Below, piece after piece: positions 1 through 64,000 of a stretch of DNA of 64,000 bases. A program made the position numbers and the translations under genes. This DNA comes from Verrucomicrobiia bacterium (GTDB taxonomy: Bacteria > Verrucomicrobiota > Verrucomicrobiia > Limisphaerales > UBA1319). The stretch is from NCBI GenBank assembly GCA_963664225.1, contig OY760937.1, positions 4,224,001-4,288,000 on the forward strand. Direction: 5' to 3'. Positions within the stretch are counted from its first letter, which is position 1. Every line of letters starts with the position of its first letter. The notes below the pieces were generated by a model that was given only the letters and a program-made list of their open reading frames with translations, was not told the DNA's origin and searched no databases.

Positions 1-834
1 TTCTACAACTGTGTTGGTTTGACGGAAATCACGATTTCCACCAACGTCGCCTGGATTGGGGATTGGTCGTTCGCGGGCTGCACAGGCCTGACAAATGTGA
101 TCATTCCAAATGGCACAAGCCTGATCGGCGAATCCGCGTTTAGGGCATGCACGAATCTGAAGGGCATCACGATTCCCAACAGCGTCGCTACCATCGGAAA
201 TAACGCGTTCGATGGCTGCATCAGCCTGACCAACATTACGTTCCCCAACAGTATCCGCGACTTCGGATTTTTGGTTTTCAATGATTGCAGCAATTTGACT
301 TCCGTAATATTTGAGGGCAATGCCCCCACGCCTGATCCATATTACCTGATGGATGCTGGCAAGGATGTGCCGATTTATTACCGCATTGGAACCACTGGCT
401 GGAACACTACTTTTGCAGGTCAACCGACCGCAATATCGAGGCCCTCTTATCAGGAGTGGGCAGGGATCATGGGTCTGCTGGAAAAATTCCCAGATGCAAG
501 TGCCGGGAGTGACGATCCTGATCACGACGGAATGCGCAATCTCCAGGAATGGCAGGCAGCCACAGACCCCACAGATTCAAGTTCAGCTCTGAAGTTTGAG
601 AGCGAGCCGCGTCCTGATAGCCTGGCCGACACCGATAAAACCGACGTTGGACCTGACCAACATGCCTTGTATCTTCAGACCGTGCCGGGCAACAAATACA
701 AATTGGAAAGCGTTTCCGCGTTTCATGACGCATGGCAGACAGAAACCGCCGTCACCGCCACGACCTCTCAAAAGCGTGTTCTCGTCACAAAACCGCTCGA
801 TCAGCGTTTCTATCGCGTGGTCTTGGTGCCATAG
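1..834 (+). CDS. BspA-type leucine-rich repeat (LRR_5) surface protein, 5'-truncated by window edge
   Basis: Open from position 1. Repeats such as CTGLTNVIIPNGTSLIGESAF, then FEGNAP, a DPDHDGMRNLQEWQAATDP Ca-binding-like motif, and a C-terminal ...QRFYRVVLVP. Confidence 0.9.
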   Translation, partial: FYNCVGLTEITISTNVAWIGDWSFAGCTGLTNVIIPNGTSLIGESAFRACTNLKGITIPNSVATIGNNAFDGCISLTNITFPNSIRDFGFLVFNDCSNLTSVIFEGNAPTPDPYYLMDAGKDVPIYYRIGTTGWNTTFAGQPTAISRPSYQEWAGIMGLLEKFPDASAGSDDPDHDGMRNLQEWQAATDPTDSSSALKFESEPRPDSLADTDKTDVGPDQHALYLQTVPGNKYKLESVSAFHDAWQTETAVTATTSQKRVLVTKPLDQRFYRVVLVP

Positions 835-878
835 TCGGCAGGCTGGAGCCCGTTTTTTCATTTGATCAGGTGCCTCGG

Positions 879-909
879 TAAGGTTCCGTTAAGGTGTCTC
901 GGCTAGGAT
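879..909 (+). promoter_or_regulatory. Putative OmpR/PhoB-family direct-repeat operator and -10 of the RND operon
   Basis: TAAGGT at 879-884 and 890-895 (11-bp period), followed by TAGGAT at 904-909. Confidence 0.4.
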
Positions 910-1027
910 CGGTGGTTAATGCAGACTGACGTTGGGAATGAGCGACTGTTAATGACTTCCGTTGCTGATGAAATGCGAACTTAGGCCTTTCACCGATTCC
1001 GGTTTTGGAGTATTCAGGGGCATCATT

Positions 1028-2461
1028 ATGCGGCACTGGCAACGAGAATGGCGGAGGTGTTCCAACCGGACTTTAACGCTGGCGAGCCTGATCGCCGTGT
1101 CACTGCTGGCTCTCAGCGGCTGCGTGCGCTATCAATCCAAACAGTTGGATCCGGCGAAAAACCTCGCGCGCATTGAGCAGCGTTCGCTCGGCGATACGGC
1201 ACTGAAACAATACATCGAGCGGAATCTTCAGAAAGAGCAGACCCCATGGCCCCCCGCAAGCTGGGACCTGAAGATGCTCACGATGGCCGCCTTCCATTAC
1301 AATCCCGATATCGAGGCCGCGCGCGCGAAATACGCCGTGGTCGCCGCCGGAAAGAAAACCGCCGCAGAACGTCCGAATCCCACGCTCAGCGTCACGCCCG
1401 CGCGTAATACCACCACGACCATTCCATCGCCCTGGCTGGTGACCGCCACTATGGACATCCCCATTGAAACCGCCGGCAAGCGCGGTTATCGGATGGCCGG
1501 GGCCGGGCAACTCTCCCGGGCCGCGCAACTGGGCATTGCCAGCACGGCATGGGACGTGAGGACGCGCGTGCGCAAAAGCTTTCTGACCCTGTGGTCCGCG
1601 AGCGAAGCGGAAACGCTTTTGCAGCGTCAGATGGCCGCGCAAAGCAACGTCGTTGCGCTCCTCGATCAGCAACTCGAACTCGGGGCCATTGCGCGGACGG
1701 AATTGACGCGGGAACGCATCGCCCTGCAGCAATCCCGCCTGGCCTTTCTTGAGGCGCAGAACCGCCGATCGCAGGCGCGTGTGGAACTCGCCACCGCCAT
1801 TGGTTTGCCGGCGCATGCCTTCGACGACGTGGTTTTTAACTTCGACGCTTTCACGCAAGCCCCGCTTCCGCCTGTTTCCGCAGAGGCCCGCCGTCGTGCA
1901 TTGCTTGGCCGCGCGGATGTGCTCGCCGCGCTGTCCGAATACGCCGCCAGCGAATCGGCGCTGCAGTTGGAAATCGCCAGACAGTATCCCGACATTCACC
2001 TGAGCCCCGGTTACGAATACGACCAGGGCAATGACAAATGGGGATTGGGTGTGGGCGTGGAATTGCCCGTGATCAATCAGAATCGCGGTCCCATCGCAGA
2101 GGCGAAAGCCAGACGCAGCGAAGCCGCCGCGCAGTTCAACGTCCTGCAGGCGGGCGTGCTCAACGCCATTGAAACCGCCGAGGCCGGTTGCGCCAGCGCG
2201 CAGGCGCAATTGGACGCGGCATCCTCCATTTTAAAGGAAGCGGAGCAACGGGAAAAACTCGCTCACGGCATGTTCGATGTGGGAGAAGTTCCACGTCAGG
2301 CTTTAGCCGCCGCCGCCATCGAGCAAACCACAGCAGCCCTGGCCGCTCTGGATGCGCGCGCAAAGGCACAGGATGCCCTGGGCCAGTTGGAAGGCGCGCT
2401 GCAAAGCCCGCTCGAAATTCCCGCGTCGATTCTCGAAATCCCAAGCCCTCTTGATAAATAA
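1028..2461 (+). CDS. TolC-family outer membrane efflux lipoprotein
   Basis: Lipobox LSGC, two OEP-like helical repeats (NPDIEAARA, RADVLAA, YPDIHL), first gene of an RND trio. Start chosen at ATG 1028. Confidence 0.9.
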   Translation: MRHWQREWRRCSNRTLTLASLIAVSLLALSGCVRYQSKQLDPAKNLARIEQRSLGDTALKQYIERNLQKEQTPWPPASWDLKMLTMAAFHYNPDIEAARAKYAVVAAGKKTAAERPNPTLSVTPARNTTTTIPSPWLVTATMDIPIETAGKRGYRMAGAGQLSRAAQLGIASTAWDVRTRVRKSFLTLWSASEAETLLQRQMAAQSNVVALLDQQLELGAIARTELTRERIALQQSRLAFLEAQNRRSQARVELATAIGLPAHAFDDVVFNFDAFTQAPLPPVSAEARRRALLGRADVLAALSEYAASESALQLEIARQYPDIHLSPGYEYDQGNDKWGLGVGVELPVINQNRGPIAEAKARRSEAAAQFNVLQAGVLNAIETAEAGCASAQAQLDAASSILKEAEQREKLAHGMFDVGEVPRQALAAAAIEQTTAALAALDARAKAQDALGQLEGALQSPLEIPASILEIPSPLDK

Positions 2462-2465
2462 TGTT

Positions 2466-3521
2466 ATGCTTTTCAAACGCATTGTCCTGGTAACTCTGCT
2501 CTGTCTCGCGGTTCCCGCGTTCCTCCGGGCCGACGACGACGAGGAGAAGATCGAGACCGAGGTGGCCGTGCACGTTGCGCCCATTAAAAAGGCCACACTG
2601 CGCGCGTATGTCGCCGGTTATGGATCGGTCGAGGCGCAACCCGCCGGTCCCAAAACAGCCGCCGCTGGCGCCAAGATCTCCTCACCGCTCGCCGGTGCTC
2701 TGGCGGAAACGCTCTGCCAGGAGGGCCAGCATGTCGAAAAGGGTGTCGTCCTGTTCCGCCTCGATAACCGCCTGGCCGCTGCGCAAGCCGCCAAGGCCAA
2801 ACAGGCGCTTGCGTTTGCCCAGCAAAATCTGGAACGACAAACAGCGTTGCTCAAGGTTGAAGGCACCTCGCGCCGGGCTTTGCAGGAAGCCGAAGCGCAA
2901 GTGGCTTCCGCTACTGCAGAGCTTGAAGCCGCGCGCACGCTGCTGGATTTGCACGAGATCAAGGCGCCGCTTTCCGGCACGGTGACGAGGGTCAATGTCC
3001 GTAATGGCGAAGTGGTGGACCTCACCACGGTTCTGGCCGAATTGATCGATCTGGGCCGGTTGAACGTGGCGTTGACGGTTCCACAGGACGAAGCGTGGGC
3101 ATTAAAACAAGGTCAGGAAGCGGAAATCACCCCGGCCACCGGCGTGGCGTTTTTGACGGGCGTGGTCGAGAGCATTTCGCCACAAGTGGATCCCGCCACC
3201 GGCACGGTGCTGGTCCGCACGAGCGTTCCCGCGAATGCCCCGTTGCGCCCCGGCCAGTTCATCCGCGCGCGCATCGTCAGCGAGATTCGGGCCGACCGTC
3301 TGGCCGTGCCAGTGGAGGCTGTTGTCAAAGACCCGGAGACCGGCCCGTACGTGGCAGTGGTGGAAAATGGCAAGGCCCTCCGCAAGACCGTAAAGACCGG
3401 CCTGCGGGATGGCGGCCTGATCGAGATCGAAGGCGAGGGGATCAAGGAAGGTCAGGTCGTGGTCACACTCGGCGCCTACGGACTGCCCAAGGAAACCAAA
3501 GTGCGGGTGTTGGATAAATAA
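2466..3521 (+). CDS. RND efflux periplasmic adaptor (membrane fusion protein)
   Basis: Signal peptide, lipoyl-like halves (GQHVEKGVVLFRLD, IKAPLSGTV), VDPATGTV and LRPGQF motifs. Confidence 0.92.
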   Translation: MLFKRIVLVTLLCLAVPAFLRADDDEEKIETEVAVHVAPIKKATLRAYVAGYGSVEAQPAGPKTAAAGAKISSPLAGALAETLCQEGQHVEKGVVLFRLDNRLAAAQAAKAKQALAFAQQNLERQTALLKVEGTSRRALQEAEAQVASATAELEAARTLLDLHEIKAPLSGTVTRVNVRNGEVVDLTTVLAELIDLGRLNVALTVPQDEAWALKQGQEAEITPATGVAFLTGVVESISPQVDPATGTVLVRTSVPANAPLRPGQFIRARIVSEIRADRLAVPVEAVVKDPETGPYVAVVENGKALRKTVKTGLRDGGLIEIEGEGIKEGQVVVTLGAYGLPKETKVRVLDK

Positions 3522-3536
3522 AGGGAAACGCACCCC

Positions 3537-6500
3537 ATGACTTCGCCTCTCTCCACCAGCCATTGGGCCATTCGCCACGCCAAGGCCATCAGTTTCATCG
3601 CCTTCATTCTTTGCATGGCGGGAATCTATGCGGCATTGAAAATGCCGTCGTCGGTTTTCCCTCAAACCAATTTCCCGCGCGTCGTCATTCTCGCGGATAA
3701 CGGCGTGATGCCCGGAGACGAAATGATGGCCGCCATCACGCGCCCCATCGAGGAGTCCATGAAGGACATTCCCGGTGCGGTGACCATTCGTTCGGCCACC
3801 GGCCGCGGGTCTGCGGAGATCAACGTTTTCTTCAGTTGGAACACGGACATGGTGCAGGCGGAACTGTTCGTTTTGGGGCGGCTGGCGCAAATTCGCAGCG
3901 TCCTTCCCAGCACGGCCCAAACCACCGTCTGGCGGCTCACTTTCTCGGCGTTCCCGATCATTGGCGTCAGCCTCACCAGCCCTTCCCGCGACGTCATGGC
4001 CCTTTGGGAGGAGGCCCGCTACAACCTCAAACCGCGCTTCCTGCGCATCCCCGGCGTCGCCCGTGTGGATCTGGTCGGCGGACGCACCCCCGAATATCAC
4101 GTCATCGCAGACCCGGTGCGATTGCAGGCCGCAGGGCTTGGTCTTTCGGGAATCACCGACGCGCTGGCCAAAAACAATTTGTTCTCGCCCGCCGGAATGC
4201 ATGAGGAGAATTACACGCTTTACCTCGCTGTGGTGGATGGCCGCGTGCACAACATCGAGGAAATCGAAAATCTCACCGTCGGCGCGATCAATGGCCGCCC
4301 CGTGCAAATCCGCGATGTCGCCCGTGTGGAACGGGGTCCGCAGCCCGTCTTCAACGTCGTCACGTCCGAGGGCGTTCCCGCGGTGCTTCTGAACATCCGC
4401 AGCCAGCCGGACGGCAGCACGCTCGACATCGCCACAAACCTGCGCAAGGAGCTCGCCCAATTGCATCAAGACCTGCCTCCGGACATGAAGCTCGCCTTTT
4501 TCTACGACCAATCGCAGCTCGTCCGCGCCTCGGTCGGCAGCGTTTGGGAAAGCATTCTCTTCGGCCTGATCCTCTCCATTGTCATCCTGTATTTGTTCCT
4601 GAAAAACTGGACCACCACACTGGTGGCCATCGTGGTCATTCCCATCACTGTCCTGATCACGCTGGTGGCCATGCACCTGTCCGGATTGAGTTTCAACCTG
4701 ATGACGCTGGGCGGAATTGCGGCGGCCATCGGACTGGTGATCGATGACGCCATCGTGGTGGTCGAGGCCATTTACGCCAAGATCGCCACCGGACGCCCCC
4801 GGCTGGAGGCCATTCAGGAGGCTGTCGGCGAAATCATTCGGCCGCTGATTGGCTCCACCTTGACCCCGGTCGTCGTCTTCCTGCCGCTGGCGTTTCTGGT
4901 GGGAATCGCCGGTGTGTTTTTTCGCGCGCTGGCTTTGACCATGGTCGTGTCCCTGCTGACATCCCTGGCCCTGGCCGTCACGCTGACTCCGTCCCTGGCC
5001 TCGTGGCTCATGCGCGGCCGCGAGAAACTCGTCCATGGTCACGCTCCGAAGGACGGCGAAACGGGTCCGATCCTGCGTCTGGCCATCCGGGTTTACGAAG
5101 TGTGCGTCCGCAAGGCCCTCCGGCACGCATGGATCACCCTCACCGCCTGCTTTGCCTTGATGGCCCTGGGCGTCTTTCTTTACACGCATCTGGAAAGCGA
5201 CTTTCTGCCCGAAATGGACGAAGGCGGCTTCGTGCTCGATTACGTCGCGCCCTGGGGCACCAGTCTGGCGGAAACCGACCGCCAATTGCTCCAGGCGGAG
5301 GAAATGCTCAAGGCCACCCCTGAAATTGAAAGCTATTCGCGACGCACCGGGGCGCGTCTTGCGTTGGCCATTGCGGAACCCAATACCGGCGATTTTTTGG
5401 TCAAACTCAAGCCCCAGCGCAAGCGTTCCACCGCCGAGGTCATCTCCGAGTTGCGCCGCAAATTCAACACCGTACTGCCCGGCATCGAATGGGAATTTCC
5501 CGGCATTCTCAGCGACCTGATCGGCGATCTGACGTGGTCCCCTAAACCGATCGAAGTAAAACTATTCTCGACCGACACGGAATTTCTGAAAACCAAGGCC
5601 CCTCAAATCGAGGAGGAACTCAAGAAAATCAAGGGCGTGGTGGACACCACCGACGGCTTGATCATGACCGGCCCCACGCTCAGTTTGCGCGTGCGTCATG
5701 CCGAAGCAGCCCGACTCGGCTTTACCGTGGACGACATCGCTGCGGCAGTGAACACCGCCATGCTCGGCCGCACCTCCTCCAGCGTGTTGGAAGGGGACCG
5801 GTTGGTGGATATTCGTGTCACCTTGGAACCCACATGGCTGGGCCGCATGGCCGCCTTGCGGGAATTGCCTCTGCGCACGCCCGTCGGCGCGGTGGTTCAG
5901 CTTTCCCAGGTGGCTGACATTGTCGAGGAACCCGGCCAGATGGAAATGCACCGCGAGGATTTGCGCCAGAATATCTCCGTGACCGCGCGTCTTGAAGGCC
6001 GCGACCTGGGCAGCGCCATGAAGGAAATTCAGGAGAAACTGGGCAAGGATCCCTCTCTGCCCCCCGGCACCATTGAGTTCGGCGGTCTTTACGAACAGCA
6101 GCGCGAGTCCTTCCGCAATCTGCTGACGGTTCTGGCCATGGCCATCCTGCTCGTTTTCACCGTGCTCCTCATCGAATTCGGCTCCTATCGCGAACCCATT
6201 GCCATCGTCTTCGGTTCCGTGCTGGCCCTGCTGGGTTCCATCCTCGCCCTGTGGCTGACGGGCACCACGCTGAACATCGTTTCCTTTTTGGGCGCAACCA
6301 TCGGCGTGGGGATTGTGGCCAAGAACGGCATCCTGATGCTCGATTTCGTGGACCGTCTCCGCGCGGAAGGCGCCAGTCTCGAGGACGCCCTGGTGCGGTC
6401 CGGGCATCGCCGTTTGCGCCCGGTCCTGATGACTTCCATGGCGGCAGGCCTGGGAATGCTCCCTCTGGCTTACGGCCTGGGCACCGGCGCGGACATGCTC

Positions 6501-6632
6501 AAACCGCTCGCCATCGCGGTGATTGGGGCATTGTGCATTTCCGTGTTGCTCTCGCTCATCGCAACCCCGGTTGTTTATCTGCTGTTGACGGACAAGAGCG
6601 AAAAAACCGACGGTGCGGGTAATCAAAAGTAA
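3537..6632 (+). CDS. RND efflux permease (AcrB/CusA superfamily)
   Basis: 1031 aa, GLVIDDAIVVVE, KNGILMLDF and RLRPVLMT motifs, two TM clusters. Confidence 0.95.
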   Translation: MTSPLSTSHWAIRHAKAISFIAFILCMAGIYAALKMPSSVFPQTNFPRVVILADNGVMPGDEMMAAITRPIEESMKDIPGAVTIRSATGRGSAEINVFFSWNTDMVQAELFVLGRLAQIRSVLPSTAQTTVWRLTFSAFPIIGVSLTSPSRDVMALWEEARYNLKPRFLRIPGVARVDLVGGRTPEYHVIADPVRLQAAGLGLSGITDALAKNNLFSPAGMHEENYTLYLAVVDGRVHNIEEIENLTVGAINGRPVQIRDVARVERGPQPVFNVVTSEGVPAVLLNIRSQPDGSTLDIATNLRKELAQLHQDLPPDMKLAFFYDQSQLVRASVGSVWESILFGLILSIVILYLFLKNWTTTLVAIVVIPITVLITLVAMHLSGLSFNLMTLGGIAAAIGLVIDDAIVVVEAIYAKIATGRPRLEAIQEAVGEIIRPLIGSTLTPVVVFLPLAFLVGIAGVFFRALALTMVVSLLTSLALAVTLTPSLASWLMRGREKLVHGHAPKDGETGPILRLAIRVYEVCVRKALRHAWITLTACFALMALGVFLYTHLESDFLPEMDEGGFVLDYVAPWGTSLAETDRQLLQAEEMLKATPEIESYSRRTGARLALAIAEPNTGDFLVKLKPQRKRSTAEVISELRRKFNTVLPGIEWEFPGILSDLIGDLTWSPKPIEVKLFSTDTEFLKTKAPQIEEELKKIKGVVDTTDGLIMTGPTLSLRVRHAEAARLGFTVDDIAAAVNTAMLGRTSSSVLEGDRLVDIRVTLEPTWLGRMAALRELPLRTPVGAVVQLSQVADIVEEPGQMEMHREDLRQNISVTARLEGRDLGSAMKEIQEKLGKDPSLPPGTIEFGGLYEQQRESFRNLLTVLAMAILLVFTVLLIEFGSYREPIAIVFGSVLALLGSILALWLTGTTLNIVSFLGATIGVGIVAKNGILMLDFVDRLRAEGASLEDALVRSGHRRLRPVLMTSMAAGLGMLPLAYGLGTGADMLKPLAIAVIGALCISVLLSLIATPVVYLLLTDKSEKTDGAGNQK

Positions 6633-6814
6633 GTTGGAGCGCAGTCGGAGGTTGGTATGATATCGCGCAGTTGCCGCTGGCAGATGGGATTATTCACTTT
6701 ACGGCTTGCTTTCGGTTTTCCATGCAGCATTACTTATTCAATATGAACAGGATACGCACGATTATTTTGACGATTCATTTACGAGCGGGTTACCTGCAAA
6801 TAAACAATGTCTCG

Positions 6815-8641
6815 ATGATTTTGAGAACATGCGTTTTATCAGTATTCCTAGTATTATCAGGTTTGTTGACAATAGGTTACGCAGAAACATATGGAGATTA
6901 CACCTACTCGACAGACGGTGTATCTATTTCAATTGACGCATATAACGGGTTAGATGGCATTGTTATCATTCCGGATACCATTGAAGGCAAACCAGTCACC
7001 AGGATAAGTTATTTGGCCTCCATTGTTCCCGCCCGCCTGAAGAGTGTCTTTATCCCTGCCACAGTCACGAGCATCGGGGATTATGTGTTTTGGAACTGTA
7101 GTAATCTGATCGATATTAATGTAGATAAACGGAACACGACCTACAGCACTACGAACGGTGTGTTATTCAACAAGGGCATGACAATGCTCCTCCGGTGTCC
7201 TGGGGGAAAAACTGGAAGCTTCTTGATCCCCAATAACGTCACCGGCATTATGGATAATGCATTCCTTTTTTGCAGCGGGCTGACAAACATAATCATCCCA
7301 AGTGGCGTTTCCAGTATCGGATCCGCGGCTTTTGCCAACTGCACTGGCCTCACGGATATTACGATTCCCACTAACATAACGATCATCGAAGGTTCGGTGT
7401 TCTCTGGCTGCGGTGGTCTGACCAATGTTGTTTTCGGCAACAGCATCACCAACATCGGAATCGGCGCCTTCTATGACTGTACCAACCTGACGAGCATAAC
7501 GATCCCCAAAAGCGTGACGAGTATCGCGCTCTATGCTTTCATTCGCTGCACCGGCCTTAGGAATGTTACGTTTACCAACGGAATCACAAGTATTGGTGAT
7601 TCGGCGTTTGCCGGGTGTGCCGCTCTGACGAATATCACCTTGCCCGACGGGTTTACCAGTATCGGATCTGGGACATTCGATGGTTGCAGAGGACTTGAGA
7701 TGGTCAATCTCCCAAACAGCGTCACCAACATCGATAGCAGAGCATTCCTTGGCTGCAGCAGCCTGACGAGCATTACGATCCCTAACAACATCGCAATCCT
7801 CAATTCTTCGGTGTTCATGAACTGTAAAGGTTTAATTAGTGTTACGATTCCAAACAGCGTTGGTGTCGTTGGAGACGAGGCTTTCTCTGGCTGCACTCTC
7901 CTAGAGAGCGTCACGATCCCTAACGCTAACATTTGGAGAAGGACGTTTTTTAATTGCACCAACCTCACCAAGGTTGCAATCGGTCATGGCGGACGACTGA
8001 TCTATGATGAGGCTTTCGCAGGTTGCAATAGCCTGGTAAGCATCACCATCCCCGGCAATATCACGTGGATCGGAGAGCAGGCATTCTCTGGCTGCACCAG
8101 CCTGGCCAATGTGTTATTTGAGGGCAATGCGCCAACACATGCTCCCGATAACGTTTTCAATTATACCACTAATGTGACCGTTTATTACCGCGCGGGAACC
8201 ATTGGCTGGGGCACTGTTTTTGCAGGTCGTCCGACAGCGTTATGGCAACCTTCCTATCAGGAATGGGCGCAAACGTCCGGTTTGCTGGAGAAGTTTCCCG
8301 ACGCCAGCAGAGAAACCGACGATGCCGACCACGATGGCCTGAACAACCTGGCGGAAATGCAGGCGGGCTCCGATCCCACCAAGGCGGATTCAGCGTTGAA
8401 ATTTGAAGGCGCGCCTCTGCTTGAGAATCTGGCGGAAGAGGACAAGACCGCCATCGGCACCGATCAACACGCCCTGTATTTCCAAACCGTGCCGGGAAAA
8501 AAATACGAAATCCAGAGCACGACCGCTCTCAGTGGAACATGGCAAACCGAAACGAACGTCAGCGCCACGACCACCCAAAAGCGCGTTCTGGTCAATAAAC
8601 CGGCCAATCAGGAATTCTATCGCGTGGTCCTGGTGCCATAG
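6815..8641 (+). CDS. BspA-type LRR_5 surface protein (paralog of the 1..834 gene)
   Basis: Signal peptide from ATG 6815, many 23-aa CxxLxxIxIPxxVxxIGxxAF repeats, and a C-terminal ~170 aa clearly homologous to the first BspA gene. Confidence 0.92.
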   Translation: MILRTCVLSVFLVLSGLLTIGYAETYGDYTYSTDGVSISIDAYNGLDGIVIIPDTIEGKPVTRISYLASIVPARLKSVFIPATVTSIGDYVFWNCSNLIDINVDKRNTTYSTTNGVLFNKGMTMLLRCPGGKTGSFLIPNNVTGIMDNAFLFCSGLTNIIIPSGVSSIGSAAFANCTGLTDITIPTNITIIEGSVFSGCGGLTNVVFGNSITNIGIGAFYDCTNLTSITIPKSVTSIALYAFIRCTGLRNVTFTNGITSIGDSAFAGCAALTNITLPDGFTSIGSGTFDGCRGLEMVNLPNSVTNIDSRAFLGCSSLTSITIPNNIAILNSSVFMNCKGLISVTIPNSVGVVGDEAFSGCTLLESVTIPNANIWRRTFFNCTNLTKVAIGHGGRLIYDEAFAGCNSLVSITIPGNITWIGEQAFSGCTSLANVLFEGNAPTHAPDNVFNYTTNVTVYYRAGTIGWGTVFAGRPTALWQPSYQEWAQTSGLLEKFPDASRETDDADHDGLNNLAEMQAGSDPTKADSALKFEGAPLLENLAEEDKTAIGTDQHALYFQTVPGKKYEIQSTTALSGTWQTETNVSATTTQKRVLVNKPANQEFYRVVLVP

Positions 8642-9051
8642 AATCCCTCAACAAAACCGACCATCTTGAGATCACCCTGCGTGCAGGCGCGGAATAGTTT
8701 GGAATCGTCCTGCCAAAACCAGCTTAAAACCGGACAAAAAATCAGCGGTTTGGACAATTTTCTCACTATTTCTTAAATTTGAGGCAAAAAAACGACTGGT
8801 GCTACGATTATTATTTTAAGTGGAGTGTGAAAAACAGGGGTTCGATAAACGCTCTAAAACCTCACAAAGTCCACCGCTGCATAAAATGCTCTAAGTATTC
8901 ATAGCGAACGTTTTACATAAATATTGCGGCCCTTAAAAAGGAGGTAAAACTGCACCCAACAGTCATTCCATAAGATAATAGATGACATAAGCAGTCATTA
9001 TATCTTGCAGGACCGCTTGACTCAGAGACCGTTTAATGGTTTCTTATTCCC

Positions 9052-9238
9052 AAGAACACGAGATCAGATTTTGTGGCAGACTTATAAAAATTGTTCTTTG
9101 ACTGCCAAGTTACACTTTCGTTCTGAGTGACGTACACACTCTCAACGATGTTCCTCATGTTCCTACTGATGTACTGAGTTCGAAAATTCCCCGGGCTCCT
9201 GACCCATCCCCTGGATCAAGGAGCCCGGTTTTATTTTG
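9052..9238 (+). ncRNA. Candidate sRNA in ORF-free intergenic region
   Basis: TTGACT(9017)-N17-TTTCTT promoter-like element, internal helices, and a terminator with the T-run on the + strand although no + strand ORF precedes it for ~550 bp. Confidence 0.4.
9191..9238 (+). terminator. Intrinsic terminator
   Basis: CCGGGCTCCT (9191-9200) / AGGAGCCCGG (9219-9228) 10-bp stem followed by TTTTATTTT. Confidence 0.8.
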
Positions 9239-9243
9239 TCTTT

Positions 9244-9591
9244 TTATCCGAAAGTTTCGCTATTCCAACCCCAGTTTTCAGGTTTGATATCGATGAAGTT
9301 GATGTAAACCCGCTCTGGGCCGATTCCCAACTCCGTTTTCAGCAAGCCGCAGAGCTTTTTGGTCATGCGCTTGTTGACCTCTGCATTGAGCCCGCCAATG
9401 CTGCGCAACTCAACCCATGCGGCCGTCCCATCCTGACCGGACATCATCATTTCTGCCGACTGTAGGGTGGTCATGACATATTGCTCGGGCTTTCCGAGGA
9501 TTTCGGCCACCATTTTTGACAACTTCTGGAGCAGTTCCATGCCTGTGGATCCAACCAGTGGCGCGGAAGTTTTGATGTGGATGACGGGCAT
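9244..9591 (-). CDS. MIF / phenylpyruvate tautomerase family protein
   Basis: Begins M-P (catalytic Pro1). LGKPEQYV, SIGGL, RVYINF and WGWNSETF match the MIF family. Confidence 0.9.
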   Translation of the reverse strand: MPVIHIKTSAPLVGSTGMELLQKLSKMVAEILGKPEQYVMTTLQSAEMMMSGQDGTAAWVELRSIGGLNAEVNKRMTKKLCGLLKTELGIGPERVYINFIDIKPENWGWNSETFG

Positions 9592-9602
9592 GGCGCAAAA
9601 AA

Positions 9603-10100
9603 TCAAATGATTTTGAAAAGCTCCTCGATCGGTTTGCGACCGTTACGCGGGCTGGGATCGTCCGGGAAGCCCAGCGGAGTTACCGCCACGGATTGCCAGC
9701 CAGGCTCCACGCCGAGCGCGCGGTCCAACGCGGCGTGGTTGTAGGCGCAGATCCAGCAGGTGCCCAGGCCCTCAGCGGTTGCGGCCAGCACCAGATGCTC
9801 AAAGGCAATGGCCACATCGACCTCATGAATGCTCCGGCCATCGAGTTCCCAGGCATCCGCCGGGTGTCCCAGGGCCACCACCAGCAGCGGGGCCGACACA
9901 ACCCAATCGTGGAAAATGCCCGCCAGCGCCTTCTTCTTTTCAGCGGGTTTGAGAACCAGGAATTTCCAGGGCTGGCGATTGCAGGCGGAGGGAGCGAGTT
10001 GGGTGGCTTCGAAAATACGGCTCAGACTGGCTTCCGGTACGGAAACCTGTGTGTAACGGCGCACACTGCGGCGGATTTTAATGGCCTCGTATAAATCCAT
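9603..10100 (-). CDS. Nitroreductase family protein
   Basis: RRSVRRY, APSACNRQPW and GLGTCWI motifs. Confidence 0.93.
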   Translation of the reverse strand: MDLYEAIKIRRSVRRYTQVSVPEASLSRIFEATQLAPSACNRQPWKFLVLKPAEKKKALAGIFHDWVVSAPLLVVALGHPADAWELDGRSIHEVDVAIAFEHLVLAATAEGLGTCWICAYNHAALDRALGVEPGWQSVAVTPLGFPDDPSPRNGRKPIEELFKII

Positions 10101-10215
10101 GAACCTGCTCCAAAAACGTAACCGGATTGTAATGGATTTTTGCATCAAGGCAAGCGTCGGCTTTAATAAATTTCAATTTTTCCGGCCTTCGGAAAGAGGC
10201 GACTGCGTTTTCTCC

Positions 10216-10245
10216 CGTGTGATTCTTTTTGATATTCCTCACACG
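10216..10245. promoter_or_regulatory. NikR-type operator
   Basis: cGTGTGA-N16-TCACACg inverted repeat (GTGTGA 10217-10222, TCACAC 10239-10244). The E. coli NikR site is GTATGA-N16-TCATAC. It lies about 40 bp before the MHIPDG permease. Confidence 0.7.
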
Positions 10246-10286
10246 ATGGTTCAAGGTTGTGGCGGATCAATTGATGGTTTGAGACA

Positions 10287-11249
10287 ATGCACATTCCTGA
10301 CGGATTTTTGGATGCGAAAACGATTGTTGCCGCCTCGGCACTTTCCATCGGCAGCGTTGGTTATGCCCTGAAACGGGCGACCCGCGCGCTACCCCCCCGG
10401 CGTGTGCCGTTGATGGGGCTGGCGGCGGCCTTTGTTTTTGCGGCGCAGATGATCAATTTCCCGGTATTCGGCGGCACCTCCGGCCACCTGGTGGGCAGTG
10501 TGCTGGTGGCGGTGCTGCTCGGTCCAAGCGCGGCGGTGGTGGTCATGACGGCGGTCCTCATCGTACAATGCCTGCTGTTCGGGGACGGAGGGGTGTTGGT
10601 CTTGGGCGCCAATGTGTTTAACATGGCGGTGCTGGCCACGCTGGGGGGCTATGGAATTTTCAAGATCGTCCGCTGGCGCGCGCGCGGTCCTGCGGGTCTG
10701 ATCCTTGCGGCGGCGTTCGCGGGATGGTGCTCCACGGTGATTGCTTCGGTTTCCTGCGCGGGGCAACTGGCCCTGTCCCACACGGCGGCATGGAGCGTGA
10801 CCTTCCCGGCCATGTTTCATATTCACATGTTCATTGGCGTGGGTGAGGGGCTGATTACGGGCCTAGTGTTGTCCGCCATTCTCAAAGTGCGTCCCGAATT
10901 GCTCGAAGAAACCCCCGAATCAAGCCAATCTTCTGCGCCAGGGGCGTTTCTGGTTTATGGCCTGATACTGGTGTCTGGACTGGCGGTGTTCATCGCCCCC
11001 TTCGCGAGTCCCTGGCCCGACGGACTCGACCGTGTGGCTCAAACGCTCGGATTTGCCCAAAAAGCCCATGAATCAGGCGTGCTTCCGACGCCGATGGCCG
11101 ATTACCAGGTGCCCGGAGGCGGATCGGCGGGATGGTCCACCGCGACTGCGGGAATGATTGGAACCACTGTGGCGTTTGCGCTGGCCTGGGTGCTGGCGCG
11201 TGTGTTGACCCGTAAACACCAATCCAGGAATGAACAACCGATTTCTTGA
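10287..11249 (+). CDS. nikM: ECF-type Ni/Co transporter substrate component, NikM fused to PDGLE (NikN-like) domain
   Basis: N-terminal metal-binding MHIPDGFL, GTSGHLVG, DGG...LGAN, and C-terminal PDGLD motif. Confidence 0.88.
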   Translation: MHIPDGFLDAKTIVAASALSIGSVGYALKRATRALPPRRVPLMGLAAAFVFAAQMINFPVFGGTSGHLVGSVLVAVLLGPSAAVVVMTAVLIVQCLLFGDGGVLVLGANVFNMAVLATLGGYGIFKIVRWRARGPAGLILAAAFAGWCSTVIASVSCAGQLALSHTAAWSVTFPAMFHIHMFIGVGEGLITGLVLSAILKVRPELLEETPESSQSSAPGAFLVYGLILVSGLAVFIAPFASPWPDGLDRVAQTLGFAQKAHESGVLPTPMADYQVPGGGSAGWSTATAGMIGTTVAFALAWVLARVLTRKHQSRNEQPIS

Positions 11250-11841
11250 CCCCTACAGCCATACGGACAGCCCCATCCGGCGACTGCCAGCGGGCGTGAA
11301 GCTTGGCGCCGCGTTTGCCGGTGTGCTCCTGCTGGTGCTGGTTCCCGTGACTCAGTTGGGTTGGATGGCGGCCTACGCGGTGGCGCTGGCGCTGGTGGCC
11401 GCTGCGAGTCGGATTCCCCCCGCATTCCTGATTCGGCGAACCCTGCTGTTGGAGCCATTTGTGCTCGGTGTCGCCCTTTTGGCGTGGTTTCAACCCAATG
11501 GCCCACAAATATTTCTGGGTGTGCTCATCAAGAGCACGCTCTGTTTGACCACCACCATTTTGCTGGCCAACACCACGCCCTTTGGCGACATGCTGCGCGT
11601 CATGCGCCGGTTGCGCATTCCTCCTCTGCTCGTCACCACGCTGGCGCTGATGAATCGTTATATTTACGTATTGTCCGACGAAGCGGCGCGGATGCAGCGG
11701 GCGCGATCCGCGCGGACTTTTTCCACGCGCTCGACAGGCCTTTGGAAATCGATGGCCTCAGTGATTGGCATCCTGTTCGTTCGAGCGAGCGAACGCGCCG
11801 AGAGGATTCATGCGGCGATGTGCGCCCGCGGCTGGAAATGA
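11230..11841 (+). CDS. nikQ: ECF transporter transmembrane component (NikQ/CbiQ)
   Basis: SPIRRLP...KL, RYIYVL, ARSAR and AMCARG motifs. Overlaps nikM. Confidence 0.88.
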   Translation: MNNRFLDPYSHTDSPIRRLPAGVKLGAAFAGVLLLVLVPVTQLGWMAAYAVALALVAAASRIPPAFLIRRTLLLEPFVLGVALLAWFQPNGPQIFLGVLIKSTLCLTTTILLANTTPFGDMLRVMRRLRIPPLLVTTLALMNRYIYVLSDEAARMQRARSARTFSTRSTGLWKSMASVIGILFVRASERAERIHAAMCARGWK

Positions 11842-13101
11842 TCAAGGCTCCACCCAGACGGGCATGCCCACCCACACGAGCTTGACCAGGTACTCGGCGT
11901 TCCAGTTCGCGAGCCGGAAACACCCGTGCGATTCCGTCCGTCCCACTTCCTCGGGCATTGGCGTGCCGTGGATCCCGTAACCGCTCCGATCCAGCCCGAT
12001 CCAGACCGCCCCCACCGGATTATTCGGACCCGGCGGCAGCACTAATTTGCGCCCCAGGTTTTTTGCTTCGGCGCTTTCAGGGAAGATATCCGGGTTAAAA
12101 ACGTAATTGGGATTGGGCGCCACCGTCTGGATATGCAATTGGCCCACCGGACGCTTCTCGACTCGCCGCGCAATGCTCACTGGAAAATGCGCCATCACGT
12201 TGGTCTCCGAATCGTAGGCTTCCAGCACGCGCCGGCTTAAATAAATACGGAGGAACGCCGCCTTGTCTTTTGGATTTGGATAATCCGAAGCGGGGATCTT
12301 CACCACCTGCCCGGCGGAAACATGATCCCAATCCACCCCGGGATTGAGCAGTCGAATCTCGCGGGGATGGGCATGACCTTTTTCGGCCACAAGTTCGAGA
12401 ATCGTTTCATAATCCAAACGGTCCTGTTCGGACTTGCCAAGCCAGGTTTTCGAAAGAGGCCGCAATCGGCCCATATCCGCAGCGGTCACGATGTAATTCG
12501 TCACCGGTGGTTCATCCAGGAACAGCCGGCTTTTTGTCTCCGGGTCAAGCGCGCCTGTCACAGGCAAACCGTGTGTCTTTTGAAAAACCTCCAGGGCGGC
12601 TCGAGTCTGGCTGCCTAGGGCGCCATCGATGGATCCGGAGGCAATTCCCGCCCGGTAGAGGGCCACTTGGGCGTCAAAAATACTTCGAATCGGGAGACCC
12701 GCTCGGGGTGTCACCGTTGGAGCATTGGACGACCCTTTGTCACCCTCCGCGGCAACAGGCAGCGCGCTATTGGGTAAGACAGGCACGTTCGAGGTGACGC
12801 GCACGATATTCGTGATGTGGTTGGTCAATGAGGTCGGCGGTGGTTTGGGCGTCAATCCGGTCAAAGCCACTGTATTGGTTGGGCGCGGTGGGGAGCGAGG
12901 GGATACGATGTGCTCAGGCACTGCGTTGATCGCCCGGACGGGATGCGCTTTCTCTTGAGTCTCCACTGAAGGACCGGAGCGTTGGGTTTGCCAGAAGATC
13001 CAACCCAGAAAAGCCAGTCCGATGGCAGCCGCAATCCAATAAACTCCGCTGTGACGCGGCGGCTTGGATTTCGTGGATCGGAATCTGGTGTAAACCCGCA
13101 C
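11842..13101 (-). CDS. L,D-transpeptidase (YkuD) with peptidoglycan-binding domain
   Basis: IDGALGSQTRAALEVFQ (PG-binding), PGPNNPVG, YGIHGT...SHGCFRL catalytic motif, N-terminal TM anchor. Confidence 0.92.
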   Translation of the reverse strand: MRVYTRFRSTKSKPPRHSGVYWIAAAIGLAFLGWIFWQTQRSGPSVETQEKAHPVRAINAVPEHIVSPRSPPRPTNTVALTGLTPKPPPTSLTNHITNIVRVTSNVPVLPNSALPVAAEGDKGSSNAPTVTPRAGLPIRSIFDAQVALYRAGIASGSIDGALGSQTRAALEVFQKTHGLPVTGALDPETKSRLFLDEPPVTNYIVTAADMGRLRPLSKTWLGKSEQDRLDYETILELVAEKGHAHPREIRLLNPGVDWDHVSAGQVVKIPASDYPNPKDKAAFLRIYLSRRVLEAYDSETNVMAHFPVSIARRVEKRPVGQLHIQTVAPNPNYVFNPDIFPESAEAKNLGRKLVLPPGPNNPVGAVWIGLDRSGYGIHGTPMPEEVGRTESHGCFRLANWNAEYLVKLVWVGMPVWVEP

Positions 13102-13167
13102 GGCCCCAATTCATCATAAAACGCGCTCGAAATAAACTTTATTCCATTCTTTGTCCGAGTCGCAGGC

Positions 13168-13194
13168 TAAAGAAATGCAAAGAGATGCCGATGA
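13168..13194 (+). promoter_or_regulatory. Sigma28 (FliA/WhiG)-type promoter
   Basis: TAAA (13168-13171) - 15 bp - GCCGATGA (13187-13194), versus consensus TAAA-N15-GCCGATAA. Confidence 0.65.
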
Positions 13195-13304
13195 AATCAG
13201 TGAACTCGCGAAACCACATCTTGAAATGTTGTGGAATTATCTAAAGATATGCCGGATTGATTGTTGAAAGTCAGCACGAAGCAAAACATGGCCGGAATTC
13301 GTTC

Positions 13305-16300
13305 ATGAGAGCCGCAGATCACCCGTACCTCGTGGTGCTCTGGGTTTGGTGTGCCTTCATAGCCGCATGCCTTGGGCAACAGACCGATGCCAGCACCAAT
13401 AGCCTGCCTACTCTGACCACTGTCCGACAGGTGCGCGAATTAAGCGCCAAAGAGGCCAGTCGGGGTTATCCCGTCCGGATTCAAGGGGTGATCACTTGTT
13501 CCGAAGACGCATGGTTGCTCTGGTTTCTCCAGGATGAGGCTGGAGACAACATCTATCTTTCCAATCCCCAGTCTCCAACTCCCCTTAATAGAGGCCAGGC
13601 AATCGAAGTGGAGGGCCAGACAAGTGAAGGGAAATTCTCAAATATTATCGTTAATCCCAGGACAAAGCCGATTAATAAAAGCCTGATTCCCCGGTTTACT
13701 CATCCCAATTACGAGCAACTCGATTCAGGCCGGGAAGATGGCAACTTGGTTCAAATTGAAGGTCGCATTCGATCTTTAACGATGATGAAAAATTGCGCAA
13801 ACCTGTCCATATGGATGGGTTCAAACGTGGTTCAATGCGCCCTGATACACACCCCCTCCAGCAATCTTGATCATCTTCTCGATGCACAAGTTCGCGTGAC
13901 TGCCATCTGCGCCGTGTATTCTTCAAACCGAAAAATGACCGGCTTTCGATTGTTCATTCCCGCATTCGAGCAAATCGTCGTGGTCAATGCGTCCCGGGAG
14001 GATCCTTGGGCCACGCCCATCACGCACTTCGCCGCTTTGGCCAGGATGAATGCCTCGGAATCGGGCCGCCGTATTCATGTCGTGGGCCGCGTCATGGATC
14101 GACAACGCGATGTTTCCGTGACTCTCCAGGACGATACAGGCACGACACTCTTGAACACTCCGCAATTCATGGACGCACAAAATGGCGACGTCCTGGAAGC
14201 GCTCGGCTTTCCCGTGCAAGGCAATGAAGGCATGATCCTTCAAGACATTCAGTGTCGTCCCGTAAAATCCACCAACGGGGTAATGGTCAAACTCCCCAAC
14301 GCAACTCTTCCCAATCCCAAACCTCCGCTGCTGACGCGCATCGATCAGATTCGACGATTGCCGCCGGAGGAATATCACCGCAGTTATCCTGTGCAAATCG
14401 AAGGCGTGATAACCGTCTGCGATCCCATCTGGAAACTCTTATTCATTGAGGACGATTCAGGCGGCATATACGTGTATGAGAGCATTCCGCAACCGGAATT
14501 GAAAGCCGGACAGAAGGTTCGTGTCAAAGGCTTCACAGCGCCAGGTATGTTTTCCCCGATCGTTTCAGATCCGGGCATCGAAATACTCGGACCAGGAGAG
14601 TGGCCAGTCGCCCGAACCATCACTTACGCGCAAGCCATCACGGGGCATGAGGACGCGCAATGGACTGAGATCATCGGTGTTGTCCATCAAGTCCGTCATG
14701 AAAACGGCCACACGGAGATCATCCTCACATCGCAAGGCGAACACTTCAGGGCGTTGATTCTGAATCCAGACGGAACAAACCTGCCCACCCATCTGATCGA
14801 CGCCAGAGTGGCAATCGTCGGTGTCTGCGCCACAATATTTAACGATAACAAGCAAATTGTCGGCATCATGTTCCATCTGCCTGATGTCGGCCATATCCGC
14901 ATTCTCGATGCCGCCCCTGAGAACCCTTTCGCCGGACCCGTGCAACCGATCAACCGGTTGATGCGTTTCAATCCAGGCAACGGACCCGAACAACGAATTC
15001 ATGTCCAAGGCATTGTCACCCTGCGCCTGAATCAGGATTCGATCTATGTCCAGGATGAAACCGATGGAATTCTCGTCACAGGAATGGATAAAACGGACGT
15101 GCGAGTGGGGGACAAGGTGGACGCGGTCGGCTTTGTTTCTCTGGGCCAATATCAGCCGCGGATGGACGAGTCGCTGATCCGCAAGATTGGCCCGGGCACA
15201 ATCCCCAAGGCGGTCGATTTGGATTTTAACCAGGCCTTGAAAGGGGATTACGATGGGCGGCGTGTGACCATCGATGGCAGCCTGCTGCTGTCCCAGGCTG
15301 GCGGAACATTATTGTCCCTCGACAACAACGGACATCTATTCGAAGTCCGAATGATCGGGGAAAAAAGCGGACGCGCGGCTGCGGACCTTCTTCCGCAGAG
15401 CACCCTGCAAATCACCGGCGTCTGCAATATTCTGGCCAACGAATTCCGCGAACCCACCGGCGTCTGCATCCTGGCGGATTCCACAGAAGGCATCGTCCTA
15501 TTGGAGCGGCCGCCTTGGTGGACCAACCGGCACATGCTCGAAGTAACCGCATCGCTCATTGTGGCGATACTGGCCACCACGGGATGGGTGATGCTGCTGA
15601 GGCGGCGCGTCGCCCGTCAAACCGACCAGATCCGTCTGCATTACGAGAAAGCCGCCGTCCTGGAGCGTCGATTCCGCGCCTTTGTGGAAACCGCCAACGA
15701 TGCGATCATCATGACCGACGCAAAAACAGGTTTGGTCCTGAATATAAACCACAAAGCCGAACTTCTGCTTGGCCTTCCTGCCGACGAAGTTGTGGGGAAA
15801 CCCTGCTTGATCTGCCATCCGCCGGGGAAGGCGGAGCATTATGAACAGTTGCTGGAGCGTCTGAAAACCCCCGGCAATCTGGTCACTTCCGCCGAACTTT
15901 ATTCCTTCAGCGACAAACGGTCGATCCCGGTCGAAGTCAGCGCCACAACCATCGAGCATCAAGGCCAGACGATCATCCAGGGCATCTACCGGGACATGAG
16001 CGAACGACTGCGCATGGAATCGGAATTGCGCCACGCCCAGAAAATGCAGTCCGTTGGCCAGTTGGCAGCCGGCATTGCCCACGATTTCAACAACCTGCTG
16101 ACGGTCATCCAGGGCCATTCCAGCCTGCTTCTGGCTCAGAATAACCTGGATTCCAATGCGATGGAATCCGCAAATGAAATCAAGGATGCGACATGCCGGG
16201 CCACCGATTTGACCCGTCAACTCCTGGTTTTCAGCCGCAAACAAATGCTTCAGCCCCAGCCGGTGAATTTAAACGCCATCATCGACGGAATGGCAAAAAT

Positions 16301-16880
16301 GTTCCGCCGCATGCTGGGGGAGAATATCCAACTCCATTGCGTTTGCAGCCCCGCTTCTCCCCGCGTGTTCGCCGATCCGGGCATGATGGAGCAGGTCTTC
16401 ATGAATCTGGTCGTAAACGCCCGGGACGCCATGCCCATGCCCAAAGGCGGCGAGTTGACCATCACCACCGACCAGGTTGAAATTGGCCCGGCTCAATGCA
16501 AAGACCGTCCCGAAGCCCGCATCGGGCAATTTGCTCATATCACTTTTGCGGACAATGGCTGCGGTATGGATGCCGCCACATTAACAAGGATTTTCGAGCC
16601 GTTTTTTACCACCAAGGAAGTGGGCAAGGGCACCGGTCTGGGCCTCGCCACGGTTTATGGCATCGTCAACCAGCATAACGGCTGGATCGAAGTGCAGAGT
16701 CAGCCGGACCAGGGAACAACGTTCCAAATCTTTATTCCGCTTATCGATAAAAATTTATCCTCCGATAAACAGGCCCTCAAACCCATGAATCAAGGCCAGT
16801 CGATCTCCAATCTTGGCGGCGTCTCCGACTCGGGCCGCGCGCAATCGTTTCGGCAGCAATGCGCCGGCAACGTTGCTTGA
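13305..16880 (+). CDS. Membrane PAS-domain sensor histidine kinase with large repetitive periplasmic region
   Basis: Signal peptide, duplicated periplasmic module, TM (PPWWT...), PAS, H-box [18 protein letters not shown] and GKGTGLGL. No receiver domain. Confidence 0.93.
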
Positions 16881-16930
16881 GGGATGGTGGATGCCGGAGA
16901 GATCGGTTCGCGCTCTCTCCAGTGACCGCT

Positions 16931-17935
16931 TTATTGCGGTAGCGGCGGCCAGGAAATGGGTTCGGCCGTGAACAGTCCCGGAGGCAGGGGAGGCAGGGCG
17001 TTGACCATTTCCCGCCACGATTCGCGATCCGCCGGTGAAAGGGCCTGCCAGCGCTCGACATTCTTTAGAAACTGCTCCTGTTCTGCAGTGGATAAACTCG
17101 CGAGCTTGTTAAAGGATTCGATGCAGTGTTGCCTCTGTTCGCGAGGCAGATTCTTAAACCGCTCCAGCACATTCTGCATTTGACTGCGCTCCTCATTGGA
17201 TAACGCATTCAGAACCTTTTGCTTCTCCTGAGGATTCAACTCAAAAAAACCATCGAATCGGGCATAACGTGTTTGTTGCTGGCGCGGAGTAAGACTCTGC
17301 CAATGGGACAGTTCCTGCTCGACCTGTTTGCGGCGTGCCAGCGGCAATTGGGTGAGCATGGCTTCGCGTTCGGAGCGGGAACTGTTGTCCAGGCGAATGA
17401 GATAGTTGCGGGTGATCTCGTTCTCCAACGCCTCCTTCTGAATCGGCGGCGGCAGCAAATCCCATTGTTCAAGCCGTTCCTCGACGATCTTCCTGTATTC
17501 CGTTGGAATGGCCCTCATCCGCACGGCGCGTTGTTTGGGATCCATGCGCATTAAGGGCACCAGATACCAGCGCAATTCCACCTGGCGCAAACGCATGTCG
17601 CGCAGTTCGGAGGGCATCAATTGATATTCCTCGATTTTGGCGCGCAGAATTTTTCGTTGTGACTCGGGGCGTTTGGCGAGGTTCCTGTCCAGGTCCGTGG
17701 CGTTCATGGACAGCAACTGTCGAAACTGGCTGATGGGAGAAACCAACGTCGTATTCTCCTGCGCGGCAACCGTAGGGACGGCATCGGCCGATTCCAGCGG
17801 CGGTGGAGACTGGGCGTGTCCCGACACCGTGAGAACGACGATGATGAACAGGGACCATGGCATCCAGTATGGGCCGCCGAACCGTCTGCCTGTTGAATTT
17901 GGTATTAACATCGAATGCGCCGTCATCCGCCTCAC
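16931..17935 (-). CDS. DUF3106-like helical periplasmic protein
   Basis: Repeated W/FxxLxPxxR/Q helices, downstream of the ECF sigma / anti-sigma genes. Start uncertain. Confidence 0.7.
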   Translation of the reverse strand: MRRMTAHSMLIPNSTGRRFGGPYWMPWSLFIIVVLTVSGHAQSPPPLESADAVPTVAAQENTTLVSPISQFRQLLSMNATDLDRNLAKRPESQRKILRAKIEEYQLMPSELRDMRLRQVELRWYLVPLMRMDPKQRAVRMRAIPTEYRKIVEERLEQWDLLPPPIQKEALENEITRNYLIRLDNSSRSEREAMLTQLPLARRKQVEQELSHWQSLTPRQQQTRYARFDGFFELNPQEKQKVLNALSNEERSQMQNVLERFKNLPREQRQHCIESFNKLASLSTAEQEQFLKNVERWQALSPADRESWREMVNALPPLPPGLFTAEPISWPPLPQ

Positions 17936-17944
17936 ACGCCCGCG

Positions 17945-18451
17945 CTATTGCAGCGCCGCCAGCAATTCCTCATCGACCGCCACCGGAACTTGCTGCAGGC
18001 GGTAAATAGCCTCGAAATCCTTGAGCACTTCGGGATTGAGCACATTGGATACCCGGCCCATTTCGGCCACACTCCGGGCATATCGCACACGCGAACGATT
18101 CTGGTAAACCTGCATGGATAATCCGATGCACAGCAGGGTGACGCCGACCACCGTTGCGCGCGCCATCCCATGGTATCTCCATGGCCAATCCAACCACTGA
18201 AACAGAGTGCGCGGCTGCCGGGCGGGGCGGGCGTCTTGTTGAATGGCGCAAAGCACCTGATGAGTAAAATTCGAGGATAACGGTTTGGTGGACAATTGCC
18301 GCAAGCAGGCGTTCAGCGCCACATCTTCCGTAAGCGCTTCTTTCAACGCGGGATTACGCTCTATTTCCGCCCGGAGTCGCACCCGCTCCTCGCTGGTGAG
18401 CGGTTGGCGCAAACCGGCTTCGAACCCGGGATTGTTATCTGAATTTTGCAT
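17945..18451 (-). CDS. Putative single-TM anti-sigma factor
   Basis: Directly follows the ECF sigma gene. Cytoplasmic N-terminus ending LSSNFTHQVL, then one TM helix. Confidence 0.65.
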   Translation of the reverse strand: MQNSDNNPGFEAGLRQPLTSEERVRLRAEIERNPALKEALTEDVALNACLRQLSTKPLSSNFTHQVLCAIQQDARPARQPRTLFQWLDWPWRYHGMARATVVGVTLLCIGLSMQVYQNRSRVRYARSVAEMGRVSNVLNPEVLKDFEAIYRLQQVPVAVDEELLAALQ

Positions 18452-18484
18452 CGTGGCCTCTTCCTTTAAAAACCGGTGGGGGGT

Positions 18485-19111
18485 TCAAGTTGCGGTGTCA
18501 TCTTCGATCTCTGATGTCCAGTTTCCAGACCGCAAATACGGCTTGAGCCGTAACTTCATGGTTTCGCGCGCACGGTGAATCAGCGATTTGGTGGCGGAGA
18601 GCGAAGTGCCCATCACCTCGCCGATATCCTCATACGCCATGTCTTTCTCGCGAAACAAAAGCAACGCGGTTCGCTGGGATTCGGGCAGGTCCGCCAAAGC
18701 CTCTTCGATTTTGGCCAGCAACTCCCCTTGTAACAACGCTTCGGCCGGACCTTCGATTCGGGGATCCGGTATCTGGCGAACCGGGGCGTCTTCCTCGCCA
18801 CCAATCTGGGCATCCAGGGAATCGGCGGGATGCCGGGATCGGCGGCGCAGCTCATTGAGGCAGAGATTTCTGGCAATTGTAAAAAGCCAGGTGGAAAATT
18901 TGGCTGAAGCGGCATAGCGGCCCGCCGATTTGTAGGCCTGCACAAAGACGTTTTGCGCAAGATCCTCGGCTTCTGTGGGATCCGAAATGGTCCGGGCCAC
19001 CAGGTTGATGACAGGCTGCTTGTATTTTTCAACCAGGGTCTCAAATGCGGTGATATCTCCGGTTTTCACCCGGAGCATCAGCTCGGCATCTAAATCTGGT
19101 GTGGCGGACAT
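18485..19111 (-). CDS. ECF RNA polymerase sigma factor
   Basis: GDITAFETLV, AEDLAQNVF, FSTWLFTIARN, and region-4 HTH YEDIGEVMG...KSLIHRAR. Confidence 0.95.
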   Translation of the reverse strand: MSATPDLDAELMLRVKTGDITAFETLVEKYKQPVINLVARTISDPTEAEDLAQNVFVQAYKSAGRYAASAKFSTWLFTIARNLCLNELRRRSRHPADSLDAQIGGEEDAPVRQIPDPRIEGPAEALLQGELLAKIEEALADLPESQRTALLLFREKDMAYEDIGEVMGTSLSATKSLIHRARETMKLRLKPYLRSGNWTSEIEDDTAT

Positions 19112-19183
19112 GTGGAGTCCCAGCTTATCAAACACCACTCAATCAATAAGTTGCGCGCGACATCCAACCCTTGAATCGAATTC

Positions 19184-20713
19184 TCAAGGCGTCGCTGCCA
19201 TGACCCGATCACGGTCGATGCCATAGCGCTGCATCACACGCCGGGTCGCCGCCTCCATTTCACCGGCGTCGAGCACGAGTCTGTGAACGGCTTCGCCGGG
19301 AGCGAATTCGACTTCGTGGAAGCCGTTGATCGGTTTGGTCAGGGCATCGGCCAGTTGGCGCAAATTGCTGATGGGCTGGCCATTGACTTTGTCGAGCACC
19401 ATGAACCGGTAATCCTGATAGCCCATGTTGTAGGCATCGGGCAGAACGATGGACAGGAGCACCCGGCTGGGATAGGTGGCGCTGGGCTTGTCCTGGTCAT
19501 AATAGGTCAGACGGAACGGGGCTTTGCGCCGCCATTCCGCTCCCCAGTTATGCAAGTAGGGTCCGGTCAAGGGCTGGAACGTCAGTCCTCCCGCCATGAG
19601 GTATTCCGGGGCCTGATCGAAGACCTGCTCGGCAATCAATTCCCGCGAATAATTGACCTTGGGCAGGGGATAGGTGATGTCTTTGTATTGACCGTTGCGC
19701 CAGACCTTGAGTGACAAATTATCACCCGCCCATTTGTTCCGCGTGGACAGGTTTTCCAGCGATAAGTGGCCATAGGCGGGATCGCTGTAGTCTCCATCGG
19801 TATCGATGGGGAAGTCCCCGATTTGAACCAGGACATCGTGGGTTTGAAGCAGCGCGTTTGTGCCGTCAATGCCCACGAATTCGTTCAGGATCACCCCCTT
19901 GGGTTCGCCCGGGAGTTTCAGGTAATTCAGGGTGGCGGGATTCTCGGCTTTTTGCCACACGAAATCGAAAAAGCCCAGGCCCGCGTAGTTTCCTTTTCCT
20001 TTTTGCGCGCCATCGACGATGAACCGGATGAAAGGGGCGGGGATGACCTGCGTGGTCTTGGAATCCTGAGAGCAGGTCAGACCGTGGAGCATGCCCTCGC
20101 CGATCACCGCCTCGGACCAGCCGGCGCCGTCGATCTCGGAGTCGAGCGAGGCCTGGAAATACTCCAGAAAGCTCAGTTTGGAGCGTTGGACGGAGAGACG
20201 GCTGATTTCTGCCTTGCGGATTTCGCGGTTGCCATTGCGCCAGCGCACCACTTGAACGCTGCCTTCTGCGGGGAACCGGTCCGAAAGCAGGGCGGGCTTC
20301 AAACCATTCCAGAATCCGGCATCCTCGGTCGTGATCAAGGCAAGGTTGGCGTGGTAATCGATCCATTGCAAACGCGCGGTGACCCACAATCCGCGACCCC
20401 CTTTTTGCAGGCGGATGAGCGTCGCATCGTTCAGATATTCGGCCGTGGTGAGAATTTGCCGGGGCGCGATGACCACACCGCTTTTCTCGTTGTTTTCCGT
20501 GCGCACAGCCCACGGCTGAAAATAATCGTATTGCTTGTGAGAAACGTCGATCGTCACCAGCGAGTTTTCCCAAAACGAGGCCGCTCCCGGTCCTGCCGCG
20601 CGGGCCGCGGTGGTATCGGCGCCTGAAACGCCATTTGCGACCAGGCAGAACGTCAGCAGACAAACCGTTCGAAGCGAAGCGGCGGTTTGAATTAAGGTGT
20701 GATGGGCTTTCAT
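19184..20713 (-). CDS. HtrA/Deg-like PDZ protein with degenerate catalytic triad
   Basis: Colinear with the upstream protease (KSGVVI...ILT, GLTFQPL, DKVNGQPI), but triad positions read TTAEYL / HANLAL / GAGWSEA. ATGA overlap with the upstream gene. Confidence 0.8.
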   Translation of the reverse strand: MKAHHTLIQTAASLRTVCLLTFCLVANGVSGADTTAARAAGPGAASFWENSLVTIDVSHKQYDYFQPWAVRTENNEKSGVVIAPRQILTTAEYLNDATLIRLQKGGRGLWVTARLQWIDYHANLALITTEDAGFWNGLKPALLSDRFPAEGSVQVVRWRNGNREIRKAEISRLSVQRSKLSFLEYFQASLDSEIDGAGWSEAVIGEGMLHGLTCSQDSKTTQVIPAPFIRFIVDGAQKGKGNYAGLGFFDFVWQKAENPATLNYLKLPGEPKGVILNEFVGIDGTNALLQTHDVLVQIGDFPIDTDGDYSDPAYGHLSLENLSTRNKWAGDNLSLKVWRNGQYKDITYPLPKVNYSRELIAEQVFDQAPEYLMAGGLTFQPLTGPYLHNWGAEWRRKAPFRLTYYDQDKPSATYPSRVLLSIVLPDAYNMGYQDYRFMVLDKVNGQPISNLRQLADALTKPINGFHEVEFAPGEAVHRLVLDAGEMEAATRRVMQRYGIDRDRVMAATP

Positions 20714-22158
20714 AGTCTGCGGTCCTTGGCAATGCCGTAGGTTTTCAAAATGGACTCGTTGGCCTCTTTGGACTCGGCCCGGTTCAGGCATTCCAGGAGG
20801 CGGAAGGAAACAAACTCGATCACGTCCTGGGCGCCGTTGTCTTTTTCAAACGCGGCAATGACGTCTTCGAGCTTGTTGATGCGCACGCCGTTGATCTTAT
20901 CCACCAGGGCGTGTCCGCGCAGTTCGAGGTTGGCGTTCACAGGATCGGCCAGCACCGCCGCCAGAACGACCGGTTCTGTGCGCGCTGTATCAGGAAACTC
21001 CTGTTTGCGATAATAAAGCTCGTAAATGAGTTCGCTGCCGCTGCCCTCGGGGAAATTTGGGGCGGAGGCGCGCAGATAATCCCGGCTGAGCGGCGTGAAA
21101 ACCAGCCCCGCATGCACATAATAGCGGGGCAGTTCATACAAATTGCCTTCGGCCCGATCATCCGTGGGGACTTTGGCGGTCAGGTTGACGGTCTGAGCGG
21201 CTCCCGCGCGCCAGATTTTCAAAGGCACACTTTCACCCGCCTGCACCTCGCTGAAGGCGCCCGCGACATGAATACGATTGCCTTGATACATGATCGATCC
21301 ATCACTGCCCACGGCATACGGGCCCACTTGCATGAGGACATCGTCTTCCTGCAAAACATCCTTCGCGGGTGAGAACGGGGTGATCTTATCGATGCGCGCG
21401 CCCACGTTATCGTCGGGGATCTTCAGATATTTGCGAAAGGCCGGATTTTGCAGCGGCGACACGCGAACGCCCGCCATCGGGAATCCTTCGTAACGGCCAT
21501 TTTCAATGTCCTTGAGAAAGTGCTGGATCACAGGCGGAGGGATGAAAAAACCGGTGTTCTCCAGGCCGGACATGCCTTGAAAAGATACGCCCGCCACTTT
21601 GTCATCCTGAATCACGGGACCGCCACTGTTGCCCGGGTTGATGGCAGCGTCGGTCTGGACGGCCAGAAAGTTTCGGTTCCCAATATGCACGTAGGTTTGC
21701 AGCTCGATGCGGGAAACCACACCGCGCGTATAGGAGATTTGTTCGCCGCCTGCGGGGTAACCATACGTGACTACCGCAGAACGCACTTTGGCCAGTTCGC
21801 CAATATCCAAAGGCTCGAGTCCGTCAAAAAAAGTTTCGTCCTCGACTTCGAGAATAGACAGGTCGCAGTCATGTCCGATGAACGCCACGCGCGCCAGGTA
21901 GGGCCGGGGATCCTGATATTTATGCACCAGGACTTGTTTGGCCCAACTGACGACGTGGGCGTTGGTCATGATGCGTTTGCCGCGAATCACAAAGCCCGAT
22001 CCGGAGGCTTTGCGCACCGGCTCGAACCGCCACGGGGCGTCCCAGACCGGTTGCTGGCTGAAGGTGGTGATGCGGATGACCGATTTCTCAGGCTCGGCAG
22101 CCGGACTGGCGGCGGCGATGGCCAGCAGGAATAAAATGGAGGCGATGAATGGTCTCAC
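20710..22158 (-). CDS. HtrA/Deg2-like serine protease with PDZ domains
   Basis: GSGFVI, TNAHVV, HDCDL and AAINPGNSGGP. Signal peptide. Confidence 0.95.
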   Translation of the reverse strand: MRPFIASILFLLAIAAASPAAEPEKSVIRITTFSQQPVWDAPWRFEPVRKASGSGFVIRGKRIMTNAHVVSWAKQVLVHKYQDPRPYLARVAFIGHDCDLSILEVEDETFFDGLEPLDIGELAKVRSAVVTYGYPAGGEQISYTRGVVSRIELQTYVHIGNRNFLAVQTDAAINPGNSGGPVIQDDKVAGVSFQGMSGLENTGFFIPPPVIQHFLKDIENGRYEGFPMAGVRVSPLQNPAFRKYLKIPDDNVGARIDKITPFSPAKDVLQEDDVLMQVGPYAVGSDGSIMYQGNRIHVAGAFSEVQAGESVPLKIWRAGAAQTVNLTAKVPTDDRAEGNLYELPRYYVHAGLVFTPLSRDYLRASAPNFPEGSGSELIYELYYRKQEFPDTARTEPVVLAAVLADPVNANLELRGHALVDKINGVRINKLEDVIAAFEKDNGAQDVIEFVSFRLLECLNRAESKEANESILKTYGIAKDRRL

Positions 22159-22367
22159 AAAGCAAAAATGGTAATACGGGCCGTTCGCGTCAAGTCTCGA
22201 TATGATCGGTAAATCCCAAAAATCCGCAGATGGGAATCAAGCCGCGAGTGAATAGGCCCTAGCGCAATAATGCTCAGAAGGCTGGTCGAACAGGGCAGGG
22301 GGATGAAAGCCATAGGCTGTTGACCACGTTTTGCACGCCTTGGCGTGGATTTATTGCGATTCCAGTG

Positions 22368-22547
22368 AAAAAAAAGAAGGCCGGGGATAAATCCGGCCTT
22401 CTTACGGAAATAAAGTAATGAGAACTTACTTTAACACATTGATAACCGCTAAGTTATCTAAAATCGTCTATCAGTGCGGGTGCTGCAGACAGACACCCAA
22501 AAACACACGGTAAAACAAACTCTGCATAACTGCACCGATCAGTTATG
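22368..22547 (-). ncRNA. Candidate sRNA, copy A (~180 nt)
   Basis: Hairpins CAUAACUG/CAGUUAUG, GGGUG/CACCC, GAUAAC/GUUAUC and UAAAGUAA/UUACUUUA, then terminator GAAGGCCGG/CCGGCCUUC + U8. Duplicated. Confidence 0.75.
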
Positions 22548-22552
22548 GGATC

Positions 22553-22598
22553 AGGATACCCGAATTCTGAGTCCCCACCAGTCACCAGTACTGGTGAC
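22553..22598 (-). promoter_or_regulatory. Palindromic operator plus -10 for sRNA copy A
   Basis: Perfect palindrome GTCACCAGTACTGGTGAC at 22581-22598, 22-bp spacer, TATCCT (minus strand, 22558-22553). Confidence 0.7.
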
Positions 22599-22629
22599 AC
22601 GCCGTCCCCAGTGTAACCATCCTGGTAAT

Positions 22630-23256
22630 TTACTGCTTCAGGAACTTGGCGACGGCTTCGGTGCGGGTGCGGACCTGCAGTTTCTCGTAAATGCGGCGGA
22701 TGTAGGTGTGAACGGTTTCGTAGCTGATGCCGAGTTTCTCGGCGATTTCCTTGTAGAGAAAACCCTTCGCCAGGCAGTCCAGGACTTCCTGTTCGCGCGT
22801 GGACAGGTTCTCGGAGGGCTGCGGCGAGGAGCCGATTCGCTGGAAGGATTGCACGACCTTGCGGGCGATGTGTGTGGTCATGGGGGATCCGCCTTTTTGA
22901 ACTTCCTTGATTCCCGCAAGCAATTCCGGGGTTGTCGTTCGCTTGAGCAGATAGCCCGAGGCCCCGGCGGTCAGGGCGTTGAAGATGTTCTCGGTATCTT
23001 CATACACGGTGAGCATGAGGATCTGGATTTGCGGGGCCACCTGTTTCAACTTCTTCACGCATTCCACGCCGTTCATGCCCGGGAGGTTGATGTCCATGAG
23101 GACGACATCGGGTTTCACACGCGGCAGCTCATCGAGCGCGGCCTCGGCATTGGCATACTGGTGGGTGCATTGGAAGCCCTCGGAGCGATCGATCACCTTG
23201 GCGAGGGTGGTGCGCACCAGATTGCTATCTTCCACAATGGCAACTTGAATTGGCAT
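22630..23256 (-). CDS. NarL/FixJ-family response regulator (REC + LuxR HTH)
   Basis: VAIVED, DVVLMDINLPGMNG, GASGYLLK, LSTREQEVL...YKEIAEKLGIS. Confidence 0.97.
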   Translation of the reverse strand: MPIQVAIVEDSNLVRTTLAKVIDRSEGFQCTHQYANAEAALDELPRVKPDVVLMDINLPGMNGVECVKKLKQVAPQIQILMLTVYEDTENIFNALTAGASGYLLKRTTTPELLAGIKEVQKGGSPMTTHIARKVVQSFQRIGSSPQPSENLSTREQEVLDCLAKGFLYKEIAEKLGISYETVHTYIRRIYEKLQVRTRTEAVAKFLKQ

Positions 23257-23391
23257 TTCCTATCGACAACCCTGACAGAAAAAAAGACCCCGTGCCAGCC
23301 CAATCGTTCAGCCGTGCGCACGACAAAAATCTTTTGATGCCCACCGCCCTCCGCTCTTTGCCCTCTGCCTTTTTCAATCTTCCGTGCGTAC

Positions 23392-23572
23392 AAAAAAAAA
23401 GAAGGCCGGGGATAAATCCGGCCTTTTTACGGAAATAAAGTAATGAGAACTTACTTTAACACATCGATAACCACCAAGTTATCTAAAATCGTCGATCAGT
23501 GCGGGTGCTGCAGACATACACCCTAAAATCACACGGTAAACAAACTCTGCATAACTGCACCGATCAGTTATG
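23392..23572 (-). ncRNA. Candidate sRNA, copy B (~180 nt)
   Basis: Same stems as copy A, with differences mainly in loops and linkers. Terminator with U9. Confidence 0.75.
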
Positions 23573-23577
23573 GGATC

Positions 23578-23623
23578 AAGATAGCGGTTTCTGGATTCCC
23601 CACCAGTCACCAGTACTGGTGAC
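23578..23623 (-). promoter_or_regulatory. Palindromic operator plus -10 for sRNA copy B
   Basis: Identical palindrome at 23606-23623, the same 22-bp spacing, TATCTT (minus strand, 23583-23578). Confidence 0.7.
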
Positions 23624-23731
23624 ACGGTGTGCCCGGTGTCCCCAATGCCTGCAATGACCCGTCGAAAATAAATGTCCCGGGCGTTGGTTTTGGGCTTGAG
23701 TAAATCCGTTCGGGCCGTCACAACGTTTCTT

Positions 23732-25138
23732 ATGAACCGTCGAAAGTTTTTACAGCGCACCGCGCTTGCCGCAGGCGGATTGTCCGTTCTGCCGGAATTT
23801 TACATCTCAAACCTTCACGCCGCAGACAAAGGGAAGCTGAACATCGTTCAGATCGGCTGCGGTGGACGCGCCATGACCCATCTGGATGCCACAGTGGACG
23901 AAAACCTGGTGGCCATTGTGGATGTCTCGGAAAAGCGTTTTCCGGTGATCCAGAAATGGCTGACCAATAAGAACAAGGACGCCGCAAAGCTGCAGACGTT
24001 CACGGACTACCGGCGGATGTTCGACAAGATGGGCAAGAATGTCGATGCGGTGTTCATTGCCACGCCCAATCATCATCACGCGCTGCCCGCCATGACGGCC
24101 ATGCAGCTGAACAAGGCCGTTTATTGCGAGAAGCCGGTCTGCCACGATATTGGCGAGGCGCGGCAACTGCGTGAGATGGCCACCCATTCCAAGGCGGCCA
24201 CGCAGATGGGCAACCAGGGGCATTGCGACGAGGGTTACCGCCGGTTGTGCGAATACATCTGGTCCGGCGCCATCGGCGCGGTCACGGAAACCCATAGCTG
24301 GACCAATCGCGCCAACGGCGGCGTGGGACCGCGTCCCCCCGTGGAACCAGTGCCCGAGGGAATGCATTGGGACGAATACATTGGGCCCGCTCCCTATCGT
24401 GATTTCCATTCCGACATTCATCCCCACGAATGGCACGGCTGGTATGATTTCGGGAATGGATCCATCGGCAACATGGGTTGCCATGTCCTGGACGGCGTCT
24501 TTTGGGCGCTGAAAATCGAGCATCCCACCTCCATTGTGGCCGAGGCCATCCGCGGCGGCAGCAACGAACGCTACCCCACCGGCAGCCGCATCCGCTGGGA
24601 TGTTCCCGCCCGTGAAGGCATGCCTGCGTTGAAAGTGTTTTGGTACGAGGGCTTGAACCAGACGACCAAGGCCGAACCGTCCGGCGCATTGCGCATTGCC
24701 GTGGGCGAGGCCCGGAATCTGCCTCCGCTGTTGGGCGAGCTGCGAAAGAAGTATCCCGATGAAGAGATCGACAGCGCGGACAGCGGCACTCTTTACGTGG
24801 GCGAAAAAGGCACGATCTATACCGAGACCTATGGCGGCTACATGCACATCGTTCCCTGGGAAAAGATGAAGGCCACACCCGCGCCGGAAAAGACCCTGCC
24901 ACGCTTCAAAGGCGGCATTTTCCGGAATTTCCTGGAGGCCTGCCGCACGGGCAGCAGGGATACGGCCGTGCCCTTCGAATATGGCACGCGGCTGACCGAG
25001 TTCGCCGTTCTGGGCAACCTGGCCCAACACGCTGGCGAAGGCAACAAGGTGGAATGGGATGGCCCGAACATGAAGGTCAAAAACATTCCCGAGCTCAACG
25101 CCTGGATCAAGCGCGAGCCGCGCAAAGGCTGGGCGTGA
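23732..25138 (+). CDS. Gfo/Idh/MocA family oxidoreductase, Tat-exported
   Basis: MNRRKFL twin-arginine signal, IGCGGRA, ATPNHHH, VYCEKP, QMGNQG and GNMGCH. Confidence 0.95.
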   Translation: MNRRKFLQRTALAAGGLSVLPEFYISNLHAADKGKLNIVQIGCGGRAMTHLDATVDENLVAIVDVSEKRFPVIQKWLTNKNKDAAKLQTFTDYRRMFDKMGKNVDAVFIATPNHHHALPAMTAMQLNKAVYCEKPVCHDIGEARQLREMATHSKAATQMGNQGHCDEGYRRLCEYIWSGAIGAVTETHSWTNRANGGVGPRPPVEPVPEGMHWDEYIGPAPYRDFHSDIHPHEWHGWYDFGNGSIGNMGCHVLDGVFWALKIEHPTSIVAEAIRGGSNERYPTGSRIRWDVPAREGMPALKVFWYEGLNQTTKAEPSGALRIAVGEARNLPPLLGELRKKYPDEEIDSADSGTLYVGEKGTIYTETYGGYMHIVPWEKMKATPAPEKTLPRFKGGIFRNFLEACRTGSRDTAVPFEYGTRLTEFAVLGNLAQHAGEGNKVEWDGPNMKVKNIPELNAWIKREPRKGWA

Positions 25139-26408
25139 GGAAGAGCGGACGGTCCTTGCGCTTCGGATAAATTGAAGAAGAGGCGCGAGCGCGAGTTGGG
25201 AGTGGCGGCTATTTTCGAAGGGAGGGGACAATTTGTCCCCTTCTTGGAATTTGATTTCGATGAAGCGGGGGGCGGCAGAAATTTCAATGCCGAAGTACAG
25301 CATTGGCTTTATCCGACTCATTTATCCCTTCTCCACCCGCAACAAACTCACATGCGAATGGGAAATTTGTTAGTAATTAAACAGATTGGAACAGTTAACG
25401 TTAATCCATGATCACCGAAATCCATCTCCAGAATTTCCGCGGATTCAAGGACCACGTTGTTCCTCTCAAGCCTTTTACGGTGATTGTCGGGCGTAACAAC
25501 GCTGGAAAATCGACTATCACTGAGGCGCTCCGTTTAATTTCTATTGTCGTAAGTCGTTTCAAAGGAGATTTGACGAGCCTTCCTCGAAAGTGGGAATTTC
25601 CTCGGAATAGGCGCAGCATAAATCAATTTAAGAATCTGGAGATCAATTTACAGAGTGTTTTTCATAACTACAGCGACCCTCCTGCAATTGTCCGAGCCAA
25701 GTTTGCATCTGGCGAAATCATTGAGGTGGCGATTACGAACGATGGGATTATTGCGCGCAGGACTCGAGTGAATAGCGTGCGGGAGGATTGTTGTCCTAGA
25801 TTGTCGAGAGTAAGTATTTTGCCGCAAGTCGGACCCGTTGCAAGGGAAGAACGGTTGCTCACTGAAGACTATGTGCGTGGAGCGTTATCATCAACCTTGG
25901 CGCCGATGCACTTTCGGAATCAACTTTACCTGCTAAAAGAGCAGTTTCAGACTTTTAAAGACTCAGCTGAGCAGACTTGGCCTGGACTGCGAATCCGTGA
26001 CTTGGAAACGATCGAACAGCTTCCTGACCCCACTCTGCTGTCCTTATTAGTAGAAGATCAACACTTTACGGCCGAGATCGCATGGATGGGACACGGACTT
26101 CAGATGTGGCTTCAGATGATTTGGTTTCTGAGTCGCGCAATTGACCATGAAACGGTGATTCTTGACGAACCAGATGTATACATGCACGCAGATTTGCAGC
26201 GGCGATTTGTGCGGTTTGTGCGCAGCCGTCACCAGCAAGTAATCATTGCAACGCATTCATCGGAAATAATGGCCGAGGTTCTTCCTGATGATATTCTTGT
26301 TGTTGATCGCGCCAGGGAGAAATCCGACTTCGCATCTTCACTGCCAGCTGTTCAAAAGTATCCGTCAGGCGAAGTGGCTATAGGCAATGGCCGGGCTGAA
26401 GTGGTTAA

Positions 26409-26756
26409 ATGGGGGGCGTGAAGCACCGAACTGCATCCTCAAATCGATTTCCGCAAACCACATGTGAACAACGTGCCCAATGGATCCTTCGCTATCACCA
26501 GAGTGGATTGACGCGGCGCGCCTTTGCTTCTGAGTATGGCATCGGATTGTCCACATTGGGGAGGTGGCTCAGAGACCCGGTGCCCACCGCCGTGGAACCA
26601 CCCGCACTGCCACGCCTGCAGGAAGTCCCTCTGGCTTCCCTGCTGGGAAATTCGCCTTGGGCTGCGGAAATCACCTTTGCCGACGGGACCGCGGTGCGCC
26701 TGACTGGGGACCTGGCCGACCGACTTTTGCAACCCTGGCTTGGGGCGCGTTCATGA
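26409..26756 (+). CDS. tnpA: IS66 accessory protein TnpA (HTH)
   Basis: SGLTRRAFASEYGIGLSTLGRW HTH, EITFADG, first ORF inside the IRs. Confidence 0.85.
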   Translation: MGGVKHRTASSNRFPQTTCEQRAQWILRYHQSGLTRRAFASEYGIGLSTLGRWLRDPVPTAVEPPALPRLQEVPLASLLGNSPWAAEITFADGTAVRLTGDLADRLLQPWLGARS

Positions 26757-27088
26757 TCACGCCCACTGCCGCCACACGTATCTTCGTTGCCCTGGCTCCG
26801 ATGGACTTGCGCCAGTCCTTTAACGGGCTGTGTGCCTGGGTCCAGGAGTCCTTGCGTCAGGATCCTCTCTCGGGCCATCTTTTTTTGTTCACCAACAAAC
26901 ACCGGAACCGTCTCAAGGCCCTTTACTGGGACGGCAGCGGACTTTGGGTCAGCACAAAACGTTTGGAGCGGGGTCGATTTACCTGGCCACAAGGGGAGGG
27001 ATTGCAGGCAAACTTGCGCGCCGAGGAACTCAGCGCGTTAGTCAACGGATTGGAGATCCGCGCACGCAAAGACTGGCGGCGAAACTGA
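26753..27088 (+). CDS. tnpB: IS66 accessory protein TnpB
   Basis: DLRQSFNGL, LFLFTNK, KALYWDGSG and KRLERGRFTWP. ATGA overlap with tnpA. Confidence 0.93.
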   Translation: MITPTAATRIFVALAPMDLRQSFNGLCAWVQESLRQDPLSGHLFLFTNKHRNRLKALYWDGSGLWVSTKRLERGRFTWPQGEGLQANLRAEELSALVNGLEIRARKDWRRN

Positions 27089-27154
27089 AAGATTCTTAAA
27101 ATAAATTGCGTATAACTATTGACATAATAATTTATATTGTTATGAGTAATAACA

Positions 27155-28804
27155 ATGAATCCAGCACCGTCACTGACTCCCGAACTTCTGGCTCAGATGC
27201 CCGAGTCCTTCCGCGGTGTCGTCCTCCAGGCCGTTGGTCAGCTCGAAAGTCAGGTGCAGTCTCTGTCCAGCGAGAACAAGCTCCTGCGCCAGAAAATCGA
27301 TGCCCTGATCCGCCAGTATTTTGGTTCACCCAAAAACGAGACCCTCGATCCCAACCAACTGCTTCTGCTCTTGAGCGGACTGGCAGGAACCTCCGCCCCG
27401 GTTGCGGCCACCCCGGTCCAATCCGCCCCGGCTTCCAAAGCCACGACAAATCGCAAACCGGCCCGTTCGGGGATTCCGGAGAATCTGCCCATTGAAAAGG
27501 TGGTGCTGCTGCCCGACGAGGTGAAAGCCAACCCGGACCAGTTCCGCCAGATTGACCAGCTGATCACACGGGAATTGGACTATGAGCCGGGCCGGTTTTT
27601 CTGGAGGGAAATTACGCGGCCAAAGTTTGTGCGTCGGACTGCGGCGGCCCCGGCCCCCGAAATTTCGCTCACGACACCGGAAGGCAAGCTGCCGCCGCTG
27701 GCGTTGGCCCTGGCAATGACCTCGTTGCCCGAGGTCAGGGAGGTTCTGATCGCGGAGCTGCCCAACCGGCTGATCGAAAAAGGACTGCCGGGAGTGGGCT
27801 TGCTGGTCCACTTGATTTTGAGCCGCTTTGAAGATCATCTGCCCTTTTACCGGCTGGAAAAGATCTTCCGGGAACGACACAGGGTGCCCATCGCCCGGCA
27901 GACAATGGTCGATTGGACCGAACGCCTGGCCGATTGGTTCCTGCCGGTCTATCGCGAGATGGCCGCTGGACTGCGCGCCGCCAAATATCTTCAAGCCGAC
28001 GAGACCCCCATTCAATATCTGGACCGGGAAGTGCCCGGGCGCAGTTGCACGGGATACTTCTGGGTGTATGGCCAGCCAGGCGGAGATGTGATTTTCGAGT
28101 GGAAGACCAGCCGGGGCCGGGAAGGACCCAAGGCGTTTCTGGAGACTTTCAAGGGCAAGCTCCAATGCGATGGCTATGGCGTCTATCAATCTTTGGCTAG
28201 GGAACGGGAGGATTGGACCCTGATCGGTTGCTGGGCCCATTGCCGGCGATATTTCCATAAGGCCAAGGATCATGACCGGCACGCGGCCTGGTTTTTGAAG
28301 CAAATCAGCCTGCTCTATGAGATTGAACGACGTCTGAGCCAGCAGAAGGCCGGGCCCAACCTGCGGGAAGCCGTGCGGGCTGCGGAGGCCAAGCCCGTGC
28401 TCGCGCGCATTGGAAGGGCGCTGGAGAAAATCGAGCCCAAGATTTTGCCCCAAAGCCTTCTGGGCAAGGCCATCCATTATGCCAGGGGTTTGTGGACAGA
28501 GTTGAATCAATATGCCCAGTTCGGGGAGGTGGCGATTGATAATAATCCGATCGAGAACATAATTCGGCCCACGGCCATTGGGAAAAAGAACTTCCTGTTC
28601 ATTGGCCATCCCGAGGCGGGCTGGCGAAGCGCCGTGATCTACTCGATCCTGGGCAGTTGTCATCGCCATAAAATCAATCCGGCCCTCTATTTGCGTGATG
28701 TGCTCAGCCGCCTCCCCAACATGCAGCAAAGTGAGGTGCCAACCATTACCCCAAAAGCCTGGGCCAAGGCACATCCCGAAGCGCTCGCACAGTTGCCCAA
28801 GTAA
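27155..28804 (+). CDS. tnpC: IS66 DDE transposase TnpC
   Basis: HLPFYR, ADETP, QCDGY, CWAHCRR, IDNNPIENIIRP and GKKNFLF. Confidence 0.96.
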   Translation: MNPAPSLTPELLAQMPESFRGVVLQAVGQLESQVQSLSSENKLLRQKIDALIRQYFGSPKNETLDPNQLLLLLSGLAGTSAPVAATPVQSAPASKATTNRKPARSGIPENLPIEKVVLLPDEVKANPDQFRQIDQLITRELDYEPGRFFWREITRPKFVRRTAAAPAPEISLTTPEGKLPPLALALAMTSLPEVREVLIAELPNRLIEKGLPGVGLLVHLILSRFEDHLPFYRLEKIFRERHRVPIARQTMVDWTERLADWFLPVYREMAAGLRAAKYLQADETPIQYLDREVPGRSCTGYFWVYGQPGGDVIFEWKTSRGREGPKAFLETFKGKLQCDGYGVYQSLAREREDWTLIGCWAHCRRYFHKAKDHDRHAAWFLKQISLLYEIERRLSQQKAGPNLREAVRAAEAKPVLARIGRALEKIEPKILPQSLLGKAIHYARGLWTELNQYAQFGEVAIDNNPIENIIRPTAIGKKNFLFIGHPEAGWRSAVIYSILGSCHRHKINPALYLRDVLSRLPNMQQSEVPTITPKAWAKAHPEALAQLPK

Positions 28805-29821
28805 CCGATGCCTTGTTGCGGGTGACTTCTGAAAGTTGCCATATTCGCCTTTCACGCCGCCAATCTAATCAGGCCAGCCCCACATTGCCTATTGCCACTT
28901 CGCCTGACGGATACGTTCAAAAAGTCCTAAGCGGACTTGGAAGTATACATAATTTGCAGCTTTCGCGCCTTTGGAATGCTCGTCGGTTTCTCATGGTCGA
29001 GGGGGAAGATGTGGGCTTGCTGAAGCAATTCCAAGATACACTCTTCCCAGAAACAACAATTCCTCTTGATACTGTTCCATCGATAACAATTGGAGGTTGG
29101 GGAGGTTGGAATCAAGCGGTGGGTTCAGGATTCCTATTGAAGAACGCTGCCGGCGACGGAATAATAACCTACTGCTTATTCGATTCGGACTACCATCCAT
29201 CGGATGCAATTCAAGCACGCTACACTGAAGCGAAACACCGCGGTATATCTTTGTATATATGGAAGCAAAAGGAACTAGAAAACTACTTGCTTGTGCCGAG
29301 CGCAATACATCGTGCGATATGGGTCCAGCTAGCTGATGGAGCACTTGGGCCGACCGTCGAGATGATTGAAACAAAACTACAGGAAATCGCAGAAAACATG
29401 AAGCAAGATGTGATTGACTGCGTGGCAACAGATATTCAGAACGCGGAAAGGAAGATCTCGGTAGCTACTGCCAATCAAAAAGCGCGTGAAGTCACTGCCA
29501 ATCGATGGCGCACCGCAGAAGAACGTCTCGGCGTTATACCAGGAAAACGGGCTCTATCTCTTATTACGCATTGGGTTCAGGATGAATACAAAGTGACTAT
29601 AAGCGGTATGCGCATTGCTCACCAAATGCTTGCGAGCGAATTGCATTTAGAAATAAAACGTGTCCTCACAGCGATTGAAGAGTGTGAACCTTTTTAGTGG
29701 CGAGAGCGCACCTGCGCGGAACAGGGTCCCACGGATTGCTTTGGATTGGATCTAGAATTCACAGACGGGCGGCGACAGCAACTCCAATCTTTTCGCTGGC
29801 CGATGGATAGTCAGTTTGTGA

Positions 29822-30145
29822 CGCCCCTACAGGGCTTTTGGTGTTGTTGGCGACGGTTTACCTGGGCCTCCGCTCGCGGACTCGCTCCAGCCCAGGCTGC
29901 TTTGGGGTCGCGCCGTTGGCGCTGACATAGGGATTATATTGGTGCGGTCGGTGGGGTCGATTGCCATAAACATGTCGCCCCGCTGGGGCTTTGACTTGGA
30001 TGGGGGCTTGGGTGCTATAAACATGTCGCGCCTCCGGCGCTTCGGATGGGTGATTTAGAGATGAACGCACGCAATAAAGTTCCTGAGGAGCGCAATGTTT
30101 ATAGAAATAGCCAATCACTCAATCCAAGCTCCAGCGGAGCGGCAT
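29822..30145. repeat. Cluster of REP-like short palindromes
   Basis: ATAAACATGTCGCCCCGCTGGGGCT (29966), ATAAACATGTCGCGCCTCCGGCGCT (30017), inverted units at 30078-30104 and 30127-30145, and related hairpins at 29822 and 29909. Confidence 0.75.
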
Positions 30146-30270
30146 ACTCCCCGATTCTGCGCTCTGGGGTGTTGGCGCATTCCCATCCCAATTAAAACAT
30201 CACTTCCCAATCCTGCGCATCCTGTCCATCCATGTAAGAACTCTTTTATTCCCGCCTGTCACCTCACGCC

Positions 30271-33200
30271 TCACCCCTTCGCGTCCACCGGGGTGGGGGC
30301 GCTGGCGCGGACGAGGGTGCCGCCGGAGGCTCCGGGCTGGATGGAGAATTTGCCGCCGATGGCATCCATCCTCTTGCGCATGCCACTGAGGCCATTGCGG
30401 GTGAGGGCCGCCTTTTCGTCCATGCCGCCCAGGCCGCAGCCGTCGTCCTCGATCTCCATGATGAACATGCCGGACTCCAGGCGCAGGCGCAGGGACACCT
30501 TCGTGGCTTTGGAGTGACGCACCACGTTGGTGATCGATTCCTTGAACGTGAGGAAATAATTATGTCGGTATTCGGGCGGAATGGTTATGGCGGGCAATTG
30601 ATCGGGAACGTCGAGCCGGCAATGAATGCCCGCCACGGAGAGGTAATCCTGGGCGTGTTTGCAGATGTAATTCACCAGGCCCTCCAGTGTGTCGTTCGAG
30701 GGGTTCACGGCCCAGACGATCTCGTCCAGGACGCGCGTGGTTTCGCGGGCGGTTTGTGAAATCTGCCGGGCATGCGCCTCCACTTCGAGCGGATGGTCCT
30801 TGTCGCACTCGGCCAGATCGCCCAGCAGGGCCACTTGAGTGAGATTGGCGCCGAGCTGGTCGTGAAGGTCCTGGGCAATGCGCGAGCGCTCTTTTTCCAG
30901 GGCCTCATGTTGCTTCAGTCGCTCGAGCTGGCGCTGCAATTTTTGGGTGGAGACGTAATGTACGATGCCAATGATGCTGCCGAGCAGGACGACGGTGGCG
31001 CCGCCCAGGAACCACCAGGTGCGCCAGAAGGGCGGGGTGACCTGCAGCATCAGGGAGCTTCCGGTGTCGTTCCAGACGCCGTCCTCGTTGCAGGCGGTGA
31101 CTTGAAAACGGAACTGGCCGGGCGGCAGTTTGCTGTAACGCGCCACATGGCTGTCTCCCGCCTCGGTCCATTCGGTTTCGTGGTTTTCCAGGCGGTATTT
31201 GAAGCGGCTTCTTTCGGGCGCGGTGAGGTTCAGACTGGTGAAATGGATTTCAATGCGTTCCTTCCCGGGGGGAACAATCACGGTTTCGGTTGATCCAGCA
31301 GTCAACCCAGCGTTCAACCCAGCGTTCAACCGGTTGGTGTTTTGGAGTTGGCCGTCGATCAGGACCGATTCGATGACGACGGGCGGGGGATAGGGGTTGG
31401 AGATGAGCTGGGCGGGATTGACCGAGACCAGGCCCTTGGTCGTTGGGAGCCAGACCCTTCCGTCGCGTCCGAGCCAGCCGCCCGGTTGGGAGCCGGTGGT
31501 GCATTCGCGCGTGGGCAGGCCATCCGGCTTCCCATATGTGCGGCAAAAGACAACACCCGAGCCGCCCCGGGCCAGGGCGTCCAGTTCGCGCCGGGCCACC
31601 CTCATGATGCCCGCATTCGAGCCCAGCCACAGAAAGCCGTGGCGATCCTCCACAATGTAGCCTATGCTGTTGCTGGCCAGGCCTTCACGCGTGGTGTAGC
31701 GGGTCCATTTGCCCTTCTCCAGACGGCCCAAACCGCCGCTGGGTCCGCCCACCCAGACGATCCCCTGGGCATCGACGAGCAGGGTGGTGACGTCCTCACT
31801 GGGCAGACCGTCCTTCTTGTGAAACACCGTGAAGTGGTTATCACGCAGGCAGTTCAATCCGCCGCCCACGGTGCCCACCCAGAGATTGCCCTCGGCGTCA
31901 TCGCCAATGGCGCGCACCTCATTCGCCGACAAACCCTCGTTCGTGGTCAGGACTTTCCAAGTCGTTCCATCCCAGCACGCCAGACCGCCCTGCGTGCCAA
32001 ACCACATCCGGCCCTGGCGATCCTGGTGAATGGCGCTGACGACCTTTTGAATGGCGGGCGGCCCATCGATGCGTTGGAAGCGGCCATCCAGCAGGCGATA
32101 CAAACCGCCGCCCCATGTGCCGGCCCAAACCTGTTTTTCGCGATTCACATACACCGACCAGACATACGCGCTGGTCAGACCCTGGTTTGCGCCAAAGCGT
32201 TCCAGGGCATTCTGTTTCCAATAAGCCAAGCCGCCGCCGTTGGAGCCGATCCACACGCCCCCATCGTCATCCTCGCAGGTGGATTGCACCGCGCCGCCGG
32301 TGGTGTTCAGCGCCACATCCACGACCTCGAAAATCTTGCGCTTCACGCGGTTCAGCCCGCCGCCGTCCGTGCCCACCCAGAGCGTATTCTCGCGATCCAC
32401 ACTCAGCGACAGGACCACATCATGCGAAAGGCCCTGACTGGTGTTGATCCACGACGCCTTGCCCTCATCATCAAACCAGTACACGCCCACGCCCAGGGTC
32501 CCGACCACCAGGTGGCCATTGCGGTCCTCGCACGCGGCGGAAACGGGTGCGCGGCCCCAGGGATAAGGCCCCAGGTCGCGTTCCATGCCGTTGGTTGACC
32601 AGAGCTGAACGTGTTGGTCCGCCAGCCGCCAATAACCGCCATTCGTGCGGGAACTGGCCACCAGATAATCCACTTTTTGCACGGGTTCCTCCCGGGCGAC
32701 AGGCAGTTCCAGCGTGCCGGAGGGCAGGGGTTGTTTCACCGCGCACAACCTCCAGTCCACGCCGATCCAGACCTGACCGGTGCGTTCGCAAATGATCGAG
32801 CGGCAGTTGCTCGGGCGGTTCTGGCCGACTAAAAGAACATCGAAACGGCCTGCGGCATAGCGCCAGAGCTGGCCATCCGCCGTGTAAAGCCACACCCCGC
32901 CCGTGGTGTCCTCGCAGGCGGACATGAGGCGCGACTCGGAGCCGCCCTGGCCCACTCCGGGCGAGAAGACCAGGCCGTCCTTGATGCGCTGGATGCCCGC
33001 AGACTCGGTTCCCACCCAAAGACCGCCCGTGGAGTCCTCGAAAATTTTGACGATGCGGCCACTGTTCAATCCGGGGGTGTTGCTTTCATCGAAAATCGAG
33101 AAGCGCTGGCCGTCGAAGCGCACCAAGCCGTTGAGCGTGCCCAGCCATAGATAGCCATCGCGCGCCTGAATAATGGAGGTGACCGAGTTTTGCGGCAGGC

Positions 33201-33402
33201 CGTCGTCGGTCGTCCAATTGTCGATGATGTAGGGGCTGTTGGCCCTCAGGCCCGTCGTGGAGGCCGCCTGCAGATGGGAGGCGCTCAGGCTGGCCAGAAG
33301 CCATAGCGCAATCAGAACACAGAAGCCGCGAAATGCCTGAATCAAAACTCCACGGGATTCCGCAGCGTGGGAATTGCAGTTTTTAGACAGGCGCTTAGGC
33401 AT
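30271..33402 (-). CDS. Sensor histidine kinase: Reg_prop beta-propellers + Y_Y_Y + TM + HisKA_3 + HATPase
   Basis: Repeated DxxGxLWxGT, YSKLPPGQFRF, PPFWRTWWF, ERSRIAQDLHD, ESITNVVRHS and DDGCG. Confidence 0.95.
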   Translation of the reverse strand: MPKRLSKNCNSHAAESRGVLIQAFRGFCVLIALWLLASLSASHLQAASTTGLRANSPYIIDNWTTDDGLPQNSVTSIIQARDGYLWLGTLNGLVRFDGQRFSIFDESNTPGLNSGRIVKIFEDSTGGLWVGTESAGIQRIKDGLVFSPGVGQGGSESRLMSACEDTTGGVWLYTADGQLWRYAAGRFDVLLVGQNRPSNCRSIICERTGQVWIGVDWRLCAVKQPLPSGTLELPVAREEPVQKVDYLVASSRTNGGYWRLADQHVQLWSTNGMERDLGPYPWGRAPVSAACEDRNGHLVVGTLGVGVYWFDDEGKASWINTSQGLSHDVVLSLSVDRENTLWVGTDGGGLNRVKRKIFEVVDVALNTTGGAVQSTCEDDDGGVWIGSNGGGLAYWKQNALERFGANQGLTSAYVWSVYVNREKQVWAGTWGGGLYRLLDGRFQRIDGPPAIQKVVSAIHQDRQGRMWFGTQGGLACWDGTTWKVLTTNEGLSANEVRAIGDDAEGNLWVGTVGGGLNCLRDNHFTVFHKKDGLPSEDVTTLLVDAQGIVWVGGPSGGLGRLEKGKWTRYTTREGLASNSIGYIVEDRHGFLWLGSNAGIMRVARRELDALARGGSGVVFCRTYGKPDGLPTRECTTGSQPGGWLGRDGRVWLPTTKGLVSVNPAQLISNPYPPPVVIESVLIDGQLQNTNRLNAGLNAGLTAGSTETVIVPPGKERIEIHFTSLNLTAPERSRFKYRLENHETEWTEAGDSHVARYSKLPPGQFRFQVTACNEDGVWNDTGSSLMLQVTPPFWRTWWFLGGATVVLLGSIIGIVHYVSTQKLQRQLERLKQHEALEKERSRIAQDLHDQLGANLTQVALLGDLAECDKDHPLEVEAHARQISQTARETTRVLDEIVWAVNPSNDTLEGLVNYICKHAQDYLSVAGIHCRLDVPDQLPAITIPPEYRHNYFLTFKESITNVVRHSKATKVSLRLRLESGMFIMEIEDDGCGLGGMDEKAALTRNGLSGMRKRMDAIGGKFSIQPGASGGTLVRASAPTPVDAKG

Positions 33403-33580
33403 GAAGCATTTTTCCCGCGTCACGGTGACGGTGTAAAGGTATTTATTGGGGGATGAAGGGGCGGGCCGTGTACAGCTATTCGCGAAAAAATGCCGTAGGA
33501 TGGATCTGGCAATTTCACTTTTCCAAAACGGATTGGTCCTCCAGAATGGGCACGGCCGTGCATTACACGCAAACAAATCG

Positions 33581-33913
33581 ATGACCCGGGGCGAATATCA
33601 ACAACGCATGCGGAGGCTGCGGTGGGAACGCCTTCTGACTGGCGTGGTGCTGGGGGCGTTGTGGCTGCTGGCGGTGACCGGCATTGCCTCGGAACGGGTT
33701 GCGGGAGGAGGACATCGGTGGGTGGTTGCGGGTGTGGCGGTGGTTGGGTTGATGGGTGCGTATGGATTATGGGCCATCTGGATCGCCCGGGCGGTAAAAA
33801 AGAATGACCTGCTTTGCCCGAATTGCTGCCGTTCGCTGGGTGGAAAACCGGCTTTCCCTGGGGAGGAGTTGCGCTGTCCCCACTGCGGAATTTCCATTTT
33901 TTCCAAGTCTTGA
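33581..33913 (+). CDS. Small two-TM protein with C-terminal zinc-ribbon-like motif
   Basis: Two hydrophobic helices, then CPNC...CPHCG. Confidence 0.6.
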   Translation: MTRGEYQQRMRRLRWERLLTGVVLGALWLLAVTGIASERVAGGGHRWVVAGVAVVGLMGAYGLWAIWIARAVKKNDLLCPNCCRSLGGKPAFPGEELRCPHCGISIFSKS

Positions 33914-33971
33914 TCCGTGGTCGGACGCGAAAACGGCGTTACACGATTTTTGAACACCTTCCGAGGGTGAC

Positions 33972-33999
33972 TTGACACTCTGAGCGGCTATGAGAAAAT
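33972..33999 (+). promoter_or_regulatory. Possible sigma70 promoter of the TPR-mtnA unit
   Basis: TTGACA-N16-GAAAAT with upstream TG. Confidence 0.4.
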
Positions 34000-34014
34000 G
34001 ACGCGTCTAGTTGT

Positions 34015-34431
34015 ATGGCGAAAAATAGTTCAAGAGATGTAAGATTGAGCCGAAATGAACGGCGAAACCTGGATGTGGAAATCAGCTTCGTCGAAGGGGT
34101 GATCCGTCGCGATCCCCAATTCGTCGAGGCGTTGCGCATTCTGGGCGACGATTACACCCGGCGGGGCCGGTTTGTGGACGGGTTGAAAGTGGACGAGCAG
34201 TTGATCCAGTTGCGTCCTGACGATTCGCTGGCCCATTACAACCTGGCGTGCAGCTACGCGCTGACGGACCGGTTCGTGCAGGCGGCGTCCACGCTCGAAA
34301 AAGCCATTATATTGGGCTACAACGACTTCAGATGGCTGATGCGCGATCCTGATTTGAAGGAATTTCGCAAGCATCCCTTGTTTGTGCCGATCCGGAAACG
34401 CATCAAAGCCAGTCAGGTCAAAATCCGTTAA
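34015..34431 (+). CDS. TPR-like protein
   Basis: LGDDYTRRG, PDDSLAHYNLACSYAL and DPDL motif. Confidence 0.8.
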   Translation: MAKNSSRDVRLSRNERRNLDVEISFVEGVIRRDPQFVEALRILGDDYTRRGRFVDGLKVDEQLIQLRPDDSLAHYNLACSYALTDRFVQAASTLEKAIILGYNDFRWLMRDPDLKEFRKHPLFVPIRKRIKASQVKIR

Positions 34432-34442
34432 CCGGACAATTC

Positions 34443-35555
34443 ATGAACGTTACGATCGGCGGAAACACCAGGCACTACCGAACTGTCGATTTCAACGTTT
34501 CCGATAACGCCGTGATGCTCATCGAGCAGCGGCTGCTTCCGCACGAGTTCCGCATTGTGGCGATTCCCGACTACGAGCAAACCGCCCTAGCGATTCGTGA
34601 CATGGTGGTGCGCGGAGCGGGGGCCATTGGGGCGACGGCGGCTTATGGACTGGCACAGGGGGTCCGGGCGTTCCAAGGCACTGACCCCGAGGCGTTTCAG
34701 GCGCATCTGGAGGCGGTATATCAGACTTTGAAAAATGCGCGGCCCACGGCGGTGGATCCGGTCAATGCGATGGACCAGGTGCGGTCGGCCATGGCGGGGA
34801 AGGACACGGTGGCGGGATGGCAGGAGCGCGCGCTAAAGGCCGCACATGCGTTTGCGGAAGAGGATGTTGTGCATTGCGCGGCCATTGGAAAACAGGGTGC
34901 CTCCCTGATCCAAGAGGGCGCGACCGTTCTGACACACTGCAACGCGGGTTGGCTGGCGTTCGTGGATATCGGCTCGGCCACAGCCCCCATTTACGAGGCG
35001 CAGGCGCAGGGGCGGAAATTTCATGTTTTCTGCGACGAAACGCGTCCACGATCGCAGGGTGCGACACTGACCGCGTGGGAACTGGCGCAGCAAGGCGTTT
35101 CACACCAGATACTTGCGGACAATGCGGCAGGGCATTTCATGCAGCGCGGAGCCATCTCGATGGTGATCACGGGGAGCGACCGGGTGATCGGCCGGACGGG
35201 GGATGTGGCCAACAAGATCGGAACCTATACGAAAGCCGTTCTGGCGAAACGACATGGGATTCCGTTTTACGTGGCCATTCCGCTGTCCACGGTTGACTGG
35301 CGGTTGACCGGAGGCATGGAAATACCGATCGAGGAACGTGGCGAAGAGGAAGTGCTGGGGGCCTGGGGTGTGAATGCACAGGGGAAATACGAGTGGGTGC
35401 GGGTGGCCAATCCCACGAGCCATGCGCGGAATCCTGGATTCGATGTGACCCCGGCGGAATTGATCACTGGGATCATCACGCCCGAGGGAATCTTCAAGCC
35501 CGGCGATCTCTGGAAAAACCGCCGACTCCTGGGTTGCCCGGAGACTGTGGCGTAG
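34443..35555 (+). CDS. mtnA: S-methyl-5-thioribose-1-phosphate isomerase
   Basis: MVVRGAGAIG, ARPTAV, THCNAG, DETRP...QG, DVANKIGTY and NPGFDVTP. Confidence 0.95.
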   Translation: MNVTIGGNTRHYRTVDFNVSDNAVMLIEQRLLPHEFRIVAIPDYEQTALAIRDMVVRGAGAIGATAAYGLAQGVRAFQGTDPEAFQAHLEAVYQTLKNARPTAVDPVNAMDQVRSAMAGKDTVAGWQERALKAAHAFAEEDVVHCAAIGKQGASLIQEGATVLTHCNAGWLAFVDIGSATAPIYEAQAQGRKFHVFCDETRPRSQGATLTAWELAQQGVSHQILADNAAGHFMQRGAISMVITGSDRVIGRTGDVANKIGTYTKAVLAKRHGIPFYVAIPLSTVDWRLTGGMEIPIEERGEEEVLGAWGVNAQGKYEWVRVANPTSHARNPGFDVTPAELITGIITPEGIFKPGDLWKNRRLLGCPETVA

Positions 35556-35614
35556 CGCGTTTACCGTTTGCGGGATTTGGAAGAACCGCGCAGAAGGTGG
35601 TATGCTGGGGCATT

Positions 35615-35896
35615 ATGACAAAACTAACCCAGGCACAAATCGAAACGGCGCTGGCGGGCCTGCCGGACTGGAAACAAACCGGGCACACGATCCGGCGCAC
35701 TTACACTTTCGAGGATTTCAACGGGGCATTAAAATTTGTCAACGCGGTTGGCAAACTCGCCGAAAAGGCCGGACATCACCCCGATATCGACATTCGCTGG
35801 AACAAGGTCACGCTGTCGTTGACCACGCATAGCGAAGGGGGTTTGACAGCCAATGACCCCAAATTGGCGGCGGAATGCGACCGGGTGAAAATGTGA
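35615..35896 (+). CDS. phhB: Pterin-4-alpha-carbinolamine dehydratase
   Basis: AEKAGHHPDIDIRW...LTTHSEGGLT. Confidence 0.93.
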   Translation: MTKLTQAQIETALAGLPDWKQTGHTIRRTYTFEDFNGALKFVNAVGKLAEKAGHHPDIDIRWNKVTLSLTTHSEGGLTANDPKLAAECDRVKM

Positions 35897-35939
35897 ACCG
35901 GCGAAAAAGTGGGCATTATCGATGTCGATACTGATGCGC

Positions 35940-36557
35940 CTATGGCTCCAGATAGGGCGCGGCACCGGGCAATGTCGCCAGGGTGCCCAGACCGCCGGTC
36001 AGATTATAGACCTCCATAAAACCCAAGGCCTTCATTTTGGTTGCCGTCTGCCCGCTACGGGACCCGGAGCCGCAATAGACCAGCCAGGCTTTATTGCGAT
36101 CCAGCGTGGCCAGGTTTGAGTCGAAGGTGGCGCCGTAAAAATCCAGGTTGAGGGCTGTTTTAATGTGACGCTGGGCATACTCGGAGGCGGTGCGCACATC
36201 CAGGATGGCGAAATTGGTCTGGCCAAAGCGACTCTGCAATAAGGTCAACACTGCGGCAGCGGAATAATTCGTCACCACCTGAACCGGGGGCTTGACGGCC
36301 ACAACCCGGTAAAACATGGGCACCTTGACTTCCATGACTGTGTTGGTGGCGACCAGATTTGTTAGTCCCTGCCATGTGCTTTGCCAGGGGCCTTCGGGCG
36401 CCGACGCCCACTCCACCCGGCAGGTCCAATTCAGCGAGCTATTGGTCCATGCGAGCGTGCCGTTGCGGTCAAGCGATTGGATTGCGATCTCGTCTGCACG
36501 GGCAGTGAAACTTGCGGCCAAGAGGGCCATTAGACTTAGCAAAAACCATTGTTTCAT
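35940..36557 (-). CDS. Exported rhodanese-like protein
   Basis: Signal peptide, ILDVRTASEY...HIK and active-site loop YCGSGSRS. Confidence 0.88.
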   Translation of the reverse strand: MKQWFLLSLMALLAASFTARADEIAIQSLDRNGTLAWTNSSLNWTCRVEWASAPEGPWQSTWQGLTNLVATNTVMEVKVPMFYRVVAVKPPVQVVTNYSAAAVLTLLQSRFGQTNFAILDVRTASEYAQRHIKTALNLDFYGATFDSNLATLDRNKAWLVYCGSGSRSGQTATKMKALGFMEVYNLTGGLGTLATLPGAAPYLEP

Positions 36558-36564
36558 AATCAAT

Positions 36565-36599
36565 AAAAAAGGGACCAGACAATTGCCTGGTCCCTTTTT
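36565..36599. terminator. Intrinsic terminator (bidirectional form)
   Basis: A6-GGGACCAG-8-CTGGTCCC-T5, just after the GH106 stop. Confidence 0.85.
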
Positions 36600-36608
36600 G
36601 CTAATTTG

Positions 36609-39600
36609 TTACTTCACTGGTGACTGCACCAAAGTTCTGAAGACCACCGGACCAATGAGGCCCGAGGGTTGCAGGAGCGAGTCCTTGTGCCAGTGCTTCC
36701 AGGTGGTGAAGGTCACGCGCTGGGGCACGGGACGGGGCTCGCCTTTGACCAACCAATCAGGCCAGCGCTTGATGGTGATGCCGTTCCATTCGCAATCGTC
36801 GGGATACTGCTCGTCGCCGATCAGGCGGTTAGGCCAGAGGTTGGTCACGCGCACCTCGAGTTCGTTGTCCCCCGGCTTGGCAGCGTCCGTCACATCGATC
36901 CGGAATGGGGCTTTCCAGAGAATCCCGAGATCCTTGCCATTAAGCCCGACCTCGGCAATCACCTGCACGCGGCCCAGGTCGAGCTGGAGAATGCGGTTGG
37001 CGCCCAGGTTTTCAGCGGGGATGTTGACCGTCTTGCGATAGACCGCGGTGCCGGAGAAATACTTGATTCCCGCATCGGCATTTTCCGGCCATGAGATCAA
37101 CTGGGCCAGTGTGGCCTGCGCAGGCGCACCCCGACCTGCCTGGAACGACACGGGCCAGGGCCCGGTGACTTCGATCGATTTGGGTATCGATGCAATTTCC
37201 ACGGTCTTCTCCTGACCCGAGGTGGTGCTGAAGGTGTAGGTTCCCGCTTCGGCGGCCGCCAGAACCACATTGCCTTGGGCCATCGAAACACGCGGCCCGG
37301 GCGGCAGCAGGGCCCAGGCGTCATCGGGCAGACGCAGCTCCTGGTTTTCCTGCACGCTCACCTGTTGGGCGACGCCGTCGATGGTGTAATCGACCCGCAG
37401 TTCCTTGGGCACCATGAAGGCGGGATCGCCGCCCGCCAGTTCGTTATCCGCGCGCGCGGCCAGCATCTCGTCCTGAACACGGCCCGCCAGCTTATCGGTG
37501 ACATCAACCACTTTGAGGGTCGGCAAACCTTTCAGGCTTTCGAAGAAATGGCCATAAAAGGCACGGAGAATCTGCACCGGGCCGGTCTCACCTTTGCCCG
37601 GCAACTCCAGGAAGTTTTTCTCCGCGACGGTTACCAGATTCGTCTTTCCACCGCAGACATACTCCACGCGCATTTCCTTGACGACATTTGCGGCGGGATC
37701 GCCACCGAGTTCATTCGAGGCGGCCACGCGCACCCGTCCGTTCCTGACCTGCCCGGCAACCTTGGCGGTGACATCCACCAAACCACTCTTGCCGAGCGAG
37801 AACGCACCGTACTGAGCGCGGCGAATGACCAGCTTGGGCAGATGGCGGGCTGACGCTGCCGATGGTTTGTAAGTGAGTTTAACGAGCGCATCGTTTTGCG
37901 TGGCAGCTTTCTTGCCGAACACCACGAACACCGAGCCCGCCTGCTCCAGACTCAATGTCACCATGGTTTGATCGCCTGCCACACGCCACAGAGGCGCGGG
38001 CTGCATCTGGCCGGTTTCCGCATCCCACAACTCGGGAAGTTTCCCGGTGACCCGGAACGCACACTCGACGGACTCTGGACGGGCCTTTTGATTGGAAACA
38101 AAATAAACGTCCGCATCATCCACGATGCGGTGAATGAATGCCAGACGCGCGCCCTTGTCGACGGCGATGAAATCCGGCTTCACGCTCATTGCCGCAAGGA
38201 CCTCCTCCACCGGGCGGTTGGGAATGACTTTGCCTTTGCCGAACGCATGCTCCTCCGTCCCGCCGCCCCAGACTTCATTGGCGATTTTGGCGACCTCGGC
38301 ATCCGCCTTGGGGTAATCAGAAAGGCTGGGTGACTTCGCGGGTTTGGGAGCGATGATCGTGGCCCCGGCATTCGCCAAATCACGCACAATGCTCGCCAGG
38401 CGGGGAGTCATCCATGTGGTGTTCGGCAAAACCAATACGCGATATGCGCCGCCAACGGGCGTCATGATCATCCCGTCTTTCACCGTCAGCGAACCGATCA
38501 GGTCCGTGCCAATCGCATCGTAGTCGTAGCCTTTGGCCTTGAGATCAGGCCGATGAACGCCGCCGTTGGGGGCCGATTCGCCACCGAAAAACAGGACGTC
38601 GGCCGTGGGGCGACCCTGCTGCAAAATAGTCTGTCCGCGGGTCACGTAGGAATACCAGGCGCGGGACTGTTCCCACCAGGTATTGAAGCGTCCAAAATGC
38701 GTGCCCCATTGGCCCATGGTCATGCCCGGGACCTTATCCATCCACGGCTGGAGCGCGTAGCAATGGAAGATGAAGCGATTGAGACCCTGGCTCCAGGTCA
38801 GGTCGCCCAAGGCCTTGAGTGAGCCCGGATGATTCAGCCACTTGCCATTTTCCGGGTCCGCCGTGAACGATTCCGCGCCGACTATATTGATGCCGTGGGT
38901 ATGGGCCACCTGGGCCGCCAGCGAAACCGAACTGGATTCGCCGCCACCCGCCCAGAATTCGCCCATCACGATATCCGTTTTGGCGGCCACCTGGAGGCAC
39001 TCGAACGGCCCGTCGTAGGGTTCCATCGAGGCCATCAGGCCGTTCTTGCGGCAGAGTTCGCTGAAGTAGAAATAGTAGTTCTCCGCAAAGAGATCGCCAA
39101 TGGTGCGGCGAAAATCCCAGAGGAAACGCTCCGTGGTTTCCCCGCTGTCCACATACCGACCGCTGAGCGCGGGCAGGAAAGGAATCGGATCGTAACCGCG
39201 ACGCTTCATGAATTCCTCACGAAACTTGGGCGTCCAGTTGTTGCAGCCCACTTCGTAGCTGTCGATCAGGGAACCATTGACCGATTTGCCGGCCAGCGGC
39301 CCGAGCTTCTTGAGGATGGGATCGATTCCGTCCGCCCAGTGGGCGTCCATGGCCTCGCGGCTCATCTTGTCGATCTCCAGGCCCCGTCCGGCATCCGGCG
39401 CGGGAGCGTTCTCCTTGCCCGTGGGAGTGTGCCCGACTCTCAGGATCGTCCAGTCGCCCGCCGGCGCGTCCCAGGTCAACTCTCCGCCCGCACCGAGTTT
39501 CGAGGTGAGGTCGATAATGCGATCACGCGGCACCACGGCATCGGCCGAAATTGCCTTGGCATCCGGCTGCATCCCGTATTCGTATGCGAAACCGAACAAC

Positions 39601-40196
39601 CCCTTCGGCTCCAGCTTGTCGATGCGCGCGCTGTCTTTGGGAGTTGGAAATGCAAGAACCGCAACGTCGCGATAATAGTCTTTTTTGGATTTGGGCTGCG
39701 GCAGCACGCCCTTGAATTGTTTGCCGCCAGCCACCTGCACCTCACTGGTCACGATCGTCTGCATGGCGTGCTCGGGCTTCACCCATGGGCCGCCGCTGGA
39801 GGACCACCCGGCGCAGTTGTGGAAGCAAATCTGCATGTCCAGGCGATCCGCCTCGGCCGCCGCAAAACGGAAAAGCTCCAGCCACTGCGGGCTCATGTAC
39901 GGCGCGGGTCCATCGGGAATACCCTCGGAGACGTTAAAGACCTCGACGCCATTGATGCCGACGTGCTTCATTGCTTCGAGATCGGCCGTGATGCCCTCCT
40001 TTGTGATATTGCCACTCATCCAATGCCACCAGGTCTGAGGCTTGGCCGATTCAGGCGGGGTGGCAAATTGCGCCGCCAGTTTTTCTCCGGGTTCGGCCGC
40101 GAGGCACTGGACACCCGCCGGGGCCAGAATTCCCAGGCTTAGAGCCGTCAAAAGCAGCCCGCTGGCCGCTCTTAATTTGTTTGTCATTTTTGTCAT
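36609..40196 (-). CDS. GH106-family alpha-L-rhamnosidase-like glycoside hydrolase
   Basis: PQTWWHWMSGNITKEGITADLE, GWSSSGGPW, IDSYE, GAESFT, VTNLWPNRLIGD and PSGLIGPV. Signal peptide. Confidence 0.9.
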   Translation of the reverse strand: MTKMTNKLRAASGLLLTALSLGILAPAGVQCLAAEPGEKLAAQFATPPESAKPQTWWHWMSGNITKEGITADLEAMKHVGINGVEVFNVSEGIPDGPAPYMSPQWLELFRFAAAEADRLDMQICFHNCAGWSSSGGPWVKPEHAMQTIVTSEVQVAGGKQFKGVLPQPKSKKDYYRDVAVLAFPTPKDSARIDKLEPKGLFGFAYEYGMQPDAKAISADAVVPRDRIIDLTSKLGAGGELTWDAPAGDWTILRVGHTPTGKENAPAPDAGRGLEIDKMSREAMDAHWADGIDPILKKLGPLAGKSVNGSLIDSYEVGCNNWTPKFREEFMKRRGYDPIPFLPALSGRYVDSGETTERFLWDFRRTIGDLFAENYYFYFSELCRKNGLMASMEPYDGPFECLQVAAKTDIVMGEFWAGGGESSSVSLAAQVAHTHGINIVGAESFTADPENGKWLNHPGSLKALGDLTWSQGLNRFIFHCYALQPWMDKVPGMTMGQWGTHFGRFNTWWEQSRAWYSYVTRGQTILQQGRPTADVLFFGGESAPNGGVHRPDLKAKGYDYDAIGTDLIGSLTVKDGMIMTPVGGAYRVLVLPNTTWMTPRLASIVRDLANAGATIIAPKPAKSPSLSDYPKADAEVAKIANEVWGGGTEEHAFGKGKVIPNRPVEEVLAAMSVKPDFIAVDKGARLAFIHRIVDDADVYFVSNQKARPESVECAFRVTGKLPELWDAETGQMQPAPLWRVAGDQTMVTLSLEQAGSVFVVFGKKAATQNDALVKLTYKPSAASARHLPKLVIRRAQYGAFSLGKSGLVDVTAKVAGQVRNGRVRVAASNELGGDPAANVVKEMRVEYVCGGKTNLVTVAEKNFLELPGKGETGPVQILRAFYGHFFESLKGLPTLKVVDVTDKLAGRVQDEMLAARADNELAGGDPAFMVPKELRVDYTIDGVAQQVSVQENQELRLPDDAWALLPPGPRVSMAQGNVVLAAAEAGTYTFSTTSGQEKTVEIASIPKSIEVTGPWPVSFQAGRGAPAQATLAQLISWPENADAGIKYFSGTAVYRKTVNIPAENLGANRILQLDLGRVQVIAEVGLNGKDLGILWKAPFRIDVTDAAKPGDNELEVRVTNLWPNRLIGDEQYPDDCEWNGITIKRWPDWLVKGEPRPVPQRVTFTTWKHWHKDSLLQPSGLIGPVVFRTLVQSPVK

Positions 40197-40355
40197 AAAA
40201 TTCTCCGCTTCCTTCGTGATATGGGCTTGGAACAGTGAAAGCCCGAAAGGGGAATGGGTCAATAAAGAATGGGGGAATTTCCCGGTGACAATCTGCTGGA
40301 AATTGTATCCACCAGGAATCGTTTTCGATAGGATTGGACGCAACGATTCTCAACA

Positions 40356-40775
40356 ATGAAAAGCTATACTGAACATCTTTGGTTTGAGGTTCCGGGACGA
40401 CGGGGATTTGTGAACATCACGGAAACGATTGTGGGGTTGGTTCGCAAGAGCGGCGTTCGCGAGGGCCTTTGTCTGGTCAACGCGATGCATATCACCGCGT
40501 CCGTCTTCATCAACGATGCGGAGGATGGACTTTTGCACGATTACGATGTGTGGCTGGAGAAACTCGCTCCGCATGCGCCGACTTCGCATTATCAACACAA
40601 CCGCACCGGGGAGGACAACGCGGATGCACACATGAAGCGACAGGTCATGGGTCGCGAGGTGGTGGTGGCCATCACAAATGGCAAACTCGATTTCGGTCCA
40701 TGGGAGCAAATCTTTTATGGCGAGTTCGACGGGAATCGACGCAAGCGGGTGCTGGCAAAGATCATTGGCGAATGA
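40356..40775 (+). CDS. yjbQ: YjbQ / UPF0047 family protein
   Basis: [13 protein letters not shown] and [15 protein letters not shown]. Confidence 0.92.
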
Positions 40776-40894
40776 ACAACGTCACCGGGCAATAGATCGG
40801 CATACGACACCCTGAACGGGAGCGGGAAACTTCACCACAGGCGCAGAGGCACGGAGGGGGCATTGCTTCCCCTGAAATTTGTCCTGCGACTCTT

Positions 40895-43800
40895 TTAAAA
40901 TCCCTGAGTGGTTACGCGGTAAAAGCGCGCGGCGTTTTGGTTTGTGTCTTTGATTGAAATCATGCGGTTGGTCGGCTGGATAGGGCTGACGGAGAGGTCA
41001 ATCCATGCGTTGGTTGCCAGCGGGTTCAACTGGTCCTTGTATTGGAGACGATAGAGACGGCTGGCCTCGGCGGCGAATGTGAGGATGGGTAGTTTGTCCG
41101 TCGGGTCCAACTGGACTGCGAGATGGATGGTTGCGGGAGTGACGGATGTCACGACGCCCGGGGTGGGGGAGGCGGACTGCCAGTTTGCAGGATCGTTACC
41201 GTAGAGTTCGGGGTGAATGCGTTGGAGCGATGAGTTGGTGGTGACAAGGGGCCAGGGCGCCGTGGTTTCGTATCGCACCAGATCCTCCGAGAAGAAAGGT
41301 ATGCCGTTGGTTTCGGGGATTTCCGGAGCGCGCAGTTCGAGCGATTCGCCGTTGGTCTGCAATTGGCCGGTGTATTGGTAGATCTGAATTGCCGTCGGAA
41401 TATTCCGGGCAGTGCGGAAGATGGCAGGGTCGCCAGCGGTCAATAAAACCATGCCGCCGGACGGCATGGAAACGCCTTGGGGAAACACAAAACCCAGACC
41501 GTTCATGCGCCAGGTATTGGTCGGAATGGCGGGGTCGTAGAGAGGCACCGTTTTCTGCGAGATATTGAGCAATTCGACAAAAGGCGTTTCACCGGTCGCG
41601 GGAGCGTAATCAATCTCGCTGATGACGATGGGTCCAACGCGCGGGCCGGAATTCGTGGAGCCGCCGTTGCTCAAGGTGGCGGTGGCCTGGGGCGGGAATT
41701 GCTCGAGACCGACGCTGTTGATATAGCGGCCGAAGGTTTCCCCGCGGGCGGCTCCGGGCAAGGAGAAGCCGTGGCTGTAGCCCGTGAGTTCATGCGCGGC
41801 GTTACCGGAGAAGAGATAAACCTCGCCGCCCAGAGAATTGAGACGAAAGCTCGTGGCCAGGCCTGGGGGCGCGTTGAATTGAGATTCGTCAATGGTGAGG
41901 AACGCGCCGGCGTTCAGATTCGTGGCGTCTGGAATGCGGTATTTCCACGGATAGGAGGCGTCATCGGTTAGAAACCATCCACCGATATCGGCCGTGGTGG
42001 AGGTTGGATTCCATAGTTCGATGGCCTGTAACGCGGGCGCAATCGGATTGGAAAGAATCTCGTTGATGACGACATTGGGAATTGTGGTGGCGGGATCGAC
42101 TGTGCCAGGGGAACCGCCGGGTTGGGCGCTCGCGAGGTAATGCCCGGGATTGGATTCATCCAGCACGAGCGAGAATCCATAACCGCTGGCAGCGACCGGC
42201 CACGGGGCGCGGTTGCTGTAGGTGACCGAGAAAATCACATCGCCGAAGGGGTGACTCAGAGTGATCGTTTCCCCTGCATTATCCAGTTTGCCGGTATAGA
42301 GGCCTTGAACATTCAGACTGGGGTATTTGGACTGTAATGCGGCGATGTTACGGCCAAGCACAAAATACTGTCCCGGTTTAAGCGTGGTTCCGTTTGTAAA
42401 AGTGAAGGTGATTCCCGCAGTGAAGGTCAATCCGCTGAGATCGAGAGTATTTGTGCCCGTATTCTTGAGTTCGAGAAACTCCAGGTCGCTGCCATCCGTG
42501 GTTCCCGAGCTTGGGGGATTATACATGATTTCCGAAATCACCAGGTGCTTCTGGAGATCCGAGACGAGGTCCACCATGGACGGCGTGAACTCAATCGCCT
42601 GAGACCAGTTGCTCCAGCGACCGGTGTTGTCCTTGTAACGGACGCGCGTGCGGTAAACATGGTTGGGAAGCACACTCACGGCGGGAACTTTCATGAGATT
42701 CGTGAACGTCGTGATTTCCCCGGAATCCCAAACCGGATCCCACTCCATTTTGATTTGGGCGGGATCGGACGCGGGCGTGTTGGTGGGGGTGATTTCGGCC
42801 ACACGCCATTGCATGGCGGTAAAGGTCTGGCCGGCCTGGGAATTGGTGAAAGTGGTGGTTTGAAAGAGCAAACCAGACACGGCAAAACGGGCTGCGCCGA
42901 CGTAGGTGATTACCGGTCGTGCGGGAATGGTCGCGTCCGCAGCGAGGCCGTCCAGCCGGGTGATCCAGCCGCCCGCGCCGATGCTGGAACGATCCACCCA
43001 CCAGGGATGCGAGCCGCCCTTGAACATGAAGTCCTGCATGTCCTTAACATAGGCGTTAACTCCGCCGCTCAGGGCCGGGCTGACGAATCCCGCTCCGGAA
43101 CTGAGCGAAACGTAATTGCCGCCGGACGCCGGGGCGTTGGACCAGCGCATTAAATCCGCCGGAACGAAATCGCGGATTTGCGCGGCAAAGGCGTTGATGA
43201 GCGGGTTGATCTGGTCCGGTTGAAACACCAGGTCGCGCAGTTCACGAGCGGTGTTCGCATATTCGATTGCGAGATCGGGATGACTGGCGGCGAGGAAAAT
43301 TCCGTTAAACGTGAGGTCTTGTCCGCCGTTCCAGGTCGGGCCCCATGTGGAATCCGTATCCCAGGGGAGCGTCCAAAACCGTCCATGGAAATCGTTGGAA
43401 GCGGAATAGGGCGGTTCGAAATACCATGCCGCGTTTTTATTGGCGTCCGGCCAGAAATCATAATTTCGGACCGCCTCGCAAATCACATGGAAACGATACC
43501 ATTCGGTGCAATTGACATGGGCTTTGATCCAATCGGAAGTTTGGGCGCTGAGCAGGCCGCGTTGGATGGCGGCGCCGTCCGAGCCGTCGTTCACGGCCAG
43601 CGGACCCTGATAGCGTTGCTGGCCGAGCATGTCCAGACCGGCGTCGTAACTCATCGGGGCGTTGATCAATTTGTAGAGATTGCCCTTGGGCATTTTGTGG
43701 GCGTCGAGAAAACGTCCGTCGTAATCCTCCTGCGCCCAATTCAATCCCCAGAAATCACCGGCATACTGACTGGGCGCTTCGATTGCGCCAGTGATGACGC

Positions 43801-46800
43801 GGTAGTGGAAATAGAAGGTGTCGGGCGCGGGGACGCCGACCTTGTTCCAGAGAAAATAATTGACAGACTCGTTCAGGCTGAAGGTCGGCACCAACCGGTT
43901 GCTGGAGCCTTTGCCGGTCGTCAAATGGGTCCATTTGCGTGGGAAAAGCCGGCCGTTCTGGTCCTTGGCGGCCAGATAATGACCGCTGTTTAACGCGAAC
44001 CGCCAGTTGCGCTTGCCGGGTTGATAGCGACCATTGGCCCCGTGCAGACGATAGCGAATATGGTCATAGACCACGCCGTCATAGACGATGGTGCCGGGCC
44101 AGTTAAAGGCGTAACGCGAGAGGTGGGCCAGACCGGTGTTGGCAAATTGTGGGAGTTGATAGAAGCCATCGTAAGCCGCGCATTGGCTGATGTCCTGGGG
44201 CCGGGAAATCACAAAATACACGGGCAGGGTTTGCAGGGTTTGCGAGCTGACACCCTGATATGCGGGGATGCCGTCATAGACGAAACAGGCGAAATTGAGC
44301 GAGGGATCGTCCTCGAAAGGCGCGCGGCGGGAGGCTCCCGGAATATCGGTGATCACAACGCGGTAGCGGACGAGCGAGCGATTGGCCTGGGGCGGGATCA
44401 CGGCGGTGTAAATGTCATCCGCGGCCACGGCGTCGCCATTGGAGCCATCGTCGACCATGGGCAGCGTGGTCCAATTGGTGGGATTATCGAAAGCGGGATT
44501 CGGAGTCGGTTCGAGACTGGGATTGGCGATGAGGCTGCTAACGGGGACCGGCAGGACCGAGGGGAGATAGAAGCCCGGGGCGACCACCTGGTATTGCAGT
44601 TGGACAGAAGCGACGCCATCCGGGTCGGTGACTTTCGCGGTCACGACGATTTGATTGGTCGAGGCCGGGCTTTGCGGCGTGTGGCGCACCTGACGGATGT
44701 TCGGGGGCGGATTCGCGGAAAGAACCGCATTCGTGTGGCCGGGTGTGCATGGCAACTCGACACGCCATGAACTGCCCAGATTGTTATCCAAAGAGGGATT
44801 GACCAGGGCGATCGATCCGCCCTCAGTGAGAATGGACCATGGAAACTCAGAGGTGTAACTGACCTCATTGAATTTCTTACCATTGGCGTTCAAAAGAGTG
44901 ATGGTCTCGCCATCGCTGGACAGGCTGCCGGTCCACGGTCCAAGCGCGGTAATGCCGTAACGGGATTGAATGGTGGACGGACTTTTCGCCACCACCAAAA
45001 ATCCGCCACCGGGAATCACCTGACCCGAAGGGATGACAAAGCTAACGCCGCCTGTGATCTGCCAGAGCGAGACATCGATGGGATCGGGGGATGGGTTGTG
45101 GAGCTCGATGAACTCTTCGGGGATTGTATTGTCCGGCGGGTTGTAATGGATTTCGTTGATGACCACATTCTGCGGAATAATGACTACCGACAAATTAAAG
45201 GTTTGTTCCAGCGACAGGCCGGAACTGTCGGTTGCGCGGACACGAATGGAAAAAGTGCGGCCCAAATCACCGGAATAGATTGCGCTGGTTTTTAGCTGGC
45301 TGCCATCGATTGCAAATTGGGCGTTATCGGCCTGGCCGGGCACCAGAAGAAAGGTGTGCGTGTCCCCGGGATTAATATCCACCGCACGCAGGAAGGCGAT
45401 GGGCGATCCGGGTGTGGCCGCGGCGCTGATATTGGTGGTGCTGAGGACAATGGCCGAGGGCGGGGCGGGTGCGGCCAATACGCGCAGTGAGACCGTGGCG
45501 GGCGGGGAATCGAATTCGCCATCGCTGACCTTGAAAGTGAATTGATCATTGCCGACGAAATTCGTGTTGGGAAGGTAGGACAAATTGGGCGGCGTGCCAC
45601 TCAGGGTTCCGTGGGAGGGCGGTGCAATGACGGTGTAAGTAAGATTGCTACCTTGAGGATCGGAACCGGTCAGGGTGATGGCGCAGGGCGTGTTGGCGGA
45701 TGCGTTAAGGGTCTGGTTGTTGGCGGTGGGGATGCCCTGGTCCACCGCGACGGTTACCTGGGAGAACTTCAGACCCAGAGAGTTCGTGGCAATCAGCGTG
45801 TAGGTGATATTGGTTCGCGGGAACACATCGAGGCTGCCGATGGCATTGGTGATTGAGTTCGTCAGGGGATCGATTGTGAGAAAAGTGGCATTGGTCACGT
45901 TCCACGCCAGAGTGACCGGCTGGCCAATGTAGATCTGGTTGGTGCTGGCGGTGAAGGAATTGATCGTGGGCCGGCCCAGTATGATATGGGCATCGGTGAG
46001 ATCAGAGATGATTTGAACGGCCGCAGCCGGTTCGAGATAGGCGTCGTAAAACCGAATTTCCACCAGGTCGCCAGAGAATCGCCGCGTGCTTCCTCCCTCA
46101 CCGGTGTGGATGGAGCCAATGGAGAAACCCGCATCGTTGCGCGGGGTTTGGGACTGAGTTGCCACGGCATCGATATATAGATTGTCGATGACGATATACT
46201 GCATGCCGGGCCCCCATGTCAGAACGGCGGCATGGTATTTCCCATCCACCAGAGAAGGCGCGCTGCCGGAGTAAACCGTATTATCCGGGCCGCCGATACC
46301 CAGGCCGAGGTGTCCGTTTTCGTCAATGACCGTGCCCCAGTCCTGCGTCACGCCGCCTTGTTCCGCGTCCACGATGCCACTCTTGCCATACCATTGAGAG
46401 CTGCCATTGGCGCCCGGGGCATCGGCCTTGAACACGAAGGCGATTGAGAAATTGGTGAGTCCGGCCACGGGACTATCCTGGTAGGTCTTTAACCAGTTGC
46501 GGTTGAATCGGACTGCGGAACTGCCGGTGGGTGTGGCTCCTTTTCTGAGCAACGGCTGCTCTGCGATGGCAGCCGTCAAAGTACGGTTATTGGTGCTGGT
46601 CCAACTGCCCACGGCGTCACCATCGTTAAGGATGTCCAGGTCGCTTGCCTTCCAGACATCGACCAGATTTGCGCCGCCCGCCGAATGCGGGCAGGCGCAG
46701 AGAAGGGTCAGAAGAAACAGGGATGAAAAAAACGCATGCAACTTGGCGATGGAAGGGAGCGACCCTGTTGACTGGCTTTTTCGAGACCGAAGAAAATTCA

Positions 46801-46807
46801 AAATCAT
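40895..46807 (-). CDS. Large secreted protein: LamG-like, Ig/cadherin-like, multiple lamin-tail domains and CotH kinase domain
   Basis: VINEIHYNP/ISEIMYNP...EFIELxN (LTD), DQFTFKVSDG, and CotH-like RNYD...NKN...PWDTD. Confidence 0.85.
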   Translation of the reverse strand: MILNFLRSRKSQSTGSLPSIAKLHAFFSSLFLLTLLCACPHSAGGANLVDVWKASDLDILNDGDAVGSWTSTNNRTLTAAIAEQPLLRKGATPTGSSAVRFNRNWLKTYQDSPVAGLTNFSIAFVFKADAPGANGSSQWYGKSGIVDAEQGGVTQDWGTVIDENGHLGLGIGGPDNTVYSGSAPSLVDGKYHAAVLTWGPGMQYIVIDNLYIDAVATQSQTPRNDAGFSIGSIHTGEGGSTRRFSGDLVEIRFYDAYLEPAAAVQIISDLTDAHIILGRPTINSFTASTNQIYIGQPVTLAWNVTNATFLTIDPLTNSITNAIGSLDVFPRTNITYTLIATNSLGLKFSQVTVAVDQGIPTANNQTLNASANTPCAITLTGSDPQGSNLTYTVIAPPSHGTLSGTPPNLSYLPNTNFVGNDQFTFKVSDGEFDSPPATVSLRVLAAPAPPSAIVLSTTNISAAATPGSPIAFLRAVDINPGDTHTFLLVPGQADNAQFAIDGSQLKTSAIYSGDLGRTFSIRVRATDSSGLSLEQTFNLSVVIIPQNVVINEIHYNPPDNTIPEEFIELHNPSPDPIDVSLWQITGGVSFVIPSGQVIPGGGFLVVAKSPSTIQSRYGITALGPWTGSLSSDGETITLLNANGKKFNEVSYTSEFPWSILTEGGSIALVNPSLDNNLGSSWRVELPCTPGHTNAVLSANPPPNIRQVRHTPQSPASTNQIVVTAKVTDPDGVASVQLQYQVVAPGFYLPSVLPVPVSSLIANPSLEPTPNPAFDNPTNWTTLPMVDDGSNGDAVAADDIYTAVIPPQANRSLVRYRVVITDIPGASRRAPFEDDPSLNFACFVYDGIPAYQGVSSQTLQTLPVYFVISRPQDISQCAAYDGFYQLPQFANTGLAHLSRYAFNWPGTIVYDGVVYDHIRYRLHGANGRYQPGKRNWRFALNSGHYLAAKDQNGRLFPRKWTHLTTGKGSSNRLVPTFSLNESVNYFLWNKVGVPAPDTFYFHYRVITGAIEAPSQYAGDFWGLNWAQEDYDGRFLDAHKMPKGNLYKLINAPMSYDAGLDMLGQQRYQGPLAVNDGSDGAAIQRGLLSAQTSDWIKAHVNCTEWYRFHVICEAVRNYDFWPDANKNAAWYFEPPYSASNDFHGRFWTLPWDTDSTWGPTWNGGQDLTFNGIFLAASHPDLAIEYANTARELRDLVFQPDQINPLINAFAAQIRDFVPADLMRWSNAPASGGNYVSLSSGAGFVSPALSGGVNAYVKDMQDFMFKGGSHPWWVDRSSIGAGGWITRLDGLAADATIPARPVITYVGAARFAVSGLLFQTTTFTNSQAGQTFTAMQWRVAEITPTNTPASDPAQIKMEWDPVWDSGEITTFTNLMKVPAVSVLPNHVYRTRVRYKDNTGRWSNWSQAIEFTPSMVDLVSDLQKHLVISEIMYNPPSSGTTDGSDLEFLELKNTGTNTLDLSGLTFTAGITFTFTNGTTLKPGQYFVLGRNIAALQSKYPSLNVQGLYTGKLDNAGETITLSHPFGDVIFSVTYSNRAPWPVAASGYGFSLVLDESNPGHYLASAQPGGSPGTVDPATTIPNVVINEILSNPIAPALQAIELWNPTSTTADIGGWFLTDDASYPWKYRIPDATNLNAGAFLTIDESQFNAPPGLATSFRLNSLGGEVYLFSGNAAHELTGYSHGFSLPGAARGETFGRYINSVGLEQFPPQATATLSNGGSTNSGPRVGPIVISEIDYAPATGETPFVELLNISQKTVPLYDPAIPTNTWRMNGLGFVFPQGVSMPSGGMVLLTAGDPAIFRTARNIPTAIQIYQYTGQLQTNGESLELRAPEIPETNGIPFFSEDLVRYETTAPWPLVTTNSSLQRIHPELYGNDPANWQSASPTPGVVTSVTPATIHLAVQLDPTDKLPILTFAAEASRLYRLQYKDQLNPLATNAWIDLSVSPIQPTNRMISIKDTNQNAARFYRVTTQGF

Positions 46808-46894
46808 TACCGCAAAGAGTTATGTGTTTATCGTATCCGCCTGAATATGGTCCGCGCCCGGAGGAAATACACGACCCAAATACACCGATGCACT

Positions 46895-46932
46895 AAAAAG
46901 ATGGCCGGAGCCAAGGCCCCGGCCATCGTTTT
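46895..46932. terminator. Intrinsic terminator
   Basis: A5-GATGGCCGG-10-CCGGCCATC-GTTTT, downstream of the 46952 stop. Confidence 0.75.
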
Positions 46933-46951
46933 CCCGAATTCCCAACCAATG

Positions 46952-49900
46952 CTATTGTACCAGGACTCGGAAGAACTTATTACCAATGGAGATGTTGTTG
47001 GTATAAGGCGATGCGGCTCCAGTGACTGCCGACCAGACCGCGTTGGTTCCCACCACATCCGCCGACTGCAGGCTGCCCTGCGCCCAGTTGAGGATGTAGT
47101 TGGTCCCCGTCCGCTGGAACTGCAGTGTCACCGAGGTCGGTGTCACTGGTTTTCCACCGGCCGCCACATAATGGAGGCGGGCCTGCGCCTCATTGAAAGC
47201 GTTGGTGTAAATGGCCACTTCGTCGATCAATCCGATGTATTGGGCATTTACCGCGTCACCCAATTGGGTGACTCCCAGATACTGGATCGTGGAATCAAGA
47301 TCCTGGCCACTCGTGAATCCGGCCGGAGTGGTCGTTTCGATGGTTTTGCCCCCCATGGTCGCTCCGCCATCCAGATAGAGTCGGGAGATGCAGGGGCTGT
47401 TGGTGTGCCAGATCTTGCTCATCACCACATGATGCCATTTGCCATCCGTGGCGTAACCGTTGGTGATGTGGGCGTCATGCAGGTCGGAGGTGCTGAAGAT
47501 GAAGTCTCCGAGGTTATTGAAGTTGCCCCAATACATGTCGCCGTCACCCGGGCTTTCATGGGCGAGAATCGAGGGATTCTGCCAGGTATTGTTGCCATTG
47601 CTGCCCTTGAGGGTGGTATTAATCCAATATTCCACCGTGGTGGCTTTGCCTTCCTCGATATCGATTGTCGCTCCACCCGCATCCTGACGGAAGTTGACCA
47701 GTTCGGTTAGCGGTTGACCGAAGTCGATGTATTTGGTGCTCGTGGTGCCGGCGGCAGGCCCGGTGAATTCCATGGCCTTGCCCAAGTTGGTAAAGGCGCT
47801 GGTCTTGGCCAGGTCCGCATCCAGAATGCCACCACCGAACATGATGGTGAAGTTAGTAGCCGCCGATCCGTTATCGGTCAACGGGTTCGCCACCGTGGTT
47901 TCATCGAAACGCAGCCAGTGGGTCGGTTTGTCGGCCATGACTGCGGCCTCGTAGGTTGCCGGAACGACGGGGAAGCTGGCCGCACTATTGGGATTTGTGC
48001 CCAGTTGGATTTCATCCCGGTCGCTAAAGCCGTCACCATCCGTATCCCGTTTCAAGGGGCTGGTGCCGGTGTCGGTGGCGCTGACAAATGTGCCGGTATT
48101 GCTTTCCACACCGTCCAAGAGACCATCGGCATCCGTGTCGGGATTGAGCGGATTGGTGCCCGTGTTGGTGGCGCTGACCCAGACGCCCGTGTTGGTTTCG
48201 ACGCCGTCCTTGAGACCGTCGCCATCGGTATCCGGGTTTTGCGGATCGGTGCCCAGCTTATACTCCTGAAGGTTGGTCAGGCCGTCGCTGTCCTTGTCCA
48301 GGCTGGCATCGTTGACGTTCGGATCGAGTCCGTTGCTCAGCTCGTAAGCGTCGGGCATGCCGTCGCCGTCTGTATCGCCGAAATACACGGAACGATAATG
48401 CGTGCGCACCTCGGTGGGAGAGAGAGCGCGATCATAAATGGTCACTTCATCGAGTTTCCCGATAAACTGGACATCCGTTTGCTCTCCATTTTGGGTGAAG
48501 CCAATATAACGAATGGCGCTATCGGTATCCTGATAACTCACATTGCCAGCCGCCGTCGTGGCAGTGAGGGTTGCGCCGCCTTCATTTGTGCCGCCATCGA
48601 TGTACATTCTCGAGACGCAAGGCAGGCTCACATGCCATTCCTTGACCATGACAATATGGTGCCATTGGCCGTCGGTGACCCTTTTATTCGAGCTATTGGC
48701 GTGAATATCATGCAGGTCGGAGGTGCTGAAGATGAAGTCACCGCTCGAATTGATATTGCCCCAATACATGTCGCCGTCTCCAGGGCTCTCGTGGGCAAGA
48801 ATCGCGGGATTCTGCCAGGTATTATTGCCATGAGTGCCGATCTGGGAAGTGCGGACCCAATATTCGACAGTCGTGGTTTTGTCCACGGCCGGGGGGCGAT
48901 AGTTCACGAGTTCGGGGATGTCCTGTCCCATATCGACAAATTTTGTCGTGGCATTGTTTGCCGCAGGACCGGTGAATTCGACCGCGTTACCCAACGCAGG
49001 CACGATGGAGGTTACCAGGTTTGTGGGGTCGATACCCGCGCCATAGGCGCCGTTGAACGTTGCGCCTGCAGTGCCTGAGTTGACTGCCGGCTGCGTGGGA
49101 TTCGTTTCATTGAAGCGGTACCAGTACAGGGGGGCCGAGTGTGTGATTTCCTGGGACCAATTTCCAACGGGGGGCTGGCTCTTGGCATCGTTGGGATCGG
49201 AACCTGCGGCCACTTCGCCGAAATCATCCCAACCATCGCCATCGGTGTCCGTCTTCAATGGATTGCTTCCGGTGTCGCTGGCGCTCACGAATTTGCCGGT
49301 GTTGGTTTCCACACCGTCCTTGAGTCCGTCACCATCCGTGTCGGGATTGAGCGGGTTGGTGCCAGTGTCCGTTGCGCTGACCCATACGCCCGTGCCCGTT
49401 TCCGCGCCATCCTTGATCCCGTCGTTATCCGTATCAGGATTATTGGGCAGAGTGCCTTTCTGGAATTCCTGGAGGTTGGTCAAACCGTCGGCATCCAGAT
49501 CCAGATTCGCGTCATTCACATTGGGATTGAGTCCGTAACGGATTTCCCACCAGTCGGGCAAACCGTCGCCATCCGTATCCATCAGGTTGAATTGAGTCTT
49601 TTCAGCATCAAACTGGGTTTGAATCTGGGCATCGGTCAGCGTTGTGTCGGAGATGCGAATCTTGGCGATCACGTTGGTGCCAATGCCTGAAACGCTGGGA
49701 AAGCCGTTGTTGTCCGACTGACGGGCCACGCGGAAGGGAAGCGGGAAACCGTTAAGATCGGTGTTAAAGGTGCTCAAGGGGACGGTATTCGTTTGGGCCT
49801 TATTCAGAGCGCCGTCCTTATACAGCCTTTCAACCATTGTGGCGGAATCGTATGTGAAAACAATGTAAGTCCACCTTGAAAACGTCACATTGGTGAAGCC

Positions 49901-50422
49901 GATATCCGCAAATCCCCATCCGCCAAGGCCCCCCCATGTGGGATTGGTGCCGTGACCAAAAGTGCAATTGGAACCGTCGGGCGTGCCACCGCGATGCCCC
50001 CAGGCAACGACTGTTTTTTCATCCTGCGCAGAGGGATCCCAGACCCAGGCCTCGATGGACCGGCTTGCATTGCCACAAATCGAGTCCGGCGCGATCGGGC
50101 CGACGTATGACGTGCCGGTATCCCCGGTGGTGCTGCCGCCCGCAAAGGCCACGGCTTTGACACCATCGACCGTGATTACTTCAGGCACATCGGCCACAAC
50201 GTTGAAGTCCCCGGTCAGGGTTCCGGTATTGAGCCATACGCTCAAGGGCCCCACGGGCTGGCTTGTGGCATCGAGGTTGATGATTGGCGCGCCGTGGGAC
50301 ATCGAAACTCCCATGCCCAGCGACACCATTACGGCCAGGTGCCTGGCTTTGCGGCCGAGCGACCATGGACGGGCCGCAGTCTTCGCTGCGCGCCTCCAAT
50401 TTGCTTTCAGTTTTTTTTGCAT
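46952..50422 (-). CDS. Secreted protein with three LamG-like domains and DxDxDG calcium-binding (TSP3-like) repeats
   Basis: Repeated [16 protein letters not shown]...[13 protein letters not shown]...[12 protein letters not shown]. Start chosen at MQKK. Confidence 0.85.
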
Positions 50423-50717
50423 AAGATTTCTTTGCTGGATGAACGGTGATTGATGCGGTACTTCGATCAGGAACTCCAATCGGCCACGGAACACAAACGT
50501 TGGGCGAAATCTCCAAAAGAATGGAATCTCCATGTTGCCGTCCCCAATTCGGGGGCAAATAATGAAGGCATGCGCTTCATGGTTATTGCACCGGATATAC
50601 GCATTGCATTTCAAACGCTTGCATCCGCGGTTTTTGTTGGTTGTATAGGAATGAATACCACGAATGCCCTTCATTCGTCATGTAGCATGAAGTGGGGACA
50701 CGACGAGGGCTAAAATA

Positions 50718-50757
50718 CGAAGCCCCAGCGCCATTGGAAAGGCAGCCGGGGCTCGTC
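50718..50757 (-). terminator. Probable terminator hairpin after the 2503-aa gene
   Basis: Minus strand ACGAGCCCCGGC...GCTGGGGCTTCGT followed by ATTTT. Confidence 0.5.
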
Positions 50758-50791
50758 AGAGATCAGTGCTCCAATGACTGGCAACCGCGGT

Positions 50792-53700
50792 TTACGGTTT
50801 CCAGGGGGCGAGTTTCAATCTGAAGAATCGTTGAGGGACGGTTCCCAGATCGTTGGTGATGGCAAGGCTGCCGCCCGCTCCCGTAAGCGGAACGCCCAGC
50901 GGGGTCCATTGAGCAACATTCAGATCATCCTTATATTCAATCTGATAGTCCTGCCCGGCGAGCGCAGGCCAGGTCAGCGTCCAGAGGTTGCCACCCAGGA
51001 ACGCCGTTTGAAGACCCGGTGGCGGAAGGACGGTCACCTTGAAGGTCTGAAGCGCGCTCAGGCTGGGAATGCCATTGTCGGCAGCGCGTATTTCAAAGGT
51101 GCTCGTTTCCGGGGCGGAGGTCGGAGTCCAAGCAAACTGACCGCTGGCCGGATCGACGGTTGCCCCCAAGGAAGCACCTTGTTCCAGACTGAACGCGAGA
51201 GTCTGCGCCGGGAGATCGGCGTCCGTGGCAACGACGATGAAGGCGAGAGTCTGGCCCAGCGTCACCGTTTTATCGCTGATGGGCGGCATCAGAGGGGCCG
51301 CGTTGTCGAGTCGATTGGCGGCGCGCGGCGTCGGCTTGGACATGAGATTAATGGGTTCCGCCCCATCGGGATAACGCCCCTGGCTGATGTCCGGGTTTTG
51401 AGGGCCGAAGCTCACATAATCCACAGTATGGCCATCATGACCGAACAAACCGATGCTCGCGCCCGCTTTATTGAGCCTGAAATCGGCATGCAAATCCTCG
51501 GTGCCTGTCAGCGCCTTTCTGTCGGCCCATACCAGGAGAAAACCCTTGGGCTGGATGGTGTATCCGGCGGGGATCTCGAATTGCGACCAATTGGTTAAAG
51601 ATGCGGCCAGAAAGCAACCTGTCAGGTCCACTGCCTTGTCCCCGTAGTTATAGAGTTCGAACCAATCATCAAACTTGTTCGTGTCGGCTGGATTGGGAAT
51701 GGTTTTCGTGTTCGAAGCCATCCATTCATTGATCGCCACGGTCAAAGGACCGCTGACGCCGCTATTGGTTGCGCCGGGCGTGGAGAGGAAGAACGGCTGG
51801 CGGTCAAAGCTCTGCCCATCCGGAAGAGAGCCATAGGAATGATCCGGGGCCAGGTTGGTGTAATCCACGTAATCGAGGACCTGCGTCTGGCCGCTGACCG
51901 CGCGGCTTAGAGCGAGCGAGCCCGCCAGGCTGGGCAATATGAAATTAACATGCAATTCGCTGGCACTGGAAAGGTTGGTGCGGCCGTCGGCAAAGATCAC
52001 CTTGAACTCGCCGGGACTCATGGAGGCATCGGCCGGGAAAGGCCAGAGAAGCGCATTGGTGTAATTGTTGGCGAGGAACAAACCAGCCAACGGAACCGAG
52101 TTGGCGCCGGGATTATAGAGTTCGATCCATGGGGCGTGTTCCCCGGCGCTGTTCGTAATGCCGGTTAGATTATCGGCTTCCAATTCGTTGATCCACAGGG
52201 AAGGAAACGCGGGAAGGTTCGTGCGGATGGTATTCACCGCGCCGGGACTCGCAAATGCCGGGGTGAGTTTCACATTCCAGTTCCCGACCCGCCAATTGTC
52301 CTGCCGCGGATCGATGAGTTGGAGCGAACGCCCGGTGTTGCTCAAGCCATCCGGCCATGGCGCGGTATTGGAATAGTGGACCTTGGCGACCACCAGGTTG
52401 GTTGTGGCGTCGGGCTTTAGCAAAGTGAGAGTCTCGCCATTGTTTTGCAGGGAACCGGTGAATAGGTCGAAGACAGGAATACTCACGCCGTAGGCGGCGG
52501 CAAACGCTGCGCGGTCAACCGCGAGGACCAGGTAAGCACCGGGGCCGATCAACGACCCCGCCGGGAAAGTGTAGGATAATCCATTGAACCTCCATCCCGA
52601 CAAGTCGAACGCTCTGGAGGTTGAATTGTTATATAACTCCACAAATTCAGCGTTTGGAATCGTGGGCTGAACCATGATTTCGTTGATGACCACCTGTCCC
52701 ACGGGGGACGGATTGGAGCCGGAATATACGACGGACACCGTATTGCTCGCTCCAGTAACCGTTGCGCCGCGGGCGTCCACTCCAACCACCGTCAGCGTGT
52801 TGGTTCCGGTTTGGAGGGGAACGGCGGATTTCCAGCCGGAAACAGACGACCAAATGATTGGCCAGGGAACGCCGTTGAACAACAGGGCTTCCACGGCCAT
52901 GGGAGCTGTTCCGGTTATGTAAGCGACGTTATTGCTGGTAATCACCGTGGAATTGACCCCAAAGGTTCCCTGCACCTGGGCCAGTTGCGACTGGAGAAAA
53001 GTGCGGCGCTGGCTGAACCAGGTTTTGACGGGCGAAGGATCCGCAAGAGGCTGGCCATCGCACCAGGCCACGCCGTTGGCGCGCAATGACCGATACTTTG
53101 CATCCATCACAGGATTGCAGACGGCAGGGTCCAGAGGGCCGTTGATGGCATTTTGCACCGCCCGCCAGTAGGCGCGGGCGAAGGGCGGAAAGGCATACAT
53201 GCGCGTGATGGTCGGATCGTCGGCATTGAAGAGAGGGGCGGAACTTGCGGCATAGCCGCCGTTATGGAGCGGGGCCGCGAGCATCAGCCAATCCAGGTCG
53301 AACATATAGAGCTGCCATTTGCCGCCGGTGGGCAGGAAGGCGTACATGTTCTTGCCGATTTCGTGGCCGTAAGCATCGAAGTTCACAATGATGTGTTCCG
53401 CGGCGAAAATATGCATCCACTCTTCGACGTCCACCAATCCGTTGACGGCGGAAGTGTAAGGCTCGGGCGCAGTGGCATTGACGGCATCGGCCAGCGAAAA
53501 AATATTCGTGTAGTTATTCACGCGATCCGCGCCGCGCGGGAGGAAATTAAAGCGGTAGCGTTCCTCCTTCTTGGCGCCATTGGTGGTGGTGAATAATTGA
53601 AGACGAGGCGATGGATCGGCCACGAGGCTGCCGGAGTCATTGAACTCAAAGGCGCGTTCGATTTTGTAGAATTCCCCGGCGGTGTTTTTCGGGGACCATT

Positions 53701-56700
53701 CCTTGATGAAACCACCCGCTGGTTGCATGGCGGCTTCGAAGACGGCGTTACGGGCGTCGTCGGTCACACCATTGACATGCAGGCGGATCGTGTAGCGATG
53801 GCTGAAGGGCAGATTCATGCGATCGGCAATGAAGTAACCCATTTGCTCCTGCATGGCCGAGGTTTCCCCCCCATGACCGCCGGGCCAATCCAGCACGAGA
53901 TCCTGCTCGCCCAGGAACTGGTCGTCGGCGGGTGTGGTGATGGTGTATCCGCAACGGCCGCAAGTGGGGCCGCAATAGCCGGGGGCAATGTAAGGGCTGC
54001 CGGCGTAAAGAGCCTCGGTGTTGTAGATGGCCCGCGTGTTGCCCAGGACAAAGGTGACGTCGAAGGGCGAGTTATCCAGTTTGATGCGGCTGGCCCAACG
54101 GTCCATGGTGGCTTGCGTCATCCAGATGCGATACACTGGGAAATTACCGACCGGCTGTGTCTCGCCAATACGCACCAGGCACTCACGGGCGGGAGCCGTG
54201 GTGGGGAATACGCCGACAGCGGGAGATGCGGCCTTGTCGGTTGCCTGCACATAAAAGGCGATCAGTGCTCCACCAGCCTGACCGGGAATGGTGGCTGTGA
54301 AAATACCGTCCCCAGCGACTGCGTCACCGCCCGAACCGTCGTCGGTCATCGTTGCGGTGGAGTACGTGACGGTGGGATCGACCCGGTATTTTACCACAAC
54401 GGTGGAAAGACCGTCGGGATCGTTCACCCGGGCCGTGATGTGGATCGGCTCGTTCGCCGCAGGAAGAACGGGGGAATGTTTCACGTCCACAATGGCGGGC
54501 GGGGCGTTCGAGACAAAACGGCTATTGCGGGCGCCGGGTGTGCCGGGATTGGATGGGGTGGTCAACTCGGCGAGACATTCCAGCCAGTTACCGCGCAAGC
54601 GCACAAGCACTTCCGGCTGGCCTTTGAGCCAGCGGGCAGAGCCGCGAATCGTCACGTTGGCCGTGCCTGAAGCCAACGCCGTTTTCAGCGGCGTGCGCAC
54701 ACGGTTGACCTGGTTGTCCCCACGATCCACGGCACGAACATGGTAGGACTTGGTTCCAGTCCGACCTTCCGTGGTTTCCAGGCCGGAGGCGGCTTCAGTG
54801 CCCTCAGCGGTCCATCCGGTGGCGCCCGATTCAAACGTGGAATTGGCGATCAAATTGTTGCCGTTTGGATCCAACACCTGGACATCGTCGATCAGACACT
54901 CCCCGGCTCCCTCCAACAAAACCTGCAATTGATCGGCGGTCACGCTCCCGTTGTCGATGGTTCCCTTTGCGGAAAAATCGGTCCAAGGCGCCTTGGCGGA
55001 TTCGTCGCTGTCGGCCCAGTTGGGAGCCGGTTCATTATCGGACCTCGGATCGATCAATTCGAGGCTGCTGCCACCGCCGTGCGACCATTGACCCCAGCGA
55101 CCGCCGGTGCCATAGGTCACCTCATTGACCACGGGATAAATGACAGTGGTCGTCGCAATGCCGAGCAGATTCGTCGAAACAAACGCATCGGGCCGGGCCA
55201 GTGCCAGGCGTTCACCTTTTCCGGAAAGCGAACCGCCAAAATTACCCACCAGGTTGTTCGCGTTTAGATTGGGGTAATTCGTCAACATCCGGGACGCATT
55301 GCGCGCGACGACAAAATAGCCTCCGGGCGGAACGACCGCGTCATTGGGGAAGGTGAATGAGATGCCGGACACGAATTTCCAACCGCTCAGGTTCACGGTG
55401 CTGCCGCTCCGATTATACAACTCCACAAATTGATCGTCGGAATTCAGGGAGACTGGCGCATACATGATCTCGTTGATGACCAAGTCGGAGACGAGCGGCG
55501 CTTGATTATTCGTTCCAGCCGTGGGGGCGGACAGTGGACGGAAGCCGGCGGTTCCGTCAGGGGAACGGCCCGATGAAACACCGTTTTGCTGATCGGCATA
55601 ACGGACCGCATCGAGAATCCAGTTTCCGGAGGAATTCCGAAAGAGAATCAAACCGCCCGAGGCTTTCAGTGCAAAGCCGAGTTGAGCTTCATTGAGTGCG
55701 ACAAAACCGCGCGCAGGAAGCATCGTTCCCGCAGGGAAGGTCAGGTAATTAGTGTCTGAATCGTTGCTCAGGGAGCAGCCGGAAATATCGACGGGACTAA
55801 GGCTGCGGTTAAAGAGTTCCACAAAGCGGTCCGACGGTGCATCGGCATGAGCCAGGAATTCATTGATGACCACTTGTTTTTGGGGTTCGGCAGTGACGGG
55901 ATCGAGGCGTCCGGGGGATCCACCGACGGCGTCACTGGCGGCCCAGGCGAGGGAATTTCCCTCACCGAGGGATGGTTTGGCCAGTATCAGGGAATGCCCT
56001 GCGCCGTCCGCAGAGGCAGGCCATGGGGCAACCGAGTCGTAGCTGACATCTAGGAAAACACCGCCTGCGCGGCTGATCAGGCTCACGCTGCCGCTGGTGT
56101 TGGGAAGATTATTAGTGAAGGGACCAAGAACACCGGAGAGGCCGTAAACGCTTTGGACATCCTCGGGCGATCTGGCGATGACAAGGAATCCGCCACCCGC
56201 AATGACCGTTCCAGTCGGGAAGGTGTAATTGATGCTGCCGCCCAATTGATATTGGCTCAAATCCTCGGGCTCGCCCCGGGTGTTGAAAATCTCCACATAC
56301 TCCAGGCTGTTCGTGATGAACCCGAGACTGTTCGTGTGGAGAGTGCCGCGCGTATTGGCCGGATGATACATGATTTCTGAAATCACCAGGCTGGTGCGGC
56401 GGCTGGATTGACCGAGCGGTTCAAACTCGGGCACGCCGGTTGCGGATGCGCTGGTCACGGCTGAAAAATCTCTGAAGGACGCCGTGGCGAGGGTGTTGGT
56501 ATTGCGGCTGGAAACGGAAAAGCCGACATAAATGGATTGGGGCAGAGCCACGGTGCTGGCACCCAGTTGGCTCCATAGCGCGCCGTCCAGACTGGCGAAA
56601 CCAGTGAAATTATTTCCCGCGCGCTTCAGTCGCAGCCAGGTGTAGGGATAATTGACCGGAAACGAGCCGGATGCGGTTTTCGATCCATTAACCGATGCGC

Positions 56701-58303
56701 GGGATTGGAAAAACACGCCGCTGATGGATGGCGTCGCGAATACTCCGGCGCTGCGTGAGCCGGGGGTGAGATCTTCGCGCGCCAGCAGGCCTGCTTGCGC
56801 CCAGGGATCGGTCAGGCTTAAGGATTCCAAACGCACCTTGTAATCAAAATCTCCATTCCGTAATTGATGGCTGAATTGCAATTGGTCGGTGGTGCTGTTC
56901 ACGTCCGTTGAACCGCCGCCGCTGATATTGAGACCATTTCCAGCGATAACCTGATTGCCGGCAGGCAAGGAATTGCCCACAGCCTGGAGGGCATAGGAAC
57001 TGGCCACGAACTGGATTTGAGAGTTTGTGGCGATCACATTGGCCGCGGCGGATTGGTCGGTGAGGTGATTGGCCACAAGAGTGTAGAGAGCGCCTTCGGT
57101 CAACGCACTGGCAAGGTTCAGCAAAACATGATTTTGCGGGGTCTCGAGTTCGACACCAACCACCGTTAACAGGCCATTGGTTCCAGTGAGCGTGTAATTG
57201 GCGAGATTGGTGGCGGTGGCAGGGGCGATGTTCTCCGAAAAATCGACCTGGACCTGGCTCAGACCGAGGGACTGGGCATTGGTCAGCGCTGGAGGCGTCG
57301 TGTCTGCAATCACGGTCAATCTGGCCGGGTTGCTGGTGACGCTGCTGGCGGTGCCATTGGCGAGATTTGAACCGATTAACCGAAACTCCGAGGCATTATC
57401 GGAAAGAGGGGTTGCAGAAATCAGGAGAGTGGCATTGGTGGCGCCTTTTAGCAGAAGGCCATTTTTATACCATTGCACTGAAGGAGCGGGAATTCCGGCG
57501 ATGCCGACGGAGAAACTTGCTGCCGCCAGTTCGTTGACGGTGGTATCCGCAGGTTGGCTGGTGATCGCCACGGGGATTTGGGCGGCCACTTCGCCGCTGA
57601 TGGCATATATACCGGTGGAACCCGCCGGGGCCATGGCGAACGTGACGCTGGTCAAAGGATTGTTGGCAGCTCCGAGCGCCGCTTCCAGATCGATGGTTGT
57701 TTGATAAAACCGGGGATCGCTCGGACCGCCTTCCGTATGGCCGTCGCCGAGGTAAATGCGATCGACACCCTGGAGGGCAAAATCGCTGCCGTAAAACCAA
57801 TCCTGCGCATTATAGGTGGTCACGTAGGTACTGCCGTCGCTGAAATTCAAAGTCACATTGGGCGTGCCGCCGCCACTGCCCGAGTGGGCGATCAAGGCAA
57901 TCCGTTTGTAAGTGGCCGGAGTCGTCAGGGTAAGCGTACCGGAGTTCAAGCCCGTTTCACTGCTCAAGACTAGGGCGTTATTGGTGGTGAATGGTTGAAA
58001 TTGGAAAACGGTGCCGTCTCCGATTTGGCTGGTCAACGAACCATTGGCGGGCAGTCCGTAGGAGGTGCCGGGCAGGCCACTCTGGTAAAATGCCGTGCCT
58101 TCTCCTGGGTTAAACTCTTCTGCTGCAGAGTAATACGGCGGACCTGAGGCGGTATTCTCAATAACGACATCGCGATTGTAACCGGTTGCCGCAATGGGAG
58201 TCATGTTGGCGGCATTGAGACTGGCCTCCAATAAAAGCGCGATGGCGACTGCGACTTGAAGAAAACGCAATGTAAAAAGCGGAATCATAAATCTAATAAA
58301 CAT
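50792..58303 (-). CDS. Very large secreted protein: Ig-like, five lamin-tail domains and CotH kinase domain
   Basis: VISEIMY, VINEFLA, VINEIMY, VINEIMV, INELEA and INEWMA motifs, plus CotH-like VNFD...GKNMY...MFDLD. Signal peptide. Confidence 0.85.
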
Positions 58304-59094
58304 AGGTCATGGCAACTGGACAATATGCTCGGCGATTGATTTGTGGATTGTAAAGAAAGAGTGACGAATTGGAAATGGCAGCCATTCAAGAACCGCTCAA
58401 ATGAGGACAATTGCATATTCGAGTTGAGATCCCCAGGAGGGGCCGCCGGAAATTACAAAAATGGTTTTTCTTCACAGGGAAAAGAAAGCGTTTTTCATGC
58501 CATTCAAATATGCGTAAACAATTCGCTAATAATATATTGCACAGTATTGAAATGGATCAAGCCCTTAAACTTCAAAGGAGAGTATAGGGCAAGGGGACAC
58601 AAATGCTTCGGTGGCGCTCCCAGCGCGCGGAAGGAAATACATCTTGCGGGGAAGTTTTTCTGCCGCGCCGACCTCTGGTGTTTCGTGCGTTGAACGAGAA
58701 ACCGGCTTGTAAAAAATCTGGATTTATACCATTCAAGTAGTCATGTCATCACATCCTGTGGGCGTGAATCGTCAGACTGACGAGACAGAAATGCAGGTGG
58801 TGTCAGACAGCATATTGTCGCGGCAGTTTGTCCAATAATGAGACAAAACGCATGCATATCCCCCCTTAAAACCCCTGTTTTGCACGATGGCAAAGCTTCT
58901 GCTATGGAGCCAATCGGATAGCCCATTTGAGAATGAAACCAACGGTCAGATCCGTCGAATCGCTGTTTTTTGTCTGGAGCGCTGCTTTCCTAAAAGGGCG
59001 GGCATTTGGGGTGGTGCGGAAACTGGAAGAGATGCAGAGCTTGTGCGGACCGCGAAATGTTGGAAGTCGAAAATGCTCAAAAGCAAGTTAAGTC

Positions 59095-59916
59095 ATGAGT
59101 GTCAACGAAACTATTTGTCTGGAGGATGCCATTGTGGGCGCTGAAACGCTTCCCAGTCGCAAGGAACTGCGCCAGCGCCGCCAGCGATCGCATGCGGGCG
59201 GCGACGCGGAAAGCGCTATGGTTGAAAAACACCTGCCTTTGGTCAGGACGATCGTTGGGCGCATTGCGGTTTCCCTCCCCTCACATGTGCTCGTTGACGA
59301 TCTTTATAGTGCGGGATTGGTGGGGTTGTTGAATGCGGTTCGTAACTTCGATCCGGCCAGCGGATCTTCCTTTGAAACTTATGCCCGCATTCGCATTCGG
59401 GGGGCGATTTTTGACGAATTGCGCCGCATGGACTGGGTGCCCCGTTCGGTTCACTCCAAGGCGCGGAAAGTGCAGGCCGCGATGCAGGAAGTGGAGCAGA
59501 AAACAGGACGCGCGGCCACTGAGGGGGAAATGGCCCTGACATTGCAAATTTCCTTGGGCGATTACCAACAGTTGCTCGATGAAATCAGGCCCGCCGCGTT
59601 TGTAAGCCTGGATGCAGTCCAGAATTCCGATGGCGAAGATGGTCCCAACTACTATGAGAATGTTGAGGATATCAGCCAGGAGAATCCGATGGACGGGACG
59701 GCGCGCAATGAAATGACGCAATTGATTGCCGGGCGGATCGAGCAATTGCCCGAGATGCAGCGCAAGGTGCTGGGACTTTATTATTTTGAAGGCCTGCGGC
59801 TGCGCGAAATAGCCGAGGCCTATGGTCTGACGGAATCGCGCATTTGCCAGATACACGTTCAGGCAATACTTTCGATCCGGGCCTATTTGAAGCAGTTCGA
59901 CACCGCAGCCAGGTGA
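59095..59916 (+). CDS. FliA/WhiG (sigma28-family) RNA polymerase sigma factor
   Basis: DDLYSAGLVGL, FETYARIRIRGAIFDELRRMDWVPRS, LYYFEGLRLREIA and TESRICQIH. Confidence 0.95.
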   Translation: MSVNETICLEDAIVGAETLPSRKELRQRRQRSHAGGDAESAMVEKHLPLVRTIVGRIAVSLPSHVLVDDLYSAGLVGLLNAVRNFDPASGSSFETYARIRIRGAIFDELRRMDWVPRSVHSKARKVQAAMQEVEQKTGRAATEGEMALTLQISLGDYQQLLDEIRPAAFVSLDAVQNSDGEDGPNYYENVEDISQENPMDGTARNEMTQLIAGRIEQLPEMQRKVLGLYYFEGLRLREIAEAYGLTESRICQIHVQAILSIRAYLKQFDTAAR

Positions 59917-60110
59917 ATGCCGCAGTGGCTTCTCTCTCGTGAGTAATTCCGGGACCGGATCACTCGGATTCGCGTTTCATGCTCCCCCGGCCATGTGATC
60001 GAAATGAATGGCCCACAGTAACTTCCATTAGCGCAATGCATTCTCCAATGCGCGCACTTCTTGACCTGACGCGGTATTTGCCTCATTTTCAATCAGCTTT
60101 AAGGATCGCT

Positions 60111-61496
60111 ATGGGATTGGATGATAAATTAATAGGGGAATTACGCGTTTTGGTTACGCCGGAACCGGTCTTGACCGCGCAGGAGGACTTGATTCCGTAT
60201 AGTTTCGACGGCACTGCGGGTCTGCGGCAGATGCCGGGCTGCGTCGTTTTTCCGCGCACGACCAAGGCCGTTTCCGAGTTGCTCCGCTGGGCGGATCGCA
60301 ACGCCGTTCCCGTGGTGACGCGCGGTTCGGGCACGGGGCTGAGCGGGGGGAGTGTTCCCACGCCGGGCTGCATTGTTTTGTGCACGGTGAAAATGGACCG
60401 TGTGCTGGAAGTGGACCGCAAGAACCTGACTTTGATGGCTGAAGTGGGTGCCACGACTCAGTCGATCTCGGATGCCGCAGGCGCTGCCGGGCTGTTTTAT
60501 CCGCCGGACCCGGGATCGATGAAGATCTCGTCCATCGGCGGGAACGTTGCTGAAAATTCCGGTGGTTTGCGGGGTTTGAAGTATGGCGTGACCCGGGACT
60601 ATGTGATGGGCATGGAAGTGGTGCTGGCCCAGGGCGAAGTGGTTTGGATGGGGAGCAAGTGTGTGAAGGATGTGGCTGGCTTCTCACTCAAGGATTTGTT
60701 TGTCGGTTCAGAAGGCACTTTGGGGGTCATCACGCGGGTGCTGCTCAAACTTATTCCCAAGCCCAAAACCAAGAAGACCATGCTGGCCGTGTTTCCTGCG
60801 ATGGACAAGGCGGCGGCAACCATCTCTGCGATCATCGAGGCGCAAATCATTCCCTGCACGCTCGAGTTTCTGGACCAGACAACGATGCGGTGCGTTGAGG
60901 ATTATGTGCATATCGGCCTGCCTCTGGACGGCGCGGCGGTGGTGTTGATGGAGACGGATGGGCATCCGGCGGTGGTGGCCGAGGAGGCCGCGCGCATGGA
61001 ACAAATCTGCCGGGACCACGGCTGCACCTCGGTTCGTGTGGCCAGGGATGACGAGGAGGCCAATCAACTGGCGAGCGCACGCAGAACGGCGTTTTCAGCG
61101 CTGGCGCGCGTGGCGCCCACGACCATTCTTGAGGATGTCACAGTACCCCGGAGCGAGCTGGCCCGGATGGTCGCTTTCATCCAAACGACAGCCATGAATT
61201 ACCGGTTGAAAGTCGGGATCTTTGGCCACATGGGGGATGGGAATCTGCATCCGACTTTTCTGACGGATGAGCGGAATCACGAGGAGATGGAGCGCGTGGA
61301 GAAGGCGTTGAAGGAGATTGTGACGGAAACCGTGCGGTTGGGCGGGACGGTCACCGGGGAACACGGTGTGGGCCTGGCCAAGAAGCCGTTTTTGAAGGAG
61401 GCGCTGGGAGAAGCCCAGTTGCGCGTGATGCGGGAATTACGTCGGGCGCTGGATCCCAAGGGGATTTTGAATCCCGGCAAGATAATGGATTTGTGA
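60111..61496 (+). CDS. glcD: Glycolate oxidase-like FAD-linked subunit
   Basis: RGSGTGLSGG, YPPDPGS, GGNVAENSGG...KYG, GSEGTLG, GHMGDGNLH, GEHGVG and LNPGK. Confidence 0.9.
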   Translation: MGLDDKLIGELRVLVTPEPVLTAQEDLIPYSFDGTAGLRQMPGCVVFPRTTKAVSELLRWADRNAVPVVTRGSGTGLSGGSVPTPGCIVLCTVKMDRVLEVDRKNLTLMAEVGATTQSISDAAGAAGLFYPPDPGSMKISSIGGNVAENSGGLRGLKYGVTRDYVMGMEVVLAQGEVVWMGSKCVKDVAGFSLKDLFVGSEGTLGVITRVLLKLIPKPKTKKTMLAVFPAMDKAAATISAIIEAQIIPCTLEFLDQTTMRCVEDYVHIGLPLDGAAVVLMETDGHPAVVAEEAARMEQICRDHGCTSVRVARDDEEANQLASARRTAFSALARVAPTTILEDVTVPRSELARMVAFIQTTAMNYRLKVGIFGHMGDGNLHPTFLTDERNHEEMERVEKALKEIVTETVRLGGTVTGEHGVGLAKKPFLKEALGEAQLRVMRELRRALDPKGILNPGKIMDL

Positions 61497-62812
61497 TGAA
61501 CACAGCCAATTCCTCGATTTCCCGATTGAAGAGTCTGGATTATTCAGTGGTGCAGCAATGCATGCATTGCGGGTTGTGTCTGCCCACGTGTCCGACCTAC
61601 ACCGCCACGAAGATGGAGCGTCACAGCCCGCGCGGGCGCATCTCGCTGGTCCGGGCCATTGCGGACGGCAGGATGGACCTCACCAAGACGTTCGCGGAGG
61701 AGATGTATTTTTGTCTCGGCTGCCTGGCGTGTACCAGCGCGTGTCCCGCCGGGGTGAACTATGCGGAAATCTTCGAAGTCGCGCGCGCCTCGGCCGAGGA
61801 GAGCGGGATTTTAAAATCGCCCAAGCGCAAGCTCATCCGCTGGTTCACGGTCAAATGGCTGTTCATGGATCTGAGGCGGCTGCTGTTCGTCGGCAAACTG
61901 ATGCGATTCTATCAGGCCCTGGGTCTGCAAAAGCTTTTGCGGGGCAGTGGTGTGATGAAGCTCATGCCCGCACGGCTTCAGGAATTGGAGTCCATGACGC
62001 CGGACATTCCGGCCAAATTCTCCGCGGGATTGATTCCGGTGATCACTCCGGCGCGCGGGAAGAAGCGTTTTCGCGTGGCGATGCTCACGGGTTGCGCACA
62101 GGACCTGATTTTCAGCGAGATCAACCGGGACACGGTCGAGGTGCTGGCGCAAAACGGTTGCGAAGTTTACACGCCCCACAATCAATCCTGCTGCGGATCG
62201 CTTCACGGTCATAATGGGGAATGGGGTCTGGCGCAGGTGCTGGCCCGGCGCAATATCGACCAGTTTCCACCGGAGGAATTCGACGCGATCATCAGTAACG
62301 CGGGCGGCTGCGGTTCGCATCTCAAGCATTACCACCAGTTTCTGGCGGACGATCCGGCGTATGCCGAACGGGCCGCGCTCTGGGATGCCAAGCTCAAGGA
62401 TGTGCATGAGTGGCTGGCGCGAACCGGTCTGACGCCGGTGCCCGCCCGCAATGCGATGGCGCAAAAGGTGACGTATCACGAGTCCTGCCATCTGGCCCAT
62501 GGCCAGAAGATCACGCTCGAGCCGCGTCAATTGCTGCGGGCCATTCCGGGCCTTGAACTGATCGAATTGCCGGAGAGCAACTGGTGCTGCGGCAGCGCGG
62601 GTATTTATAACCTGACGCAGCCGGAAATGGCCAACGCCCTGCAGGATCGGAAAATGAAGAATATTCAGAGCACGGGCGCGCCGATTGTGGCGAATGGAAA
62701 TTCCGGATGCCTGCTGCAACTGATCAACGGGGCCAAACAGCGCAACATGAAAATCCGCGTGGTTCACCCCGTGACATTGCTGGCTGAGGCGTACCGCAGA
62801 GCGGCGGTGTGA
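61496..62812 (+). CDS. glcF: Glycolate oxidase-like Fe-S subunit
   Basis: CMHCGLCLPTCP, CLGCLACTSACP and two CCG motifs. Confidence 0.9.
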   Translation: MNTANSSISRLKSLDYSVVQQCMHCGLCLPTCPTYTATKMERHSPRGRISLVRAIADGRMDLTKTFAEEMYFCLGCLACTSACPAGVNYAEIFEVARASAEESGILKSPKRKLIRWFTVKWLFMDLRRLLFVGKLMRFYQALGLQKLLRGSGVMKLMPARLQELESMTPDIPAKFSAGLIPVITPARGKKRFRVAMLTGCAQDLIFSEINRDTVEVLAQNGCEVYTPHNQSCCGSLHGHNGEWGLAQVLARRNIDQFPPEEFDAIISNAGGCGSHLKHYHQFLADDPAYAERAALWDAKLKDVHEWLARTGLTPVPARNAMAQKVTYHESCHLAHGQKITLEPRQLLRAIPGLELIELPESNWCCGSAGIYNLTQPEMANALQDRKMKNIQSTGAPIVANGNSGCLLQLINGAKQRNMKIRVVHPVTLLAEAYRRAAV

Positions 62813-62912
62813 GGTCTTTTCGGATCTCAAAAGTCTCGGCTATATAATTCGATGTCAGACCTCAGCTCACAGGTTGGATAGGTGAGCCGAACTGGGGGTG
62901 GGGCATCGCTGG

Positions 62913-63929
62913 TTATTTGGCTTTATCAGTCGAAGGGCTGGTTACAATCGGAGAGACGGGGACTTCTTTTTTGGACTCAGGTTTTGGCAGTTCGGCGGTG
63001 TCATCGGCGGACCGCACAATGCGCAGACCGACAAAATCGGCGGAAGCCAGCCACCAGATGCTCTGGGGCGATTGAGGGTCCATTTCATTCCATTCCTCGG
63101 TTTCGATCATGCGTGAGGCGCTGCGCAATCCGGTGACACCCGATTCAAATGTGCCGCCTCGAATCACACCCGGCTGATTGGTGCTGGACTTCTGGCACCA
63201 TTCGCCAATGTTTCCAACGATGTCGTAGAGGCCGAACTTGTTTGGTTTGAGTTTGCCGATGGGCTGTGTGGTTTCCCGGCCCGTGTCATCCACCGAATTG
63301 TCCTTGAACCAGCCATACTCCTTCGCCTGGGCCGCGTCATTGCCCCAGAAATTGGGCGTGGTGGATCCGGCGCGACATGCGTATTCCCATTCCTCTTCCG
63401 TCGCGAGACGGTATTTGACGCCGGTTTTCTTGCTCAGCCACAGGCAATATTGACAGGCGGTGGGGTAGCCAAAGCCCAGCGCGGGGTATCCCTTTTCACC
63501 GCGCTCGCGGTAAACCGAACCGTAAGGTGCGGTGGGATGACTGATGCCATCCTTGTCCACACGACCTTCCAGTTTGTTCGTGTTACGGACGATTTCTGAC
63601 ATGTCAACGAATACAAAAGGGAGGAATTCCGCCCAGGATACTTCGTATTTGCCCATCCAGAAAGATTTTACGGTGACTTTCTTCTGAGGCAGGTCCGATT
63701 TATCACGACCGGCTTCATTAGCCGGGCTGCCAACCGTGATTTCGCCTCCTGGAATGGCGACCATATCAAAGGAGACGGAGCTTCCGGGCATTTTCTGCGT
63801 GTAGCTCTTAAACCCGTCATTGGGCAGATCGGCTGCCAGACCTGACGGTTGGCCCGCATTCAACACCAGAAACACAAGCAACGCGCCGATATGGAGGGTC
63901 ATTTTTGAAGATTTCATTCCAGGTTTCAT
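62913..63929 (-). CDS. FGE-sulfatase (SUMF1-like) domain exported protein
   Basis: FWMGKYEV, RLATEEEWEYACRAG, PNKFGLYDIVGNIGEW and RGG. AAGGA precedes ATG 63929. Confidence 0.9.
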   Translation of the reverse strand: MKPGMKSSKMTLHIGALLVFLVLNAGQPSGLAADLPNDGFKSYTQKMPGSSVSFDMVAIPGGEITVGSPANEAGRDKSDLPQKKVTVKSFWMGKYEVSWAEFLPFVFVDMSEIVRNTNKLEGRVDKDGISHPTAPYGSVYRERGEKGYPALGFGYPTACQYCLWLSKKTGVKYRLATEEEWEYACRAGSTTPNFWGNDAAQAKEYGWFKDNSVDDTGRETTQPIGKLKPNKFGLYDIVGNIGEWCQKSSTNQPGVIRGGTFESGVTGLRSASRMIETEEWNEMDPQSPQSIWWLASADFVGLRIVRSADDTAELPKPESKKEVPVSPIVTSPSTDKAK

Positions 63930-64000
63930 GGATGTCCTTTTGTAAGGAGGCACGCAGTGCTCCTCCCACGTTATTATTTTTGACGTTTTCGACAGGTCAT

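Follow-up and report, generated by a model that had tools for sequence, protein, structure and literature searches.

The window, a stretch of 64,000 nt, carries on its minus strand a gene for a NarL/FixJ-type response regulator of 208 aa (22630..23256; REC and GerE HTH domains by Pfam). The gene is enclosed by two direct repeats of ~250 bp, at 22368-22618 and 23393-23643, whose sense strand is also the minus strand. Our repeat search returned them as two blocks, 22368-22503/23393-23528 with 95% identity and 22513-22619/23538-23644 with 86% identity, both at a spacing of 1025 nt; when the copies were aligned, similarity began ~20 nt upstream of a palindrome and stopped at a U-run. Both units have the same order: the perfect 18-bp palindrome GTCACCAGTACTGGTGAC, a 22-nt spacer, a TAnnnT box, an RNA of ~180 nt and a terminator. 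Repeat search and alignment confirm the twin ~230-bp units that a first-pass annotation had described around a NarL-type regulator gene.

In copy 1, the operator-like 18-bp palindrome (22581..22598, an exact match) lies 31 nt past the stop codon of the regulator gene. The putative promoter (22553..22580, minus strand) consists of the 22-nt spacer, which starts TGGTGGGGA, and the -10 box TATCCT (22558-22553); a -35 consensus is absent from it. With a start near 22546 predicted from the -10 box and a U-run ending at 22368, the sRNA gene (22368..22546, minus strand) would yield a transcript of ~179 nt. It contains the motif CCGUGUGU (22510-22503), a GUUCUCA in a hairpin loop (22425-22419) and a terminator found by terminator scan (22403-22374 plus U-run), and a DegP-like protease gene starts, co-oriented, ~210 nt after the U-run. 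In copy 2, the identical operator-like palindrome is at 23606..23623, between the RNA gene and a divergent gene for a Gfo/Idh/MocA-type oxidoreductase (23672-25138, plus strand; Pfam). From sequence and alignment, its promoter (23578..23605, minus strand) has a 22-nt spacer and the -10 box TATCTT (23583-23578), while fold, nhmmer and terminator scan place an sRNA of ~180 nt at 23392..23571 (minus strand), with CCGUGUG at 23536-23530, GUUCUCA at 23450-23444 and a terminator at 23425-23402 with a U-run to 23392. The start codon of the regulator gene lies 136 nt downstream of this U-run on the same strand. Both -10 boxes are weak, and a promoter scan of 22100-23800 found no sigma-70 consensus promoter.

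The two copies differ unevenly. The palindrome shows no change (0/18), and the spacer differs at 8 of 22 positions while being 22 nt long in both, so the identical operator, invariant spacer length and TATC(C/T)T box of the first-pass annotation are borne out by sequence and alignment. In the RNA part 15 of 179 MAFFT columns differ, which by eye amount to 8 substitutions and two offsetting 1-nt indels, and past the U-run 20 of 28 flanking positions differ. Divergence of spacer versus RNA gave p ~0.001 (Fisher). The annotation's single small ORF, beginning with ATG, is indeed truncated in copy 2; it is not the only one, as a second frame of 25 codons beginning with GTG survives in both, the two indels cancelling each other out. 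A small-protein reading was rejected: the longest ORFs in the family have 11-46 codons with varying starts and frames and none is conserved, neither window frame is kept in relatives, and the frame in which the conserved GCGGCGCC block lies varies from member to member.

Palindrome sites and RNA genes in other genomes

An exact scan for the 18-mer through 185,579 species genomes (596 Gb) returned 82 sites, where by our own estimate a palindromic 18-mer would have ~9 chance matches. At 70 of the 82, the palindrome is followed on one side by the module of 22-nt spacer, TAnnnT box, RNA and terminator; 69 were assigned by scripted classification and one, L010, by nhmmer (E 3.5e-20). These 70 lie on Verrucomicrobia-type contigs from about 41 assemblies, with 2 to 6 sites each, so the further copies for which a search had been proposed do exist in related genomes. 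The remaining 12 do not show the module architecture, and their contigs carry the labels of other phyla.

The promoter geometry is fixed. Of 72 family sites, 66 have exactly 22 nt between palindrome and TAnnnT box and four have 23 nt; T23, A24 and T28 of the -10 box are present in 66-67 of the 72; and the palindrome is followed by a TGGCGGG-like stretch (T1 in 70/72, G3 in 58/72, C4 in 57/72). A search pattern for the operator would be GTCACCAG-N2-CTGGTGAC, 22-23 nt from TAnnnT; both window copies have the 18-bp palindrome, a 22-nt spacer and the box. No further site within 3 mismatches occurs in the 64-kb window, and none of 100 shuffles gave a match. In ~440 kb of flanking DNA only 3 more sites (<=3 mismatches) were found, each preceding another family RNA: in the scanned flanking DNA the operator is found only before RNAs of this family.

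Homology of the RNA body is visible only by inspection and by profile: when the two copies were compared with the 82 loci by blastn, matches did not extend beyond the palindrome and at most ~25 flanking nt. In about 41 assemblies the family numbers at least 73 RNA genes, whose RNAs are ~63-182 nt long and include a minimal short form of 63-78 nt; the window copies scored E 5.8e-17 (copy 1) and E 3e-17 (copy 2) against an nhmmer profile that included them. Common to the family RNAs are the unpaired motifs CGUGUGUG and GUUCUCA as well as a conserved terminator; both window copies have the two motifs and a GGCCGG...CCGGCC terminator. A GC hairpin with U-run is present in every member, 65 of 71 by a looser pattern and the other 6 by inspection; a strict detector (>=5 T plus strict hairpin) missed many, and both window terminators were detected by terminator scan. 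The window RNAs also fold better than shuffled sequences (z -5.0 for copy 1 and -4.4 for copy 2; 0/200 shuffles as good). Own promoter, terminator and lack of a conserved ORF, as expected of a trans-acting base-pairing sRNA, are thus all found computationally.

We counted helices on an alignment of long forms (A2, n=42) that leaves out L010 and three long forms with a different 5' domain (L036, L043, L046); class C forms, the L039 variant and the 1-mismatch copies L018, L022 and L074 lie outside both A2 and the short-form alignment A4. In the long forms 24 pairs are 93.1% paired, versus 35-52% with slid partners. Fifteen pairs are changed on both sides and 0/500 shuffles attain the observed values, counts that treat the sequences as independent although several changes common to relatives may be single events. 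The stems are therefore conserved in homologs through compensatory changes, where the first-pass annotation had allowed that they might not be. RNAalifold independently gives P1b, P2 and the terminator. In copy 1 (minus strand), P1b pairs 22536-22532 with 22477-22473, P2 pairs 22526-22522 with 22488-22484, and P4 pairs 22497-22493 with 22483-22479; both window copies form all three, with U-A in P4 where most members have C-G. This domain is built on the almost invariant strand CUGCGGCGCCGC. As P2 and P4 cross, they represent either a pseudoknot or alternative folds. The short forms (n=18) have a 7-bp hairpin whose loop displays an invariant GUUCUC. There is hardly any variation in CGUGUGUG, which is mostly unpaired; in folds of the isolated segment the GUGUG motif is wholly unpaired in 34 of 42. 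A local hairpin capping the GU motif (P3) was rejected as a family feature, since it forms in only ~12 of the 42 long forms.

These comparisons modify the four hairpins initially drawn for the window RNAs. The terminator stands. The first hairpin (CAUAACUG/CAGUUAUG) does not, its segment pairing long-range in relatives, and the GAUAAC...GUUAUC hairpin is an insertion that, in the alignment of 42 long forms, is confined to the window copies. The remark that repeated GGA loops are missing was correct: each window RNA has one GGA, within the terminator stem.

The annotation had not recognised the RNA family, and Rfam 15 likewise holds no matching model. The whole window gave 0 matches at gathering threshold; at E<=10, region 22200-23800 gave 13, all far below gathering (best 24.1 versus 100 bits); and 16 related loci gave two tRNAs only. 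In the literature searched we found nothing on this RNA family, nor a characterised regulatory sRNA system for Verrucomicrobia. Altogether, the comparisons support an undescribed family of putative sRNA genes, present as sibling copies in Verrucomicrobia of Pedosphaera/Limisphaerales type.

The adjacent two-component system and a proposed circuit

The regulator has the hallmarks of the NarL/FixJ family: a receiver with a phospho-acceptor Asp (Response_reg, 2.5e-27) and a C-terminal GerE/LuxR HTH (GerE, 3.5e-18). Its closest solved structures are VraR, DevR and NarL. All 26 aligned orthologs keep the phospho-acceptor D55, T83, K105 and the HTH (Y179-L206) unchanged. It reaches no equivalog cut-off in NCBIfam, scoring 125.6 bits versus 280 for UvrY/SirA/GacA. 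A probable cognate sensor kinase of 1101 aa is encoded at 30271..33576 on the minus strand (Pfam: Reg_prop beta-propeller repeats, Y_Y_Y, HisKA_3, HATPase_c); in the window, ~7 kb with an IS66 transposase gene lies between kinase and regulator. In five other species a regulator ortholog (71-80% identity) is directly upstream of a family RNA gene and ends 33-143 nt before the palindrome (loci L001, L003, L004, L007 and L008), and at L001, L003, L007 and L008 a kinase ortholog (52-54% identity over ~990 aa) is in turn directly upstream of it. Regulator and module are thus seen side by side in 6 genomes, the window and these 5 loci, of ~42. Two-component control of sibling sRNAs, as first proposed for this locus, is upheld as far as gene synteny goes, while the regulator's role in binding the palindrome stays putative: what supports its link to the palindrome-sRNA modules is conserved synteny.

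The best reading, which we consider rather likely from these sequence comparisons, is that the RNAs are trans-acting sibling sRNAs activated by the response regulator. Each unit would be an independent gene for one trans-acting sRNA of a multi-copy sibling family. Transcription would begin ~7 nt past a TAnnnT -10 box lacking a -35 element and would stop at the conserved intrinsic terminator. A dimeric activator would sit on the 18-bp palindrome, whose centre, ~43 bp upstream of the inferred transcription start, overlaps the -35 position much as in class II activation; here we infer both a palindrome-binding protein and its sign, activation and not repression. Most likely this activator would be the phosphorylated NarL-type regulator encoded between the copies, its ancestral partner presumably being the beta-propeller/Y_Y_Y/HisKA_3 kinase at 30271-33576. 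In the relatives the locus order is kinase, regulator, palindrome, sRNA; in the source genome ~7 kb with the IS66 transposase gene lie between kinase and regulator, and a second sRNA copy is present upstream of the regulator. The sRNA family is probably the main output of this signalling system.

The U-rich linker that had been suggested as the seed should be replaced with the invariant unpaired motifs CGUGUGUG and GUUCUCA, which would pair with C/A-rich and GAGAAC-containing mRNA sites. Two target searches, both of low power, gave no signal: 6 heptamers complementary to the motifs were not enriched at -45..+20 of the 1290 ORF starts called crudely in 503 kb, with composition-matched permutations as control, and when RNAduplex paired the two window seed regions with the translation-initiation regions of 37 ORFs of the window, the best energy was -19.8 kcal/mol versus a mean best of -21.5 for shuffled seeds. 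A stronger duplex match (-25.8) was discarded, as it involved a spurious antisense ORF overlapping the RNA gene.

Several other accounts have to be weighed. The RNA and operator could be real while another transcription factor binds the palindrome, the adjacency then reflecting co-inheritance or an action of the RNA on the two-component system; this is possible but fairly unlikely. In its favour, adjacency was seen in only 6 of ~42 genomes, and the palindrome site at L059 has another NarL-family protein, a paralog with 27% identity, in its vicinity, so that a regulator other than the adjacent one is possible. In addition, the palindrome is downstream of the regulator gene, not upstream, and is therefore unlike a classical autoregulatory site. 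What this account fits poorly is that the kinase-regulator-palindrome-RNA order recurs where the regulator is only 71-80% identical, that an 18-bp inverted repeat presumably fits a GerE-type HTH dimer, and that the HTH, invariant in all 26 orthologs, parallels an equally invariant DNA site. We regard it as unlikely, too, that the RNAs are controlled by the regulator but serve as decoys for a protein recognising GUUCUCA and/or GU repeats, like Rsm/Csr RNAs and CrcZ. Each RNA has a single copy of each motif, whereas known decoy RNAs carry many, and the minimal 63-78 nt form resembles a typical seed-plus-terminator base-pairing sRNA. The decoy account does draw on the lack of a complementary target signal in the two low-power scans, on the conserved structured 5' domain of the long forms, and on the fact that nearly all operator sites drive sRNAs, as is the case for GacA and the Rsm RNAs (PMC2375449).

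In the window both copies precede co-oriented genes at the distances given above, so the units might be read as cis-acting leaders or attenuators, copy 2 for the regulator gene and copy 1 for the DegP-like protease gene. Across the family this is very improbable: by crude ORF calling, 37 of 66 units are followed by a convergent long ORF and 29 by a co-oriented one, the operator-side neighbour genes that were checked belong to unrelated families, and all members have strong terminators. As no consensus promoter was found for the regulator gene, read-through from copy 2 could feed it, and such read-through may be an add-on here; it cannot be the function of the family. Finally, the multiple copies (2 to 6 sites in each assembly) and the nearby IS66 transposase gene in the window could make one think of a mobile or selfish dispersed element (MITE- or REP-like) or of an assembly artefact without RNA function. 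We give this next to no weight. Only 2 copies occur in 64 kb; a MITE would be marked by terminal inverted repeats, target-site duplication and near-identical dispersed copies, whereas the repeat search found no inverted repeats around the unit and the copies diverge within and between genomes; in the window their divergence has a selection-like pattern; and orthologous copies elsewhere retain the helices via compensatory changes. At 86-95% identity the two copies are distinct, which speaks against a collapsed or duplicated assembly. The family is dispersed but behaves as conserved genes, not as the regulator-unlinked MITE that the first-pass annotation had named as a refuting case.

Returning to regulator-activated sibling sRNAs, a tentative and rather doubtful extension is that this system of beta-propeller kinase and NarL-type regulator signals almost exclusively via 2-6 or more sibling sRNAs per genome, with short forms as bare seed modules. 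The long-form 5' domain (P1b/P2/P4 on CUGCGGCGCCGC), possibly pseudoknotted, would then be a second functional part that binds a protein or ligand or acts as a switch gating the GU-rich seed. If true, the phylum would gain its first defined sRNA regulon, and the RNA architecture would have no known counterpart. Beta-propeller/Y_Y_Y sensors sense glycans in the hybrid two-component systems of Bacteroides, and the sensor type of the kinase is a faint hint that the system may be tied to the use of polysaccharides, for which the phylum is noted.

Comparison with known systems

The finding gives a complete testable circuit, with a candidate kinase, a candidate regulator, an exact 18-bp operator, fixed promoter geometry and two candidate seed motifs, in bacteria abundant in soil, peat and freshwater. 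Since the operator is invariant, a genome or metagenome sequence is enough to list the regulon with ease. The csRNAs of the CiaRH system of streptococci were likewise inventoried by searching for the binding site together with a terminator, the CiaR site being the direct repeat TTTAAG-N5-TTTAAG (PMC8186281). They are the closest match in logic and gene anatomy: several siblings per genome, intergenic, with the regulator site just before the -10 box, then a short RNA and a terminator. They differ in that the site is a direct repeat there and an 18-bp inverted repeat, GTCACCAGTACTGGTGAC, here. RNA sequence and structure are unrelated as well, the phylum is another, and CiaR is an OmpR-type regulator whereas the candidate here is of NarL/GerE type.

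The GacS/GacA system (UvrY, LetA) with RsmX/Y/Z or CsrB/C shares a NarL-family regulator with sRNAs as main direct output. Its far-upstream GacA box has a sequence of its own, whereas the window palindrome has another and abuts the -10 region. CsrB and Rsm RNAs carry many GGA loops, unlike the single GGA here, and the regulator's bit score is below that of a GacA/UvrY ortholog. A palindromic upstream sequence before redundant sRNA genes is common ground with the GacA system (PMC2375449).

Two-component systems with multi-copy or paired sRNAs as their output are also known from Vibrio (LuxO-Qrr) and enterobacteria (GlrKR-GlmY); there, one sRNA gene is located beside the regulator genes, just as sRNA siblings adjoin the regulator here. 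The Qrr and GlmY regulators are NtrC-type proteins acting at sigma-54 promoters; the present regulator has only REC and GerE without AAA+, and its putative targets have a TAnnnT box, not a -24/-12 element. The promoter geometry recalls the lux box, where a GerE/LuxR HTH dimer on an inverted repeat ~42 bp upstream replaces the -35 element: here the palindrome, 22 nt from the -10 box, is centred at almost the same distance from the inferred start. LuxR differs in being ligand-activated, not phosphorylated, and in having an mRNA operon as its target. On the RNA side, GcvB uses a conserved unpaired G/U-rich stretch to reach C/A-rich mRNA sites, and the nearly invariant G/U-rich CGUGUGUG would be a seed of similar kind, without an Rfam match to GcvB. 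The locus thus appears to offer an independent example of a recurrent design, in which a two-component system acts via redundant sRNAs.

Twin units and the wider RNA family

A repeat search and pairwise alignment place two direct copies of a ~250-bp unit, both in minus-strand sense, at 22368-22618 (copy 1) and 23393-23643 (copy 2), 1025 bp apart. Each has the same order of parts: the perfect palindrome GTCACCAGTACTGGTGAC (22598-22581 and 23623-23606, minus-strand sense), a 22-nt spacer, a -10 box (TATCCT or TATCTT), ~180 nt of RNA-like sequence, and a GC-rich hairpin with U-run, which a terminator scan picked up in both units. Between the copies the palindrome differs at 0/18 positions, the spacer at 8/22, the RNA part at 15/179 MAFFT columns (by eye, 8 substitutions plus two offsetting 1-nt indels), and the sequence past the U-run at 20/28. 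Both RNAs fold better than shuffles (z = -5.0 and -4.4), and no further GTCACCAGTACTGGTGAC site with up to three mismatches was found in the 64-kb window or in 100 shuffles. Layout, divergence pattern and fold scores thus show that the first-pass annotation was correct in describing twin units here. The indels, a deletion and an insertion that flank CCGUGUG with ~9 nt between them (22500-22520, 23525-23545), offset each other and so preserve the total length and a GTG frame of 25 codons in both copies; this frame is not conserved in relatives.

When the exact 18-mer was scanned across 596 Gb of genome-collection contigs, 82 sites were returned (numbered below as L loci); by our own arithmetic, chance would give ~9 matches to a palindromic 18-mer. 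The same module as in the window lies on one side of 70 of them (69 found by script, L010 by profile search), and is absent at the other 12, on contigs labelled Actinomycetes, Saccharibacteria, an archaeon and others. The 70 module sites come from about 41 assemblies, several contributing 3 to 6 (counted by hand from contig prefixes; L081 and L082 are absent from the counted table). Sibling pairs 0.5-3.2 kb apart on single contigs recur in other genomes (L015, 633/3377; L060, 1863/4789; L018, 4001/5146; L074, 3464/4001; L022, 834/4001), so the family commonly shows local duplication of the kind seen in the window. Against Rfam 15 nothing in the window reached gathering score, and at E<=10 every match in the repeat region fell far under its gathering threshold, in line with the earlier remark that the family was not a recognised one. 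Searches of papers available without subscription turned up nothing on the RNA family or its palindrome. The sRNA family is real, conserved and previously undescribed, and its operator is sharply defined.

Seven assemblies with the module are titled as other phyla: Saccharimonadales, Acidoferrum, Binatia, Bifidobacteriaceae, Limnocylindria, Baltobacteraceae and Limnocylindrales (loci L015/L016, L017, L018, L026, L031, L039-L041, L048, L058, L063-L065, L068 and L070). As they carry a verrucomicrobial operator-sRNA module, these bins are probably mislabelled or mixed. On three Saccharibacteria contigs (L029, L051, L076) the 18-mer sits inside an otherwise conserved stretch with GGATCACCTCCTTT, which we take to resemble the 3' end of 16S rRNA; there the palindrome recurs as a conserved but unrelated sequence.

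Three other readings of the units were weighed across the family. As for a small protein, the longest ORFs span 11-46 codons with starts that vary among members, and the conserved GCGGCGCC block falls in different frames in different members. For a leader, crude ORF calling puts the next long ORF past the terminator co-oriented in 29/66 cases and convergent in 37/66, and the operator-side neighbours (kinases, dehydrogenases, transporters) have no common theme. A mobile repeat, which the first-pass annotation had itself raised as a dispersed MITE, is countered by the window holding only two copies (palindrome search and two nhmmer profiles) and by a repeat search that found no inverted repeats bounding the unit. 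We rejected all three.

RNA forms and predicted structure

All members share a terminator, GGCCGGRC-loop-GYCCGGCC plus U-run, located by pattern search in 65/71 and by eye in the other 6. Measured from the inferred start the RNAs are 63 to 182 nt long, and we drew three length groups by inspection: short (~63-78 nt), intermediate (~89-100 nt) and long (~115-182 nt, the window copies being longest). Nearly all carry two motifs, CGUGUGUG and (U)GUUCUCA. The 18 short forms have a 7-bp hairpin with compensatory changes and an invariant GUUCUC loop, then single-stranded GUGUGA, then the terminator.

For the 42 long forms (alignment A2), RNAalifold predicted helices P1b and P2 of the 5' domain and the terminator; we added P4 (GGCGU with GCGCC), which crosses P2. 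Across all 24 pairs 93.1% of cells are paired, versus 35-52% with partners slid 1-3 columns, 15/24 pairs change on both sides, and 0/500 shuffles reached any observed pairing measure, although the cells are not independent events because related sequences share changes. The window copies take part in the compensatory pattern, with U-A in P4 versus C-G in most members. A nested structure cannot hold P2 and P4 together, so they would be parts of a pseudoknot or else alternative folds. When the segment is folded in isolation, 34/42 long forms leave the GU motif fully unpaired, and only ~12/42 form a local hairpin capping it. The GAUAAC...GUUAUC hairpin of the first-pass annotation is present in the window copies as an insertion that none of the other 40 long forms has.

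The window RNAs also have a 5' extension of ~5 nt without counterpart in relatives (22523-22548, 23548-23573) and a GUUA loop instead of AAAA, which together allow an 8-bp hairpin of CAUAACUG with CAGUUAUG, preferred in the single-sequence fold of copy 1. Since the conserved long-range helices P1b/P2 and this hairpin compete, a lineage-specific alternative fold is possible.

Operator, regulator and kinase

Promoter geometry was compared at 72 sites (the 70 plus the two window copies). Between palindrome and TAnnnT, 66/72 have exactly 22 nt and 4/72 have 23 nt; T23, A24 and T28 of the box are found at 66-67 sites, and a TGGCGGG-like sequence directly follows the palindrome. If transcription starts ~7 nt past the box, the palindrome is centred ~43 bp upstream of the start, over the -35 position; together with the lack of any -35/-10 consensus promoter in 22100-23800, this suggests an activator-dependent promoter. 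Within ~440 kb of flanking DNA only three more sites have up to three mismatches (GTAACCAGTACTGGTGAC once, GTCACCAGAACTGGTGAC twice), each before another family RNA; in the DNA examined the operator is found only ahead of family RNAs.

Two further elements lie near the palindrome. TGGGGAC(A) occurs upstream of it in sRNA orientation, once per window copy (22604-22610, 23637-23644) and at L002, L004, L010, L047 and L067, twice in L002 and L004; it resembles both TGGCGGGGA, which comes after the palindrome, and the half-site TGGTGAC, and may be an extra, weaker half-site. On the side opposite the sRNA, many loci have a second conserved box, CGGGATTATATAnTTnGCAAACGCAGAT, which starts ~8-13 nt from the palindrome (L012, L014, L015 at its 3377 site, L019, L024, L028, L030, L037, L042, L055, L057, L062, L063, L064, L069, L073, and L022 near 834). 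This box is absent from the window copies and resembles a divergent promoter with a leader. The divergent genes beyond it in L012, L014, L037, L055 and L057 encode related 286-330 aa proteins, 4 of the five matching Pfam Proteasome (PF00227).

Between the two units lies a response regulator gene (22630-23256, minus strand; 208 aa, receiver domain plus GerE/LuxR HTH). It has > 120 homologs at 76-83% identity, the named ones from Verrucomicrobia; no NCBIfam equivalog cut-off was reached (MctR 144 of 300; UvrY/GacA 126 of 280), and among solved structures VraR, DevR and NarL are closest to it. By tblastn, L001, L003, L004, L007 and L008 hold full-length orthologs (71-80% identity) that are co-oriented with the RNA and end 33-143 nt before the palindrome, the layout of window copy 1. 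In four of these five an ortholog (52-54% identity) of the window's probable cognate kinase (30271-33576; 1101 aa; Reg_prop, Y_Y_Y, HisKA_3, HATPase_c) lies directly upstream of the regulator, and in L004 the contig ends there, which points to kinase, regulator, palindrome, RNA as the ancestral order. In the window a gap of ~7 kb (23644-30270) separates kinase and regulator, with genes for a TAT-signal-like Gfo/Idh/MocA oxidoreductase (23672-25138, plus strand), an AAA_15/AAA_21 ATPase (25408-26421) and an IS66 transposase (27155-28804), and an ORF without assignment (28813-29697). As copy 2 sits at the regulator-proximal edge of this stretch, it may have arisen along with the rearrangement. 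The HTH (Y179-L206) and phospho-acceptor D55 are invariant in 26/26 aligned orthologs, which fits a DNA site itself invariant across the same group. Synteny and the invariant HTH are good, though only circumstantial, evidence tying the sRNAs to this two-component system.

Two PDZ_3 proteins are encoded downstream of copy 1 (16931-22158), one of them a serine protease of DegP/HtrA type, together with an ECF sigma factor, a DUF3106 protein and an ORF of 168 aa. Homologs of the protease in L004 (31% identity, 2842-3366) and of the sigma factor in L007 (37%, 4423-4938) follow the regulator-adjacent sRNA there, hinting at a loosely conserved envelope-stress neighbourhood.

Proposed mechanism and known systems

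The window units and their relatives are very probably regulated sRNA genes; most likely they form the chief output of a two-component system conserved in Verrucomicrobia. A phosphorylated regulator dimer would sit on the palindrome and activate the -35-less promoter; the sRNA, released at the terminator, would act in trans by pairing via CGUGUGUG and/or GUUCUCA. The adjacent regulator is a fairly likely candidate for the factor at the palindrome, and there is about an even chance that the sRNAs act by base pairing rather than protein titration; two exploratory target searches with the sRNA seeds, of low power, gave no signal. Because no consensus promoter precedes the regulator gene, read-through from copy 2 could possibly add to its expression in this genome.

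Qrr and GlmY share the theme of sRNA output, including an sRNA gene adjoining its regulator genes, but use sigma-54 activators. The streptococcal csRNAs, with an OmpR-type regulator, come closest in anatomy and logic. In that family the regulator site abuts the -10 box and is followed by a short RNA and terminator, in several siblings; that site is a direct repeat (PMC8186281), whereas ours is a palindrome. With GacA, whose upstream site ahead of the Rsm RNAs is palindromic (PMC2375449), the window system has regulator family and palindromic upstream site in common. It lacks the defining features of GacA/Rsm, a GacA ortholog and repeated GGA motifs; the window RNA sequences uphold the first-pass annotation on the absence of CsrB/Rsm-like GGA loops. 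What is new is the family, its phylum and the long-form 5' domain; systems of this kind are already known.
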